Source: Squalus acanthias (Eukaryota). From it: a DNA stretch of 64,000 nt. Location: the NCBI GenBank assembly GCA_030390025.1, contig JASTWF010000034.1, positions 2,976,001 to 3,040,000 of the forward strand. Direction: 5' to 3'. Below the pieces are notes generated by a model that worked only from the letters and a program-made list of their open reading frames with translations, did not search any database and was not told the DNA's origin. Positions 1 through 64,000 of this stretch are shown here, in pieces; positions within the stretch are counted from its first letter, which is position 1, and each line of letters begins with the position of its first letter. Both the position numbers and the translations under genes were made by a program.

Positions 1-3000
1 CTCATCTCAGTTTTGAAAGAGCAGCCTCTTATTCGAAGATTATGCCCCCTAGTTCTAGTTTCACCCATCCTTGGGAACATCCTTACCGCATCCACCCGGT
101 CGAGCCCCTTCACAATCTTATGTGTTTCAATAAGATCGCCTCTCATTCTTCTGAACTCCAATGAGTAGAGTCCCAATCTACTCAACCTCTCCTCATATGT
201 CTACCCCCTCATCCCCGGGAATAACCGAGTGAACCTTCTTTGTACTGCCTCGAGAGCAAGTATGTCTTTTCTTAAGTATGGACACGAAAACTGTATGCAG
301 TATTCCAGGTGCGGTCTCACCAATACCTTATATAACTGCAGCAATACCTCCCTGTTTTTATAATCTATCCCCCTAGCAATAAAAGCGAACATTCCGTTGG
401 CCTTCTTGATCACCTGCTGCACCTGCATACTAACTTTTTGATTTTCTTGCACCAAGACCCCCAGATCCCTTTGTACTGCAGTACTTTCCAGTTTCTCGCC
501 ATTAAGATAATAACTTGCTCTCTGATTTTTCCTGCCAAAGTGCATAACCTCACATTTTCCAATATTGTTTTGCATCTGCCAAATCTCCGCCCACTCACCC
601 AGCCTGTCTATATCCTCTTCTAGGTTTTTTATGTCCTCCTCACTTTCTACTTTCCCTCCCATCTTTGTATCATCTGCAAACTTTGATATGTTACACTCCG
701 TCCCCTCCTCCAAATCGTTAATATAGTTTGTAAATAGTTGGGGACCCAGCACCGACCCCTGCGGAACACCACTGGCTACTGGTTGCCAGTCCGAGAATGA
801 ACCATTTATCCCAACTCTCTGCTTGCTGTTAGATAACCAATCCTCCACCCATGCCAGAATATTACCCCAATCCAGTGATTTTTTATCTTGAGCAATAATC
901 TTTTATGTGGCACCTTGTCGAATGCCTTCTGGAAGTCTAAATACACTACGTCCACTGGTTCCCCTTTATCCACCCTGTACGTTATGTCCTCAAATAACTC
1001 AAGCAAATTTGTCAGACATGACTTCCCCTTCATAAAGCCATGCTGACTTTGTCCTATTAAATTATGTTTATCTAAATGTTCCGTTACTGTCTCCTTAATA
1101 ATAGACTCCAAAATTTTACCCCCCGCATATGTTAGGCTAACTGATCTATAATTTCCAGCCTTCTGCCTACGACCCTTTTTAAATCAGGGTGTTACAATAG
1201 CAGTTTTCCAATCTGCCGGGACCTTTGCTGAGTCCAGGGAATTTTGGAAAATTATTACCAAAGCATCCACAATCCCTACTGCCACTTCCCTCAAGACCCT
1301 AGGATGTAAGCCATCAGGTCCCGGGGATTTATCCGCCTTCAGTCCCATTATTTTACTGAGTACTAATTTCTTAGTGATTTTAATCGTATTTAGCTCCTCC
1401 CCCACGAGAGCCCCCTGTTTGTCCAGTGCTGGGATATTCTTAGTGTCCTCTACCGTAAAGATTGAAACAAAATATTTGTTCAGAATTTTTGCCATCTCCA
1501 TGTTCCCACCATTAATTTCCTGGTCCCATCCTCTAAGGGACCTACGTTTTCCTTAACACCCTTTTTCTTTTTATATAACTAGAGAAACTCTTGCTATCGG
1601 TTTTTATATTTTTTGCTAATTTAGTTCATAATCTATCTTCCCTTTCTTAATCAATCCTTTAGTTACTTTTTGCTGTTTTTTGAAGACTTCCCAATCTTCT
1701 ATCCTCCCACTAAGTTTGGCAACCTTACACGTCTTTGTTTTTATTCGGATACTATCCTTAATTTTTTTACTTAGCCACGGATGGCTGGCATTTCTTCTAC
1801 ACCCTTTTTTCCTCAGTGGAATATTTTTTTTTGAAAGTTGTAAAATAACTCCTTGAATGAATACCACTGCTCATGTACCGTCTTACCCTTTAATCTATTT
1901 TACCAGTCCTCTTTAATCAATTCCGCTCTCATACCATCATAGTCTCCTTTATTCAAGCTCAGTACGCTTGTTTGAGAACCAACCTTCTCACCCTCTAATT
2001 GGATATGGAATTCAACCATGTTATGGTCACTCATTCCAAGGGGATCCTTAACGAGGACATTATTAATTAATCCTGACTCATTACACAGGACCAGGTGCAA
2101 GGTTTTTGCCCCCATGTAGGATCAGTTAAGTACTGCTCAAGAAATCCATCCCCAATACACTCAATAATCTCTTCTTCAATGCTGCCCTGCCCAATTTGAT
2201 TTGTCCAGTTAATATGATAGTTAAAATCACCCATAATTATAGCTGTTCCCTTATTACATGCCCCAACTATTTCCCATTTACTACTTCTTCCAGTAGAGTT
2301 GCAACTGTTAGGAGGCCTATATACTACTCCCACTAGTGTGTTTTTCCCCTTATTATTCCTTATCTCCACCCAAACTGTTTCATTATCCTGATCCTTTGAC
2401 CCAATATCATTTCTCTGTTTTACAGTGATTCCTTCCTTTATTAACATAGCCACCCCACCTCCCCTTCCTTCCTGCCTGTCCTTCCTGATTGTTAAATACC
2501 CTGGCATATTTAATTCCCAGTCGTTGTCACCCTGCAGCCATGTTTCTGTAATGGCCACAAGATCATACCCATACGTAGTTATTTGTGTCGTTAACTCGTC
2601 CATTTTGTTATGAATGCTACGTGCATTCAGATAAAGAACTTTCAAATATGTTTTGTGACACTTAGTTCCTGCTTTTTCCTTTTTTAACACTTTACCTTTT
2701 ACTCCATACCTTCTGTCCCTTCCTGACACGCTGTCCTCTGTCTCCCTGCTCAGGTGCCCAACCCCCTGCCACTTTAGTTTAAACCCTCCCCAACAGCAGT
2801 AGCAAACTCTTCCCCTAGGACAGCGGTCCCGGCCCTACCCAGGTGGAGACCGTCCGGTTTGTACTGGTCCCACCTCCCCCAGAACCGGTTCCCATGTCCC
2901 AGGAATTTGAATCCCTCCCCCTTGCACCATTCCACTAGCCACGTATTCATTTGAAATATCCTCCTATTTCTACTCTGACTAGCAAGAGACACTGGTAGCA

Positions 3001-3531
3001 ATCCTGAGATTACTACCTTTGAGGTCCTATTTTTTAATTTACCTCCTAACTCCCTATATTCTGCGTTTAGGACCTCATCCTCTTTTTTTACCTATATCGT
3101 TGGTGCCGATGTGCACCACGACAGCTGCCCGTTCGCCCTCCCCCGCCAAAATGTTCTGTAGCCACTCCGAGACGTCATTGACCCTTGCACCAGGGAGCCA
3201 ACACACCATCCTGGAGTCTCGGTTGCGGCCGCAGAAACGCCTGTCTATTCCTGTTACAATTGAGTCCCCTATCACTATAGATCTTCCACTCTTTTTCCTC
3301 CCAGCCCCTGCAGCAGAGCCACCCATGGTGCTAGGAAGTTGGCTGCTGCTGCCTTCCCCTGATAAGTCATCCCCCCCAACAGTATTCAAAGTGGTATATC
3401 TGTTTGAGATGGGGATGTCCACAGGGGACCCCTGCATTGCCTGCCGGCACCTCTTACTCTGCCTGATGGTCACCCATTTACTTCCTGCCTGTGCATCCTT
3501 TGCCTGCGGTGTGACCAACTCTCTAAACGTA
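1..3531 (-). mobile_element. CR1-clade (HER1-like) LINE, degenerate; 5'-truncated inside ORF1 and running off the window at the 3' end
   Basis: Collinear frameshifted ORFs: ORF1 esterase/SGNH-like (IVIGDSIV, HIGTNDIG; 3518-2774), AP endonuclease (YLNARSI, ITETWL, IIMGDFN; 2729-1900), RT ([45 protein letters not shown]; 1111-201). Confidence 0.95.
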
Positions 3532-4660
3532 CAGGGGTGGTGTCACGGGTATAGTATTAAGCGGAAGTGTCACAGAGTTATAATGTACAGGGGGATGTCA
3601 CAGGGGTATAGTATACAGGGGTGTGTCACGGGTATTGTATACATGGGATGTCATGGGTATAGTATACAGTGGAGTGTCAGGGGTATAGTATAAAAGGGTT
3701 GTCACGGGTATAGTATAAAGGGGTGTGTCATGGGTATTGTATACAGGGGTTGTCACGGGGGTATAGTATACAGCTGTGTGTCACGGGTATTGTATACAGG
3801 GGGTGTAACAAGTATAGTATACAGGGGTGGTGTCACGGGGGTTGTTACAGGGGAATAGTAAAAAGGGGGAGTGTCACAGGGTTCTCGTGTACAGGGGATG
3901 TCACGGGATGTAGTTTACAGTGTGGTGTCACAGTGGTGTTGTATACAGGGGAGTGTCACAGGGGTATAATATATGTGGGTGATGTCACAGCGCTATAGTA
4001 CACTGGGGTGTGTGACATGGGTATATTATACAGGGGGTGTCACGGGTATAGTACACAGGGGTTGTGTCACAGAGGTATAGTATACAGGGGAGTGTCACAG
4101 GGGTATTGTATACAGGGGAGTGTCAGGGGTTTAGTGTACAGGGGTTGTCATGGGTATAGTATACAGGGGAGTGTCACAGGGATATAGTATACAGGGGTTG
4201 TCACAGGGGTATAGTATACGGGGTTGTCACGGGTATAGAGTACAGGGGGTGTCACGGGTATAGTATATAGGGGGTGTCACGGGTATAGTATACGGGGGGT
4301 GTCACGTAGTATACTGTACAGGGGGTGTCACGGGTATAGTATACAGAGGTGGTGTCGCAGGGTTATAGTATACAGGGTGGTGTCACGGGGTATACTGTAC
4401 AGGGGGTGTCACAGGGATATAGTATACAGGGGGGTGTCACCGGTATAGTGTATAGGGGGTGTCACAGGGGTAGAGTATGCAGGGGGAATCATAGGGTTAT
4501 AGTATACGGGGCGTGTCACAGGGGTCTAGTGTCCAGGGGTTTTCACGGGTATAGCATACAGGGGGGTGTCACTGGGTATAGTGTACAGGGGGTGTCACAG
4601 GGTTATAGTATACAGGGGGTGTCACGCGTATAGTATTCAGGGCGTTGTAGACGGGGATAT
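3532..4660. repeat. Degenerate tandem minisatellite, unit ~25-27 bp (GGGTATAGTATACAGGGGGTGTCAC)
   Basis: Directly visible periodic GTATAGTATACAGGG/GTGTCAC motifs; the ORFs here are repeat translations. Confidence 0.9.
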
Positions 4661-4844
4661 TTTACAGGGGTGATGGAGATAAACGGGGGCAGTTTGGACA
4701 GCGGAGGGGATGAATTAACAGGGGGGATAAAAACGGGAATTTCACGGGGAGCGGGGAGTTAAAGATGCCGATGGGGGGAGAAACGGCAGAGCGGGTGACA
4801 GTCGGGGAATTTAAAAGCCGCTGGTGCTGTGGGTAACACTCACA

Positions 4845-5600
4845 GGCAGATACAATACGGGTTAGAAAAAGTGTACAGCTCCCTCTACACTGTCCCATCA
4901 AACACTCCCAGAGCAGATACAGCACGGGTTAGATGCAGAGTTTAACTCTCTCTATACTGTCCCATCAAACACTCCCAGGGCAGGTACAGCACGGATTAGA
5001 TACAGAGTAAAGCTCCCTCTACACTCTCCCATCAAACACTCCCAGGCCAGGTGCAGGGCTTCGATTATTTAATGGCCATCAATATAAGACAGTAAATAAT
5101 AAATCCAACAAAGAATTCAGGAGAAACATCTTTACCCAGCGAGTGGTGAGAATGTGGAACTCTCTGCCACATGGAGTAGTTGAGGCGAATAACATCAATG
5201 CATTTTATGGGAAGCTGAATAAGTACATGAGAGAGAAAGGAATAGAAGGATGTGTGATGAAGTAGGGTGGGAGGAGGCTCGTGTGGAGCAGAACCACCGG
5301 CATGGACCTGTTGGGCCGAATGGCCTGTTTCTGTGCTGTAAATACTATGTAATGTAATAGATTAAAGTTCCTTCTACACTGCCCCATCAGATACTCCAAG
5401 AGCAGGTACAGCATGGGTCAGATACAGGTTAACTCTACTTCTACACTGCCTCATCAAACATTTCCACAGCAGGTGCAGCACCTGTTAGGTATTGGGTAAA
5501 TCTCCCTCTGCACTGTGCCATCAAATTCTCCCAAGGCAAGTATAGCATGAGTAAAGCTCCCGCTACCCAATCCCACCAAATACACCCAGGGCTGGTACAA
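4845..5600. repeat. ~67-bp tandem repeat (ACAGCACGGGTTAGATACAGAGTAAAGCTCCCTCTACACTGTCCCATCAAACACTCCCAGGGCAGGT) interrupted by a CR1 3' tail
   Basis: About 3 units at 4845-5055 and about 3-4 at 5360-5600; a relic also occurs near 11420-11630. Confidence 0.8.
5095..5358 (+). mobile_element. CR1 LINE 3' terminal fragment
   Basis: Encodes an ..FTQRVVRMWNSLP.. ORF2 end, then GGGCCGAATGGCC in the 3' UTR and a short repeated tail. Confidence 0.8.
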
Positions 5601-5767
5601 CACAGACCTTCCCTTTTTTTCTTTCCTCCCATCCCCCCTTTCACTGCCTCTATACATGCTTAAAATCTGTTACATCTGTAACATTTTTCAGTTCTGATGA
5701 AAGGTCATCGAGCTGAAACATTGACTCAGTTTCTCTCTCCACAGATGCTGCCTGACCTGCTGAACAA

Positions 5768-6995
5768 TGTTACCTGGACGGTTCTTGGCCGCGCGGCGAT
5801 CTGTAAGATCCTGCACACTTAAATTCACATGCCGCACAGTGAGCTGGAGCGGACGGAGGGGCCCAATACCCAAAGTATAAGGGTTTTTTTGTCTCGGGCT
5901 TATTTGTAGGTCAGCCAGTTATCTTTTCCTGGACTGTACTGCCCGCTGTGCGGTTACAAATCGCTATCCCCTTATTAGTTCTGAGCCCAGGACTTATCGA
6001 GCGGCGATAAGGCCAAATGAACAGACCCGTGGATTGGTGCGAAGAAAACCAATGTTTATTTACAGAAGTAAAACTACAGAGAAACAGTATCATATGAAGA
6101 CGTTTTACACTTAACATGGGAGGGGAACGGACACATCGAGGGAAATCCTAAAATTACAATTTTAGCAATATCCCCATTAATTCCCACCCTTATGCCTAAC
6201 TAAAATTGTCTTGCGACAGACAGAAGAAGATAAATGCTCACCGGTGAAATGGATGGAAAAAGCCTGGCCCTGTGCTCTGTTTCTGCAGTCGACATGTGGC
6301 TGCGAAGTTTCTGGTCGTCTTCTTTCTGGGCTGCTGGCCGGCAGACAAAGCGAACCGGGGTCCAGGCAGAGAGTGAGAGAGAATGGCTGGGTCTTCCCAG
6401 TTATACCCCTCCCGGTCGCCCTAATCTCCCTTCAGATCAGCTCATTTCTATTGTCTGATCTGGGCATGATGAATTTAAACAAAAGGTACTGGTCTCGGCC
6501 CATCATGTTAGATGGCCGGTGATTGTATAATTCCAGTTCTTCAACTGCTCCCCTATTGTTCGACAGGTTCGATGATTGTCCAGAACAGTTTCGTTGATGG
6601 GGGGCCAGCCCCGTCTCAATGTCCCCGCTGATTATTTGAGCAAACACCTTGAAAGCCTTATGCATAGACCTGATTGTAATGCATAAGGGAAGGTCCCGTC
6701 TGGTTTCGTGAACTTCCTGTTGCAGACATCGGAATACACAAGCTGATAGCTTCCCAGCGTCTGAAAACCTCTGGGTCACAAGGTATTTTAAAACTCAGTC
6801 TGACCAGGGTTCCTTATTAATAAGTCCAACAAAAAATCTTTGCGGGGGGAACACATGAAATTTTGTGAATCCTTTCAGTCCCCCCTGTGGAGAGTTGAAC
6901 TTGCTTGAAGTGTCCATACGAGGTGAACAAAATTTCTGACTGTCGCAAACAACCTTACCCTTTATTTACCTATCCCAATTCCCCCGACACGTACA
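5768..6995 (-). mobile_element. 3' LTR of an env-bearing retroviral remnant
   Basis: On the minus strand the purine tract AAGTGGGGGAA (7006-6996) is immediately followed by TGTAC; TATAA box near 6401-6405; AATAAA at 6060-6055; ends ...GGTAACA at 5768. Confidence 0.7.
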
Positions 6996-7181
6996 TTCCC
7001 CCACTTGGAGAATAACCGCAGTGTACAGCAGGCATTTTAGATAGGAAACAAATCCTTTTCCAGAAATCCCAGCACGGAGGGGGTCCAACATACCCCTGCA
7101 CCACTGGGGATAAAACTGTTCTTTTTTAATCAAACAAAAAACAACAAACGGAGGGGACCATCATTATTAAAAATAAAAAAA

Positions 7182-9412
7182 TTAGGCCGCCATCACTCGT
7201 AAGTGGTGCGACACGGAATTCACGCGAGTGTCTCGTCTACCCGAGCATACTGGTCCCTCCAGACCCTTTCGGTTCTTGCTACTGCCTCGGGACCCTTTTT
7301 CCTACACTGGACGCAAACCAGGTAGAGGACGTCCCGAGCTGACAAATTACACGCACGTGTGATGCCAGACGAATCCAGGAAGGGACCTCGATATTCTCAA
7401 AGATGTCCCACCAGGGTGGGGTCGTAATATGCAGAATATCGGCCCCTATCTGGATAGTCTTCTGCTCCAGTGTATAAAATGCTTTTGCGACACTACTACG
7501 GCCCTTAATAGTTTAATGAGGTGTTCTGGGAGAGGGGGAATCTGTTAGCCGAAGTCAGCCACTTACTTTTGGAGGTTGGTGAAATTCTCTCTTACAGTTA
7601 GGTGAACCGTGGATGGTTCAGGTATGGGGATAATTCGTTCCTGGGCCATGGCTTCCATGGTATAATTTATAGGTTTCGCGTCAGCAGCTCTGGACCCGCA
7701 TTGTGGTTTCGAATAGGCATTCAAGTGTTGGGGACACAGGATGATGTGTGCTCCCCGGCTACGGCACCCCGAGAGGTCAGTACCCGTCATAGCGTGATCC
7801 CACTTTATGATGTAGGGCGGGACCGCTGTAAAACGAACGTGTGCACCCCCCTGAATGACACCAATGTTCTCCACCCTGTATACCGGCGCGGCTCGGGCCG
7901 TCCCGCCCATGACAGGCATCCTTACTATTATCCCCATGATAGTGTGGTTGGAACGTCCACAGTCCACTGGGACTGGGTAGGTCTCGGAAGCTAGTCGGAG
8001 CTGGCATGGGCTTAATGCATTCTCAAAAGGGTGGAGGGCTGCGAGGTGCTTGTTGCTGATCCAGGAGGGGACCAAACCCTGTTTTAAGTCCTCCAGATTT
8101 CTGCGGCCCTCGCCCAGCAGCCATGCCCCGTACAGTACGCACACCTCGTTTTGCGCAGCCTGGTCAGACGTATTCTGATCCTCCCTAATGAGCGCATTCA
8201 CCGTCTTTGCATGTATCTCCAGCTCCGCTATGATCTCCTTTAGATGGAAAGTCATGGCCTGGTCTTCATGCAGTTCCAAACCCACTATCTTGTTCTCATC
8301 AGTTGAGACCTTATTTAATTGGGTCTTCAGACCATTGATCTGCGTCTGCACTTCAATGTCGTCTAAACTATTAATAACAGAAGACCCCGCATTAAAACCC
8401 GTTAAATCATCATTAACAATACCCCTTCTCTGTCTCCCCACCCCGTCCCAACCCTCGTGGCTATGTTTATACAATTTGGTCTTATCGATCTCCGCAAAAT
8501 CGAACTCGTACAACTTTTGAAATGTTTCCCTTAAGAGGGCTTGATAAAATTTAGCGGTCTCTGCAGGGCACCACGCGGGCAAGTGCACCTCAGTGAGATT
8601 TAAGATCACCGAGGCCACCGCGTAATGCACCCCTTGATAGAGCACCTGGTCTGTGGGTACCAGCACCACGCCGTTCCCTGGTCCCTTGGTGGTGGCGGGG
8701 CATCCCTCTGCTACAGTCCGTGACATCGGGGTCGTGGACATGGGCTGTCGGGGACGGGTCACTAATTCAGTGGCATTAACCGAGATTGGGGAGTATGGGA
8801 TCATGCATGCATCCAGGCGCGACCCCCAGTCCATCCCCCTCCCATTATCCTGCCACTGGCTGTGGAAAATGATGGAAACGCCCATGGGGCAGACTCTCTC
8901 TGAACCCCACATACAGACATAGATCCCCTGATCCGGTTCCCACCATTTGTCCCAGCACACACTTAACCCTCCCTGGGTCCCCGTGATGGTCCTGTGGGTG
9001 TCGTTCCCTAACCTTTCCCATTCTACCCTGGGGTTCCCCATGTCTTTGCTTAATTTTCTGAGCCACCACCTTCTATCCAGGAGAACGTTGCTCTTACATG
9101 ACAAACAAATCATTTTGCCCACGGTGACGCTGATCCTTGGGGTGACGATCCATATCCTCGGGCACTGGAGGGAGGCCTCCCCATATGTAAAACCGGTCTG
9201 GCTCGAGTACTGGGTCGAGTTTGATCCCAGCCATCCAGGCCAGCTCCCCTCGTGAGTATGCTAGGCAATTTCATCCGCCTCGCGTAGGCCACTTCCATCG
9301 TGGGCTAGGGGCGCCGTCCTTCCGGAGCATCCGAAGATGCGGTGGTCCTCGGTTTCGCCCCTTCTCGCGAGGCTCAGCCCAGACAGGGGAACAAGATCAG
9401 GCCTCCGAACAT
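7182..9412 (-). pseudogene. env: Retroviral env (class I fusion glycoprotein, foamy/lokiretrovirus-like), disrupted at both ends; 519-aa open core at 9122-7563
   Basis: ATG at 9412 with a hydrophobic leader (MFGGLIL.., frameshifted); stop at 9263-9261; furin site RQRR followed by GIVNDDLTGFNAGSSVINSL and a heptad-like helix; VYRVENIG..HVRF..PY..DLSGC..IILC..QCG block; past the stop at 7563 the reading continues with frameshifts as IPPLPEHLIKLL..PSWIRLASHV..VLYLVCVQCRKK (TM and tail) to TAA at 7182. Confidence 0.8.
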
Positions 9413-9428
9413 TTCCCCTTTTAGTTGC

Positions 9429-9452
9429 CTGAAAAAAAAAATAAAGAAAATT
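9429..9452 (-). promoter_or_regulatory. Putative env splice acceptor
   Basis: Minus strand TTTTCTTTATTTTTTTTTTCAG|GCAACT, with the exon starting 16 nt upstream of the env ATG at 9412. Confidence 0.65.
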
Positions 9453-10115
9453 TAGCCAGTCTCCCTATAGGCTCCTTGGCTGGGGTAAAGTGTGAGCGAG
9501 GCCCTGGACCTCAGCTCACATGGACAAACACGCATAAACTGGAACGGTTCAATCTTAAAACAGCTATACGGTTCTGCACCTTAAAATCAAACTCAACAAT
9601 CTAACTTAAAGTACAAACTACTCAGACCAAGTTCTGTACATTTGCCGCCCGTCTTAGCGGCTAGCTTAAACTCTGTTAGGACTGCGGCAGGCTGCTCCCT
9701 GCAGCGTGGCAGTACGGACCCTTGCTTCTGGTCCCACACAGCCTGCGACTGTTGGCTGGGGACCTTTGTCTTTTAACTTAACTGTAGCTCGGGAGGTCGC
9801 CCCTTTAAACTGGAGAGTCGGCGACCATGTCTTCCTAGGTTGGGGTGTCCGAGGGGACCTCCTAGGAAGTGCTATAGGTGTGACTGCCCTGGCGAGTGGA
9901 CCTTTGCCGTGGGTCGCAGTCCTCGCTGGCTGGGGGCTTTTCCCCCGTGGCTCCTCCCCTCCAAGTCTGAGCTGGGGACAGACAATCCCTCGCTGCCTGC
10001 TGCTGTTGGCTGAGAGTCCTCGCCTCCAGAACCTTCAAAATCTGGGTCGGGGCTGGGCTATCTGGTTCAGGCCCCTCCTCCTCCCCACCTGAGTCCCAGA
10101 AGATTGATTCTTACC

Positions 10116-11389
10116 TGTATGTACCTAAAACACCACTTTGAAAAGGGGAATGTATGTTTGGGTTTTTAGTTTAGGTAAAACAGGGGAAGGTTGGTTTTCG
10201 AGGATCGGAAATTTTGCTCACCTGTTAATGATACTAATTCATTGTAGTATCAAAGTGGGGGATGTAGGCTTCGCAAAATCACCCAGAAACTCGAACAGAG
10301 CCCTAAAGGGAGTGATTTTTGGACTTTTCATACAAACTTGGGATGATGGGACTTAAGTGAAGTGATTTGATGTAAAAACCTAAAGATCACAAGAAGAAAA
10401 CCCTGAGGAAAATGACTTTTCGAATCTTATTGTTGGGAGAGACATTTTTTTCACAGACACAAGCTGCGAGGGGCGTGGCTGGTCAGTGAACAGATCAAGC
10501 TGTCTCGGAATTGTTTGAGACAATAGCAAAACTCACAAACACACTCAAATATGGATCCCCAGGGCCAAACAAGATGCTGGAAATCTACAAACGATTCAAT
10601 GACAATATAACTTCGATCACACAGTTTCATAGCCATTATCCCATCAAAAAAACAATCAACCAGGTATCCAGAGAACAGATTTAAAAGCCCGCCAACAGAA
10701 GGACAATAGGGTGAAGATTTGGCGCGTAGATAAGGCTGTGTTTTTAAATCGGAAAACGATTAACACTAAGCAAAAATCATCGAAACTGGCCAGCCCGCCA
10801 AAAACTAAATAATTGGACGAAGCAAGGGCCATTTACATTCAAAAAGGAATTCGGTTTAGTAAGGGGTTTTTAGGCACGAAAAAGAAACAGTATAATTTGA
10901 AAGCCTGTGCCATATTCTCTCTCTTTTTGGACTGACTGACGACGCGAACACAGCTCTCTCCCTGCTGCAGCAAAACTTACCACAAGCCGCGAGGAAGGAG
11001 GCCAGAATACCAGCACGCAAGAAGAAACCAAAGCGACTATCCTGTCAACGGTTCGTTGGTGAGCATTATCCCTGATCTTCTGAAACCAAAAACCTAGCCA
11101 GATATTGGGATCTTTGGGAGCGATAAGGTTTTGTTTGATATATTGTCATTTCCCTCGCTTGTACCATGTGTTCCCCGAATCTGTGTTTAAGTAATAAGTG
11201 TGTTTCAAGTTTGTTACTTTTTTTTTCTTTTAATAAAGTACATTTCTTTCATCAGAACCTGTTTACTGCAATTTTGTTCACAACCCCTAAATAAGCCCAA
11301 AGTCTAGGGACGGGAGGGGTGTTGGAGTGATTCGAACTGCTCACTGTGTCAGAAAGCGAAGGCTGACCCCACTTAAGATACTCCTTACA
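10116..11389 (+). mobile_element. LTR-like element (solo LTR) with non-matching flanks
   Basis: TGTATG...CCTTACA termini; TATAAT near 10891; AATAAA near 11232; right flank is a CR1 3' tail (TGGCCTACACCTACTCCTATTTC); left boundary uncertain. Confidence 0.5.
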
Positions 11390-12960
11390 TGGCCTACACC
11401 TACTCCTATTTCTAATGTTCTTAAAGCTCCCTCAAACATTTCCAGACAGGCGCACAAAAGCAAAATACTGTGGATGCTGGAAATCTGAAGTAAAAACAGA
11501 AAATGCTGGAAATACTCAGCAGGTCAGCAGCATCTGAGGAGAAAGAAACAGAGTTAAAGTTTCAGGTCGATGACCTTTCATTGGAACAGGCAGATACACA
11601 TGGATTAGATACAGAGCAATGCTCCACTCACCTCACTGTAACACTCTGATATACCCAACACCATTCACTTTAACACTCTGATATACCCCACAACACTTAC
11701 TGTAACACACTTGTATAGCTCACTACACTCTGATAAACCCACATCGCTCACTGCAACACTCAGATACACCCCACTCTCTTTCATACACCAAACCTCTCGC
11801 TGTAACACACTGACATACCCCACAACCCTCATTGTAATATTGAGATACTGAACACCCCTCACTGTAACACTGATATACCCCCCATCAATCACTATAATAA
11901 TCTGATATAACGCACAACCCCTCACTGTAACACACTGATATAAACAACACTCCTCACTATAACACTGATATAGCCCACACTCCTGACTGTAACACTCTCT
12001 TACATACCCCAAACATCTCACTGTAACACACCGTTACACCCCATGCCCCTCACTGTAACACTTTGTGATATACTCCATACACCTCGCTGTAACACTCTGA
12101 TATGCCCGACACCCCTCAATGTAACACACTGATATAACCCCAAACCCCTGACTGTAATACTCTGTTATATACCACACCCCTCACTGTAACACTCTGATAA
12201 TCCCAACACCGGTCATTGTATTACTCTGATGTACCCCACTCCCGTAACTGTAGCACTCGGATGCTAACCCAATCTCCTGATTACAGCACTCTGATATACC
12301 CCACACATGCCTTCATGTAACACACCGGTATACCCCACACCCCTTATGGTAACACTCTGTTGTACGCCGCTCCCCTTCATTTAACACTGATATACCTCAC
12401 ACACCTCACTGTAACACTCTGGTATACCCCTAATTGAATCATCTCTTACATATTTCAAACATCTCACTGTATCAGACCGATATACCCCACTCACCGTCTT
12501 TCAACACTGTGATACACCCCACACCATTCACTTAAATTCTCTTACTTATCCCAAACCTCTCACTGTAACAGACAGATATACCCCACTCACATCACTTTAA
12601 CACTTTGATATACCCCACACCCCTCGCTGTAACACTTTGATATACCCAACAAACATCAATGTAACACTCCGATATACCCCACACCCCTCGCTGTAACACT
12701 TTGATATACCCCACACCCCTCACTGTAATACTCTGTTATACCCAACACCCCTCGCTGTAAAACTGTGATTTACCCGACACCTCTCACTGTAATACTAATA
12801 TACACCACACTCTTCACTGTAACACACTGATATACCCCACCAGACTCACTTTAACTATCTGATATATCCCACACCCCTCACTGTAACACTGTCATATACC
12901 CCACATGTCTCACTGTACCTCTCTGATTTAACCCATACACCTCACTGCAACACGCTGATA

Positions 12961-14075
12961 TGAATTACTAGTCCTAACCCCTTTAGGGCTACCCCGGATC
13001 AGGCATATTCTTCAGACGTTCACTTTCAACTAAACTTTGAGGTAGCCGAATCCTAAAGATGCTTAATTCGGTCTAAAGGTCCGGACTATCTCTGCTTAAA
13101 GGAAAGGAACAATCTAAACATGTTACCGTCCTCCAGATAGCACTTTTAATAAGTTTAGCTAGACTGTAACGTTCCGGATATTATGACGGTCCGGAAAACT
13201 CCCCAGAATTCTGCAACTCCTCACCAAAGAGTGTACAGAGATTGAGTTCGCGAGTTTGATACAGAAGTCTTATGTGAGACAATTCTAAAACTATATAGAT
13301 TTATTAAAGAACCGACATGTAATTTACAGTTGGAGAGTCAATCGCAACAACAATATATCCAAAAAGAGAAAGCTTACAATCCTATCAGAGAACCTTACTT
13401 TCAAATCTTAACTTCGCTACAGTTTTACAGTTCTTAGTTTTCTACAGGATATCCACCAAAATCAAATACCTTTGATACCCGAGGTACAAAGAGTTGAAGA
13501 CATACAGAGTCGCCTCTGAAGCCAAGAATTACCTTGCCCCTTTAAAGCGTGTATAATATCCCATTTGAGAGTTCAATATTTATACTCTTTTCCAGTGGTA
13601 TTTCCTTTAAGGTTTTCTGCTGATGTAAGCTAATCATCTCTGGTCATTTTTCAGCTGACCCCTGCAATTCTTACAGTCACTACAGCTGGTAGCATTACAG
13701 AATTATGTCTCTTCTCTAAGTGTTCTAAATTTACCATAAAAACGGTGTAACGGCAGGTGTGTATTACTTGATGTCATTTTTATGAAGGCAGATGTTTGTG
13801 CTTCTTTACGAAGTGTAAATTAGAACACCTTAACCAGGGTGAACCATTGTCTTGATCCAAAAGGTCAGCCTACCGGAGCCTTTAACCTTCTGTTTCGATA
13901 AGGTTATAGATTGAGTGTCAACAACCATCTTATTTCTAAAGTCAGAATGCTTTCACAGCTTTTTCATAGTTAGGTTTCTAGATTTCCAGTCCCAGTTTGT
14001 CACATTTTAATAAGACCAGAGTTCTTTCAGAGAATGGTGTATTTTCCTGAATAGGTTATATGGCTTATTCCTTCA
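12961..14075 (-). mobile_element. Solo LTR inserted in the 32-bp satellite
   Basis: TG...CA termini; flanks GATA/GAAA (4-bp TSD with 1 mismatch; removal restores GATATAAACCACAC); minus-strand TATAAA near 13580 and AATAAA near 13300. Confidence 0.75.
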
Positions 14076-14884
14076 GAAATAAACCACACACCTCTCACTG
14101 CAACACTCTGATATACCCCACACCTCTCACTGTAACACTGATATACCTCACACCCCTCACTGTAATACACCGATATAAACCACACCCTTCACTGTAACAC
14201 TGTGATATACCTCACACCCCTACCTGTGACACTTTGATATAATCCACACACCTCACTGCAAGACGCTGATAAACCCCACACCCCTCACTGTAACACTCTG
14301 ATATACCTCACACCCCTACCTGTGACACTCTGATATACACCACACACCTCACTGCAACGTGCTGATAAACACCACACCTCTCACTGTAACACTCTGATAT
14401 ACCCCACAACCCTCACTGTTACCCACTGATATACATCACACCCCTACCTGTGAAACTCTGATAAATTCCACACCCCTCACTGTAACACTCTGATATAACC
14501 CACACTGCTCACTGTAACACTCTGATAGACCCAACAACCATCAATGTAACACTCTGATATACACCACACCCCTCACTGTACCACTGTGATATACCTCACA
14601 CTACTCACTGTAACTCTCTGATATACCCCATACATCTCACTACAACACGCTGATAAACCCCACACCCCTCACTATAACACACTGATGTACCCCGCACGAC
14701 TCACTGTAACTCTCTGATATACCCCACACCCTCACTGTAACATTCTGATGTACCCCACACCAATCAGTATAATAATCTGATATACACCACACCCCTCACT
14801 ATAACACTCTGATATAAACCACACCCCTCACTGTAACACTCCGTTATACCTCACACTCCTGATTGTAACAATCTCTATCACACC

Positions 14885-15730
14885 CCAAGGAAGGCAAATG
14901 GTATGCTGGCCTTCATTACAAGAGGATTTGAGTACAGGAGTAAAGATGTCTTACTCAATTTATTTACGGCCTTGGTGAGACCACACCTGGAGTACTGTTA
15001 ACAATTTTGGTCTACTTACCTAAGGAAGGATATACTTGCCATCGAGCGAGTGCAACGACGGTTCACGAGATTGATTCCTGCGAAGGCGGGACTGTGGTGT
15101 GAGAAGAGAATGTGTAAACTAGGCCTTTATTCCTTTGAATTCAGAAGAATGAGTGGGGATCTCATTGAAGCATAACAACTTATTACAGGGCTTGATAGTT
15201 TGGAAGCTGAGAGAATGTTTCCCTTGGCTGAGGAGTCTTGAACCAGGGGCCACAACCTCAAAATAAAGGGCAGGCCATTCAGGACTGAGATGAGAAGCAT
15301 AGAAATATAGAAACATAGAAGATAGGAGCATGACTCGGCCATTCGGCCCCTCGAGCCTGCTCCGCCATTTAATGCGATCATGGCTGATCATCCAAATTCA
15401 GTACCCTGTCCCTGTTTTCGCCCCATATCCCTTGATCCCTTTAGCCTTAAGAAATATATTTAACTCTAATAAAGACATTTCTTCACAAAGAGGGTGGTGA
15501 ATCTTTGGAATTCTCTACCCCAGAGGGCTGTGGAGGATCAGTCATTGGGTATATTCAAAAGAGATTTCGATAGGTTTCTGACTAGTAAAGGCATCAAGGG
15601 ATATCGCGATAAGTCCGGTGAAAGGAATTGAGGCAGAAAATCAGCCATGATGTCATTGAAAGGCGGAGCAGGCTCAAGGGGCCGGATGGCCTACACCTGC
15701 ACCTATTTCATACGTTCTTATGTTCTTAAA
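14885..15730 (+). mobile_element. CR1 3' fragment with a nested inverted CR1 3' tail (~15298-15470)
   Basis: KANGMLAFITRGFEYRSKDV..LVRPHLEYC coding remnant; inverted CATAGAAA tail and CGGCCATTCGGCCC inside. Confidence 0.85.
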
Positions 15731-17762
15731 CCTCTCACTGTAACACACCGTTTTACACCAGGCCCCTCACTGTAACTCTCTCTGAAATACTCCATACCCC
15801 TCGCTGTAACACTCTGATATACTCCACACCCCTCACTGTAACACTCTGATATACTCCATACCCCTCACTGTAACACTCTGATATACCCAAAACCGCTCAC
15901 TGTAACGCACCGTTTTACCCCACGCCCCTCACTGTAACACTCTCTGATATACTCCATACCCCTCGCTGTAACACTCTGACATACCCGACACCCTACAATG
16001 TAAAACACTCATATAAACCCACTCCCCTGATTGTAACACTCTGTTATACACCACACCTCTCACTGTAACACACTGATATACCCAAAATCTCTCACTGTAA
16101 CACTCTGTTATACACCACACATCTCACTGTAACACTCTGATATACCCAACACCGCTCATTGTATTACTCTGATGTACCCCACACCCCTCACTGTAGCACT
16201 TTGATGTAAACCCACTCCCCTGACTACAACACTCTGATATACCCCACACACCCCTCACTGTAACTATCGATATACCCAACAACCCTCACTGTAACACTGT
16301 GATATAAACCCACGCCCCTGACTATAACACTCTGATATACCCCATACATCCCTTACAGTAACACACTGATATACCTCACACACCTCTCTGTACCACTCTG
16401 ATATACCCCTTGCTTTAATCCTCTCTTACATATTCCAAACCTCTCACTGTAACAGACCGATATACCCCACTAACCTCACTTTAACACTCTGATATACCCC
16501 ACACCCCTCGCTGTAAAACTGTGATTTAGCCGTCACCTCTCACTGTAATACACTGATATATCACACCCCCTTCACATTAACACTCTCATATACCCCACAT
16601 GACTCAGTGTAACTCTCTGATATATCCCACACACCTCACTGCAACATGCTGATAAACCCCAAACCCCTCACTGTAACACACTGATATACCCCACACACCT
16701 CACTGTCACACTGATATACCTCACACACCTCACTGTAACACACTGATATACACCACATCTCTCACTGTAACATTGTGATATACACCACACACCTCAATGT
16801 AACACACTGATATACCCCACACTGTTCACGGTAACAGTATGATATACCCCACACACCTCACTGCAAAATGCTGATAAATCCCACACCCCTCACTGTAACA
16901 CTCTGATATACACCACACACCTCACTGTAACTCTCTGATATACCTCACACCCCTCACTGTAACACTGTGATATCCACCACACACCTCACTGTAACTCTCT
17001 GATATACACCACATTCCTCGCTGCAACACGCTGATACACCCCACAACCCTCACTGTAACACACTGATATACCCCAACACGACACTGTTACACTCTGATAT
17101 ACTGCACACCCCTCACTGTAACACACATGATATACCCCACAACCCTCATTGTAACACTCTGATGTACCCCACACACCTCACTACAACACGCTGATAAACC
17201 CCACACCCCTCATTGTAACACACTGATATACACCATCCCTCTCATTGTAACACTCTGATACACCCCTCAATGTAATTCTCTCTTACATACTGATACATCC
17301 CACACCACTCCCTGTTATCACTGCTACTTTAATCCCATGGGCTTCAATTTTGGTAATATGTGATACTTTATCAAGCACATTTTGTAATGATTGGGAAATT
17401 GGTACAGTGTGAGTAGTATCAATCATACAACGACAGAATTGGAGATCCAAGTGTTGTTGACAATTTGTTTAGCGTACTTGAAGTCCCGCTCTGATCACAG
17501 GCCTCATCTGGTTTCAATCAATGAATTATAATATCATTGATTTTAATCCTATTTTATTATTTCTATGTATTTGTTCTCAGGCTAGGGGTGACGCTGTCAA
17601 GGCCGGGGCCACTTGCCCATCCCTAGTTACCCATGAGAAAATGGTGGGCCTTCATCTTGAGCCGCTGCAGTCCGCGTGGAGATGGTGCTCCCACAATACT
17701 GTTGTGGAAGGAATTTCAGACTTTTGAACCAGTGACGATGAAAGAACGGTGATATTTTTGAA

Positions 17763-18170
17763 GGGTACGGTAGCATAGTGGTTATGTTGCTGGAATATTA
17801 AACCAAATGACTGGATAGATGATCCAGGGACATGTATTCAAATCCCAGAAGCTGGGGGAATTTAAATTCAATTAATTAAACAAATCTGGAATAAAATGCT
17901 TGTGTCAATAATGGTGACCATGAAAGTACCGGAATGTCGTAAAAACCCATTTGCTTCACTAATGGCCTTTCGGGAAGGAAATATGCCCCCCTTACCTGTT
18001 TTGGCTGAAATGTGACTCCAGACCCACTGCAATGTAGTTGACTCTTAACTGGCCTCTGAAATGGCCCATCAAGACACTCGCTTGTATCAGGCGGCTCACC
18101 ATCACCTGCTGAAGGGCAATTAGGGATTGGCAATAATGCTGGCCTTGTCAGCGGTGCCCACATCCCAAGA
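17763..18170 (+). mobile_element. tRNA-derived SINE (shark-type)
   Basis: A-box-like GGTAGCATAGTGG and B-box-like GTATTCAAATCC head, followed by a body resembling a common shark interspersed repeat (recognised by eye). Confidence 0.6.
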
Positions 18171-18504
18171 ATTAGTTATACAATTATTTATCAAGTGTCA
18201 TAATGATTGAAAAAGCGTCATAATGTTTCATTAATGGTCATAATGATTTATAAAGGGTTATACAAGATCTGTAAAGTGGTGTAATGATTTTAAAGGGTTA
18301 TAATGACTAATAAAGTCCTGGTGCTGGGCCATCTCCTCCCCGGGCTGGGCTGCTCGGGGTCCTGTGGGCCGTGCTGGGCCAGCCTGCTGCGCCTCGCCGC
18401 CCGCTCTCACAGTAACCGGGACTCCAACTGCTCCCGCCATCTGGACACTCGCCTCACGCCGCCAGGGAAATACCCCGAGCGACTGCCGCAATCCTTGTGC
18501 TGGG

Positions 18505-19450
18505 CCCCAGAGCAGCCATCTTTGTGCGGGACCCAGTTCCGCCATCATTGTGCGGGGCCCCAGTGCCGCCATCTTTGTGCTGGGCCCCGGAGCCGCCACC
18601 TTTGTGCATTGCTCCAGAGTCGCCATCTTTCAGTCAGGCGCAGGAGCCGCCATTTTTGTGCTGGGTCTTAGTGGCGCCATCTTTGTGCTGGGCGCGGAGA
18701 GGAGGGAGAGCCGTCAGCATTGCGCGGGGCATCAGTGCCGCAATTTTTCTGCGGGGCGCGAGTGCTGCCATCTTTTTGCGGGGCCCCAGAGCCGCCCTCT
18801 TTGTGCAGGGCGCGGGTGCCGCCACCTTTGTGCTGGGACCCACAGCTGCCAACTTTGTGAGGGCCCCAGAGCCGCCATCTTTGTGCGGGGCCCCAGAGCC
18901 GCCATTTTTCTGCGGTAACCAGAGCCGCCATCTGTGTGCTGCGCCCCGGAGCCGCCATCGTTGCGCTGGGCCCCGGAGCCGCCATCTTTGTGCTGTTTCC
19001 CGGATCCGCCATCCATGTGCTGGACCCCGGAGCCGCCATCATTGTGCGGAGCCCAAAGAGCCAACATTTTTGCGCGTGGATACAGAGCCGCCATCGTTGT
19101 GCTGGGCAGCAGAGCCGCCATTTTTGTGCTGAGCCCCAGAGCCGCCATTTTTGTGCGGTGCCGCAGAGCCGCCATCTTTGTGCGCGGCCCCAGAGGAGCC
19201 ATCTTTGTGCGGGAACCAGAGCCGCGATCTTTGTGCAGGGCCCGGGAGCCGCCATCTTTGTGCTGGGCCCCAGTGCCGCCATTTTTGTGCGGGGCCCCAG
19301 AGACGCCATCTTTGTGCGGGGCACCAGAGCCGCCATTTCTGTGCGGTGCCCGGGAGCCTCCATCTTTGTGCGAGACCCATAGCCGCCATATTTGTGCTGG
19401 GCCAAGGAGCCGCCATTTGTGCGGGACCCAGAGCCGCCATCTTTGTGTTG
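18505..19450. repeat. GC/CpG-rich minisatellite, unit ~27-28 bp (AGAGCCGCCATCTTTGTGCGGGGCCCC), about 30-35 copies
   Basis: For example, GCCGCC at 19141 and 19168 (27 bp apart); the overlapping KMAA.. ORFs are repeat artefacts. Confidence 0.92.
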
Positions 19451-19512
19451 GGCTCCACAATTTCAGGCCCAGGGAACTGTCAACACTCAGGCTGCAATGT
19501 CTCCGCTTCTTC

Positions 19513-20413
19513 TCAACCTTTAATTAATTTTACAATCAGAGTAAAGGGATATTTCCCCATATTCTTCAACTGCTGTCTAAACTTAGTCTGGGTCACGGCA
19601 TAAATCCCAGTGTTTGTGCAGCAAATCAGCAGCTGCAGCATGAATCCCAGTTCCATTACATAATACGGTAGATATACAGACTGATACCCCAAATACCCCA
19701 TCCGGGTACATATAGAAAACACCATAAACACTGCCCATAACAGGATGAAATTGCCGGAGATAACAAGCAGTAAAATGATGGATTTCCGGCGGCTCTCCAT
19801 CTCTGGGTGTCTGGGACTCTCCCCACTGCTGGGACCCCGGAGTCTCCTGCGGGCTCTGCTGGACACTAAAATGTGTCTGAAGGTGACAGCATTGAGCAGC
19901 AGAATCACCACAAATGGGACACACGGGGTGAGAATATAATGAAGGAGCTCAATTGGTCCCCAGACCCGTGACTTCGTAACACCCTCTGTGACATCACAAA
20001 ACCAGGGCTCGTTCCCAAGCATATACTGATCTGTGAACATAAAATACCAGGTGATGTCCTTTAAACCGCTCAGCACAGTCACTGTTCCCAGAAACACAGC
20101 CGCCGTTTTCTCGGTGCAATATTTAGTTTTCAGCTTCTGGCAACAAATGGCCGCAAATCTATCAAAGGTGAAAGTGACGGTGAACCAGACAGAACAGTCT
20201 GTGGCTGCGAACAGCAGGTCGGCTTGGATATTACACACGGGGTGGACTGCACGAAATAAAACTGTTCAGTATAAACAATCGGAATGTGTCTCAATATCAG
20301 GTCGAGGATAACGACCAGTAGATCCACCGTTGCCATGGCCACCAGGTAGCGAGTGACACATTTGGAGAGACCGCACTTTCCCCGAGACAGGATCACAATC
20401 GTCACTAAGTTAA
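19513..20413 (-). pseudogene. GPR139-like class A GPCR, exon 2 (TM1 end to C-terminus), with a 1-nt frameshift at 20239-20242; pseudogene or assembly error
   Basis: Acceptor TTCCCCTTCCTCACAG|TTAAC; VNLVTIVILSRGKCGLSKCVTRYLVAMATVDLLV, SVWFTVTFTFDRFAAIC (DRY-like), CTNTGIY..QTKFR (NPxxY/helix 8-like); ORFs 20405-20130 and 20238-19513 join if one C is restored. Confidence 0.88.
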
Positions 20414-22559
20414 CTGTGAGGAAGGGGAATAAACATGGAAATTATTCATCAGGCTGGGAGCAAAAGCAGCAGTTTGATGGAATTCGGGGTGAAATCTGCA
20501 ACTCACGAGCGACATTCAACGATATAATCTAATCCTATTACCTGTGGAGCTGAATACAGGGCTTATTGTAAGAATAATCGGGAATACATTGTGGAATCAA
20601 TAAATGAAATGGGAATAAATACAATATGAAAGTAACAGATGTTTGATCAAGGAGAGATTAAATGATCGATCTACATTTAGCCCAGCAGACAAAAGCACCG
20701 CCCGAGGTACCAAGGACACAAAGGACCAGACCCTCTCAGGAAGCCTTCGTGTCCCGGGATCAGTCAGCATTTGGAGCGGTGCAGTTCGCTTCTGCGCAAC
20801 TATGTTAATGAGGGGGAAATCCCGCTTGGTTTCCTGCTCTTGGTTAGAATATCAATTCTATTTAGAACTGAAAATGAATGCAACAGCAAAATACAGAAAC
20901 TGCGACCTTGGCATGCAATAATTATAGGCAATTGTATGTAAAATGTACGGATGTAATATGACAATGCTAAGATAATAAATACAAGTGCACTGCAGTTATA
21001 AAGATAACTGGGCTATCAGATATGTTTTGAAGATTGAGTTTTCTGCATTTTTGTTGAAATACACAAATTCTACCTCATTGAAAGGAAGATTTGCCAAGTA
21101 ACATTGCAAATAATGGATTCTGAATTAAACTAAATAGTTATGATTGACCAGGTAATGTCCCACTAAATGCATTTAGCAGCATCGAAATCAGACGACTTAA
21201 CCCACAGGAAAAGTGCCGCCGAATGCTGTTGTAAAGTATCTGAACACAAATGGAAGAGATTTATCCTTGTACTTTTTCACCTGTTGCTTCCAAATTGTGC
21301 AGAGAATATTGGACGAGAAGATATCAAAGAATTTTCTTCTCCTCAGTACTTCAGTTACAATCAGCTGGGATTGTTTATCCTGAAGTACAGCAGGAGGCAA
21401 TAGAGAATCACTCTGGGTCTCACTGACAGATCCACTGTACTGTGAGAGACGGGCATGGGATCCAATTGCAAATCCAAAACATGGATCAGATAGAAATGTT
21501 TTGAAATCTGGCTGAATGAACGTTTTGTGAGAATGCAAATTATCCTTGTAATCCTACTTTAACCATCAGAAGCAGTGCCAATAATGCAGAACTGGAGAGG
21601 GTGGAAAAGGAGAAATTGACTGGAACTGAATGATTAGCGGATATTTCAGACATTTAAAGATGTGGATGTGATCTGCCAGGATTTGTTCCTGTGACTCTGT
21701 AAGTAACCATACCGAGCATTAGGTGAAAACAAAAGCAAAATACTGCGGATACTGGAAATCTGAAATGAAAACAGAAAATGATGGAAATACTCAGCGGGTC
21801 AGGCAGCATCTGTGGAGAGAGAGAGAAACAGAGTTAACGTTTCAGGTCGATATCCTTTCACCATTAGGTGAAAAGTCTCCTAAACCAAGACAGCATTCTT
21901 CTGATCTGATATAAATGTTCAGTGTAGATAGCAGACTGAAATTCGTTGAATAAAAAGTCACCTCCAATAAATTTGCTGGAGTTGAATTTCGAACATTTGA
22001 ATCTTGGTAACATAATACCACATTCAGAATCAATATCTGACAGCAGCGCGGATGCTATGGGGAACGACAAAGTGGAAAACACAGATAAACATGAGGGTGG
22101 AAAGTCGGTTGGTTAAAGCTGCCCTTTAGTGCCTTCGGAGGCACTAATGGGGCGCTCGATACTGAGCAACCGAGCGCGGCTATTTTAGCGCCGCTCGCGA
22201 AATTGACGTCGTTTTGCGCTAGCGCAAAAGACGAGCACCACAATCTTCTGAGCCCGCAGATCGTGACTTAATGCGAGCATGCAATGCCCCGATAGCGTCC
22301 TGGACCGGATATTGAGTCGCACCCCCTGCCTTAGCGCCTGCCACTAGGAATGACACAGTAAAGGGAAATGTTTTCAAGTCGGGAAGGGTCTGGGGGAGCG
22401 CTATTTAAAGGCGGCCGCTTCCTGCCTTTTCTTGTCTGCGAAATGTTTTGAGAGGGAGTCAGACGTCTGGAGAGATTCGACGCTGACCGAAAGAGTTTTG
22501 GGTCCGGAGCACGACTTTGGAGTTCATTTCTTTTTCACATACCTTCTAACGATATATAG

Positions 22560-23730
22560 ACGCTTCGATGGGGGCTGCACTAACTCGGGGCATCTTCGAC
22601 GTCCAGCTTCACCTTCGGAGGCAGCAGAGACGCAGAGAGAGAGTGGCATATCTTGCCAGAGGGAGGAGGGCCAACAGGCCTCTGCACAGGAGACCTTACC
22701 CTCCCAGGGTATTCAGGGAGCAATTCTCCTCCTATAATGATTTATTATTTGTCACTGAGCTCTGCCATCTCCTGCAATCAGATCTGCAGCCTCAGCTCAG
22801 TACCAGGACGTCTCTGTCGGTGGCAGTGAAGGTGACAGCGGATCTAAATTTCTAAGTCAGCGGTTCCTTTCAGGCTTCTACTGGGGACATAGTGAATATC
22901 TCCCAGTTCGCTGTTCATTGTTGCATCCGGGAGGTGACAAAGGTTTTGTATAAGAGGAGACGCCAGTACATCTTTCTCCATGACCCAGGACAAACAACGC
23001 GAATGCGCATGTGGCTTTGCAAGGAGAGTGTGCTTCCCCATGATTCAGAGCGCCTTTGACTGCACGCATGTGGAAATGTGGGCAACTCATGAGAATGCAG
23101 AGGTAGTCCGAAATCAAAAGGGCTCCCACTCTCTGAATGTCCAGTTGGTGTGTGACCACAGACAGCTCATACTTGCCGTCAATGCCCGCTATCATGGCAG
23201 CAACCACGATACTTATATCCTGTGCCAGACCGGAGTCGCAGACCTCTTCCAAACACGGTGTAAACCTAGTGGATGGCTCCTCGGGGACAAGGGTTACCCA
23301 CTCTGCAGCTGACTGATGACTCCGCTCCATAACCCCAACACCCTTGCCGAGCTGCAATACAATGAGAGCCATAGCTCCACCAGGAACCTCATTGAACACA
23401 CGATCGGTGTCTTGAAACAACGGTTCCGGTGTTTGGACCACTCAGGAGGAGTCCTGCAGTACTCTCTCGAGCGTGTCTCCCTCTTCATTGTTGTGTGCTG
23501 CATGCTTCATAACATTGCAATCATGGGGGCCCAACCACTGCCACCAGGGATTGGTGCACCACCTGAGGAGGAGGAGGAAGAGGGAGAGGAGGAGGAAGAA
23601 GAGGGAGAGGAGGGAGAGGAGGAGGAGGAGGATGAAGAGGAGAATCAGCAGCAACAACGTGGAAGGGAGGCGCACAATGTTGCCACTTCAAGGGCCGTCC
23701 GTGATTGGTCCATAGGACACCGATTCTATC
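22560..23730 (+). pseudogene. Degenerate PIF/Harbinger (HARBI1-like) transposase within the GPCR intron
   Basis: VKVTADLNF, AFDCTHV, NQKGSHSLNVQLVCD, LLGDKGYPL, NLIEHTIGVLKQRFRCLD, CCMLHN; several stops and frameshifts; poly-Glu tail; GC-rich subterminal region from about 22095. Confidence 0.9.
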
Positions 23731-23769
23731 CCCTTACTGAGAAGATAGGCTTCCTGTCCTTTCTCTTTT

Positions 23770-24060
23770 GAAAGCCTGTGTGACTTGTCCTGTCTCTTTA
23801 AAAAGCCTGTCTGACTGGTCCTGTCTCTTCAAATAGCCTGTGTGACTGGTTCTGTCTCTTTAAAAAGCCTGTCTGACTGGTCCTGTCTCTTTAAAAAGCC
23901 TGTCTGACTGGTCCTGTCTCTTTAAAAAGCCTGTCTGACTGGTCCTGTCTCTTTAAAAAGCCTGTCTGACTGGTTCTGTCTCTTCAAATAGCTAGTGTGA
24001 CTGGTCCTGTCTATTTAAACAGCCTGTGTGACTGGGCCTGTCTCTTTAAGCAGCCTGTGT
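23770..24060. repeat. 31-bp minisatellite (AAAAAGCCTGTCTGACTGGTCCTGTCTCTTT), about 9 copies
   Basis: Near-perfect tandem units directly visible. Confidence 0.92.
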
Positions 24061-24444
24061 GAATGTTTCGGTGTCACTGACTGTGGCTCTGCCCTCTTGT
24101 TTAGCTGCTCATTGCATGTTATACAATTAATCACCAGAATGGAGTTTTTTTTTAAACAGGGGACCATGGATTTTGGGACCACAGTGGTGTTGATGGTGCA
24201 GGATTACTGACACTAGTTCTTTGACAATGAAGAGGCTTCACTGAGTTACGGAGAAACCTTTGCTGGAAAAATAGTGTGAAGGATTGAAGCTCTAGGCCTA
24301 GAAATCCGTCATTGACTGCAGTGGAACTGAATATCAGGCGCTGCGTGAAACGGGCGCCCGATCCGATATTGCTCATTTAACCCACCGCCTGAGACAAATT
24401 TCTCGGCTTGTGTCTGCGGACATCGGCAGATATCAAATCCCATA

Positions 24445-25337
24445 GGGGGAAAAATTCAGTTTGTTGCGCCTCCCATTAGCGCCTTAAGAGGGCGCTAATT
24501 TGGCGCAAAGCATCTAGCGCCCAGGCGCGGCGAAGTTTGCGCCGCCCGCTAAATTAACTGGACATTTTGCGGCGGCGCTAAACACTACCGCCACGATCTC
24601 CTGCGCCGGCAGATCGTGACGTCACTGGAGTGCGCAACGCCCCGGTATCGCCCCGGAGCGGATATTGAGTGGCGCCCCCTGCCTTACCGCCTGACGCTAG
24701 CAACGACAGGTTGAGAGGAGCGTTCTGCAGTCATGAAGGGAAAGGGGGAGCGCTATTTAAAGTTGACCGCTTCCTGCCTTTTATTGTTGGTGCCATTTTT
24801 GAACTACGCATTCTGAGAGAGAGAGGGAGAGACTTCTGGAGAGATTCAACGTTGTGTGAAGGAGTTTTGGGTACTGAGCAGCACTTTGCAGGTTCATTTT
24901 GAGTTGCCATTCCTTGTATCGATTTAGCAGAGACTGTGGGTGCTGCACTCTGAGCTCTTTGCCTGGTACTCTCCATTGTTCTTTCCAGCACATTTGATGT
25001 GCAGGTCTCTCCAGGCCGAGATTCAAGGTTGCAATGAGCAGGATGTGGATGGAAAGCAAGATTAACCATCCCCTTTAAGAACTGGCCCGTGCCATTGTGT
25101 GTGTGTTCCATTGCTGACTGACATTACATGAGCTTCGCCAGCGCTCTGAGGTAGCGCCTCGCTCCTCGGCCTTTGCACCTTAAGACAGGCGTGAAGCGCC
25201 TGATATAGCGCTGCAATCACCTCCAGGGGCGATAAAAGTCAAGTTTGCAGTCGGTGGCGATAATTAGCGCCAGGCGCTAATCTTTGCGCCCGGCCGATAA
25301 TTGCGCCCCAAATGGGGCGATACTGAATTTCTCCCCC
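24445..25337. mobile_element. Non-autonomous Harbinger element (MITE), 893 bp
   Basis: TIRs GGGGGAAAAATTCAGT / ACTGAATTTCTCCCCC (15/16 match); 3-bp TSD ATA at 24442-24444 and 25338-25340; 24600-24900 resembles the 22250-22530 region upstream of the Harbinger pseudogene. Confidence 0.85.
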
Positions 25338-25479
25338 ATAGTGTCTGATGAATTGGACTAAGACTTTGCCTATAAACGGCTCGGCCTGAATTCATTCAGA
25401 GTCATTTGTTATCATCCGAGACAGATTGCTCGAGGGGTGGGGAGATATAACAGTTAAAGCTAAAATTAATTACATGCAA

Positions 25480-25605
25480 TTCTATCTCATCCGAAACTCT
25501 GCTGTCCGTGTCCTAACTCGCACCAAGTCCCGTTCACCCATCGCCCCTGTGCTCGCTGACCTACTTTGGCTCCCAGTCCGGCAATGCCTCGATTTTAAAA
25601 TTGCC
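25480..25605 (+). mobile_element. L2-like LINE fragment (a related minus-strand fragment lies at ~28650-28975)
   Basis: NSAVRVLTRTKSRSPIAPVLADLLWLPVRQCLDFKI resembles the L2 ORF2 C-terminal HWLP region. Confidence 0.65.
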
Positions 25606-25919
25606 ATCTTCGTGCAGTATTGGGGGAGCACCTTCACCACACGGACTGCAGCAGATCAAGATGAAGGTCCACCATTTGCCCATGGGTAACTGGGGATAGG
25701 CCGTTAATACCCGCCTTGACAGTGTCACCCATATCCTCAGAACAAATAGATAGAAATAATAACATAGGATTACAATCACTGATTTTTTAATTCACTTTTT
25801 GAAAGCAGGCGAGGCCTGTGATCAGAATTATGCTCCGCTGAACAAATTGTCAACACAACTTGGTTCACCAATTCTATGATTCTACGATTGCTACTGCCCA
25901 TACTTTCCCAATATCCCTA

Positions 25920-28420
25920 TCCTTTCAAAAGGCACTTGATAAAGTACCACATAATACCTCAATTGAAGCCCATGCGATTAAAGTGGCAGTGGGGCAACAT
26001 GGCTCGGAAATTGTCTAAGAGACAGAAAGCAGAGAGTTGTTGTAAACGGTCGCTTTTCAGACTCAGTCTACACTGGTGTTCCCCGGGGTCGGTGTGGGGA
26101 CCATTGCTCCTTTCATGTATATCAATGCCATGGACTTGGGTATACAGCGCATAATTTCGAACTCGGAAATGTTACTAAACAGTGAGAAGGAAAGTAACAG
26201 ACTTCAGAAGAAGACAGACAGACTGGTGAAATGGGCAGACGCATGGCAGATACAATTTAACACATAGAAGGATGAATTCACACATGTTGGTAGGAAGCAA
26301 GAGCAGAGGCAATATAAACTAAACGGTACAATTTCAAAGCGGGTGCACGATCAGAGAGACCTGGTGTGTACTTACACAAATCATTGAAGGTGGCAGGACA
26401 GCGATGGCTGTTAATAAAGCATACGGAGTCCTTGGCTTTACAAACAGAGTCATAGAGTAACAAAATCCAGGAAGGAATGCTAACGATTTATAAATCATTG
26501 GTTAGACCCCAGCTGGAGTATTGTGTCCAATTCTGAGCACCACACTTTGGCAAGCATGTCAAGAATGAGAGAAGGTGTAGAGGAGATTTACTAGGTCGAA
26601 AAATATCTATCCAGCCTAATCCCACTTTCCAGCTCTTGATCCGTAGCACTATAGGTTACAGCACTTCAAGTTCATATCCAAGTACTTTCTAAATGTGATG
26701 AGAGTTTCTGCCTCTACCACCCTTTCAGCCAGTGAGTTCCAGACCCCCACCACCCTCTGGGTGAAAATAATTCTCCTCATCTCCTCCAGAATCCTTCTAC
26801 CAATTACTTTAAATCTATGCCGCCGGTTATTGATCTCAGTGCTGAGGGAACCTGATGCATGCTATCCACTCTATCTAGGTCTCTCATAATTTTATACCTC
26901 TCAATTAAATCACCCCTCAGCCTCCTCTGTTCTAAAGTAAACAATCCCAGCCTTTCCAATCTTTCCTCATAGCTAAAATTCCCCAGTCCAGGCAGCATCC
27001 TCGTAAATCTTCTCTGTACCCTCTCCAGTGCAATCACATATTTCCTCTTATCTGGTGACCAGAACTGTGCACAGTACTCCAGCTGTGGCCTAACTAGTGT
27101 TTAATACAGTTCAAGTATAGCTTCCCTGCTCTTATGTTGTATGCCTTGGCTAATAAAGTAAAGTATCACATATGCCTTCTTAATTACCCTATCTACATGT
27201 CCTCTACTTTTGGGGATCTGTGGACATGCACTCCATGCTCCCTCTGTTCCTCTAAACTTCTCATTACCCTACCATTTGTGTATTCCCTTGGCTTGTTAGC
27301 CTTCCCCAAAAGCATTACCTCACACTTCTCTGGATTGAAGTCCATGTGCCAGTGTTCTGCCCACCTGACCAGTGCATTGATATTTTCCTGCAGTCAACAG
27401 CGTTCTTCCTCATGATCCACCACACAGCCAATTTTTATATCACAGCAAACTTATTAATCATGGCCCCAACATTGAAGTCTAAATCATTGATATAAACTAC
27501 AAAACGCAGGGACCTAGAACAGAGCCCTGTGGAACCTCACTGGAAACAGTCTTCCAATCACAAAAACACACATTGACCATTACCTTTTGCTTCCTGACAC
27601 TGAGCAAATTTTGGATCCAACTTGCCACTTTCCCTTGGATCCCAATGGGCTTTCACGTTTTTGACCAACCTGCCATGTGGGACCTTGTGAAAGGCCTTGC
27701 TAATATCTATGTGGACTACATCAAATGCACTAACCTCAACGATCCTCCTTGTACCTCCTCAAAAAATTCAATCAACTTAGTCAGACACGACCTTCTCTTA
27801 AAAATTCATGCTGACTGTCCTTGATTAATTCGTGACTTTCTAAATGGCGATTTATACTATCCCGCAGAATATTTCCAATAATTTTTCCACTACTGGGGTT
27901 AGGCTGACTGGCCTGTAATTGTTCAACCATTGTATCCCTTTTTAAACAATGTTAACAGTGCTCCAGTCCTCTGGCACCACACCTTTAGCCAGAGAGGATT
28001 GGAAAATGATTATCTGAGCCTCTGCTATTTCCTCCCTTGCCACTCTTAGTAGCCTGGGATATATTTCATCCGAGCCTCGTGTTTTATCTACTTTCAATTA
28101 TGCTAAACCACTTATTATTTACTCTCTCACTATGTTTATCTCATCTAATATTTTACACTCCTCATTTCCTACAATGTCTGCATCGTCCGTCTCTTCTGTG
28201 AAGAGAAATGCAAAGTATTTATTAAGAACCATACCCACATCTTCTGCCTCCACACACAGATTAACTTCTTGTTCTCTAATAAGCCCTATTCTTTCCTTAG
28301 TTATCTTCTTGCTCTTTATGTATTTATAAAACATCTTCGGGTTTTCCTTAATTTTACTTGCCAATATTTTATCATGCCCTTTCTTTGCTTTCCTAATTTC
28401 CTTTTTAATTTCACCACCGA
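25920..28420. mobile_element. Two CR1 fragments: plus strand ~25920-26595 and minus strand ~26600-28420
   Basis: RT and C-terminal remnants (LQKKTDRLVKWADAWQIQFN; ALERVQRRFTRMLPG; KENPKMFYKYIKSK). Confidence 0.85.
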
Positions 28421-29219
28421 ATGGTCTCCTTCCGTGCTGTAACGTTCTCTGATTCTATGTGCAAGAGACAGAGAGAGAGAAGAGGGAGAGGGAGAGCGAA
28501 AAAAAGAGAAAGTTAGGATTAAAAAGAGAGACAGAAAGACTGGGAGAGGCACAGAGGTAACGAAGTTAACTTTAAAAGGGGAATTGAATAAATACTTGAA
28601 GGGGAACAATTGGCAGCAATGTTGGAGAAGAGCTTGGGAATGGGACTAATTGGACGGGTGAGGCCATGATGGAATTTGAACTTAAGGAGGAGATTATTAA
28701 GATCGAGTTGTTGCTCGATCGGGAGCAAATGTTGGTCAGTGATCACAGGGGTGATGGGTTAACGGGACATGATGTGTGTTAGGATATGGGCAGCCAAGTT
28801 TTGGATGACCTCTAGTTTCTGGAGGCTTGTAACTGGGAGGCCGGCCAGGGCAGTATTGGAATAGTCGAATCTGGATTTAACAAAGGCATGGATGAGGATA
28901 TATGCAGAGGAAGGGCTGAGGCGGGATGGAGATGGGCAATATTGTGGATGTGGTGGTAGGCAGGACTGGTGCTTCCGAGGATTACAGATCTAATTGCTGA
29001 ATATAGAGACTTTACAGTGACACCAGCAGCAGCAGCAAAGGGGGAGAGTAAATTACAAGAACAGTAATACAGTTAGCAAAGGTTTGCAGAGTTAATAGTT
29101 GGACACAGAGACTTACCAGGAACAACAACAGCAGCAACGAGGAGGGAAGAGTAAATGACAAGAACTGTAATTCAGTTTAACATGATTTATAGAATTAATA
29201 GCTGGATACAGAGACTTAC

Positions 29220-29442
29220 CAGGAACACCAACAGCAGCGAGGAGGGGATAGTAAACGCATTGAATAATCACAAGAGCATAATAGATCCGATCCTCTAATA
29301 ACATTCTATCATAATATTCTGAAAGAATGTCAATATCCGAGAGGAAACTCCTGTCCATTGTTGTAGCATTCCAATCTACTGTTCTCAGATTCTGATCCAT
29401 TGTTGTAACATTCCAATCTACTGTTCTCAGATTCCGACCCAT
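29220..29442 (-). CDS. GPR139-like GPCR exon 1 (N-terminus and TM1 start)
   Basis: MGRNLRTVDWNVTT...IQCVYYPLLAAVGVP-G|GTAAGT; the phase-1 donor at 29219 joins in frame to the acceptor at 20413 (G+TT = Val, giving PVNLV); intron about 8.8 kb. Confidence 0.85.
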
Positions 29443-29612
29443 TGTTGTAACATTCCAATCTGCTGTTCTCAGATTCTGACTCCCTCTCTATGGAGCAGCG
29501 CGCTGATCCCTGTCAGTGCCGGAGGTGATGCTCTCACTGACACTATGTGATAACACATTTAAAGGAGTCACTTATTAATAGAAGAGGGAAACCCTGCACT
29601 GATACAATCAGA

Positions 29613-29768
29613 GTCCATGGAGACAGACATTAATTACAGTCACTGAACAAATAGCTTCAGTTAACCCGTGGAGACTGATATTAATTACAGTCACTGAACA
29701 AACAGCTTCAGTTAACCCGTGGAGACTGACATTAATTACAGTCACTGAACAAACAGCTTCAGTTAATC
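29613..29768. repeat. 3 x 51-bp direct repeat upstream of the GPCR start
   Basis: TAATTACAGTCACTGAACAAA at 29631, 29682 and 29733. Confidence 0.9.
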
Positions 29769-29809
29769 CCTTTCAATCCAACACTTTTTGTACCACAGTA
29801 AAGTAGAAC

Positions 29810-31595
29810 ATTTACCCGGTCCGGATGGGATGTATGAGGGTTGCTGAGGGAAGGAACAGTGCAAATAGCGCAGACTCTGGCCAGAATATCTCAATCCTCC
29901 TTGGATATGGGAATGGTGCCAGAGGACTGGGTTTTGCAACTGTTACACGCTGTTGAAAAAAGGAGAGTGGGATATACCCTGTAACTGCAGGCCAGACAGC
30001 CTAACGTCGGTGGTGGGGAAACTACTACAGTTCATATTCCAGGACAAAATTATCTGTAATTTGGGAAAACATGGATGAAAAAATGACAACCAGCAAAGAT
30101 TGGTTAAAAGTCTAAGTGTGTCTGACAAAATTGATTACGTTTCTGATGAAGGACTGGAGAGGGTTGATGAGGGTAGTGCGGTTGATGTTGTGTATATGGA
30201 CTTTCAAAAGGAGCATGATTAAGTGCCAATTAATAGACTTGATAGGGAAACGGAAACCCATGTGATTAAGAGGGCAGTGGCTGCATGGATATGACATTGG
30301 CTGAAGGGCAGATAACAGAGACTAGTGGTGAACGGTTGCTTTTCAGACAGAAGGGAAGTATAACGTGGTGTCCCCCAAGCGTCTATATTAGGGCCAGTGC
30401 TCTTTTTGACAGACATTAATGGCATGGACTAAAGTCTAAAGGCATAATTTAAAAGTTTGGAGATGTCACGGAACTGAGAAATGTAGTAAACAGTGAGGAG
30501 AGTAGCAGACTTCAGGAGCACTTAGACAGACTGGTGAAATGAGCAGAAACATAAGAAAAGAAAGACTTGCATTTATATAGCGCCTCTCACGACCACTGGA
30601 TGTCTCAAAGCACTTTACAGCCAATGTCGTAGTTTTGGAGTGAGGTCACTGTAGTAATGTGGGAAACGCAGCAGCCAATTAGCACACAGCAAGTTCCGAC
30701 AAACAGTACTGTAATAATGACCAGATAATCTGTTTTTCTTATTATGTTGATTGAGTAATAAATATTGGCCAGGACACTGGGGATAGCTCCCCTACTCTTC
30801 TTCGAAATAGTGCCATGGGGTCTTTTACGTCCACCCGAGAGAGCGGACGGGGCATCGGTTTAGCGTCTCATCTAAAAGACAGCACCTCCGACAGTGAAGC
30901 ACGCCCTCAGCACTGAACTATAGTGTCAGGCTAGATTTATGTGCTCAAATCCCTTGGAGAGGGATTTGACCCCACAACCTTTTGACTCAGAGGCGAGTGT
31001 GTTACCCACTGAGCCACAGCTGACACATGGCAGATAAAGTTTAACACAGAGAAAAGTAAATTGTTTCATTTTGGGAGGAAAAATGAGGAGAGGCAATATA
31101 AACTAAAAGGTATAATTTTATTATGTGGAGTGCAAGTACAGAGAGACCTGCGAGTTTATGTGCACAAATCTTTGAAGGTGGCAGAACAAATTGATAAGAC
31201 TGTTAAAATCACATACAGGATATTTGGCTTTGTAAATATAGGCATAGAGTAGAAAAGCAAGGAAGTTATGCAAAGCATTTATAAATGTTCGGCCTGAGCT
31301 GGAGTATTCTGTCCAATTCTTGGCATCATACTTTATGGAGGACATCAAGGCGCAGACGGGATTTAGTAGACTGGCACCAGAGATGAAATGTTTCTATTAT
31401 ATGCAAAGAGGGGAGAAGCTGAGATTTTCCCCCTTCGAGCAGATAAGATTAAGGGGAGATTTAATGGAGGTGTTCAAGGGTTTGGATAGAGCAAATAATG
31501 AAAAACTGTTTCCAGTGTTGGAAGGGTTGGTAACAAGAAGACACAGATATAAGATAATTGGCAAAAGATCCAGAGGGAAGACGAAGAGAATGTGT
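29810..31595 (+). mobile_element. Degenerate CR1 RT fragment containing a SINE
   Basis: Remnants of VTxLLKKG, VVYMDFQK, GVPQASILGP, HFGRKN, RLRGDLMEVFK. Confidence 0.8.
30553..31025 (-). mobile_element. tRNA-derived SINE (DeuSINE/SacSINE-like) nested in CR1
   Basis: Minus-strand head TGGCTCAGTGG..GGGTCAAATCC; 3' tail GCGCTATATAAATGCAAGTCTTTC; the CR1 sequence resumes on both sides. Confidence 0.65.
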
Positions 31596-33640
31596 TTGGC
31601 GTCCCAGAATATGGCCAACAAGTGTCTTTTGCAAGTGGAGTAAGTCAGTTCGGCGCCCCTTAAGATTCTGAAGACCGATGCAATAGTTAGCAGTCCGCCC
31701 TGGTTATCTTGACATAGGGCGGCGGTGGGCTTTTCTCCGTGGCTCCGACCTTCATGTGGAAGGGTTTGCTGGGATTGGGTGAAACCAGACATGTGGCTTG
31801 AGCAACTGCTTGCTTCAACGGCGCCATTGCGTCCGTGCACCCCTCAGCCCAGCCGGGTCGAACATGATGGTCATCTCCTTTAAGTTGTTCATGAAGTGGT
31901 GCAGCAGTCACCAGCCCAAGGAAGGAACGCAGTGCGGTCTTTGAGGTGGGCAGGGATAGAAGCTGGATGGTTTCGACCTTGTGCTGATCCGGGCTGATGC
32001 CGGATGCTCCGATTCGGACGTCTTTAAAGGTAACACAGTCCTGTGCCAATTGGGCCTTACGTGGGTGGACTTTTAGCCTGGCACAATTCAGTAGTCACAA
32101 TAGTTCTTGTCGGAGGGTTAGGTGCTGGGCGCGGTCTGTGGCGGCAAGCAGGATATCATCAACAGATTGAAGCAAATAGGAAGGTTGTGAAAACTCTTCA
32201 GAACCCTGGCCATGAGATTGTGGGAGCATTATGGAACCCCTGCGGCAAGCACGTCCAGGTGGAAACCTGATCCTCGAAGGTAAATGCGAATTTAAACTGA
32301 TCTTCCGTATCAGTCTAGTGTCCTGGACGGTGTCCGTGATAGCAGCGCACCGAAGCACTTTTTCTTTGGAGTTCTAGATGGCCCTGACTTTTAATTAGGC
32401 AACGGGCCCTCAACGGCCGCTACTGCAGCCTTGGCAGATGTCCTAGGGATATTGGCACGGGTCTGATCCCAAGCAGTCCTGGAGTGGGTGCGTACTTGTT
32501 CCACGGGTGTCTTTGGAGACGTAAACGCCCAGCGTGTTATGGACCAATGGTTGGAGGCCGTTCAAAAAGAGGTTTTTGAAGCTCGGGAGGTTGAAGTAAT
32601 TCCCTCCACCGCCTCTGGTGCGCTGGAAAATGTCATGGGGTTTATGCTCAAAGGCAGTCGGGCTTTCGGTGGGGCCCTGTGAGGTTGTCCCCTTCTAGTT
32701 CTGGGCGGGTGATTATAAAAATCCTCCAGCGCTGCCTGAGGTTGAGGGGGCTGGTGCCCAAATTCCCCGCCACGAGGTTAGCCTTTAGTGACCCTACATC
32801 AACAGCGGTAAGGGACCGATGCGTGGTTGTGTTAGTGTTTTTTGCCTCTCTACTAGTGGGAGTCGAGGATGCCGCCTCGCTATTCGGGTCTAAGCCAGCC
32901 TGGCGCCTGGGCTCGCGTGCCCTAGCTCGGGTGACCACACACACTGGTATCGTCTCCCCCGCCTCACCTTCCTTGTATGGTAGTGGCCGAGCAGAGGGTA
33001 AAGAGACTGTAGGTTCCCCAACGATGCTGTCCCAGCAGAGGCCGGGATCTTTTGGTTTGATTTTGGAGACAGCAGACACCACTGCCCGTTGTTGGCCGAT
33101 TTGTGCCTGAAGCTGTTGGATTGTTACGAAGCCCGGGATGTAGTCTGCTTCGGGGGAGCAGTGGTTTGCGCCGGTTTAATACCCTTAACGCTCCCCTTGC
33201 ATCCTCTAACTCCTCACACAATCTGGTGTTTCCTGCCTGGAGTCCAATATTCTGTTCGATTATTTGATCTAGTTTCTTTTGTGTATACTGCATTTTGTCA
33301 TGAATCTTTTGCTCCCAGCGCAACTGATTGCGGAGGCTCTAAAGGTTCTCTCACCATTCACTTCTTTCTTCACACATCTGTCTTTTAATCTTTGAACTCT
33401 TTAGTCTCCCTGTTTAACTGGGCAGCTCACACTGTGCCCCGTGAGCTAACCTGTCTCAGCGTCTCTTTATTTTAAGTTTGTTTTTCTGTACATCCTCGGA
33501 GAGTTTATCAATGATGTAGTCATATTTGCCGTTACCATCTGCTGAGATTTTTAGGAGGTCCGCTGCTCCGGACGTGCCGACTTTTTCTGTCAAGCTGTCT
33601 ACTAGCTTTTCTCGATGGTATGCCAACACCATTGTACCTC
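31595..33640 (-). mobile_element. Internally deleted LTR retroelement: gag-like coiled-coil fragments plus pol fragments
   Basis: YLLQSVDDILLA (RT), PTSKTALRSFLGLV, PFHMKVGAT, YSTCKRHLLAIFW; homologous to the plus-strand pol at 35500-36210; gag-like EELEDARGALRVLN. Confidence 0.8.
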
Positions 33641-34152
33641 TACTATGATGATGCAACGCATGGATCCCTCCCACGGGACGAACCCAAACCCTCTGGGATA
33701 AAACAACAATTGGCTCAGTTAGTTACCCTTTTAAAAAAGGACGAATTCAAGTCCTGTGGGACGGGTCAACTATTGGTCCAGTTGATAACCCTCATGAAAG
33801 CCCAAATTGTCACGGGGCTGGGGGGGAGAATGCAAAATCATTGACCGGTGCACGCAATCGCCAGTGCACACCCACTGGGAATGCAAAATCCTATTGTCAA
33901 TGCACATCCATTGGAGGGACCCCTGCAAGGATTCACCCTATGACAGGGATTGTCCCCTAAAGATTGGTCGGAAGTAGGGTTCCGACGTGATGGTAGCGGG
34001 AGACCTGTAATCCTTGTTGGCTTAAAAGTGGACCGGCAGCAGATTATGCTTAGAGACACTGGCTCAGCCGTTACCATCAACCACACCCCATACCCTGAAC
34101 GCCATGCAGCGGCGGGCAAGGGTTGTATGACCCTTAAAGGGTTTAATGGTGA

Positions 34153-34772
34153 TGAAGGGGAGTGAAAGAGTTAATTTGAACTCACTTTAAATTAAAATAT
34201 AACGAATTCTCATTTTCTGTATGAAACCGAAGAAAGCCAGGTGGGAGATAAGTCCTGGTTGAGCGTTGTGATACTTAGTTTCAATCAAGGTCATGAACAC
34301 AATGTAAGACTGTAAAAGCCCAGACACAGGGCCTCTAACAGTTTGCATATACACGGCATTAATGCTTTTAGTTTGTAACTGACAAAGATTAGAGTAATGG
34401 TATAGTTTGCAACATAATTATTTGGTATAACGAATTAATGGTTTAGTTTGCAACATAATTATTTAGTTTGAATTAAAATATAACGAATTAATGATTTAGC
34501 TTGAACTGACATAAATTGTTTAGAATATAATGAATTAATTGTAAGCTGTTTAAGTTTGAAATGGACATACTTATAATCATGTGATATTTTGTAACTATGT
34601 GATTGGACAACTCTTCAATAAAAGGTTGTCATTGACAACGAGAGGTCGAGAAGTGAAGTTATCAGACTAAGCAAGGTTCTGTGACACTTCTCCCAGGGAT
34701 CTCTGAATATTAAATAAAATGTTTCTCGCTTTACCTATAAACAGACTGGAGTGAAATAATTTCTCCCTTACA
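34153..34772 (+). mobile_element. Solo LTR (620 bp) inserted in the protease gene
   Basis: TGAAGGGG...CCCTTACA termini; perfect TSD GTGA (34149-34152, 34773-34776); AATAAA near 34713; excision restores the PR frame KGFNGDTNTAYTGKASELQLG. Confidence 0.88.
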
Positions 34773-37573
34773 GTGATACAAACACCGCGTATACAGGGAA
34801 GGCCTCTGAACTTCAGTTGGGATGCCTCACCTGTAAGGTCCCAGCGCCGATGCTGATGACCACCCCCGACGGAAGGGGGATTTTAGGGACTGATGTGTTG
34901 GATCAGAATGGCGCGGTAATAGATTACAATCGGGACTGTGTTTGGATGGGATTGAGAAATCATGCAAAAGCGATAGAAATTTCAGATGCTTACGCTGTTT
35001 TTGCTATTAAAAAGCTATCCGAGTATGATCCTCCGGGGAGCGAAAATGAAGCGGTGCAAAACTAATTCAGGAACACCTAGCGATGCTGGCCACGTGCAAG
35101 CACGATTGTGGAAAAATGGGAGGCGAAGAGTCTATTGAGGGACCCCCCCACTCATTCACTAAACAGTACCCCATCCCAACGGAGAGTCACCCGAGTCACC
35201 ATAAAATCTCCAGTCGAGAAGGGTGTTGTTAGGACAGGCACTTCCACAACCAATTCACCCACATGGCCGGTTAAAAAGCCTGATAGCAGCTGGCGACTGA
35301 CTATTGATTACAGAAAGTTAAATTCTGTAACGCCAGCCTGCTCACCGGTAGTAAGAGAAGCTCCCACCATATTATCTCAAATTGCTGCTGGTTCCAAGTA
35401 CTTCTCGACCCTCGACATGGCCAATTGATTCTGGAGTTTCCCTGTTAAAAGGGAGGACCAGTTATATTCGCGTTCACAGTTGAGGATCAGAGCTACACCT
35501 GGACATGCCTGCCTCAGGGGTTCCACAATGCCCCCCATGATCTTCCACTAAAGAATGGCTGCGGTTTTAAAAGACTTTTCCCGCCCTACCTGCTTGCTAC
35601 AGTATATAGACGGTCTACTGCTGGCAACCGATAACATGGAGGACCATCGGTCACTTTTGCACGAACTGTTGACATTCTTGGCTCAGGCGGGACTAAAGGT
35701 GAATCCCCGTAAGGCTCAGTTGGTAAAAGAACGGGTCACCTTTCTGGGAATGTCCATTTCTCCAGAGGGGTCGTCCCCCGACTCCTACAAGGTGGAGATA
35801 ATACTGCGACTACCATTACCCACTTCCAAAACAGCCCTACGATCATTCTTGGGTTTGGTGGGCTACCAAAGGAACTTTATCCCAGGCTTTGCAGAGTGTG
35901 CAAAGCCCCTGTATGATTTGATAAAACTGCAGGGTGATGACATACAGCTGGCATGGACTGATGATCACACCCAGTCCGTGGCCATATTAAAAACTGCAGT
36001 GATACAGGCCGCATGTCTGATTCCTCCAGTCCCACGCAGCCCTTCCATTTGGAGGTCGGGGCCACAGAAATAAGTCTCGCCGCAGTTCTGTGCCAAACGC
36101 GAGCTAATCGACGATAGCCCATTGCATATGCGTCTCGAATCCTGCAGGGGGCTGAAAAGACGTATACCGCGTGCGAGCGCCACCTGCTGGCCGTATTCTG
36201 GGCGGTGCATCATTTTACCTTTATTTGCGGGCTACAAGCTACCATCCTTCACAGCGCTCACACGCCTCTAAACCTACTGATGAAACCTGGAGATTCGCTA
36301 GTTTCCTCGCAGCACCTCAGCAAATGGACATTGGAATTGATGGAAAGAGACATTAGTATGATTTCCAAACCCACCACATTGCTGCCACAATTTCTGGTTT
36401 ATGAGGGGGAACCGCATGAATGTCCGCTACCCCTGATTAACTTTGAGACCCATCCTGTGCAGAAAGAGCCTATACAGGGAGCCCCAGATGTCTACATCGA
36501 TGTGTCCTCATATCACATCGAGGGATCCCCCCACACCGGGTATGCTGTGGTATTGCCAGAGAGAACCATCCAGCGACGATGCAACCGACAGTCCACACAA
36601 TATGCAGAAATCGCCGCACTTACAACCGCCGTGAAAGAAACCTGAGATAGACCCGTGAATATTTGGTCCCATAGTGCGTATGCTATAAACACCATGCTCT
36701 CCTTGCCCCTATACAACAAAAATGAGTACCGTACAATTGACGGTAAGGGACTGGTCCATGGGCCCTGGTTATGCCTGCTCTGGTCATACCTTAAACAGCG
36801 ATCCCATCCCTGTTTCTTAGAAAAGGTAGCAGCCCATAGAAAAGGGGCTTCACAAAGTGAGGGAAATTCCAGAGCAGACAGAGCAGTCAAGCACGCTGCG
36901 ATTAATGGGGTGATAGAGGATATAGTTGTTGAGCCCTGAAACGGCTCCCCAACATTCACCTAGATTTAAAATCCCTGCAGCAGCAATACTGGCCATACGC
37001 CGTTGTAAGCGCCTGGCACGAGGAAGGCAGACCCCTTCCTCAACCGACAGCCTCGGACCCCAATACCAGACTAGCCGCAGCCCCTGACTCAGCGGAGTAG
37101 TTGGTGATGTTCAAAAGAAAGAATATATATATGCCCGGTGTTGTGTGTTTCACCAGAGCTGGGTCAGGAACTGCTGTCCCTCTTTCACACCCACATCACG
37201 GCAGGGCACTATTCGGCCCTGGCAATCTTCAATAAGGTAGCATCCAAAGCTTGGTGGTCTGCCATGAGGGAAACAATCAACCAAATGTGGCACGATGCCG
37301 ACCGTGCCTGCAGCCCAATCCTCCCACGTGCACTAACCGAGCCTTGCTTCGAAGCGCGCCCCCACCTCAAGGGCCATGGACTCACCTCCAAATAGACTTC
37401 ATTGGGCCACTTCCACAGGCGCAAGGCAATTCTTGGCATGCCCTAGTGGTGGTGGATCAATTCACAAAATGGATCGAAGCATTTCCCTGGCGCTCCAACA
37501 CCGCAATCACGGATGCCAAAACACTATTAAATCATATGTTTTGTAGGTGGGGTGTACCGGTAAAAGTGGACAA

Positions 37574-38342
37574 GTGAATACACGTTAAATGGTTGGACAC
37601 TGAGTAATACAGAGGAACAATGGTACCTTGGAGTGCATGTCCACAGATCCCTGAAGGTAGCAGACCAGGTAGATAAGATGGTTAAGAAGGCATACGGAAT
37701 GCTTGCCTTTATTAGTCGTGGCATAGAATACAAGAGCAGGCGGGATATGCTTCAACTGTATAAAACAATAGTTAGGCCTCATCTAGAATACTGCATGCAG
37801 TTCGAGTCCCCACATTACAGGAAAGATGTGATTGCACTAGAGAGGGTACAGAGGAGATTTACAAGGATGTTGCCGGGAGTAGAGAATCTTAGCTATGAGG
37901 AAAGACTGGATAGGGTAGGGTTTGTTTTCCTTGGAACAGAGGAGGCTGAGGGGAGAACTTATTGAGGTGTTTAAAATTATGAAGGGCATGGATAAAGTGG
38001 ATAGAAAGGACCTGTTTCCCTTAGCAGAGGGGTCAAAAACCAGGGGGCACAGATTTAAAGTAATTAGTGGAAGGTTTAGAGGGGATTTGAGGGGAAATTT
38101 CTTCATCCAGAGGGTGGTGGGGGTCTGGAACTCACTGCCTGAAAGCGTGATAAAGGCAGGAACCCTAACCGCATTTAAAAAGTACTTGGATGTGCACTTG
38201 GGATGCTCCAACCTGCAGGGCTACGGACCAAGAGCTAGGAAGTGGGATTAGGCTGGATCGCTCTCTATTGGCCGGCGCGGACACGATGGGCCGAAATGGC
38301 CTCCTTCCGTGCTGTAACTTTCTATGATTCGATGATTCTATA
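37574..38342 (+). mobile_element. 5'-truncated CR1 inserted in the integrase core
   Basis: CR1 ORF2 C-terminus plus (CTATGATT)n-like tail; GACAA on both flanks; the integrase resumes afterwards (..HGSHFTG). Confidence 0.88.
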
Positions 38343-39110
38343 GACAATATCATGGTTCGCACTTTACCGGTAAGATTTTTACCCACCTGCAGGATATGTT
38401 AGGGATAAAACACAAACTACATGTTGCTCACCACGCGCAGTCGTCCGGAGGCGACTAAAGGAGGAACAGGACCCTCAAGTAAATGTTAAAAGAATTGTGT
38501 GCAGACTACCCAACTCAATGGGCCAACATGCTGCCAATGTTCTTAATGGCAATGAGGTCCATACCTCATAAAACTGCAGGAGGCTCCCCATATCAGGCCA
38601 TGACGGGGAGACTCATGAGAACGCCAGGCAAGCTAACACTAACGGGGATGAACACCTTGACAATGGAACCATGTAGTTCCAATTGGCTGAAACAATTGGT
38701 AGATCACACCGATCAGATGAATCGATTTGTGGCCACGAAATTGGGGAAGTCAAAAAGACACCTTAAAAGGTACTTTGACATGAAAGTCCGCCCCTTTGAG
38801 TATCAGGTGGGGGACACCGTAATGACTCCAAATTATGGGAGAAAGAAGCATGCTTTTGAGCCCAGGTGGTGGGGACCGCATACGATTATATACCGATTGA
38901 ATCCCGCGGTTTATTTCATTCAGTTACGGGGGAAAAAGATGTTAAGTACAAGAAATGGTATCATATTAACCAGTTAAAAACTGCCAAAAAATAAATACTA
39001 AACTGATCTTGTTTCCCAGAGGACCATGATACGGATACAGATGATACACAACAATGCCATAAACAGCAGAGCTATACAAAAGCTAGGTGCCAGCCCATGG
39101 CGGGAAACAA

Positions 39111-39910
39111 TGTAGAATGTAGGACAACACCCCTGGCTCAGAACCCTCTCAATGCTTATGATATGCGACCCCTGCGGATATTATCAAATGAGGGGTCAAT
39201 AAGGTTATTTCCCCCTCAATGCGGGGATACTGTAAGAATAAAAATACATGTTTTGTATGTGAGATGGACTCGAGACTATTAATATAAGATGTATGTAATA
39301 AAGATAAATTTGATGTGTAAGGATTTCCCCTGGGTGAGCAGAACTCAAGGCAATGGCACAAAACATAACAAAGGAAACCTGCATAACAGGATAACCACCA
39401 CAGAGACACCATCGAAATTCACCATCGAAACTCAAGAGCCACTAAACGGTGTCAACAAACAATTAACTTAAGCAAGAAATGGTACCAGCCACTGCAGACA
39501 GACACATGTTCAAAGGAAAGCCAATCAAGAACTGCCATGAAACTAAGACCCAATCCTGGGGTCTTAGCAATTTAGAACAGAGATAAGTGACTTAAAAATA
39601 TATAAAACAAGGAACTCAAACGCTCTCTCTCTCTCTCTCTCTCTCCGGATTGCCACGCAGAAAAACAAGAAGCCCCCCCACTACAGACAAGACCAAGAAG
39701 CAAGGAAAAAGGCCGCGTGAATTGTTGATTCAGGGTCTCTGTAAATCTAACCCATTACCTTACGTGTTGTAATCGAGTAGAGACCATAAATAAAAGGAGG
39801 CTATTGTTCTGATGTGCATGAGTGTGTGCGTTTAAAAAACTTATTCCAAATTGTTTCAAAAGATTTGGTCTATCTGTCAATTAAATGCCAGTCGAAATAT
39901 AATGCTTACA
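39111..39910 (+). mobile_element. Probable 3' LTR of the retrovirus-like element
   Basis: TGTAG...TTACA termini, TATATAAAA near 39600, (CT)n, AATAAA near 39789; abuts the satellite; PPT is weak. Confidence 0.5.
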
Positions 39911-42804
39911 ACTCTCTGCAGCGGGGAATAAAGTTGCAGTTAAAGTTAGTTTGACATGATGCCCTCTACACCAGGGAATAAAGTTACAGTTAATTGTTAA
40001 TTTGACATGATGCCCTCTACAACGGTGAATAAAGTTACGGTAAATTGTTAATTTGACATGATACACTCTACACCAGGGAATAAAATAACAGTCAATTGTT
40101 AATTTGACATGATGCCCTCTACACCGGGGAATAAAGTTACAGTTAATTGTTAATTTGACTTGATAACCTCTACACCAGGGAATAAATTACAGTTAATTGT
40201 TAATTTGACATGATTCCCATTACACTGTGGAATAAAGTTACAGTTAATAGTTAATTAGACATGTTACCTCTACACCGGGGAATAAAGTTACAGTTAATTG
40301 TTAATTTGACATGATACCCTCTACACCAGGGAATAAATTTACCGTGAATTTTTAATTTGAGATGATACCCTCAACACCGGGGAATAAAGTTTCAATTAAT
40401 TGATGACTTAGACATCATGCCCTCTACACCAGGGAATAAAGTTAAAGTTAATTGTTAATTTAGACATGATGTCAGCTACACCAGGGAATAAAGTTTAAGT
40501 TAATTGCTAATTTGACATGCTACCATCTACACCGGGGAATAAAGTACTAGTTAATTGTTAATTTGACATGATGCTCTCTCCACTGGGGAATAAAGTTGCA
40601 GTTAATTATTAATTTAAACATTATACCCGCTACACCGGGGAATAAATCGGCAGTTAATTGTTAATTTAGATATGATGCCTTCTACACAAGGGAATAAATT
40701 TACAGTTAATTTTTAAGTTTACATTTACCCTGCACACTGCGGAATAAATTAACAGTTACTTGCTAATTTCACATGATACCCTCTACACCGGGGACTAAAG
40801 TTAAAGTTGATTGTTAATTTGACATGATACCCTCTACACCGGGGACTAAAGTTACAGTTGATTGTTAATTTAGATATATTACCCTCTACACCCGGGAATA
40901 AATTTACAGTTAATTGTTAATTTAGACATGATTCCCCCTACACCATGGAATACATTTACAGTTAATTGTCAACTTGACAGAATGCCCTCTACACCGGAGA
41001 ATAATGTTAAAGTTAATTATTAACTTAGAAATAATTCCCTCTACTCCGGGGAATAAAGTTACAGTTAATTGTTAATTTGACAGGATGACCTCTACACCGG
41101 GGAATAATGTTACAGTTAATTATTAACTTAGAAATAATTCCGTCAACTCCAGGGAATAAAGTTACAGTTAATTGTTAATTTGACATGATGATCTCTACAC
41201 CAAGGAATAAAGTTAAAGTTAATTGTTAATTTGACATGATGCACTCTACACGGGGGAATTATGTTACATTTGTTTGTTAATTTGACATGATGCCCTCTAC
41301 ACTTGGGAACAAAGTTACATTCAATTGTTAATTTAGACATGATACCCTCCACAGCGGGGAATTATGTTACAATCAATTGTGAATTTGAAATGATACCCTC
41401 CACATCGGGGAATAAACTTACAATTACTTTTTAATTTTACACGATGCCTTCTACACCGGGGAATAAAGTTACAGTTAATAGTTAATTTAGACATGAATCC
41501 CTCTACACCGGGGAAAAAGCTACAGTTAATTATTAATTTGACATGATACACTCTACACCAGGGAATAAAGTTACAGTTCCTTGTTAATTTAGATATGATA
41601 CCCTCAACACCGGGGAATAACGTTACAGTTAATTGTTATTTTAGACATGATATCCTCTACACTGTGGAATAAATTTACATTTAATTGTTAATTTAGACTT
41701 GATATCCTCTAAGCCAGAGAAAAAAGTTACAGCTAATTGTTAATTTGACAGGATACCCACTACACCGGGGAATAAAGTTACAGTTCATTGTTAATTTGAA
41801 ATGATACCCTCTATTCGGGTAATAAAGTTACATTTAATTGTTAATTGTATATGATATCCTGTAAACTGGGGAATAAAGTTGAAGTTAATTATTTATTTGA
41901 TATGTTGCACTCTAAACCGATGAACAAAGTTACAGTCAATTGTTAATTAAGACATGATTTCCTCTACAGTGGGGAATAAAGTTACAGTTAATTTTAAATT
42001 TAGACATGATACCCTCTACACAGGGGAATTATGTTACAGTTAATTGTTAATTTGAAATGATGCCCTCTACACTGGGTAATGAAGTTATAGTCAGTTGTTA
42101 ATTTGAAATGATACCCTCTACAACGGGGAATAAAGTTACAGTTAATTGTTAATTTGACATGAATCCCTCTACACCGGGGAATTATGTTACAGTTAAGTGT
42201 TAATTTGAAATGATGCACTCTACACCGGGGAATGAAGTTACAGTCAATTGTTAATTTGACATGATATCGTCTGCACCGGGGAATAAAGTTTCAGTTAAAT
42301 GTTAATTTGACATGATTCCCTTTACATCGGGGAGTAAAATTTCAGTTAAATGTTAATTTTACATGATACCCTCTACAACAGGGAATAAAGTTATAGTTAA
42401 TTGTTAATTTAGACATGATGCTCCCTACATCGGGGAATAAAGTTATAGTTAATTGTTAAATTGACATGATGCCCTCTACACCGGGGAATAAAGTTACAGT
42501 TAATTATTATATTGACATGATACACACTACACCAGGGAATATAGATACAGTTCATTGTTAATTTAGCCACGATAGCCTGGACACTAGGGAATAATGTTAC
42601 AGTTAATTGTTAATTTAGACATGATATCATCTGCACTGGGGAAAAAGTGACAGTTAATTGTTAATTTTACATGATGCCCTCTACACCGGGGAAAAAAGTT
42701 ACAGTTGATTGTTAATTTGACATGATACCCTGTACAATGTGGAATAAAATTGCATTCAATTGTTTATTTTACATGATAACCTCCACACGGGGAATAAAGA
42801 TATT

Positions 42805-43567
42805 GGCCCAGAAATTCGTCCGAATACGGGAGAGTACGCAGTGTGTACTCACCCATATTCGGTCCGGAAATGCCGGTTTCCTGCATGCACTGCGCATGCG
42901 CGGGAAACCAGCACTTCAGATATTGTGAAGGGGGCGGTTCCTAAGTGAACCGCGTGCGCACTACAGGCTGTGCGCACGCAGCACACTTAGTTTTTTTTCA
43001 GTTTGAACGCGCAGGTAAGTGTTGAAGATTTTACACATGAAGAAAGGAGGTGTAAGACCCCCTATTAACAAGGTAAGTAGTTAATTAAGTATTATTTAAA
43101 AAAAATTTCAACAGGTTTATCTTTTTTAGAGACTTTAAAGAAAGGTAAGTTTATTTTTATAACTTTTAAAAAGAATTTAACATTTTTCAAAAATTTAAAT
43201 TTTTGTTTAAAGTGGTTAATTTATTTAACTATAGTTATTTTATTAATGTATTGGTTTCTTTTAAAATTTAATTGAGCTTTAGCTGTTCTTTTGGGGGCAA
43301 GTTGTATTCACAGCTTTGACAGCTCTTCCTGTCAAAACTATGAATGAAAGATGGTGTGCTGCCATTGGCTCTAACTGGCCCACGTGATCCCAGAGGTCGC
43401 ATCGAACTAACTGCGCCTCTGGGACACGCACACACTGCGCGCCAGCACCAGGGAGAGGCCCAGGAACTGAAGTTTGTGTGGGCCAAAACCATAAAGGCAG
43501 GCGCGGAGTGCGATATCGCGGGGGATCCTTACCCCCGCGGCAACCATCGAAGTCCAATTTCTGGGCC
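42805..43567. mobile_element. Harbinger MITE (763 bp) related to the autonomous element at 55763-60462
   Basis: 12-bp perfect TIR GGCCCAGAAATT / AATTTCTGGGCC; TSD ATT (42802-42804, 43568-43570); the first ~110 bp match the reverse complement of 60350-60462. Confidence 0.88.
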
Positions 43568-43569
43568 AT

Positions 43570-46272
43570 TGTGGCGGATCGCCACCTAAACGGGTGCAAT
43601 CCACTTGACCGTCCGTGGACAATAAATCGGGCACCTTGCCTTTAAGGCGCATGCTGCCTTTAAGGCAGGAAAAAAGGAGTGGGCGTGGCCTCTGGGTTTT
43701 TGCACAGAAATGTTGTAGCAGCCATTTTACCAGAGATGTGATTAAAAGCTATGTGTTTCACATATTGACTCGGCCTCAATTCGTGCTTCGCAGCAGCCAC
43801 AACATTGGTGACCCCAACGCTCAGAATGTATTCCGAGCACTGCTATGGCGGACACGAACACAGTTTCCGTGAAACTGCCGGAGTTGTGGGAAAACCAGCC
43901 CGAAGCCTGGTTTCTCCAAGCCGAGTCCCGATTCCGGCTGCAACGCATCACCACAGATGGGATGAAGTACGACTACCTCGTCACATCACTCGGTAGCTCC
44001 ACAGTTACGAAGGTCTGGACAGCGCTGCAGAACCCACCAGAGGGGGGCAAGTGTGCACATCTTAAGGCCGCACTCCTTAAAAAATTTACGGCCTCGACAT
44101 ACCAGCGAAACTGCCACCTCCTCGACCTTCCAGGCCTCGGTGATGCCTCTCCGTCAGACCTCCTCTCCCACATGCTCTCCCTCACCGACGAGAGCCCACC
44201 CGGATCCCTCTTCTGCACGCTGTTCATCCGCCAGCTACCTTTCAGCATCCGCCAAGCGATCGTGGCGTCCGGCCTCACGGACCTGGAAGCCCTGGCCGAT
44301 GGGGCCAACAAGCTGTTGTCCAATCACTCCAGCTGCGACGTTACTCCGGACCTGGCAGCCACTTCCTGGGCGTGCCCCTCACTGGCCACCACGTGGCCAC
44401 AAGGCCCAGCCACCGGGCTCACGGGGCCTTCGCGCCCCACTAACCCGGGCCACTGTTACTACCACGCACGGTTCGGCGCCAGGGCACAATGGTGCACACC
44501 TCCCTGCTCTTTAAAGTCCACTCCCGTACCAGCCCCCGCGATGGCCGTGGGCCACACGGCCTCCCTGCTTTAAGTCACGGATGACAAATCTGGCCACCGG
44601 TTCCTGTGTGAAACTGGAGCTCAGCACAGCGTCATCCCGGCCTCCTCCCTCGACATCCAAAAGGGCAAACGTGGACCGGCGCTGGCTGCTGCTAACGGCT
44701 CGGACATCCGGACATACGGCACCCGCACAGTCACCCTCGACCTCGCTGGTCGCCGCTACCGATGGGAGTTCTTCACTGCCAAGGTGCTCTCCCCTCTCAT
44801 CGGCACGGATTTGCTGTGCGCCCACGGCCTACTGGTAGACATCCCTCGACACCACCTCGTGGACATGAACACCATGTCCCCCATCCTGGACGCCATGGCC
44901 CTCCGTCAACCCGCCGACATGGCGTCACAGTGCCACGTCCGGGCCACGGATGACGACTCGGCACTCCTGCCCGAATTCCCGGTCCTTACCAATCCGACCT
45001 TCTCCGCGGAGGCCGCCAAACACGGGGTGGAACACTTCATCCCCACCACAGGCCCCCCAGTGTATGTCCACACCCGCAGGCTGGACCCGGCCAAACTGGA
45101 GATCGCGCGGACCGAGTTTGCCAGCATGGAAAAGCTCGGCATCATCCGCCGCTCCAACAGTCCCTGGGCATCCCCACTCCACATCGCCCCCAAACCAGGT
45201 GGGGCTTGGCTCCCCTGCGGGGATTACCGCCGCCTCAACGACGCCACCACCGCCGACATCGCCAGAGCCTTCATCAGCACCTGGGTCGCACGGTTCGGCA
45301 TCCCCTCCGACATGACGTCGGACAGAGGTCCGCAATTTACCTCTGAACTCTGGACCGCCGTCGCACGCAATCTCGGGGTGAACATTCACCGCACCACAGC
45401 GTACCAACCCGAAGCCAATGGACTGTGTGAGCGATTCCACAGATCCTTGAATGCATCTCTTCGAGCCAGCCTCCAGGACGGCACCTGGACCGACCGACTC
45501 CCGTGGGTCCTCCTCGGCCTGCGTACCGCGGTTAAAGAAGACCTCCACACATCGGCAGCAGTGCTCGTGTATGGCCAGCCGCTGGGCGTACCCGGCGAGT
45601 TCCTGCCAACCGCCACGACACCCTGGTCAGCCGACCAGCAACACCACGACTTCGCCTCACCGGCACTACTGTTCGCCCCGGTGCCCATTCCCTGACACGG
45701 CGAATCCACCTCACACATCCCACTAAGCCTGCACGTGGCACGGTTCGTTTTCGTCCGGCACGGCGCCCACCATGGACCCCTTCAACCCCCGTACGACGGG
45801 CCCTACAAGGTGCTACAGTCTGGGGACAAATCTTTCACCCTGCAAGTGGGCGACAGGACCGAAAAATTGTCGGTTGACCGACTCAAGCCAGCACACTCGG
45901 AGCCCGGTGAGCAGGTCCCGGTAGCTCGTCCACTGACAGTTCAGCCAGCTGCTCCACGCCCGGCCTTTCCACGTCCACCGGCGTCCTACAAGAGTCGGTC
46001 CAGCCGGCCCATCAGACCGCCACAACGTCTCGTTCACACCTCCTAAGTGGATTCTGCGGGGAGCAGTGTGGCGGTTCGCCACCTAAACGGGCGCATTGCA
46101 CGTTTCCGTCCGTGGCAATAAATTGGGCACCTTGCATTTAAGGCGCATGCTGCCTTTAATGCAGGACAAAAGGAGTGGACGTGGCCTCTGGGTTTTTGCA
46201 GAGATGTGATTAAAAGCTATGTGTTTCACATATTGACTCGGCCTCAATTCGTGCTTCGCGGCAGCCACAGCA
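43570..46272 (+). mobile_element. Ty3/Gypsy LTR retrotransposon, internally deleted (non-autonomous)
   Basis: LTRs at 43570-43804 and 46067-46272; PBS TGGTGACCCCAACG (tRNA-Trp type); purine-rich PPT at ~46057-46066; TSD ATAT; gag, PR (RFLCETGAQHSVIP), RT start fused to the IN core. Confidence 0.92.
43845..44573 (+). CDS. gag: Gypsy gag
   Basis: 242-aa ORF just after the PBS: VKLPELWENQPEAWFLQAESRF, with C-terminal CYYHARFGARAQWCTPPC. Confidence 0.85.
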   Translation: MADTNTVSVKLPELWENQPEAWFLQAESRFRLQRITTDGMKYDYLVTSLGSSTVTKVWTALQNPPEGGKCAHLKAALLKKFTASTYQRNCHLLDLPGLGDASPSDLLSHMLSLTDESPPGSLFCTLFIRQLPFSIRQAIVASGLTDLEALADGANKLLSNHSSCDVTPDLAATSWACPSLATTWPQGPATGLTGPSRPTNPGHCYYHARFGARAQWCTPPCSLKSTPVPAPAMAVGHTASLL

Positions 46273-46754
46273 ATATAGTCAATTGTTTATTTGACATGAT
46301 ACCCTCTACACTGAGAAATAAAGATAGTCAATGTTTTATTTGACATGATACCCTCTACACCTGAGAATAAAGTTACAGTTAATTGTTAAGTTGATAGGAC
46401 GGCCCTCTACACCGGGGAATAATGTTACAGTTAATTATTAATTTAGACATAATTCCCTCTAATCCTGGGAATAAAGTTACAGTTAATTATTTAATTGACA
46501 TGATACACTCTACTCCAGGGAAAGAAATTACAGTCAATTATTAATTTGACATGATACCCTCTGCACCGGGGAATAAAGTTAGAGGTAATTGTTAATTTAG
46601 ACATGATTCCCTCTAGACCAGGGAATAAAGTTACAGATAATTGTTTATTTGATATGATTCCCTCTATACCAGGGAATAAAGTTTCAATCAATTGTTAATT
46701 TGACATTATAACCACTGAACCTGGGAATAAAGTTACAGTTAATTGTTAATGTAG

Positions 46755-49700
46755 GGGTCAGTGTCTGGAGCGGAGAGAGCAGCAGCACAGTGAGTAGGTA
46801 AACTCACTTTCGCGGGCTTTTTTCCAGAGGCCAGTGTCGGGAGCGGAGAGAGCAGCAGCACAGTGAGTAGTTAAACTCACTTCCGTGGGCTTTTTACAGA
46901 GGCCAGTGTCGGGAAAGGGACCTTGAGTATATCATTTAATTGAAGTGAAATTGGTGGGATTCATTTAATTTAATTTTAATTAATTCATTAAAGGGTAAGT
47001 CATGGCAGGAGAGCTCCGCCCCGTGATATGCTCCTCCTGCTATATGTAGGAAATCTAGGGACCCTTCCGGTGTCCCTGACGACCATGTGTGTGGGAAGTG
47101 TATCCAGCTGCAGCTACTGCTAGACCGCATTGCAGCGCTGGAACTGCGGATGGATGCATATTGGAGCATTCGCGACGCTGAGAACGTCGTGGATAGCACG
47201 TTTAGCGAGTTGGTCACACCGCAGATAAAGGATGTACAGGCAGGAAGTGAATGGGTAACGACCAGGCAGAGTAAGAGGTGAAGGCAGGTAGTGCAAGGGT
47301 CCCCTGTGGCCATCCCCCTCTCAAACAGATATACCACTTTGGATACTGTTGAGGGGGATGACTTATCAGGGGAAGGCAGCAGCAGCCAACTTCCTGGCAC
47401 CATGGGTGGCTCTGCTGCACAGGCTGGGAGGAAAAAGTGTGGAAGGGCTATAGTGATAGGGGACTCAATTGTAAGGGGAATAGATATGCGTTTCTGCGGC
47501 CGCAAACGAGACTCCAGGACGATGTGTTGCCTCCCTGGTGCAAGGGTCAAGGACGTCTCGGAGCGGCCACAAAACATTTTGGAGGGGGAGGGCGAACTGC
47601 CCGTTGTCGTGGCGCACATAGGCATCAACGCTTTAGGTAAAAAATGGGATGAGTTCCTAAAAGCAGAATATAGGGAGTTAGGAGGTAAATTAAAAAATAG
47701 GACCTCAAAGGTAGTAATCTCAGGATTGCTACCAGTGCCACGTACTAGTCAGAGTAGAAATAGGAGGATATTTCAAATGAATACGTGGCTAGAGGAATGG
47801 TGCAAGGGGGTGGGATTCAAATTCCTTGGACATTAGAACCGGTTCTGGGGGATGTGGGACCAGTACAAACGGGTCGGTCTGCACCTGGGCATGGCCGGAA
47901 CCGATGTCCCAGGCGGAGTGTTCGCTATTGCACTTCGGGAGGGTTTAAACTAAAGTGGCAGGGGGTTGGGAAGCTGAGCAGGGAGACAGAGGAAAGGGAA
48001 AAAAGGATAAAAGCGAAAGACAGGAAGGAGAAAAACAGAAGTAGAAGACAGAGAACTCAACGGTTTCAATCAAACATGGTCACATTAAATAATAATTCAC
48101 AAAGGTCTGAGAACCTTAAAAAAAAGCCTGAAGGCTTTGTGTCTTAATGCAAGGAGCATTCGGAACAAGGTGGATGAATTAGCTGCGCAACTAGAGGTAA
48201 ATGAATACGATTTGATTGGGATTGCAGAAACATGGCTCCAGGGTGACCACGTCGGGGAACTCAACATGCAGGGTTATTCAATATTTAGGAAAGATAGGCA
48301 AAAAAGAAAGGGAGGTGGGGTAGCATTGCTGGTAAAAGAGGGGATTAACACAATTGAAAGAAGGATATTAGCTCTGATGATGCGGAATCTGTATGAGTAG
48401 AACTGCGAAATAACTAGGGGCAGAAAACGATAGTGGGAGTGGTATATAGACCTCCAAACAGTAATACGAATGTTGGGGACCTCATTAAAAGGGAAATTAG
48501 AGAAGCATGCAGTAAGGGCACAGCAGTCATCATGGGTGACTTTAATTTACATATAGATTGGGCTAAGCAAATTAGTAAAAGTACCGTGGAGGAGGAATTC
48601 CTAGAATGTTTACGGGATGGTTTTCTGGAACAATATGTCGAGGAACCAACCAGAGATCAGGCCATCTTAGACTGGGTATTATGTAACGAGAAAGGATTAA
48701 TTAGCAATCTTGTTGTCCGGGGCCCCTTGGGTGAGAGTGATCATAATATGATAGAATTCTTAATTAGGATGGAGAGTGAAGTAGTTGAATCAGAGACTAG
48801 GGTCCTGAATTTAAATAAAGGAAACTTCGATGGTTTGAGGCGCGAATTGGGTAGGATTGATTGGGGAATGTCACTCAAAGGGTTGACGGTGGATAGGCAA
48901 TGGCAAACATTCAAAGACTGCATGGATGAACTACAGAATTTGTTCATCCCAGTGTGGCATAAGAATAAAGCAAAAAGGGTGACTCAACCGTGGCTAACAA
49001 GGGAAATTAAGGATAGTATGAGATCCAATGAGAGGGCATATAAATTGGCCAGAAATAGCGGTAGCCGTGAGGATTGGGAGCAGTTTAGGATTCAACAAAG
49101 GAGGACAAAGGGATTAATTAAGAAGGGGAAAATAGAATATGAAAGTAAGCTTGCAAGGAACTGTCTGTAAGAGCTTTTATACATATGTGAAGAGAAAAAG
49201 ATTAGTGAAATCAAGTGTAGATCCTTTGCAGTCAGAAGCGGGGGCAGTTATAATGGGGAACAAAGAAATGGCAGACCAATTAAATGCATATTTTGGTTCT
49301 GTCTTCACAAAGGAGGACATAAATAACCTCCCAGAGATGTTGGAGAATATAGGGTCTGATGAAAGGGAGGAACTGAAAGAAATCAGTATTTGCTGGGAAA
49401 TGGTGTTAGGGAAATTGACAGGATTGAAGGCCGATAAATCCTCAGGGCCTGATAATCTACATCCTAGGGTAATTAAGGAAGAGGCTCTAGAAATAGTAGA
49501 TGCATTGCTGGTCATCTTCCAACATTCGATGGAATCTGGAACTGTACCCGTGGATTGGAGGGTAGCTAATGTTACCCCACTATTCAAAAAGGGTGGTAGA
49601 GAGAAAGCCTGACATCGGTAGTGGGGGAAATGCTAGAGTCCATTATAAAGGATGTAATAGCTGAGCGCTTGAAAAACAGTGAAAGGATCGGACAAAGTCA

Positions 49701-50995
49701 ACATGGATTTACAAAAGGTAAATCGTGCTTGACTAATCTACTGGAATTTTTTGAGGATGTAACTGGGAAAATAGATAAGAGAGAACCAGTAGATGTGGTG
49801 TATTTGGACTTTCAAAAGGCTTTCGATAAGGTCCCGCATAAGATATTAGCGTGTAAAGTTAAGGCACATGGGATTGGGGGCAAGGTATTGACTTGGATAG
49901 AGAACTGGTTGGCGGACAGAAAGCAGAGAGTATGAATTAATGGGTCTTTTTCCGAGTGGCAGGCAGTGACTAGTGGGGTACCACAGGGATCGGTTCTTGG
50001 AACCCAGCTATTCACAATATACATTAATGACCTAGATAAGGGAACTAAATGTAATATCTCCAAGCTTGCAGATCACACAAAGCTGGGTGGGCGTGTGTGC
50101 TGCGAGGAGGATACCGAGAAACTCCAGGATGATTTGGACAGGTTGGATGAGTGGGCAGAAGCGTGGCAGATGTAATATAACGTGGATAAATGCGAGGTTA
50201 TCCACCTTGGTGTCAAAAACAGAAAGGCAAGCTATTTTCTGAATGGCAATAAATTGGGAGAAGGGGAAGTGCAACGAGACCTGGGTGTCCTTGTGCACCA
50301 GTCGCTGAAGGTAAGCATGCAGGTGCAGCAGGCGGTGAAGAAGGCAAATGGTATGTTGGCCTTCATAGTGAAAGGGTTTGAGTATAGGAACAGGGATGTC
50401 CTGCTGCATTTGTACAGGGCCGTGGTGAGACCACACCTTGAGTACTGTGTGCAGTTTTGGTCACCTTATCTGAAGAAGGATGTTCTTGCCATGGAAGGAG
50501 TTCAGCGAAGATTCACAAGGCTGATACCTGGGATGGTAGGAATGACATATGAGGAGAGATTGGGTCGATTGGGCTTATACTCGCTGGAGTATAGAAGAAT
50601 GAGAGGGGATCTCATCGAAACATATAAAATTCTGACAGGTCTGGACAAACTAGATACAGGAAGAATGTTCCCGATGGTGGGAGACTCAAGAACCAGGGGT
50701 CATTATCCAAGGATAAGGGGTAAGCCATTTAGGACAGAAATGAGGAAAAATGTCTTCACCTAGAGAGTGGTGAATCTGTGTAATTCTCTACCACAGAAGG
50801 TATTTGAGGCCAAGTCATTAAATATATTCAAGAATGAGTTAGATATATTTCTTAAAGATAAAGTTATCAAGGAATATGGGGAGAAGGCAGGTACAGGGTA
50901 CTGAGTTTGGATGATCAGCCATGATCTCATCGAATGGCGCAGCAGGCTCGAGGGGCCGAATGGCCTACTCCTGCTCCTATCTTCTATGTTTCTAT
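46755..50995 (+). mobile_element. Near full-length CR1 (HER1-like) LINE, degenerate, inserted in the satellite
   Basis: 5' UTR with ~70-bp tandem duplication; ORF1 from ATG 47002 (CxxC..CxxC, GDSIV esterase); APE (LNARSI, AETWL, MGDFN, SDH); RT; 3' GGCCGAATGGCC and CTATGTTTCTATG tail; many stops. Confidence 0.95.
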
Positions 50996-53900
50996 GTAAG
51001 ACATGATTCCATCTACACCGGGGAATATAGTAATAGTTAATTAATAATTTGACAAGATACACTCTACATCATTGAATAAAGTTACAGTCATTGTTAATTT
51101 AGACATGATACTCTCTACAACGGGGAATAATGTTTCAGTTAATTGTTAATGTGACATGATAACCTCTACACCGGGGATGATGTTACAGTTGATTGTTAAT
51201 TTGACATGATACCGTCTACACCTGGTAATAAATTTACAGTTAATTGTTAATTTGACATGATAACCTCTACACAAGGGATTAAAGTTACAGTTAATTGTTA
51301 ATTTGACATGATACCCTCCACACCAGGGATTAAAGTTACAGTTAATTGTTAATTTAGACATGATATCATCTACACCAGAGAACAAAGTTACAGTTCATTT
51401 TTAATTTAGACATTATACCCTCTACACCGGGGAATAAAGTTACAGTTAATTGTTAATTGAGACATGTTTTCCTCTACACTGGGGAATTTTGTCACAGTTA
51501 ATTGTTAATTAAGACATTGTATCCTCTACACCAGAGAATAAATTTACAGTTAATTTTTAATTTGACATGATACCCTCTACAACGGGGAATAAAGTTATAG
51601 TTAATTGTAAATTTGACATGATATCCTCTGCATCAGGGAAAAAAAGTTACAATAACTTGTTAATTTGATATAATACCCTCTACACCAGGGAATACATTTC
51701 CAGTTATTTGTTAATTTGACATGATATCTTCTTCACCAGAAATAAAGTTACAGTAAATTGTTAATTTGACATGATATCCTCTGCACTGGGGAATACATTT
51801 ACAGTCAATTGTTAATTTAGACATGATTCCCTCTACAGCAGGGAATAATGTTACAGTTAATTATTAATTTGACATGATACTCTCTACACCAGGGAATACA
51901 GTTACAGTTCATTGTTAATTTAGACATGCTACAATCTACGCTGGGGAATAATGTTACAGTTAATTGCTAATTTTACAAGATACCCTCTAGACCGGGGAAT
52001 AAAAATTACAGTTAATTGTTAATTTGGCATGGTACACACTTCACCGGGAAATAAAGTACCAGTCAATTGATAAATTAATCATGATAGGCTCTGCACCGGG
52101 GAATAAATTTTAAGTTAAATGTTAACTTGACATGATTCCATCTATCCGGGGATTAAGGTTACAGTCAATTGTTAACTTAACATGATACCCACTGCACTGG
52201 GGAATAAATGAACACTCAAGTGTTAATTTAGTTATGAAACCCTCTGCACCGGGGAATAAAGTTTCAGTAAAATGTTAATCTGAGATGATTACCTCTGCAC
52301 CGTGCAATAAAGTTACAGTTAAATGTTAATTTGACATGATGCCCTCTACACCGTGTAATAAAGTTGCAGTTAATTGTTAATTTAGATATGATTCCCTATA
52401 CACAGGGGTATAAAGTTATAGTTAATTATTAATTTGACATGATGCCCTCTACATCTTGTAATAAAGTTACAGTTCATTGTTAATTTAGACATGTTAACCT
52501 CTATACCAAATAATTTTGTTACAGGTAATTGTTAATTTGACATGATACCCTCCACACTGTGTAATAAAGTTACAGTCATTTTTTTTTTCATGATATCCTA
52601 TACACCGGGGTATAAAGAGGCAGTTAATTGGAAATGGTACCCTCTAGACCGGTAAAATACAGTTACAGTTAATTGTTAATTTCGACATGGGGCCCTCTAC
52701 ACTGGCGAATATGGTTACAGTTCATTGTTAATTGAGACGTGATAACCTTTAATCCGGGGAATAAGTTTACAGTTAATTGTTAATTTAGACATGATAAACT
52801 CTGCACTGTGGATTAAAGTAACAGATAATTGTTAATTTAGACATGATATACTCTACACCACAGAATAAAGCTACAGTAAATTTTTAATTTGATATGATAT
52901 CCTGTACACGAGAGAATAAATTTAAGTTAATTTTTAATCTGACATAATATCCTCTACACCGGGGAATAAAGTTAATTTAATTGTGAATTTGACATGATAT
53001 CCTCTACACTGGTGAAAAATGTTCTGTTAATTGTTAATTTAGACAGGATACTCTCTACACCAGAGAATAAAGTAACAGTTAATTGTTAATTTAGACATGA
53101 TACTCTCTACACTAGAGACTAAATTTAGAGTTAATTGTTAATTTAGACATGATACCCTCTACACCAGAAAATAAAGTTACAGTTAATTGTTGAATTTCCA
53201 TGATACCCTCAACACTGTCGAATAAAGATACAGTTATTTTTTTTAACATGGTAATCTCTACACTGGTGAATACAGATACACTTAATTTGAAATGGTATGC
53301 TCCACACCGGGAAAAAATTACAGTTAATTGTTAAATTTGACATGATACACTCTACACCCTGGATGAAAGTTAAAGTCAATTCTTAATTTGATATGATACC
53401 CTCGGCACCGGGGAATAAAGTAAAGGTCAATTGTTAAATTAGACATTAAATCCTCTACACCGGTGAATAAAGTTACAGTTAATTGTTAATTCGACATGAT
53501 GTCCGCGACACTGGGGATAATGTTATAGTTAATTGTTAATTTCGACGTGATGCCCTCTACACCGGTGAATAAAGTTATAGTTAATTGTTAATTTAGATAT
53601 GATGCCTTCTACATACGGGAATAAATTTACAGTTATTTGTTAATTCAGATATGTTTCCCTCCACACCGTGAAGCAAATTTACAGTTAATTGTAAGTTAAG
53701 AAAATATTCCCACCACACCAGGGAATAAAGTTACTGTCAATTGCTAATTTGACATGATACCCTCTACACCAGGGTATAAAGTTACAGTTAATTGTTAATT
53801 TAGACATCTTGGCCTCTACACTGAGGATACAAGATTACAGTTAATTGTTAATTCGAAATGATACCCTGTACACTGGGGAATAAAGTTACAGTTAATTGTT

Positions 53901-56233
53901 AATTTGACATGATAACCTCTAATACCGGGGAATAAAATTACAGTTAATTGTTAATTTGACATGATACCCTCGGCACCGGGGAATAAAGTAAATGTCAATT
54001 TTTAATTTAGACATGAAGCCCTATACACCAGGGAATAAATTACAGATAATTGTTAATTTGACATGATATCCTCTACACTGGGGAATAATGTTAAAGTTAA
54101 TTGATTATTTGTCATGATGGATGTCCACTACAGCGGGGAATAAAGTTATAGCTAAATGTTAATTTCGACGTGATGCCCTCTACACTGGTGAATAAAGTTA
54201 CAGTTCATTGTTAATTTAGACATGATACCTTCTACACAGGGGATTAAATGTACAGTTATTTGAAAATTTAGATATGTTTCCCTCCACACTGTGAAATCAA
54301 GTTACAGTTAATTGTAAATTAAGAAAAGTTTCCCACCACACCAGGGAATAAAGTTACTGTCAATTGCTAGTTTGACATTATATCCTCTACACCGGGGAAT
54401 ACAGTTACCTTTAATTGTTAATTTAGACATGATACCCTCTACACCAGAAAATAAAGTAACAGATAACTGTTGAATTTTCATGATACCCTCTACACTGTGG
54501 AATAAAGTTACAGTTTTTTTTTTACATGGTAATCTCTACACTGGGGAATAAAGATACAATAATTTGAAATGGTACCCTCTCCACCGGGGAATAAACTTAC
54601 AGGTAATTGTTAATTTGACATGATACCCTCTACACCGGGGAATAAAGTTACAGGTAATTGTTAATTTGACATGATGCCCTCTACACCGGGAAATAAAGTT
54701 GAAGTTAATTTTTGATTTTACATGATACCCTCTACATTGGGGAATACAATTACAGTAAATTGTCAATTTAGATATGAGACCCTCTACACCAGAGAATAAA
54801 GTTACAGCTAATTGTTGAATTTACATGATACCCTCCACACTGTGTAATAAAGTTACAGTCATTTTTTTTGAACATGATAATCTCTACACCGGGGAATAAA
54901 GCGGCAGTTAATTGGAAATGGTACCCTCTAGACCGGGGAATAAAGTTACAGTTAATTGTTAATTTCGACATGCGGCCCTCTACACTGGGGAATATAGTTA
55001 CAGTTCATTGTTAATTGAGACGTGATAACCTTTAATCCGGGGAATAATTTTACAGTTAATCGTTAATTTAGACATGATAAACTCTGCACTGTGGATTAAA
55101 GTAACAGATAATTGTTAATTTAGACATGATATCCTCTACACCATAGAATAAAGCTACAGTTAATGTTTTCTTTGACATGATTTCCTGTACACGAGAGAAT
55201 AAATTTACAGTTAATTTTTAAACTGACATAATATCCTCTACACCGGGGAATAAAGTTAATTTAATTGTTAATTTGACATGATATCCTCTACACTGGGGAA
55301 AAATGTTACAGTTAATTGTTAATTTAGACATGATACTCTCTACACCAGAGATTAAAGTTAAAGTTAAGTGTTAATTTGGACATGATACCCTCTACACCAG
55401 AAAATAAAGTTACAGTTAATTGTTGAATTTACATGATACCCTCAACACTGTGGAATAAAGTTACAGTTATTTTTTTTAACATGGTAATCTCTACACTGGG
55501 GAATACAGATACAGTTAATTTGAAATGGTACCCTCTACACCGGGAAAAAAATTAGAGTTAATTGTTAATTTTGACATGATACACTCTACACCCTGAAATA
55601 AAGTTAAAGTCAATTGTTAGTTTGATATGATACCCTCGACACCGGGGAATAAAGTGAAGATCAATCGTTAAATTAGACATTAAATCCTCTACACCGGGGA
55701 ATAACGTTACAGTTAATTGTTAATTCGACATGATGTCCAATACACTGGTGAATAAAGTTATTGGGCCAGAAATTGATCTGGCTCCGTTCCCGCGGGTGTA
55801 AGGAGCAGGCGCGGTAATACATTCCGCGTCTGCCGTTTCGTCTTTTCCACGGAGAAAATTCATCTTCTGGCTGATTGAGTGCAGGGCAGCGTATGACGTC
55901 ACACTGCCCTGCAGCGCAGCGTGCGCGTTGCATCGCGTGCGATGTGGAGTGAAGACACGCCCATTAAGGTCTCTTTTCCATAGGCCACGCCCCCGATTTT
56001 TTTCTCCACTGAAACCATTGTACAGCTGCTGAAGACACAGTTTTCTCACTGTATCAGGTGGAATTTGCAGTAAGTAGGTTTTAAATGCATGGTTTTGTAA
56101 ACTTTTAAAGATTTTTAGTATAATTTGAGTAATGTTAAACATTTGCAAAGAGATTTAAAGTAATTTAAATAGTTTTAAAAGTGCAGAAATCATTTTTTTC
56201 AGAGATTTAACTGTTTATAATCAGCAAACGAAA

Positions 56234-57787
56234 ATGGCTGCTATCAGCACTATCCAATTTATCAAAAGAACACAGAATTTCAGTGATGATGATCTCCGTA
56301 CACTTCTTGACGAGGTAGAATCGAAACGTTCACGGATAATTGGAACTCAGAAGTCCAAGCCGCCGCGAAAAGGCCAAATGGCAGCGTGGAAAGAGGTTGC
56401 TCAAAGTGTGAGCGCAACCTCGACCATTCCTCGTACAGCTGAGCAATGTCGCAAAAAATTCAGCGATTTATATCGAACGCTGAAGGTTTGTATAGTTATA
56501 ACAAAAGTCAATGTTAAAATGTCTTTACATTTAAAATGAAAAGCCTTGAAAAAGTGTTTGTTTGCTAAGCTGAGTTAATTGAAGTCACAAGATGCTCCCA
56601 TAAATTTTTATGGCTTTTGTAGCCAGGCAAGTCTCATAAAATGCTAATGTCATCTTGATTGAAATGCTTTGAGTTGCTTACTGAGTTAACTGTGTGAGTG
56701 CCAATGCAGTTTTGGTGTAAAAACCCTTACATTTCAGATTTTCATTTTCAATTTTAGAGTAAAACTGCTCACAACGCCAGAGAACGTTCACTGACAGGCG
56801 GTGGTGTTGTCACGTTAAGGGCTTTAACCGAACATGAGGAAAGGCTCGAGCATATCTTTGGATATCTTAGCGGATGTCCCTTTGGAAATGAACGATTCGA
56901 CAAAGGTGATGTGTGCTGAATAGCTTCTGTGATGTGGCACATCATGCTTTACCTTTGCTAATCTTTACTGTTTCCTTTACATAGGTTTACAGCATACTTC
57001 TCAGTCACGGGATGAACAGTGCGTTGAGTCTGCAGCCGAAGAGGTCATTGGTGAAGGGCATGTTGAGCCAGTGGGAGATGCGAGTGAGGTGGTGGTGGAG
57101 GAGCAGCAGGAGGAATTTTTTGCTGAATTAAACATGGAGGTTCTGGAATCTGGGTTGCAGGAGAGGTCCTCTCAATCATCCTCTCCAACTCCTGGCCCCT
57201 CTGGCTCTGTGCCAAACAGACAGCAGCTTGATACTACAGTGCCTGTGGGAGACACAGATATATATGCAGCAGAACAGGAGATGCATGGTCACATCCACCA
57301 ACTTGTAGGCTTGACTCAATCGATCTCTTCTCTTTCAGAGAAAGAAGTTGATTGTCTTACCTTGGTCAAGCAGGGAGTGGAATGTCTGTGCATGTCATTT
57401 AATGAAATGAAAGATCATATCATATTTCAAAATCTGGGAATGGAGCTTAAGAATATAAATGAGTCTCTTGAAGGACTGTTGCAGAAACCCGATGTGGGAG
57501 TGCAGCTTAGTAAAATAAATGAGTCTCTTGAAGGAATGTTGCAGAAACCCGATGTGGGAGTGCAGCTTAGTAAAATAAATGAGTCTCTTGAAGGACTGTT
57601 GCAGAAACCCGATGTGGGAGTGCAGCTTAGTAAAATAAATGAGTCTCTTGAAGGACTCATGCGAATAATTTCTGCTGCAATTACTGTGACTCCATCAGAA
57701 CCAACCTTACCTGCTCCCAGCGCAGAATCAGTGCAGGTCCAAGAGCCACCAACGATGATGCAATCAAGAAAGCGCAAGAGACGTTAG
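56234..57787 (+). CDS. Harbinger Myb/SANT-like DNA-binding protein; 3 exons (56234-56485, 56758-56905, 56985-57787), 400 aa
   Basis: RTQNFSDDDLRTLL..AWKEVAQSV..RTAEQCRKKFSDL trihelix; TGGG motif in exon 2; GT-AG introns keep the frame (252+148+803 = 1203 nt); C-terminal RKRKRR. Confidence 0.88.
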
Positions 57788-58289
57788 GGTGTTGCATGTT
57801 CCACAATGCACATCCATTGACCCTCAGGAATAGTTTATTTGTGGTTAAATTTTTCAAGTGTTTAATTTTTAGTTTTATTTAAAACTTACATGTTTACATT
57901 TTTCTTTATTTATATATATATTTGACACTGAAACTGAAAGTTAGCTTTTCATTGAAAAAGTACAGCCTTTAGTCACTTTATAAAAATTCAAATTGTTTAT
58001 TTTCACAAAAAAATTGAACATTTAAACTTGTTTACATTTAGGAAAGAGTTATTTCCCATCTTGAATGTCTTTACTGCATTAACGAAGCAAAAAGTTACTG
58101 AGAACTGTTAACAAATTTTTGAAAAACCTATTTCTGTTTACGATTGTTTACAAAGTTGAAAAGTAGCTAGTTAACATTGAAAAGTTATAAACTATGTAAA
58201 GCAACAATGAACCTCAGAAGTCTGTAATGCTGCAATAAAAGAGCACTGTTTCACTTTAAATTGTGTCTGTACCTTTATTTTCCTTGCTG

Positions 58290-58533
58290 GTGGAGAGGGA
58301 GGGGGAGGGGGAGAGGGAGAGGGATGGGGAGAGGGAGGGGGAGGGGGAGAGGGAGGGGGAGAGGGAGAGGGAGGGGGAGGGGGAGAGGGAGAGGGAGGGG
58401 GAGGGGGAGGGGGAGAGGGAGGGGGAGAGGGGAGGGGGAGAGGGGAGGGGGAGAGGGGAGGGGGAGGGGGAGAGGGAGAGGGAGAGGGGAGGGGGAGGGG
58501 GAGGGGGAGGGGGAGAGGGAGGGGGAGAGGGAG
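58290..58533. repeat. (GGGAGA/GGGGGA)n polypurine microsatellite
   Basis: About 240 bp of G/A only, beginning just past the transposase stop codon. Confidence 0.95.
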
Positions 58534-58546
58534 GTACAAGGCGACA

Positions 58547-59698
58547 CTACCTCGTGAAGGTGTTGGCTACCAGCTGCTCCCGAGCAGCCTTACTTTGAGC
58601 AGCAGTTGGCTCTTCCCCATCATGCCTTCCCACAGGCACATTGGCATTGTCCACGTCCTCCATTTCTGCAGGTAGTTCATCTGCAGCGTTAAGGGTCAGT
58701 CCTTCCTGCAGGGCAAAGTTATGCAAAGCACAACAGGCCACCACAATCTTTGCCACTTTCTGAGGAGAATACTGCAAGGTTCCCCCTGACCTGTCCAGGC
58801 ACCGGAAGCGTGATTTCAGAACTCCAATTGTCCTCTCCACCACTTGCCGTGTGGACACGTGTGCCTGGTTGTATCTCTCCTGAGCCTCATTATTGGTCTT
58901 GCGGTAGGGAGTCATCAGCCATGGTCTTAGCGGGTAGCCCTTGTCGCCCAATATCCATGCGGATCCTGGAGGCAATGCGTTGAGGACGCCATATAAGTCA
59001 GAGTTACGGAGGACGAAGGAGTCATGATTACTTCCACGGTTACCTGCATTCACATTTAAGATCCTGAGATGCGCATCACAGACAATCTGGACATTCAGTG
59101 AATGAAACCCCTTCCTGTTGATAAATGTCACAGGTGCAACCCCTGGTGCCTTCAATGCTACATGGGTTCCATCGACAGCCCCAATCACTTTGGGGAATCC
59201 AGCAATGTTATGAAATGCAAGCGCCATCTCCTTTTGATGGCGAGCAGACAAGTCATACTTAATGAACTCAGAAGCCCTACGGAAAATGACTTCTGTGACC
59301 TGGTGAATGCAGGCCCTCGCAGCATTCTTGGATATGTTGCAAATGTCACCGGTGCTTGCCTGAAAAGTCCCACTTGCAAAGAAGTTCAGTGCTGTGGTTA
59401 CCTTCATGCTCAGTGACAATGCATTGCGGTTCTTCGTGCGTGTTTGAAGGTCCTCCTTTAACATCTCACAGATTCGGCCAATTGACTCTTTACTGAAGCG
59501 CAGCCTCCTCACACACAGCTCCTCCGACAGCATCTCAAATGACAGCCTCTGCCTGTACACTCTATTTGGTGGGTAGTAGTTTCTCCTTCTCTGGAGGAGA
59601 CGGGCTTGGTTCCTCCGTCTGATTAGTTGTCTGTATTCGAAAATTCTCAGATACGCAATCCCACAGAGGAGGAAGAGGATTCGATTGCAAAAGGGCAT
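58547..59698 (-). CDS. Harbinger DDE transposase (HARBI1-like), 383 aa, uninterrupted
   Basis: KVTTALNFFASG, GAVDGTHV (D), NRKGFHSLNVQIVCD, GSNHDS, LGDKGY (D), RQVVERTIGVLKSRFRCLD (E), CCALHN. Confidence 0.95.
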   Translation of the reverse strand: MPFCNRILFLLCGIAYLRIFEYRQLIRRRNQARLLQRRRNYYPPNRVYRQRLSFEMLSEELCVRRLRFSKESIGRICEMLKEDLQTRTKNRNALSLSMKVTTALNFFASGTFQASTGDICNISKNAARACIHQVTEVIFRRASEFIKYDLSARHQKEMALAFHNIAGFPKVIGAVDGTHVALKAPGVAPVTFINRKGFHSLNVQIVCDAHLRILNVNAGNRGSNHDSFVLRNSDLYGVLNALPPGSAWILGDKGYPLRPWLMTPYRKTNNEAQERYNQAHVSTRQVVERTIGVLKSRFRCLDRSGGTLQYSPQKVAKIVVACCALHNFALQEGLTLNAADELPAEMEDVDNANVPVGRHDGEEPTAAQSKAAREQLVANTFTR

Positions 59699-62600
59699 CT
59701 TTCTCTCACACAGGCTTCCTCCTCAAACTGAAAGTTGTAATGAAAAAATGGAAATAGTTGTTAAAGTAACTTTAGTTAAGTGAGTGCCTATAAAATCAGG
59801 TCAGGCTATGGTGGGACACGTGCGCTATCAACTTGGGAACACATCTACCCGCCACACGGCCCTAGCTGATTTTCCAAAACTGTAACATTTTCATAAATTC
59901 ATACATACATACATACATACTTACTTACTTACTCATTTTCATCTTTAAAACTTTTTGAAACGTAAACAGTTCATTTTTAAACTTTCATTTTCACAGATAG
60001 ATACCTAAATATGCCTTGTACACACCCACAGTTGCTATACTACTCCAAATGGTCAAAACCCGTTTTAATTTTTTTTTAAAAAAACTCTTAACTTATATAA
60101 GACTTCATTTAAAACTTTTGTGTCTTTCAGATTTAAAAAACTCACCTCAGTAGCCACACTCCAAAAGGATTTCTTCCTCCTACTATCTCGGTAAATGTAT
60201 AAATGGCTGCTGCTCCTGGTTTTAAAATGTGTAACTGCTAGGAGCTTACACACACTACTCTCATTCACAAAAAAAAAGAATTTTCCGACGCACGCGCAGG
60301 ATCACCAGCCCACGCGATTACTCGCATATCCATGAAACTGACCAGACATGAAGTGCCGGTTTTCAGCGCATGCGCAGTGCATGCAGAAAACCGGCAATTG
60401 CAGAGGGAATACGCGAGTGTACGCAGTGCGTACTCTCGCTCACCAGGATGAATTTTTGGGCCATTGTTAATTGTTAATTTCGACGTGACGCCCTCTACAC
60501 CGGTGAATAAAGTTACAGTTAATTGTTAATTTAGATATGATGCCTTCTACATACGGGAATACATTTACCGTTATTTGTTAATTCAGATATGTTTCCCTCC
60601 ACACCATGAAATAAAGTTACAGTTAATTGTAAATTAAGAAAAGATTCCCACCACACCAGGGAATAAAGTTACTGTCAATTGCTAATTTGACATGATACCC
60701 TCTACACCAGAGTATAAAGTTACAGTTAATTGTTAATTTAGAAATGATACCCTCTACACCGGGGAATAAAGTTACAGTTAATTGTTAATTTGACATGATA
60801 CCCTCTACACTGGGGAGTAAAGTTACAGTTAAATGTTAATTTGACATGATTCCCTCTACACCGGGGAATTAAGTTACAGTTAATTGTTAATTTGAAATTA
60901 TGACCTCTACACCGGGGAATAAAGTTACAGTTAATTGTTAATTTAGACATGATACCTTCGACACAGGCGAATAAATTTAAAGTTAATTGTTAATTTAGAC
61001 ATGATTTTCTCTTCACGGAGGAATAAAGTTATAGTTAATTGTTAATTTAGAAATGATTCCTTCTACATCGCAGAATAAATTTACAGTTCATTGTTAATTG
61101 AGACATGATAACCTTGACAATGGGGAATAAAGGTATAGTTAATTGTTAATTTAGGCATGATAAGCTCTGCACTGTGGATTAAAGTAACAGATAATGGTTA
61201 ATTTAGACATGATATCCTCTACACCAGGGAATAAAGTTACAGTTAATTTTTAATTTAAATTATATCCTGTACACAAGAGAATACATTTACAGTTAATCTT
61301 AATTTGACATGATACCCTCTGCACCGGGGAATAAAGTTACAGTTAATTATTAATTTGACATGATACCCTCTACACCGGGGAATAAAGTTACAGTTAATTG
61401 TTAATTTTGACATGATACCCTCTGCACCGGGGAATAAAGTTACAGTTAATTGTTAATTCGACATGATGTCCGCTACACTGGGGAATAATGTTATAGTTAA
61501 TTGTTAATTTAGACATGATACCCTCCACACCAGAAAATAAAGTTACAGATAATTGTTGAATTTTCATGATACCCTCTACACTGTGGAATAAAGTTACAGT
61601 TTTTTTTTAACATGGTAATCTCTACACTGGGGAATAAAGATACAATAATTTGAAATGGTACCCTCTCCACCGGGGAATAAAGTTACAGGTAATTTTTAAT
61701 TTGACATGATACCCTCTACACCGGGGAATAAAGTTACAGTTAATTGTTGATTTTACATGATGCCCTCAACACCGGGGAATAAAGTTGAATTTAATTGTTA
61801 ATCTGTCACGATACCCTCTACACTGGGGAATACAATTACAGTAAATTGTCAATTTAGACATGAGACCCTCTACACCAGAGAATAAAGTTACAGCTAATTG
61901 TTGAATTGATGTGATACCCTCCACACTGTGTAATAAAGTTACAGTCATTTTTTTTGAACATGATAATCTCTACACCGGGGAATAAAGAGGCAGTTAATTG
62001 GAAATGGTACCCTCTAGACCGGGGAATAAAGTTACAGTTAATTGTTAATTTCGACATGGGGCCCTCTACACTGGGGAATATAGTTACAGTTCATTGTTAA
62101 TTGAGACGTGATATCCTTCAATCCGGGGAATAATTTTACAGTTAATTGTTAATTTAGACATGATAAACTCTGCACTGTGGATTAAAGTAACAGATAATTG
62201 TTAATTTAGACATGATATCCTCTACACCATAGAATAAAGCTACAGTTAATGTTTACTTTGACATGATATCCTGTACACGAGAGAATAAATTTACAGTTAA
62301 TTTTTAATCTGACATAATATCCTCTACACCGTGGAATAAAGTTAATTTAATTGTTAATTTGACATGATATCCTCTACACTGGGGAAAAATGTTACAGTTA
62401 ATTGTTAATTTAGACATGATACTCTCTGCACCAGAGATTAAAGTTAAAGTTATGTGTTAATTTGGACATGATACCCTCTACACCAGAAAATAAAGTTACA
62501 GTTAATTGTTGAATTTACATGATACCCTCAACACTGTGGAATAAAGTTACAGTTATTTTTTTTAACATGGTAATCTGTACACTGGGGAATACAGATACAG

Positions 62601-64000
62601 TTAATTTGAAATGGTACCCTCTACACCGGGAAAAAAAATACAGTTAATTGTTAATTTTGACATGATACACTCTACACCCTGAAATAAAGTTAAAGTCAAT
62701 TGTTAGTTTGATATGATACCCTCGACACCGTGGAATAAAGTGAAGATCAATCGTTAAATTAGACATTAAATCCTCTAAACCGGGGAATAACGTTACAGTT
62801 AATTGTTAATTCGACATGCTGTCCAATACACTGGTGAATAAAGTTATTGTTAATTGTTAATTTCGACGTGACGCCCTCTACACCGGTGAATAAAGTTACA
62901 GTTAATTGTTAATTTAGATATGATGCCTTCTACATACGGGAATAAATTTACCGTTATTTGTTAGTCCAGATATGATTCCCTCCGCACCGTGAAATAAAGT
63001 TACAGTTAATTGTAAATTAAGAAAAGATTCCCACCACACCAGGGAATAAAGTTACTGTCAATTGCTAATTTGACATGATACCCTCTACACCAGAGTATAA
63101 AGTTACAGTTAATTGTTAATTTAGAAATGATACCCTCTACACCGGGGAATAAAGTTACAGTTAATTGTTAATTTGACATGATACCCTCTACACTGGGGAA
63201 TAAAGTTACAGTTAAATGTTAATTTGACATGATTCCCTCTACACTGGGGAATTAAGTTACAGTTAATTGTTAATTTGAAATTATGCCCTCTAAACCGGGG
63301 AATAAAGTTACAGTTAATTGTTAATTTAGACATGATACCTTCTACACAGGCGAATAAATTTAAAGTTAATTGTTAATTTAGACATGATTTTCTCTTCACG
63401 GGGGAATAAAGTTGCAGTTAATTGTTAATTTAGAAATGATTCCTTCTACATCGCAGAATAAATTTACAGTTCATTGTTAATTGAGACATGATAACCTTGA
63501 CAATGGGGAATAAAGGTATAGTTAATAGTTAATTTAGGCATGATGAGCTCTGCACTGTGGATTAAAGTAACAGATATTGGTTAATTTAGACATGATATCC
63601 TCTACACCAGGGAATAAAGTTACAGTTAATTTTTAATTTAAATTATATCCTGTACACAAGAGAATACATTTACACTAAATTTGAATTTGACATGATACCC
63701 TCGACACCGGGGAATAAAGTTACAGTTAATTATTAATTTGACATGATACCCTCTACACCGGGGAATAAAGTTACAGTTAATTGTTAATTCGACATGATGT
63801 CCGCTACACTGGGGAATAATGTTATAGTTAATTGTTAATTTCGACGTGATGCCCTCTACACCGGTGAATAAAGTTATAGTTAATTGTTAATTTAGATATG
63901 ATGCCTTCTACATACGGGAATAAATTTACAGTTATTTGTTAATTCAGATATGTTTCCCTCCACACCTTTAAACAAATTTACAGTTAATTGTAAGTTAAGA

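Follow-up and report, generated by a model that had tools for sequence, protein, structure and literature searches.

The window analysed here, a 64,000-nucleotide stretch of Squalus acanthias DNA, contains on its minus strand the env gene and 3′ LTR of an endogenous retrovirus (Table 1). The element is truncated at position 10103 and is without RT, gag and 5′ LTR; its LTR is 86–93% identical to the LTRs of paralogues (4 of 4 compared). A search of the 3.71-Gb genome with the post-cleavage half of env returned 135 matches at 80–100% identity, in 133 scored places of 9,203 candidates, which bears out the assignment to an endogenous retroviral env made in an earlier note on this DNA. Because of these matches and of the dN/dS between env subfamilies (0.08–0.18 over the whole env; 0.08–0.12 for subfamily A against B, C or D), the window env is not a chance frame.

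Table 1. Features of the env element and of the sister element joined to it, in window coordinates.
Feature	Position	Strand	Remarks
Sister-subfamily 3′ UTR, polypurine tract and LTR	10100–11389	+	Opposite orientation; 90–96% identical to L034–L036
3′ end of pol frame and pre-env region	9453–10103	−	~95% identical to paralogues up to 10103, none beyond
Candidate env splice acceptor (T-tract and CAG)	9429–9452	−	16 nt ahead of the ATG; proposed from sequence only
Signal-peptide region	9261–9412	−	ATG 9412, frameshift near 9388, stop 9261–9263
V-type Ig-like domain (C..W..DQGIYVC), candidate receptor-binding head	8862–9149	−	Models and weak Pfam Ig_3 match
Predicted F-type fusion core	7563–8702	−	Paralogue model compared with PDB and BFVD
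Relic HR2, transmembrane helix and ~30-aa tail	7213–7562	−	Transmembrane helix and tail ~7213–7377, frames shifted
Polypurine tract	6878–6888	−	G-run adjoining the LTR start, as in paralogues
3′ LTR of subfamily-A element	5876–6877	−	~1.0 kb; ends set from paralogue LTR pairs

A broken env copy at a chimeric junction

From stop to stop, the window env frame (7563–9260, minus strand) encodes 565 aa. The 519-residue core of the earlier note is obtained by counting from a GTG at 9122, and the first ATG, at 9113, gives 516 aa; either start falls within the Ig-like domain, which was missing from that note's list of features. The leader, the RQRR site, the relic transmembrane helix and tail, the polypurine tract and the LTR that it did list are all present on the minus strand. 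Its splice acceptor corresponds to a pyrimidine tract followed by AG, a candidate whose motif recurs in the 4 of 4 paralogues shown; no record containing the sequence is catalogued as RNA, and contigs of four runs covered a pol-less copy and lacked the env-acceptor joint, which is uninformative either way. Within the fusion core, an F2-like part is followed by RQRR (8424–8435), a weakly hydrophobic fusion peptide, HR1 and Cys/beta domains, with the sequence VYRVENIG at 7883.

The leader frameshift and the stops ahead of the transmembrane segment had been recognized as defects, and both are there; the stop at 9261–9263 and an in-frame deletion of 153 nt (51 codons, relative to paralogues) at 7642–7648 had been missed. 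At the 3′ end, the frame is broken by stops at 7563–7565 and 7545–7547 and by frameshifts near 7479 and 7331. The window env is real but dead, an ordinary dead insertion, and this copy likely yields no functional protein. Of 8 listed subfamily-A copies, 7 have an 82-codon ATG frame that overlaps the 5′ part of env in another frame (window ~9050–9298, minus strand), and 6 have an ATG frame of 85–99 codons in U3; given the high identity of the copies, both may be due to chance.

At 10100–10103 the cut minus-strand element is fused to the 3′ end of a plus-strand sister element, a junction found in the window alone among 40 scored places. No target duplication was found around this chimeric element, which has two inverted, unlike LTRs. 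A short GC-rich segment with a TG start (5768–5875) separates the LTR from a SINE-like repeat and lies outside the LTR of the paralogues. The window also contains LINE-like RT/endonuclease relics and long satellite arrays with 27-, 31-, 32- and 51-bp units (201–3542, 11630–17300 and 39900–63300).

Predicted fold of the Env protein and its N-terminal heads

Pfam and PDB sequence searches with the window ORF, its paralogues and family profiles gave no fusogen match; Baculo_F matched one chimeric Env homolog weakly (E 0.0011). CX6CC is absent from the window env and PF00429 was not found, in keeping with the earlier view that this Env is not gamma-type. The fold was modelled on the ectodomain of one natural paralogue, as a monomer from a 47-row alignment (mean pLDDT 57; 70–90 over much of the core and ~50 in the Ig region). 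In a Foldseek search of the PDB, human parainfluenza virus 3 (hPIV3) F was the top match (1.1e-10) and the rows listed were all F proteins; structural comparison with VIA returned nine F chains at Z 12.2–10.1, and the F-protein matches span residues 226–635 of the model. Foamy virus Env (8rm0) followed at Z 10.0 over 294 aligned residues, its rmsd of 4.8 being the lowest among the VIA fusion-protein matches. We conclude that the family Env is predicted to adopt a class I fold of the paramyxovirus/pneumovirus F type, and the relation to F proteins suggested in the earlier note is supported by this model.

Among viral models in BFVD, the top rows were an unnamed 928-aa protein (2.4e-16), WEHV1 Env (3.7e-16, the best named match), lispivirus glycoproteins and WDSV Env (1.5e-11), with feline foamy Env at rank 47 (4.1e-4). 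The best named matches are thus epsilonretroviral, an outcome that the earlier note had set against its reading; those Envs are likely F-type themselves, and the fold assignment stands. The paramyxovirus and pneumovirus F proteins (hPIV3 1ZTM, PIV5 2B9B, RSV and hMPV) share with the family Env the furin site, fusion peptide, HR1 and HR2 and are its best structural matches, yet they are only 6–14% identical to it, and they are paired with a separate attachment protein where the family Env has an N-terminal head of its own. Foamy Env (PDB 8RM0/8RM1; PMC11468914) has the F-type core and the ENIG..PY..C block in common with the family. It differs in its length (~990 aa with a leader peptide, against ~780 aa and a short signal at the N-terminus) and in its inserted receptor-binding domain; the family Env has neither that domain nor the long leader, and its head, unlike that of foamy Env, is N-terminal and Ig-like.

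Profile comparisons extended these relations to named viruses. HHalign aligned the family Env profile with SnRV Env over 359 columns (probability 96.2%, E 2.6e-9), with WDSV Env over 290 columns (97.1%, E 6.8e-11) and with a foamy Env over 95 columns (64.8%), the last being the VYRVENIG..HV..PY..C block, in which the earlier note had seen a foamy-like transmembrane-subunit motif. An HMM test of 33 Env frames gave the order WDSV (L109), SnRV (L080), then foamy; 198 controls, shuffled or reversed, reached E 0.36 at best, and no gamma-type Env beat them. Because of these alignments, and of the WEHV1 and WDSV matches in BFVD, an F-type fold is likely for SnRV Env, judged by sequence, and for the walleye Envs, judged also by predicted structure. 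In the literature searched, no paper connects F proteins with the Env of SnRV or of the walleye viruses, or lokiretroviruses with elasmobranchs; Hart 1996, the cartilaginous-fish foamy paper and Calcraft 2024 lie outside that search and may contain part of these results.

Ahead of the fusion core, residues 72–171 of the paralogue model resemble a V-type Ig domain (VIA match to TREM-1, Z 8.1, rmsd 2.8, 94 aligned), and Pfam Ig_3 matches weakly in 4 of 4 paralogues. The top matches of this head are V domains of the TREM, NKp44, CD300 and pIgR type, at 10–16% identity and middling Z; no host donor of the head was found among the structure matches. A low-confidence model of the window's own N-terminal (Ig) part (pLDDT 46) matched solely Ig domains in VIA (Z ≤6.2) and gave nothing under 0.001 in Foldseek, its matches being at E 0.01 or worse. 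On the same Env core, a frog model linked to Pol and P0043 carry V-set-type Ig heads that are 48% identical to each other, P0015 and P0027 carry a Cys-rich module, and P0050 has no module. The Ig, frog V-set Ig and Cys-rich modules are mutually unmatched, P0043 and P0016 had no significant match in the PDB, and the N-terminus of SnRV Env had no sequence match to the family head. The N-terminal modules would fit a receptor-binding head that can be exchanged, an arrangement reported for gamma-type Env (bioRxiv 2024.03.17.585361); the exchangeable head of that Env is likewise IgV-like, although the scaffold is gamma-type there and predicted F-type here.

By modelling, an intact Env would consist of a signal peptide, a V-type Ig domain, a Pro/Thr linker, an F2-like chain and the RQRR furin cut, followed by the fusion peptide and HR1, beta domains, HR2, the transmembrane helix and a short tail. 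The Ig-like head would likely bind the host cell. By the example of known F proteins, the Env would form a trimer whose HR1 and HR2 refold into a six-helix bundle, bringing about membrane fusion.

The provirus family and its place among retroviruses

Stop-free frames of at least 775 aa occur at 23 of the 133 scored env places. In a sample of 50 places from the top of the match list, chosen in part for long frames, RT is present in 12, capsid and env without RT in 32, and neither capsid nor RT inside the 10-kb stretch in 6. Breakpoints of the pol deletions are common to pol-less copies within subfamilies A and B. Full-length copies are ~11 kb, arranged LTR–gag–(UGA)–pro–pol–env–LTR. Where both LTRs are present (27 copies), they mismatch by 0.4–3.7% (median 1.5%), and the target duplication is 4 bp in 16 copies and 5 bp in 1, the remainder being without a clear call. 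With substitution rates of 2.2e-10 (shark) or 2.2e-9 (mammal) (PMC4422223), the insertions would be roughly 34 or 3 million years old, a tenfold uncertainty that depends on the rate chosen. Directly upstream of one provirus, at L020 3274–4704, there is a distinct gag-like frame that contains a zinc knuckle. Among 55 representatives, 20 of which were identified by name, the closest Env homologs belong to chondrichthyans (sawshark, skate, catshark and others) and remoter ones to frogs and coelacanth, so that the cartilaginous-fish origin proposed for this fusogen is likely.

The linked Gag has a coiled-coil region ahead of the capsid and a zf-CCHC knuckle (E 4e-4), and the linked Pol comprises PR, RT, tether, RNase H and IN, with a dual RNase H whose tether is well kept. 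Pol lies in frame behind a gag UGA followed by CUA or CUG (for example, L017 4189), a context seen in every pattern-matched copy, as the pattern itself demanded. UGA-CUA is a known leaky-stop context. The primer-binding site (PBS) of subfamily A pairs with host tRNA-Arg(ACG) and is identical at 18 of 18 nt to that of L080, which is SnRV by its RT strings and was the one relative found when viral contigs were scanned by RT motifs; a scan of the viral contigs with a single RT protein found no relative. In subfamily-A copies (L015 2278–2300, L017 2262–2285 and others), the start codon of gag comes four bases past the LTR and coincides in part with the beginning of the PBS, which leaves almost no leader, against ~250 nt from PBS to gag ATG in L080. 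Subfamily B has a different PBS after the 5′ LTR (L023–L025, L029), presumably for another tRNA-Arg isoacceptor.

The nearest Pol proteins are frog and coelacanth models named 'NYNRIN-like' (48–50%). Among 34 viral references, L080 was the best RT match by BLAST (42%, 236 bits), ahead of epsilon (≤212), gamma (≤210) and foamy (≤190) sequences, and it was also the best RNase H match; the capsid matched gamma best, and integrase matched epsilon and gamma best, with SnRV outside the top 6. The family RT has LDISNGFWS and LPQGFHNSP, and SnRV has LDISNGFWS and LPQGFH.SP. In an RT tree built without loki, CGIN1, fish foamy-like and CmiERV sequences, the family formed one group (95/90) with the proteins from frogs and coelacanth, at an open fork with SnRV and the foamy viruses. 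A branch of the family with SnRV had a weak support of 62 in a reduced set (23 of 47 rows), and a grouping with epsilon RTs was rejected (AU p 7e-5). The frog Pol relative P0004 continues into an env with the family's Ig head. Because this frog Pol precedes the same Ig-headed env, pol and env are linked from sharks to frogs.

Together, these data lead us to read the element, with a probability of roughly 78%, as a broken, 5′-truncated env with its 3′ LTR from a high-copy endogenous retrovirus that likely belongs to the SnRV (Huo) group and whose intact Env is predicted to be an F-type fusogen with an Ig-like head. The family and the SnRV clade are alike in the tRNA-Arg PBS, the in-frame gag–pol stop, the coiled-coil and CCHC Gag and the ~11-kb length (PMC4422223, PMC6001957, PMC12193657). 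They differ at the gag–pol junction, where UGA-CUA/CUG in the family stands against UAG-GGC in SnRV and readthrough is putative, and in Env, SnRV having a 1134-codon frame with a 136-aa tail and the family ~780 aa with a 30-aa tail. SnRV also has a 3′ ORF and small accessory ORFs, whereas family members have no ORF in common between env and LTR. Relatives of SnRV have been reported across vertebrates (PMC6001957) and in the elephant shark, as CmiERV lineage I (PMC4422223), which speaks against the undescribed lineage that the earlier note had held possible. Its placement with foamy viruses or lokiretroviruses also gives way, as the linked gag, pol and PBS do not match the marks of either group and lead to the SnRV clade instead.

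A shark retrovirus of foamy affinity (clade Tu), deeply sister to spumaviruses, would account for the YVDD motif, for prototype foamy virus (PFV) integrase being the best PDB match, for the low rmsd and aligned motif of foamy Env, and for the RT sisterhood of family and foamy viruses not being rejected (AU p 0.32). We consider it unlikely, since the family falls outside the 100/100 clade of 16 foamy references, has a CCHC knuckle in Gag and a tRNA-Arg PBS, and has pol in frame behind UGA where the foamy references have an overlapping, out-of-frame pol. Foamy Gag has no zinc knuckle, foamy Pol is not in frame with Gag, and the foamy primer is tRNA-Lys1,2. PF03408, which scored above 1500 bits in 3 of 3 foamy references, was found in none of 47 family members, and the ~780-aa Env with its short signal also fits poorly. 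Foamy RTs carry PQGFLNSP, and fish foamy-like RTs have other strings than the family (PMC7947760 supplement). A lokiretrovirus, which would be the first from cartilaginous fish, was our first reading from the 'NYNRIN-like' names of the Pol neighbours and was dropped after RT motif comparison; we now hold it to be very unlikely. The F-like Env, the dual RNase H with its tether and the coiled coil before the capsid speak for it, F-like Env and dual RNase H being loki features (PMC7947760), although neither is exclusive to loki. Against it, loki RTs carry (C/T)PFG (77 'CPFG' occurrences; motif C/T-PFGY.NSP), whereas LPQGFHNSP and LDISNGFWS are like SnRV; PF00523 had no match in the family; and the paper that describes loki found it in 0 of 6 chondrichthyan genomes (PMC7947760).

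A recombinant, with RT and PBS from an SnRV-like virus and env, perhaps also integrase, from an epsilonretrovirus-like donor, would explain why the WDSV and WEHV1 Envs score highest and why the best integrase matches include epsilon. Yet WDSV Env aligns in the post-cleavage half only, while SnRV Env aligns from the CP..GP..G core start, and the Pol of P0004 is likewise linked to an Ig-headed env; we regard this origin as rather unlikely. The epsilonretroviruses WDSV and WEHV1 further differ from the family in having YMDD instead of YVDD and an Env of ~1200–1300 aa. That the window copy is a co-opted, secreted ectodomain, such as a restriction factor, is suggested by a long open core that ends ahead of the transmembrane segment. 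This is very unlikely: a frameshift together with a stop cuts off the signal peptide, the core lacks 51 codons, and the copy lies in a rearranged, satellite-rich stretch. In the dN/dS check for co-option that the earlier note had proposed, the window copy stood at 0.53–0.55 against its nearest subfamily-A copies, above the 0.35–0.40 among copies within that subfamily, so that co-option is unsupported.

Selection on pol-less copies and the wider family

Between subfamilies, dN/dS in the Ig part of env is 0.13–0.16. In 20 pol-less subfamily-A copies, chosen partly for long open frames and with CpG sites removed, pN/pS of shared changes was 0.47 in env (p 0.013) and 0.41 in gag (p 0.002), against 1.1 in the relic pol that served as control. 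Singleton changes were near neutral (env 0.78, gag 0.98, relic pol 0.81); for env, the contrast between singleton and shared changes, based on small counts, was not significant (Fisher p 0.20). The shared changes show that gag and env of pol-less subfamily-A copies have been under purifying selection. Complementation in trans is a known route for endogenous retroviruses (PMC10435555), and we infer that the pol-less gag–env copies depended for their spread on full-length helpers as the source of Pol, their gag and env having stayed useful or been refreshed by recombination. Env-keeping, pol-less elements of this kind run contrary to the env loss that is usual in high-copy endogenous retroviruses.

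The value of the locus lies in the family that it leads to, with its predicted F-type fusogen and swappable heads, its link to SnRV and the walleye viruses, and its pol-less gag–env dependants. F-like Env has been reported for lokiretroviruses (PMC7947760) and solved for a foamy virus, in a paper that uses the contrast with orthoretroviral Env for the split between subfamilies (PMC11468914); a review describes epsilonretroviral Env as a distinct, more recent type (PMC9967133), and related literature includes PMC13517186, PMC13709493, PMC12583693 and bioRxiv 2021.11.23.469661. We tentatively propose, at somewhat less than even odds, that the F-type fusogen is an old envelope common to fish-level retroviruses (the SnRV clade, walleye epsilonretroviruses, foamy viruses and lokiretroviruses, two of these groups now being placed in Orthoretrovirinae), that among SnRV-clade viruses its N-terminal heads are swappable, some of them being host-captured Ig domains, and that in this shark it was kept under selection by pol-less gag–env satellite proviruses that outnumber their helpers. 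If the SnRV-clade and walleye Envs are F-type, both the contrast drawn for the subfamily split and the view of a recent epsilon Env need revision, and the ancestral retroviral fusogen becomes testable. SnRV can be grown in fish cell lines, which would allow the structure of its Env to be solved from an existing virus, and exchangeable Ig heads on an F core would serve as a model of how fusogens gain receptor-binding modules.

Env sequences of this family also appear in annotated proteins. Shark gene models named Niban-like, cadherin-related, zinc-finger and FBXO15 (P0002, P0003, P0012 and P0037) contain env pieces, probably as annotation artefacts or by exonisation. A cluster from the frog Mantella (P0047) has at least 12 members of 677 aa, which suggests a young expansion.

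Follow-up and report, generated by a model that had tools for sequence, protein, structure and literature searches.

The insertions that interrupt a 51-bp satellite array in the 64,000-nucleotide stretch analysed here (the window) very probably reflect the ordinary, layered decay of that array, with a Harbinger group whose extended target preference has a non-canonical ATT centre, and not a satellite-seeking system. The initial annotation had described three independent TEs at one monomer position; we found instead a MITE nested at an LTR edge, a Gypsy element at monomer phase 1-4 and a LINE at phase 18-20. Satellite targeting would be recognized by several independent insertions at one site, and the window holds one Harbinger event that lies purely within satellite.

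Elements inserted in the satellite array

The coordinates of the satellite blocks and of the elements between them are collected in Table 1, where phase 1 of the monomer is the base after GAATAAAG.

Table 1. Satellite blocks, inserted elements and target sites in the window.
Feature	Coordinates	Strand	Details
Control Harbinger-type MITE, outside satellite	24445..25337	.	TIR GGGGGARAAATT; ATA duplication; 9/12 motif match
51-bp satellite block A	39911..42803	+	~56 monomers, 89% identity to consensus
Gypsy 4-bp target duplication ATAT, left copy	42800..42803	+	monomer phase 1-4
MITE left ATT copy	42802..42804	+	AT of Gypsy duplication plus duplicated first LTR T
Harbinger-type MITE, 763 bp	42805..43567	.	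perfect 12-bp TIR GGCCCAGAAATT
MITE right ATT copy	43568..43570	+	43570 doubles as base 1 of 5' LTR
5' LTR (TG...CA), then TGG primer-site-like start	43570..43804	+
Ty3/Gypsy-type body, internally deleted	43805..46066	+	gag-like ORF (DUF7041), integrase fragment, purine tract
3' LTR	46067..46272	+	192/206 aligned bases identical to 5' LTR; 29 internal gap columns
Satellite block B	46273..46750	+	begins with right Gypsy ATAT copy (46273-46276)
CR1-type LINE, near full-length, degraded	46751..50997	+	GDSL-like ORF1, endonuclease, TTCTATGT tail
Satellite block C	50998..55762	+	ends with left Harbinger ATT copy (55760-55762, phase 3-5)
Harbinger-type element, two-gene, 4700 bp	55763..60462	.	12-bp TIRs with 2 mismatches
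Myb/SANT gene	56234..57787	+	predicted exons 56234-56485, 56758-56905, 56985-57787
DDE transposase frame, open, 383 codons	58550..59698	-	DDE_Tnp_4, E 1e-42
Satellite block D	60463..64000	+	begins with right Harbinger ATT copy (60463-60465)
Empty paralogue of Harbinger target	62840..62854	+	AAAGTT-ATT-GTTAAT (ATT at 62846)

The array is interrupted by at least four insertions, which belong to three classes. The CR1 LINE interrupts the monomer at phase 18-20, with no target duplication seen at its ends. An LTR-like end adjoins the left edge of the array at approximately phase 29; neither this end nor the LINE figured in the initial annotation. Over the four satellite blocks we counted 1200 A(A/T)T triplets, just 8 of them at phase 3 (three being target duplication copies themselves), and AAT/ATT triplets are plentiful at other phases, which bears out the earlier remark that ATT occurs elsewhere in the monomer and was left unused.

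The Gypsy element, putatively of Ty3/Gypsy type, has TG...CA LTRs, a primer-site-like TGG, a purine tract, a target duplication of 4 bp and an rve integrase fragment that scores below the Pfam cut-off. Its 5' LTR aligns from TGTGGCGG with the 3' LTR, and its body contains a protease/RT-start-like region, read by eye, with the RT largely missing. The ATAT duplication is as previously described, but the element does not occupy the Harbinger offset: its duplication lies at phase 1-4 and that of the Harbinger at phase 3-5, two bases apart. ATAT at phase 1 accounts for 2 of 61 counts, both of them duplication copies, and is rarer there than at phases 22 and 27 (50/61).

The MITE is nested one base inside the 5' LTR and is therefore later than the Gypsy element. 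Its left ATT falls at monomer phase 3-5, as does that of the autonomous Harbinger, and is chimeric, with AT taken from the Gypsy target duplication and T from the start of the LTR. As the satellite resumes as ATATAG after the Gypsy element, the monomer at this site read ATA, not ATT; the target site of the MITE was created by the Gypsy insertion, and half of it is LTR. We rejected the reverse order, in which the MITE would have preceded the Gypsy element, because the right-hand Gypsy junction should then repeat the last bases of the MITE, and it repeats ATAT instead. The position, opposite orientation and phase reported for the MITE stand, and its status as an independent insertion into a satellite variant does not. 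The MITE and the autonomous element are related at their ends only (114 bp at 80% and 76 bp at 71%).

The autonomous Harbinger is flanked by the ATT duplication at 55760-55762 and 60463-60465, as had been noted for its left end. Its DDE_Tnp_4 transposase, Myb/SANT gene, short TIRs and 3-bp duplication, the last confirmed by an empty paralogous site, are those of a PHIS/Harbinger element. The predicted splice form of the Myb/SANT gene is an open frame of 400 codons with a PF13873 match (E 3.5e-14), and the closest relatives of the transposase are shark and ray proteins. The empty paralogue belongs to the copy that follows in a higher-order duplication of 2383 bp and is 98% identical to the Harbinger flanks (7 and 8 mismatches per 400 bp on the two sides). 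The monomer that received the Harbinger at phase 3-5 thus already carried ATT, and the proposal that an ACA>ATT variant served as target holds for this element, where the variant predates the insertion, but fails for the MITE.

Fit of the insertion sites to an extended target motif

The 15-bp target of the zebrafish element Harbinger3_DR is AAACACCWGGTCTTT, as quoted in PMC3016246. We scored sites against this motif, which is borrowed from a zebrafish family with a CWG centre, either strictly or under a relaxed rule chosen post hoc. Phase 3 was the best of the 51 phases of the consensus monomer under both schemes, at 7/12 strict (next 6) and 8/12 relaxed (next 7), and also had the highest mean score across the real array. 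The three paired Harbinger-type sites, two of which have a common left half-site, scored 7, 8 and 9 of 12 strict, with weak right half-sites (3/6 for the Harbinger). Across the LTR element plus its junction (2696 positions), the MITE site, at 8 strict and 9 relaxed, is the sole A(A/T)T-centred site to score at least 8. In 1-39900, 0.14% of positions reach the strict score of the control MITE.

A scan of 1-39900 for paired TIRs yielded two distinct pairs, the control MITE and 15630-21076; the latter is probably spurious, having three TIR mismatches, a score of 5 and a left end within a LINE 3' remnant. Three other TIR-like ends in the window have no partner; one scored 4/6, another 2/6 and the third either 2/6 or 6/6 according to where its end is set, and none of them was counted. 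An inverted-repeat listing and a tRNA scan added nothing.

An 8/12 site is present in 81% of 20000 shuffled versions of the monomer, which makes the real one an unremarkable target. Among non-satellite A(A/T)T triplets, 35 of 1569 reached 8 under the relaxed rule, and under the motif phase 10 does not fall behind phase 3 in its number of open A(A/T)T sites (6/19 vs 5/19).

The Gypsy element inserted at phase 1-4 and the MITE afterwards, one base into the 5' LTR; the CR1 LINE entered at phase 18-20 and the intact Harbinger at phase 3-5 of an ATT monomer. We infer that the transposase and Myb/SANT pair would read a near-palindromic target of ~15 bp of the Harbinger3_DR type, of the form AAA-S-A-Y, central triplet, R-T-S-TTT, with A(A/T)T as the centre here. 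As AAAG-T-T at phases 49-2 is the unit's best left half-site, any change that adds ATT and then G after it would complete the target, and this would have been supplied by a point-variant monomer for the Harbinger and by the TG end of the LTR for the MITE. The two elements most likely share one spot because that spot best fits the landing motif of their group. Since one of them, the MITE, entered at the border of a retrotransposon that was already in place, the pattern looks like ordinary target choice and not a satellite-seeking system. The phase match would simply follow from a short DNA motif, and the proximity of the Gypsy element would be due to chance; for two retroelements, the probability of one or both lying no more than 2 bases from phase 3 is 19%. 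The data are accounted for by an extended target preference of Harbinger elements, as already suggested in the initial annotation.

Copies in public sequencing runs and alternative explanations

We examined four of 22 listed public runs of related material, which match at most 0.48 of words and probably derive from a genome other than that of the window. The MITE family is abundant in all four. Summed contig depth in the satellite flank, compared with the first bin wholly inside the MITE, was 1235 vs 250782, 3840 vs 278442, 30.5 vs 4343 and 0 vs 163, or 0-1.4% of MITE-end depth (zero in X10, where the MITE is present), although summed depth is not copy number and short junction contigs were possibly missed. 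This is a rough hint that most MITE copies lie outside this satellite. One contig in X2 runs from satellite into the MITE at this same phase, differs at 10 positions and by one gap over 129 bp, and could represent a second, independent insertion. Among the 24 of 712 loose contig ends listed for the four runs, none lay at a TIR, a number too incomplete to count as evidence of absence, and pattern scans of metagenome contigs and viral contigs found no further copies.

True satellite homing, in which the family would be enriched beyond the motif (chromatin tethering via the Myb/SANT protein being one conceivable route) and would use the array as a safe haven, is very unlikely. It is favoured by the placement of both family members of the window within the array at phase 3-5, by the intact, young-looking Harbinger there and by the X2 junction; however, the target of the MITE is half LTR, the satellite-flank depth is very low, a contig from X6 (among those listed) has 484 letters unlike the satellite flank ahead of the left end of the MITE, and shuffled monomers make equally good targets. 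The safe-haven system proposed in the initial annotation gains no support: just one Harbinger event lies in pure satellite, the MITE site is Gypsy-made and the motif is met outside the satellite as well. We regard as similarly improbable its fuller form, in which an elasmobranch Harbinger lineage with a new ATT-centred 15-bp target would be enriched in the satellite genome-wide, beyond the motif and always in one register; the X2 contig would then mark a second independent insertion, and intact autonomous copies would long have used the array as a refuge.

Coincidence under a 3-bp ATT preference alone, with two AT-rich elements landing in a large, AT-rich, recombination-poor and insertion-tolerant array, is very unlikely. 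The sample is tiny and the array has taken up insertions of three classes, but phase 3 offers only ~5 of the ~1200 A(A/T)T triplets, and three sites at 8-9/12 would be unexpected against a background of 0.4-2%.

Least probable of all is a structurally exposed phase 1-5, such as a bend or nucleosome linker, that draws unrelated integrases including that of Gypsy: the Gypsy and Harbinger duplications overlap, the scarcity of ATAT at phase 1 fits, and an X1 contig joins the LTR end to satellite at the same phase, reading AGAG and not ATAT, but the Gypsy element is a single event with a chance overlap of ~10% per event, the LINE and the other LTR-like end lie at different phases, and the X1 junction is probably the same old insertion, as it apparently shares with the window's junction monomer two variants that are never found together in 208 other monomers. 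An extended target preference within a decaying array remains the reading that we favour.

Relation to known transposon systems

Phase-locked insertions in a satellite can arise from a short motif and nesting, and the array described here is a caution in that respect. If homing were true, it would constitute a rare safe-haven system for a DNA transposon and a handle for retargeting Harbinger. Irrespective of this, an apparently intact vertebrate Harbinger with Harbinger3_DR-like flanks and an ATT centre is a candidate in which to identify the protein that recognizes the central triplet. In the open-access literature we found neither satellite-targeting nor ATT-centred Harbingers in sharks.

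Dada is a repeat-targeting element that uses one conserved repeat sequence as a safe target. The idea of a multicopy repeat as safe target is shared with Utopia (PMC4640811), which likewise targets one conserved repeat sequence, whereas the present motif is also met off the satellite and most copies seemingly lie elsewhere. According to PMC2836001, PIF/Harbinger elements in the strict sense and their Tourist MITEs (Ping/Pong/mPing) likewise combine a two-ORF autonomous element with abundant non-coding MITEs, a 3-bp duplication and an extended target preference, of 9 bp in plants and 15 bp in vertebrates. They differ in that the TWA duplication (Han et al. 2015) is absent here, both family members having ATT, and in that the present MITE is no deletion derivative of the neighbouring Harbinger.

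The ANT duplication of Pangu is compatible with ATT and its TIRs begin with GG, as here, but its second ORF has no known motif according to PMC4482050, whereas the present element encodes a Myb/SANT domain, and the 15 Pangu hosts listed there include no vertebrate. None of the six PHIS groups, as defined in PMC4482050, accommodates the pairing of an ATT centre with a Myb/SANT gene. With Harbinger3_DR, named NuwaI-2_DRer in Han et al. 2015 (PMC4482050), the element shares DDE transposase and Myb_DNA-bind_5 genes, a 12-bp TIR starting with GG, a length of 4-5 kb and a 3-bp duplication; at the three sites scored, 7-9 of 12 flank positions agree with the 15-bp motif. The element departs from Harbinger3_DR in its elasmobranch-like host and in its ATT centre (ATA in the third element), as opposed to the CWG of NuwaI (PMC4482050).

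Organization of insertions within the satellite array

Along with the 51-bp satellite array, several elements bearing on its interpretation were located in the window (Table). Phases were assigned by wrap-around alignment across the four satellite blocks, with phase 1 as the base following GAATAAAG; the array is 88-89% identical to its own consensus.

Table. Coordinates of the satellite array, its insertions and related features.
Feature	Position	Description
Second CR1 LINE copy	25-3530	90% identical over 800 bp, 66% further downstream
GC-rich 27/54-bp tandem array	18484-19470	Terminates at Harbinger-like right end (19470)
Degraded Harbinger-type element (by eye)	22095-23750	Transposase-like remnants; left end near 22095
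Non-satellite MITE with putative host element	24295-25340	Putative host starts with Harbinger-like end at 24295
Non-satellite MITE	24445-25337	GGGGGARAAATT ends; ATA duplication; apparently nested
LTR-like stretch	~34150-34775	Unrelated to end at 39316-39910
Broken LTR retroelement	34760-39910	Pfam fragments of RT, RNase H, integrase; LINE fragment within; single LTR-like end adjoins satellite
LTR-like end	39316-39910	Termini TGTAAG and CTTACA; adjoins array left edge, ~phase 29
51-bp satellite array	~39911 to window end	Four blocks
Gypsy target duplication	42800-42803 and 46273-46276	ATAT; phase 1-4
MITE	42805-43567	Perfect 12-bp TIRs
Subterminal motif	42873-42902 / 60357-60395	Contains TGCGCATGCGC; common to MITE and Harbinger
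Sequence 3' of Gypsy 5' LTR	43806-43823	Starts TGGTGACCCC
CR1-type LINE	46751-50997	Interrupts array at phase 18-20; 5' end retained
73-bp tandem repeat of LINE	46759-46914
Satellite with recent higher-order duplication	54468-63742	2383 bp; ~98% identical close to Harbinger site
Autonomous Harbinger	55763-60462	ATT each side; phase 3-5
60-bp repeat	57432-57657	In frame, 3.7 copies, within Harbinger Myb gene
GGAGGG-type repeat	58292-58534	Between Harbinger's two convergent genes
Empty Harbinger target	62846-62848	Next copy of the duplication

The initial annotation had described three independent elements at one offset of the monomer. The Harbinger junctions and their ATT stood, and the Harbinger lies in pure satellite; the Gypsy occupies a different set of phases, the LINE a third, and the MITE an LTR edge, with one event of each, so that the initial observation is confirmed in part. 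Neither the LINE nor the LTR-like end at the left edge had entered that annotation. For two retroelements, one or both would land no more than 2 bases from phase 3 by chance with a probability of 19%. The LTR-like end adjoining the array, of which the window contains no further copy, may therefore mark an array boundary rather than an insertion.

The MITE is nested at the Gypsy LTR edge

The last base of the right-hand ATT of the MITE (43570) is base 1 of the Gypsy 5' LTR, where the alignment of the LTR pair starts TGTGGCGG (192 of 206 bases identical). Given this position, the ATAT duplication and the resumption of the monomer as ATATAG after the Gypsy, the MITE site comprises a satellite-side AT and an LTR T, and this chimeric target places the MITE insertion after that of the Gypsy. 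The MITE thus used no satellite ACA>ATT variant, contrary to the proposal. The MITE and Harbinger share sequence at their ends only. Their subterminal motif, to which the Myb protein may bind, shows the deepest coverage within the left half of the MITE in X1, one of the public sequencing runs of related material. The sequence 3' of the Gypsy 5' LTR presumably matches the 3' end of tRNA-Trp.

Among 22 runs listed, 20 contained part of the MITE stretch and none at least half of its words. In four runs from three coded organisms, summed contig depth, which does not equal copy number, was 1235/250782, 3840/278442, 30.5/4343 and 0/163 for the satellite flank relative to the first bin fully within the MITE; flank depth is at most ~4% of MITE depth if junction contigs span just one third of the flank bin, a hint only as to satellite-flanked copies. 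Three pieces among 32 listed of 27849 leave a MITE end into 209-1685 unlike letters, and two of these, at the right end, may have satellite flank. Two junctions weigh against a reading of ordinary target choice. One piece from run X2 crosses the satellite-MITE junction (42758-42885). Its 10 differences and one gap are consistent with a diverged copy of the window locus; equally, they fit a separate insertion into a monomer close to the consensus, the difference between such a monomer and the window flank being ~5 bases and one gap by eye. In one X1 contig the LTR end meets satellite at the phase seen in the window, with AGAG instead of ATAT. We take this contig to represent one and the same old insertion because it apparently shares two rare variants of the window junction monomer, which are found together in 0 of 208 monomers elsewhere; one of the two was deduced from the point at which the alignment picks up again.

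The Harbinger occupies a pre-existing ATT variant

The transposase frame of the Harbinger is open over 383 codons (DDE_Tnp_4, E 1e-42), its closest relatives among the first ten matches being shark and ray proteins (52-67% identity), which points to an elasmobranch-like genome, and the 400-codon Myb/SANT frame is open under predicted splicing. The flanks differ from the empty paralogue by 7 and 8 mismatches per 400 bp on the two sides. As this empty site carries the same ATT, the target duplication is 3 bp and the variant predates the insertion, in keeping with the initial annotation. Alternatively, the empty site may be the product of precise excision at the paralogue, since PMC2836001 describes superfamily excision as usually perfect. 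Older satellite offsets near 2283-2331 bp accompany that of 2383 bp, and the array therefore grows in blocks of several monomers.

An extended target motif probably accounts for phase 3

Of 1200 A(A/T)T triplets, just 8 lie at phase 3, three of them duplication copies, so a triplet preference alone is insufficient. We scored matches at 12 flank positions to a palindromised motif from zebrafish Harbinger3_DR rather than the window family's own logo (target quoted as AAACACCWGGTCTTT in PMC3016246), the relaxed score allowing leniency at the two positions adjoining the central triplet. In the consensus monomer no other phase equals phase 3 (strict 7 versus 6 for the next; relaxed 8 versus 7). Strict and relaxed scores are 7 and 8 for the Harbinger site and 8 and 9 for the MITE site, which is the only A(A/T)T-centred position to reach at least 8 across the LTR element and junction (n=2696). 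The non-satellite MITE scores 9 strict, a value that 0.14% of positions in 1-39900 attain. Half-site scores at three unpaired TIR-like ends were mixed, which weighs against the motif reading; the left flank of the ~22095 end matches 6/6 under one end placement, no partner was found for the end at 24295, and the 18484-19470 array looks as if grown inside a MITE.

Among 11595 satellite positions, 19 that are unoccupied combine an A(A/T)T centre with a score of at least 8: five at phase 3, six at phase 10 and eight elsewhere, making phase 3 roughly a one-in-four choice under the motif. Nor is the monomer a specially good target, as 81% of shuffled monomers (n=20000) hold an 8/12 site. With the MITE nested and the Gypsy and LINE at other phases, a satellite-targeting system is not supported; nesting, together with an extended target preference that is ordinary except for its non-canonical centre, probably explains the data.

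Harbinger transposition requires both a transposase and a Myb-like protein (PMC2836001). The Harbinger/MITE family would read AAA-S-A-Y / R-T-S-TTT about A(A/T)T, with the left half-site coming from the monomer, always at one phase, and the centre and next G probably from a point variant or LTR end. A 9-15-bp target preference set by the element's own proteins is described for Harbinger in PMC2836001.

Comparison with known groups

No report of satellite-targeting or ATT-centred shark Harbingers was found in the open-access literature. Han et al. 2015 define PIF/Harbinger by TWA, NuwaI (including Harbinger3_DR) by CWG, NuwaII by TNA, and Pangu by ANT and a second ORF without known domain (PMC4482050); bioRxiv 10.64898/2026.05.26.728016 restates TWA only. 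The window Harbinger has the superfamily features and appears to work like Harbinger3_DR, whereas its duplication sets it apart from both PIF/Harbinger and NuwaI, and its second ORF from Pangu.
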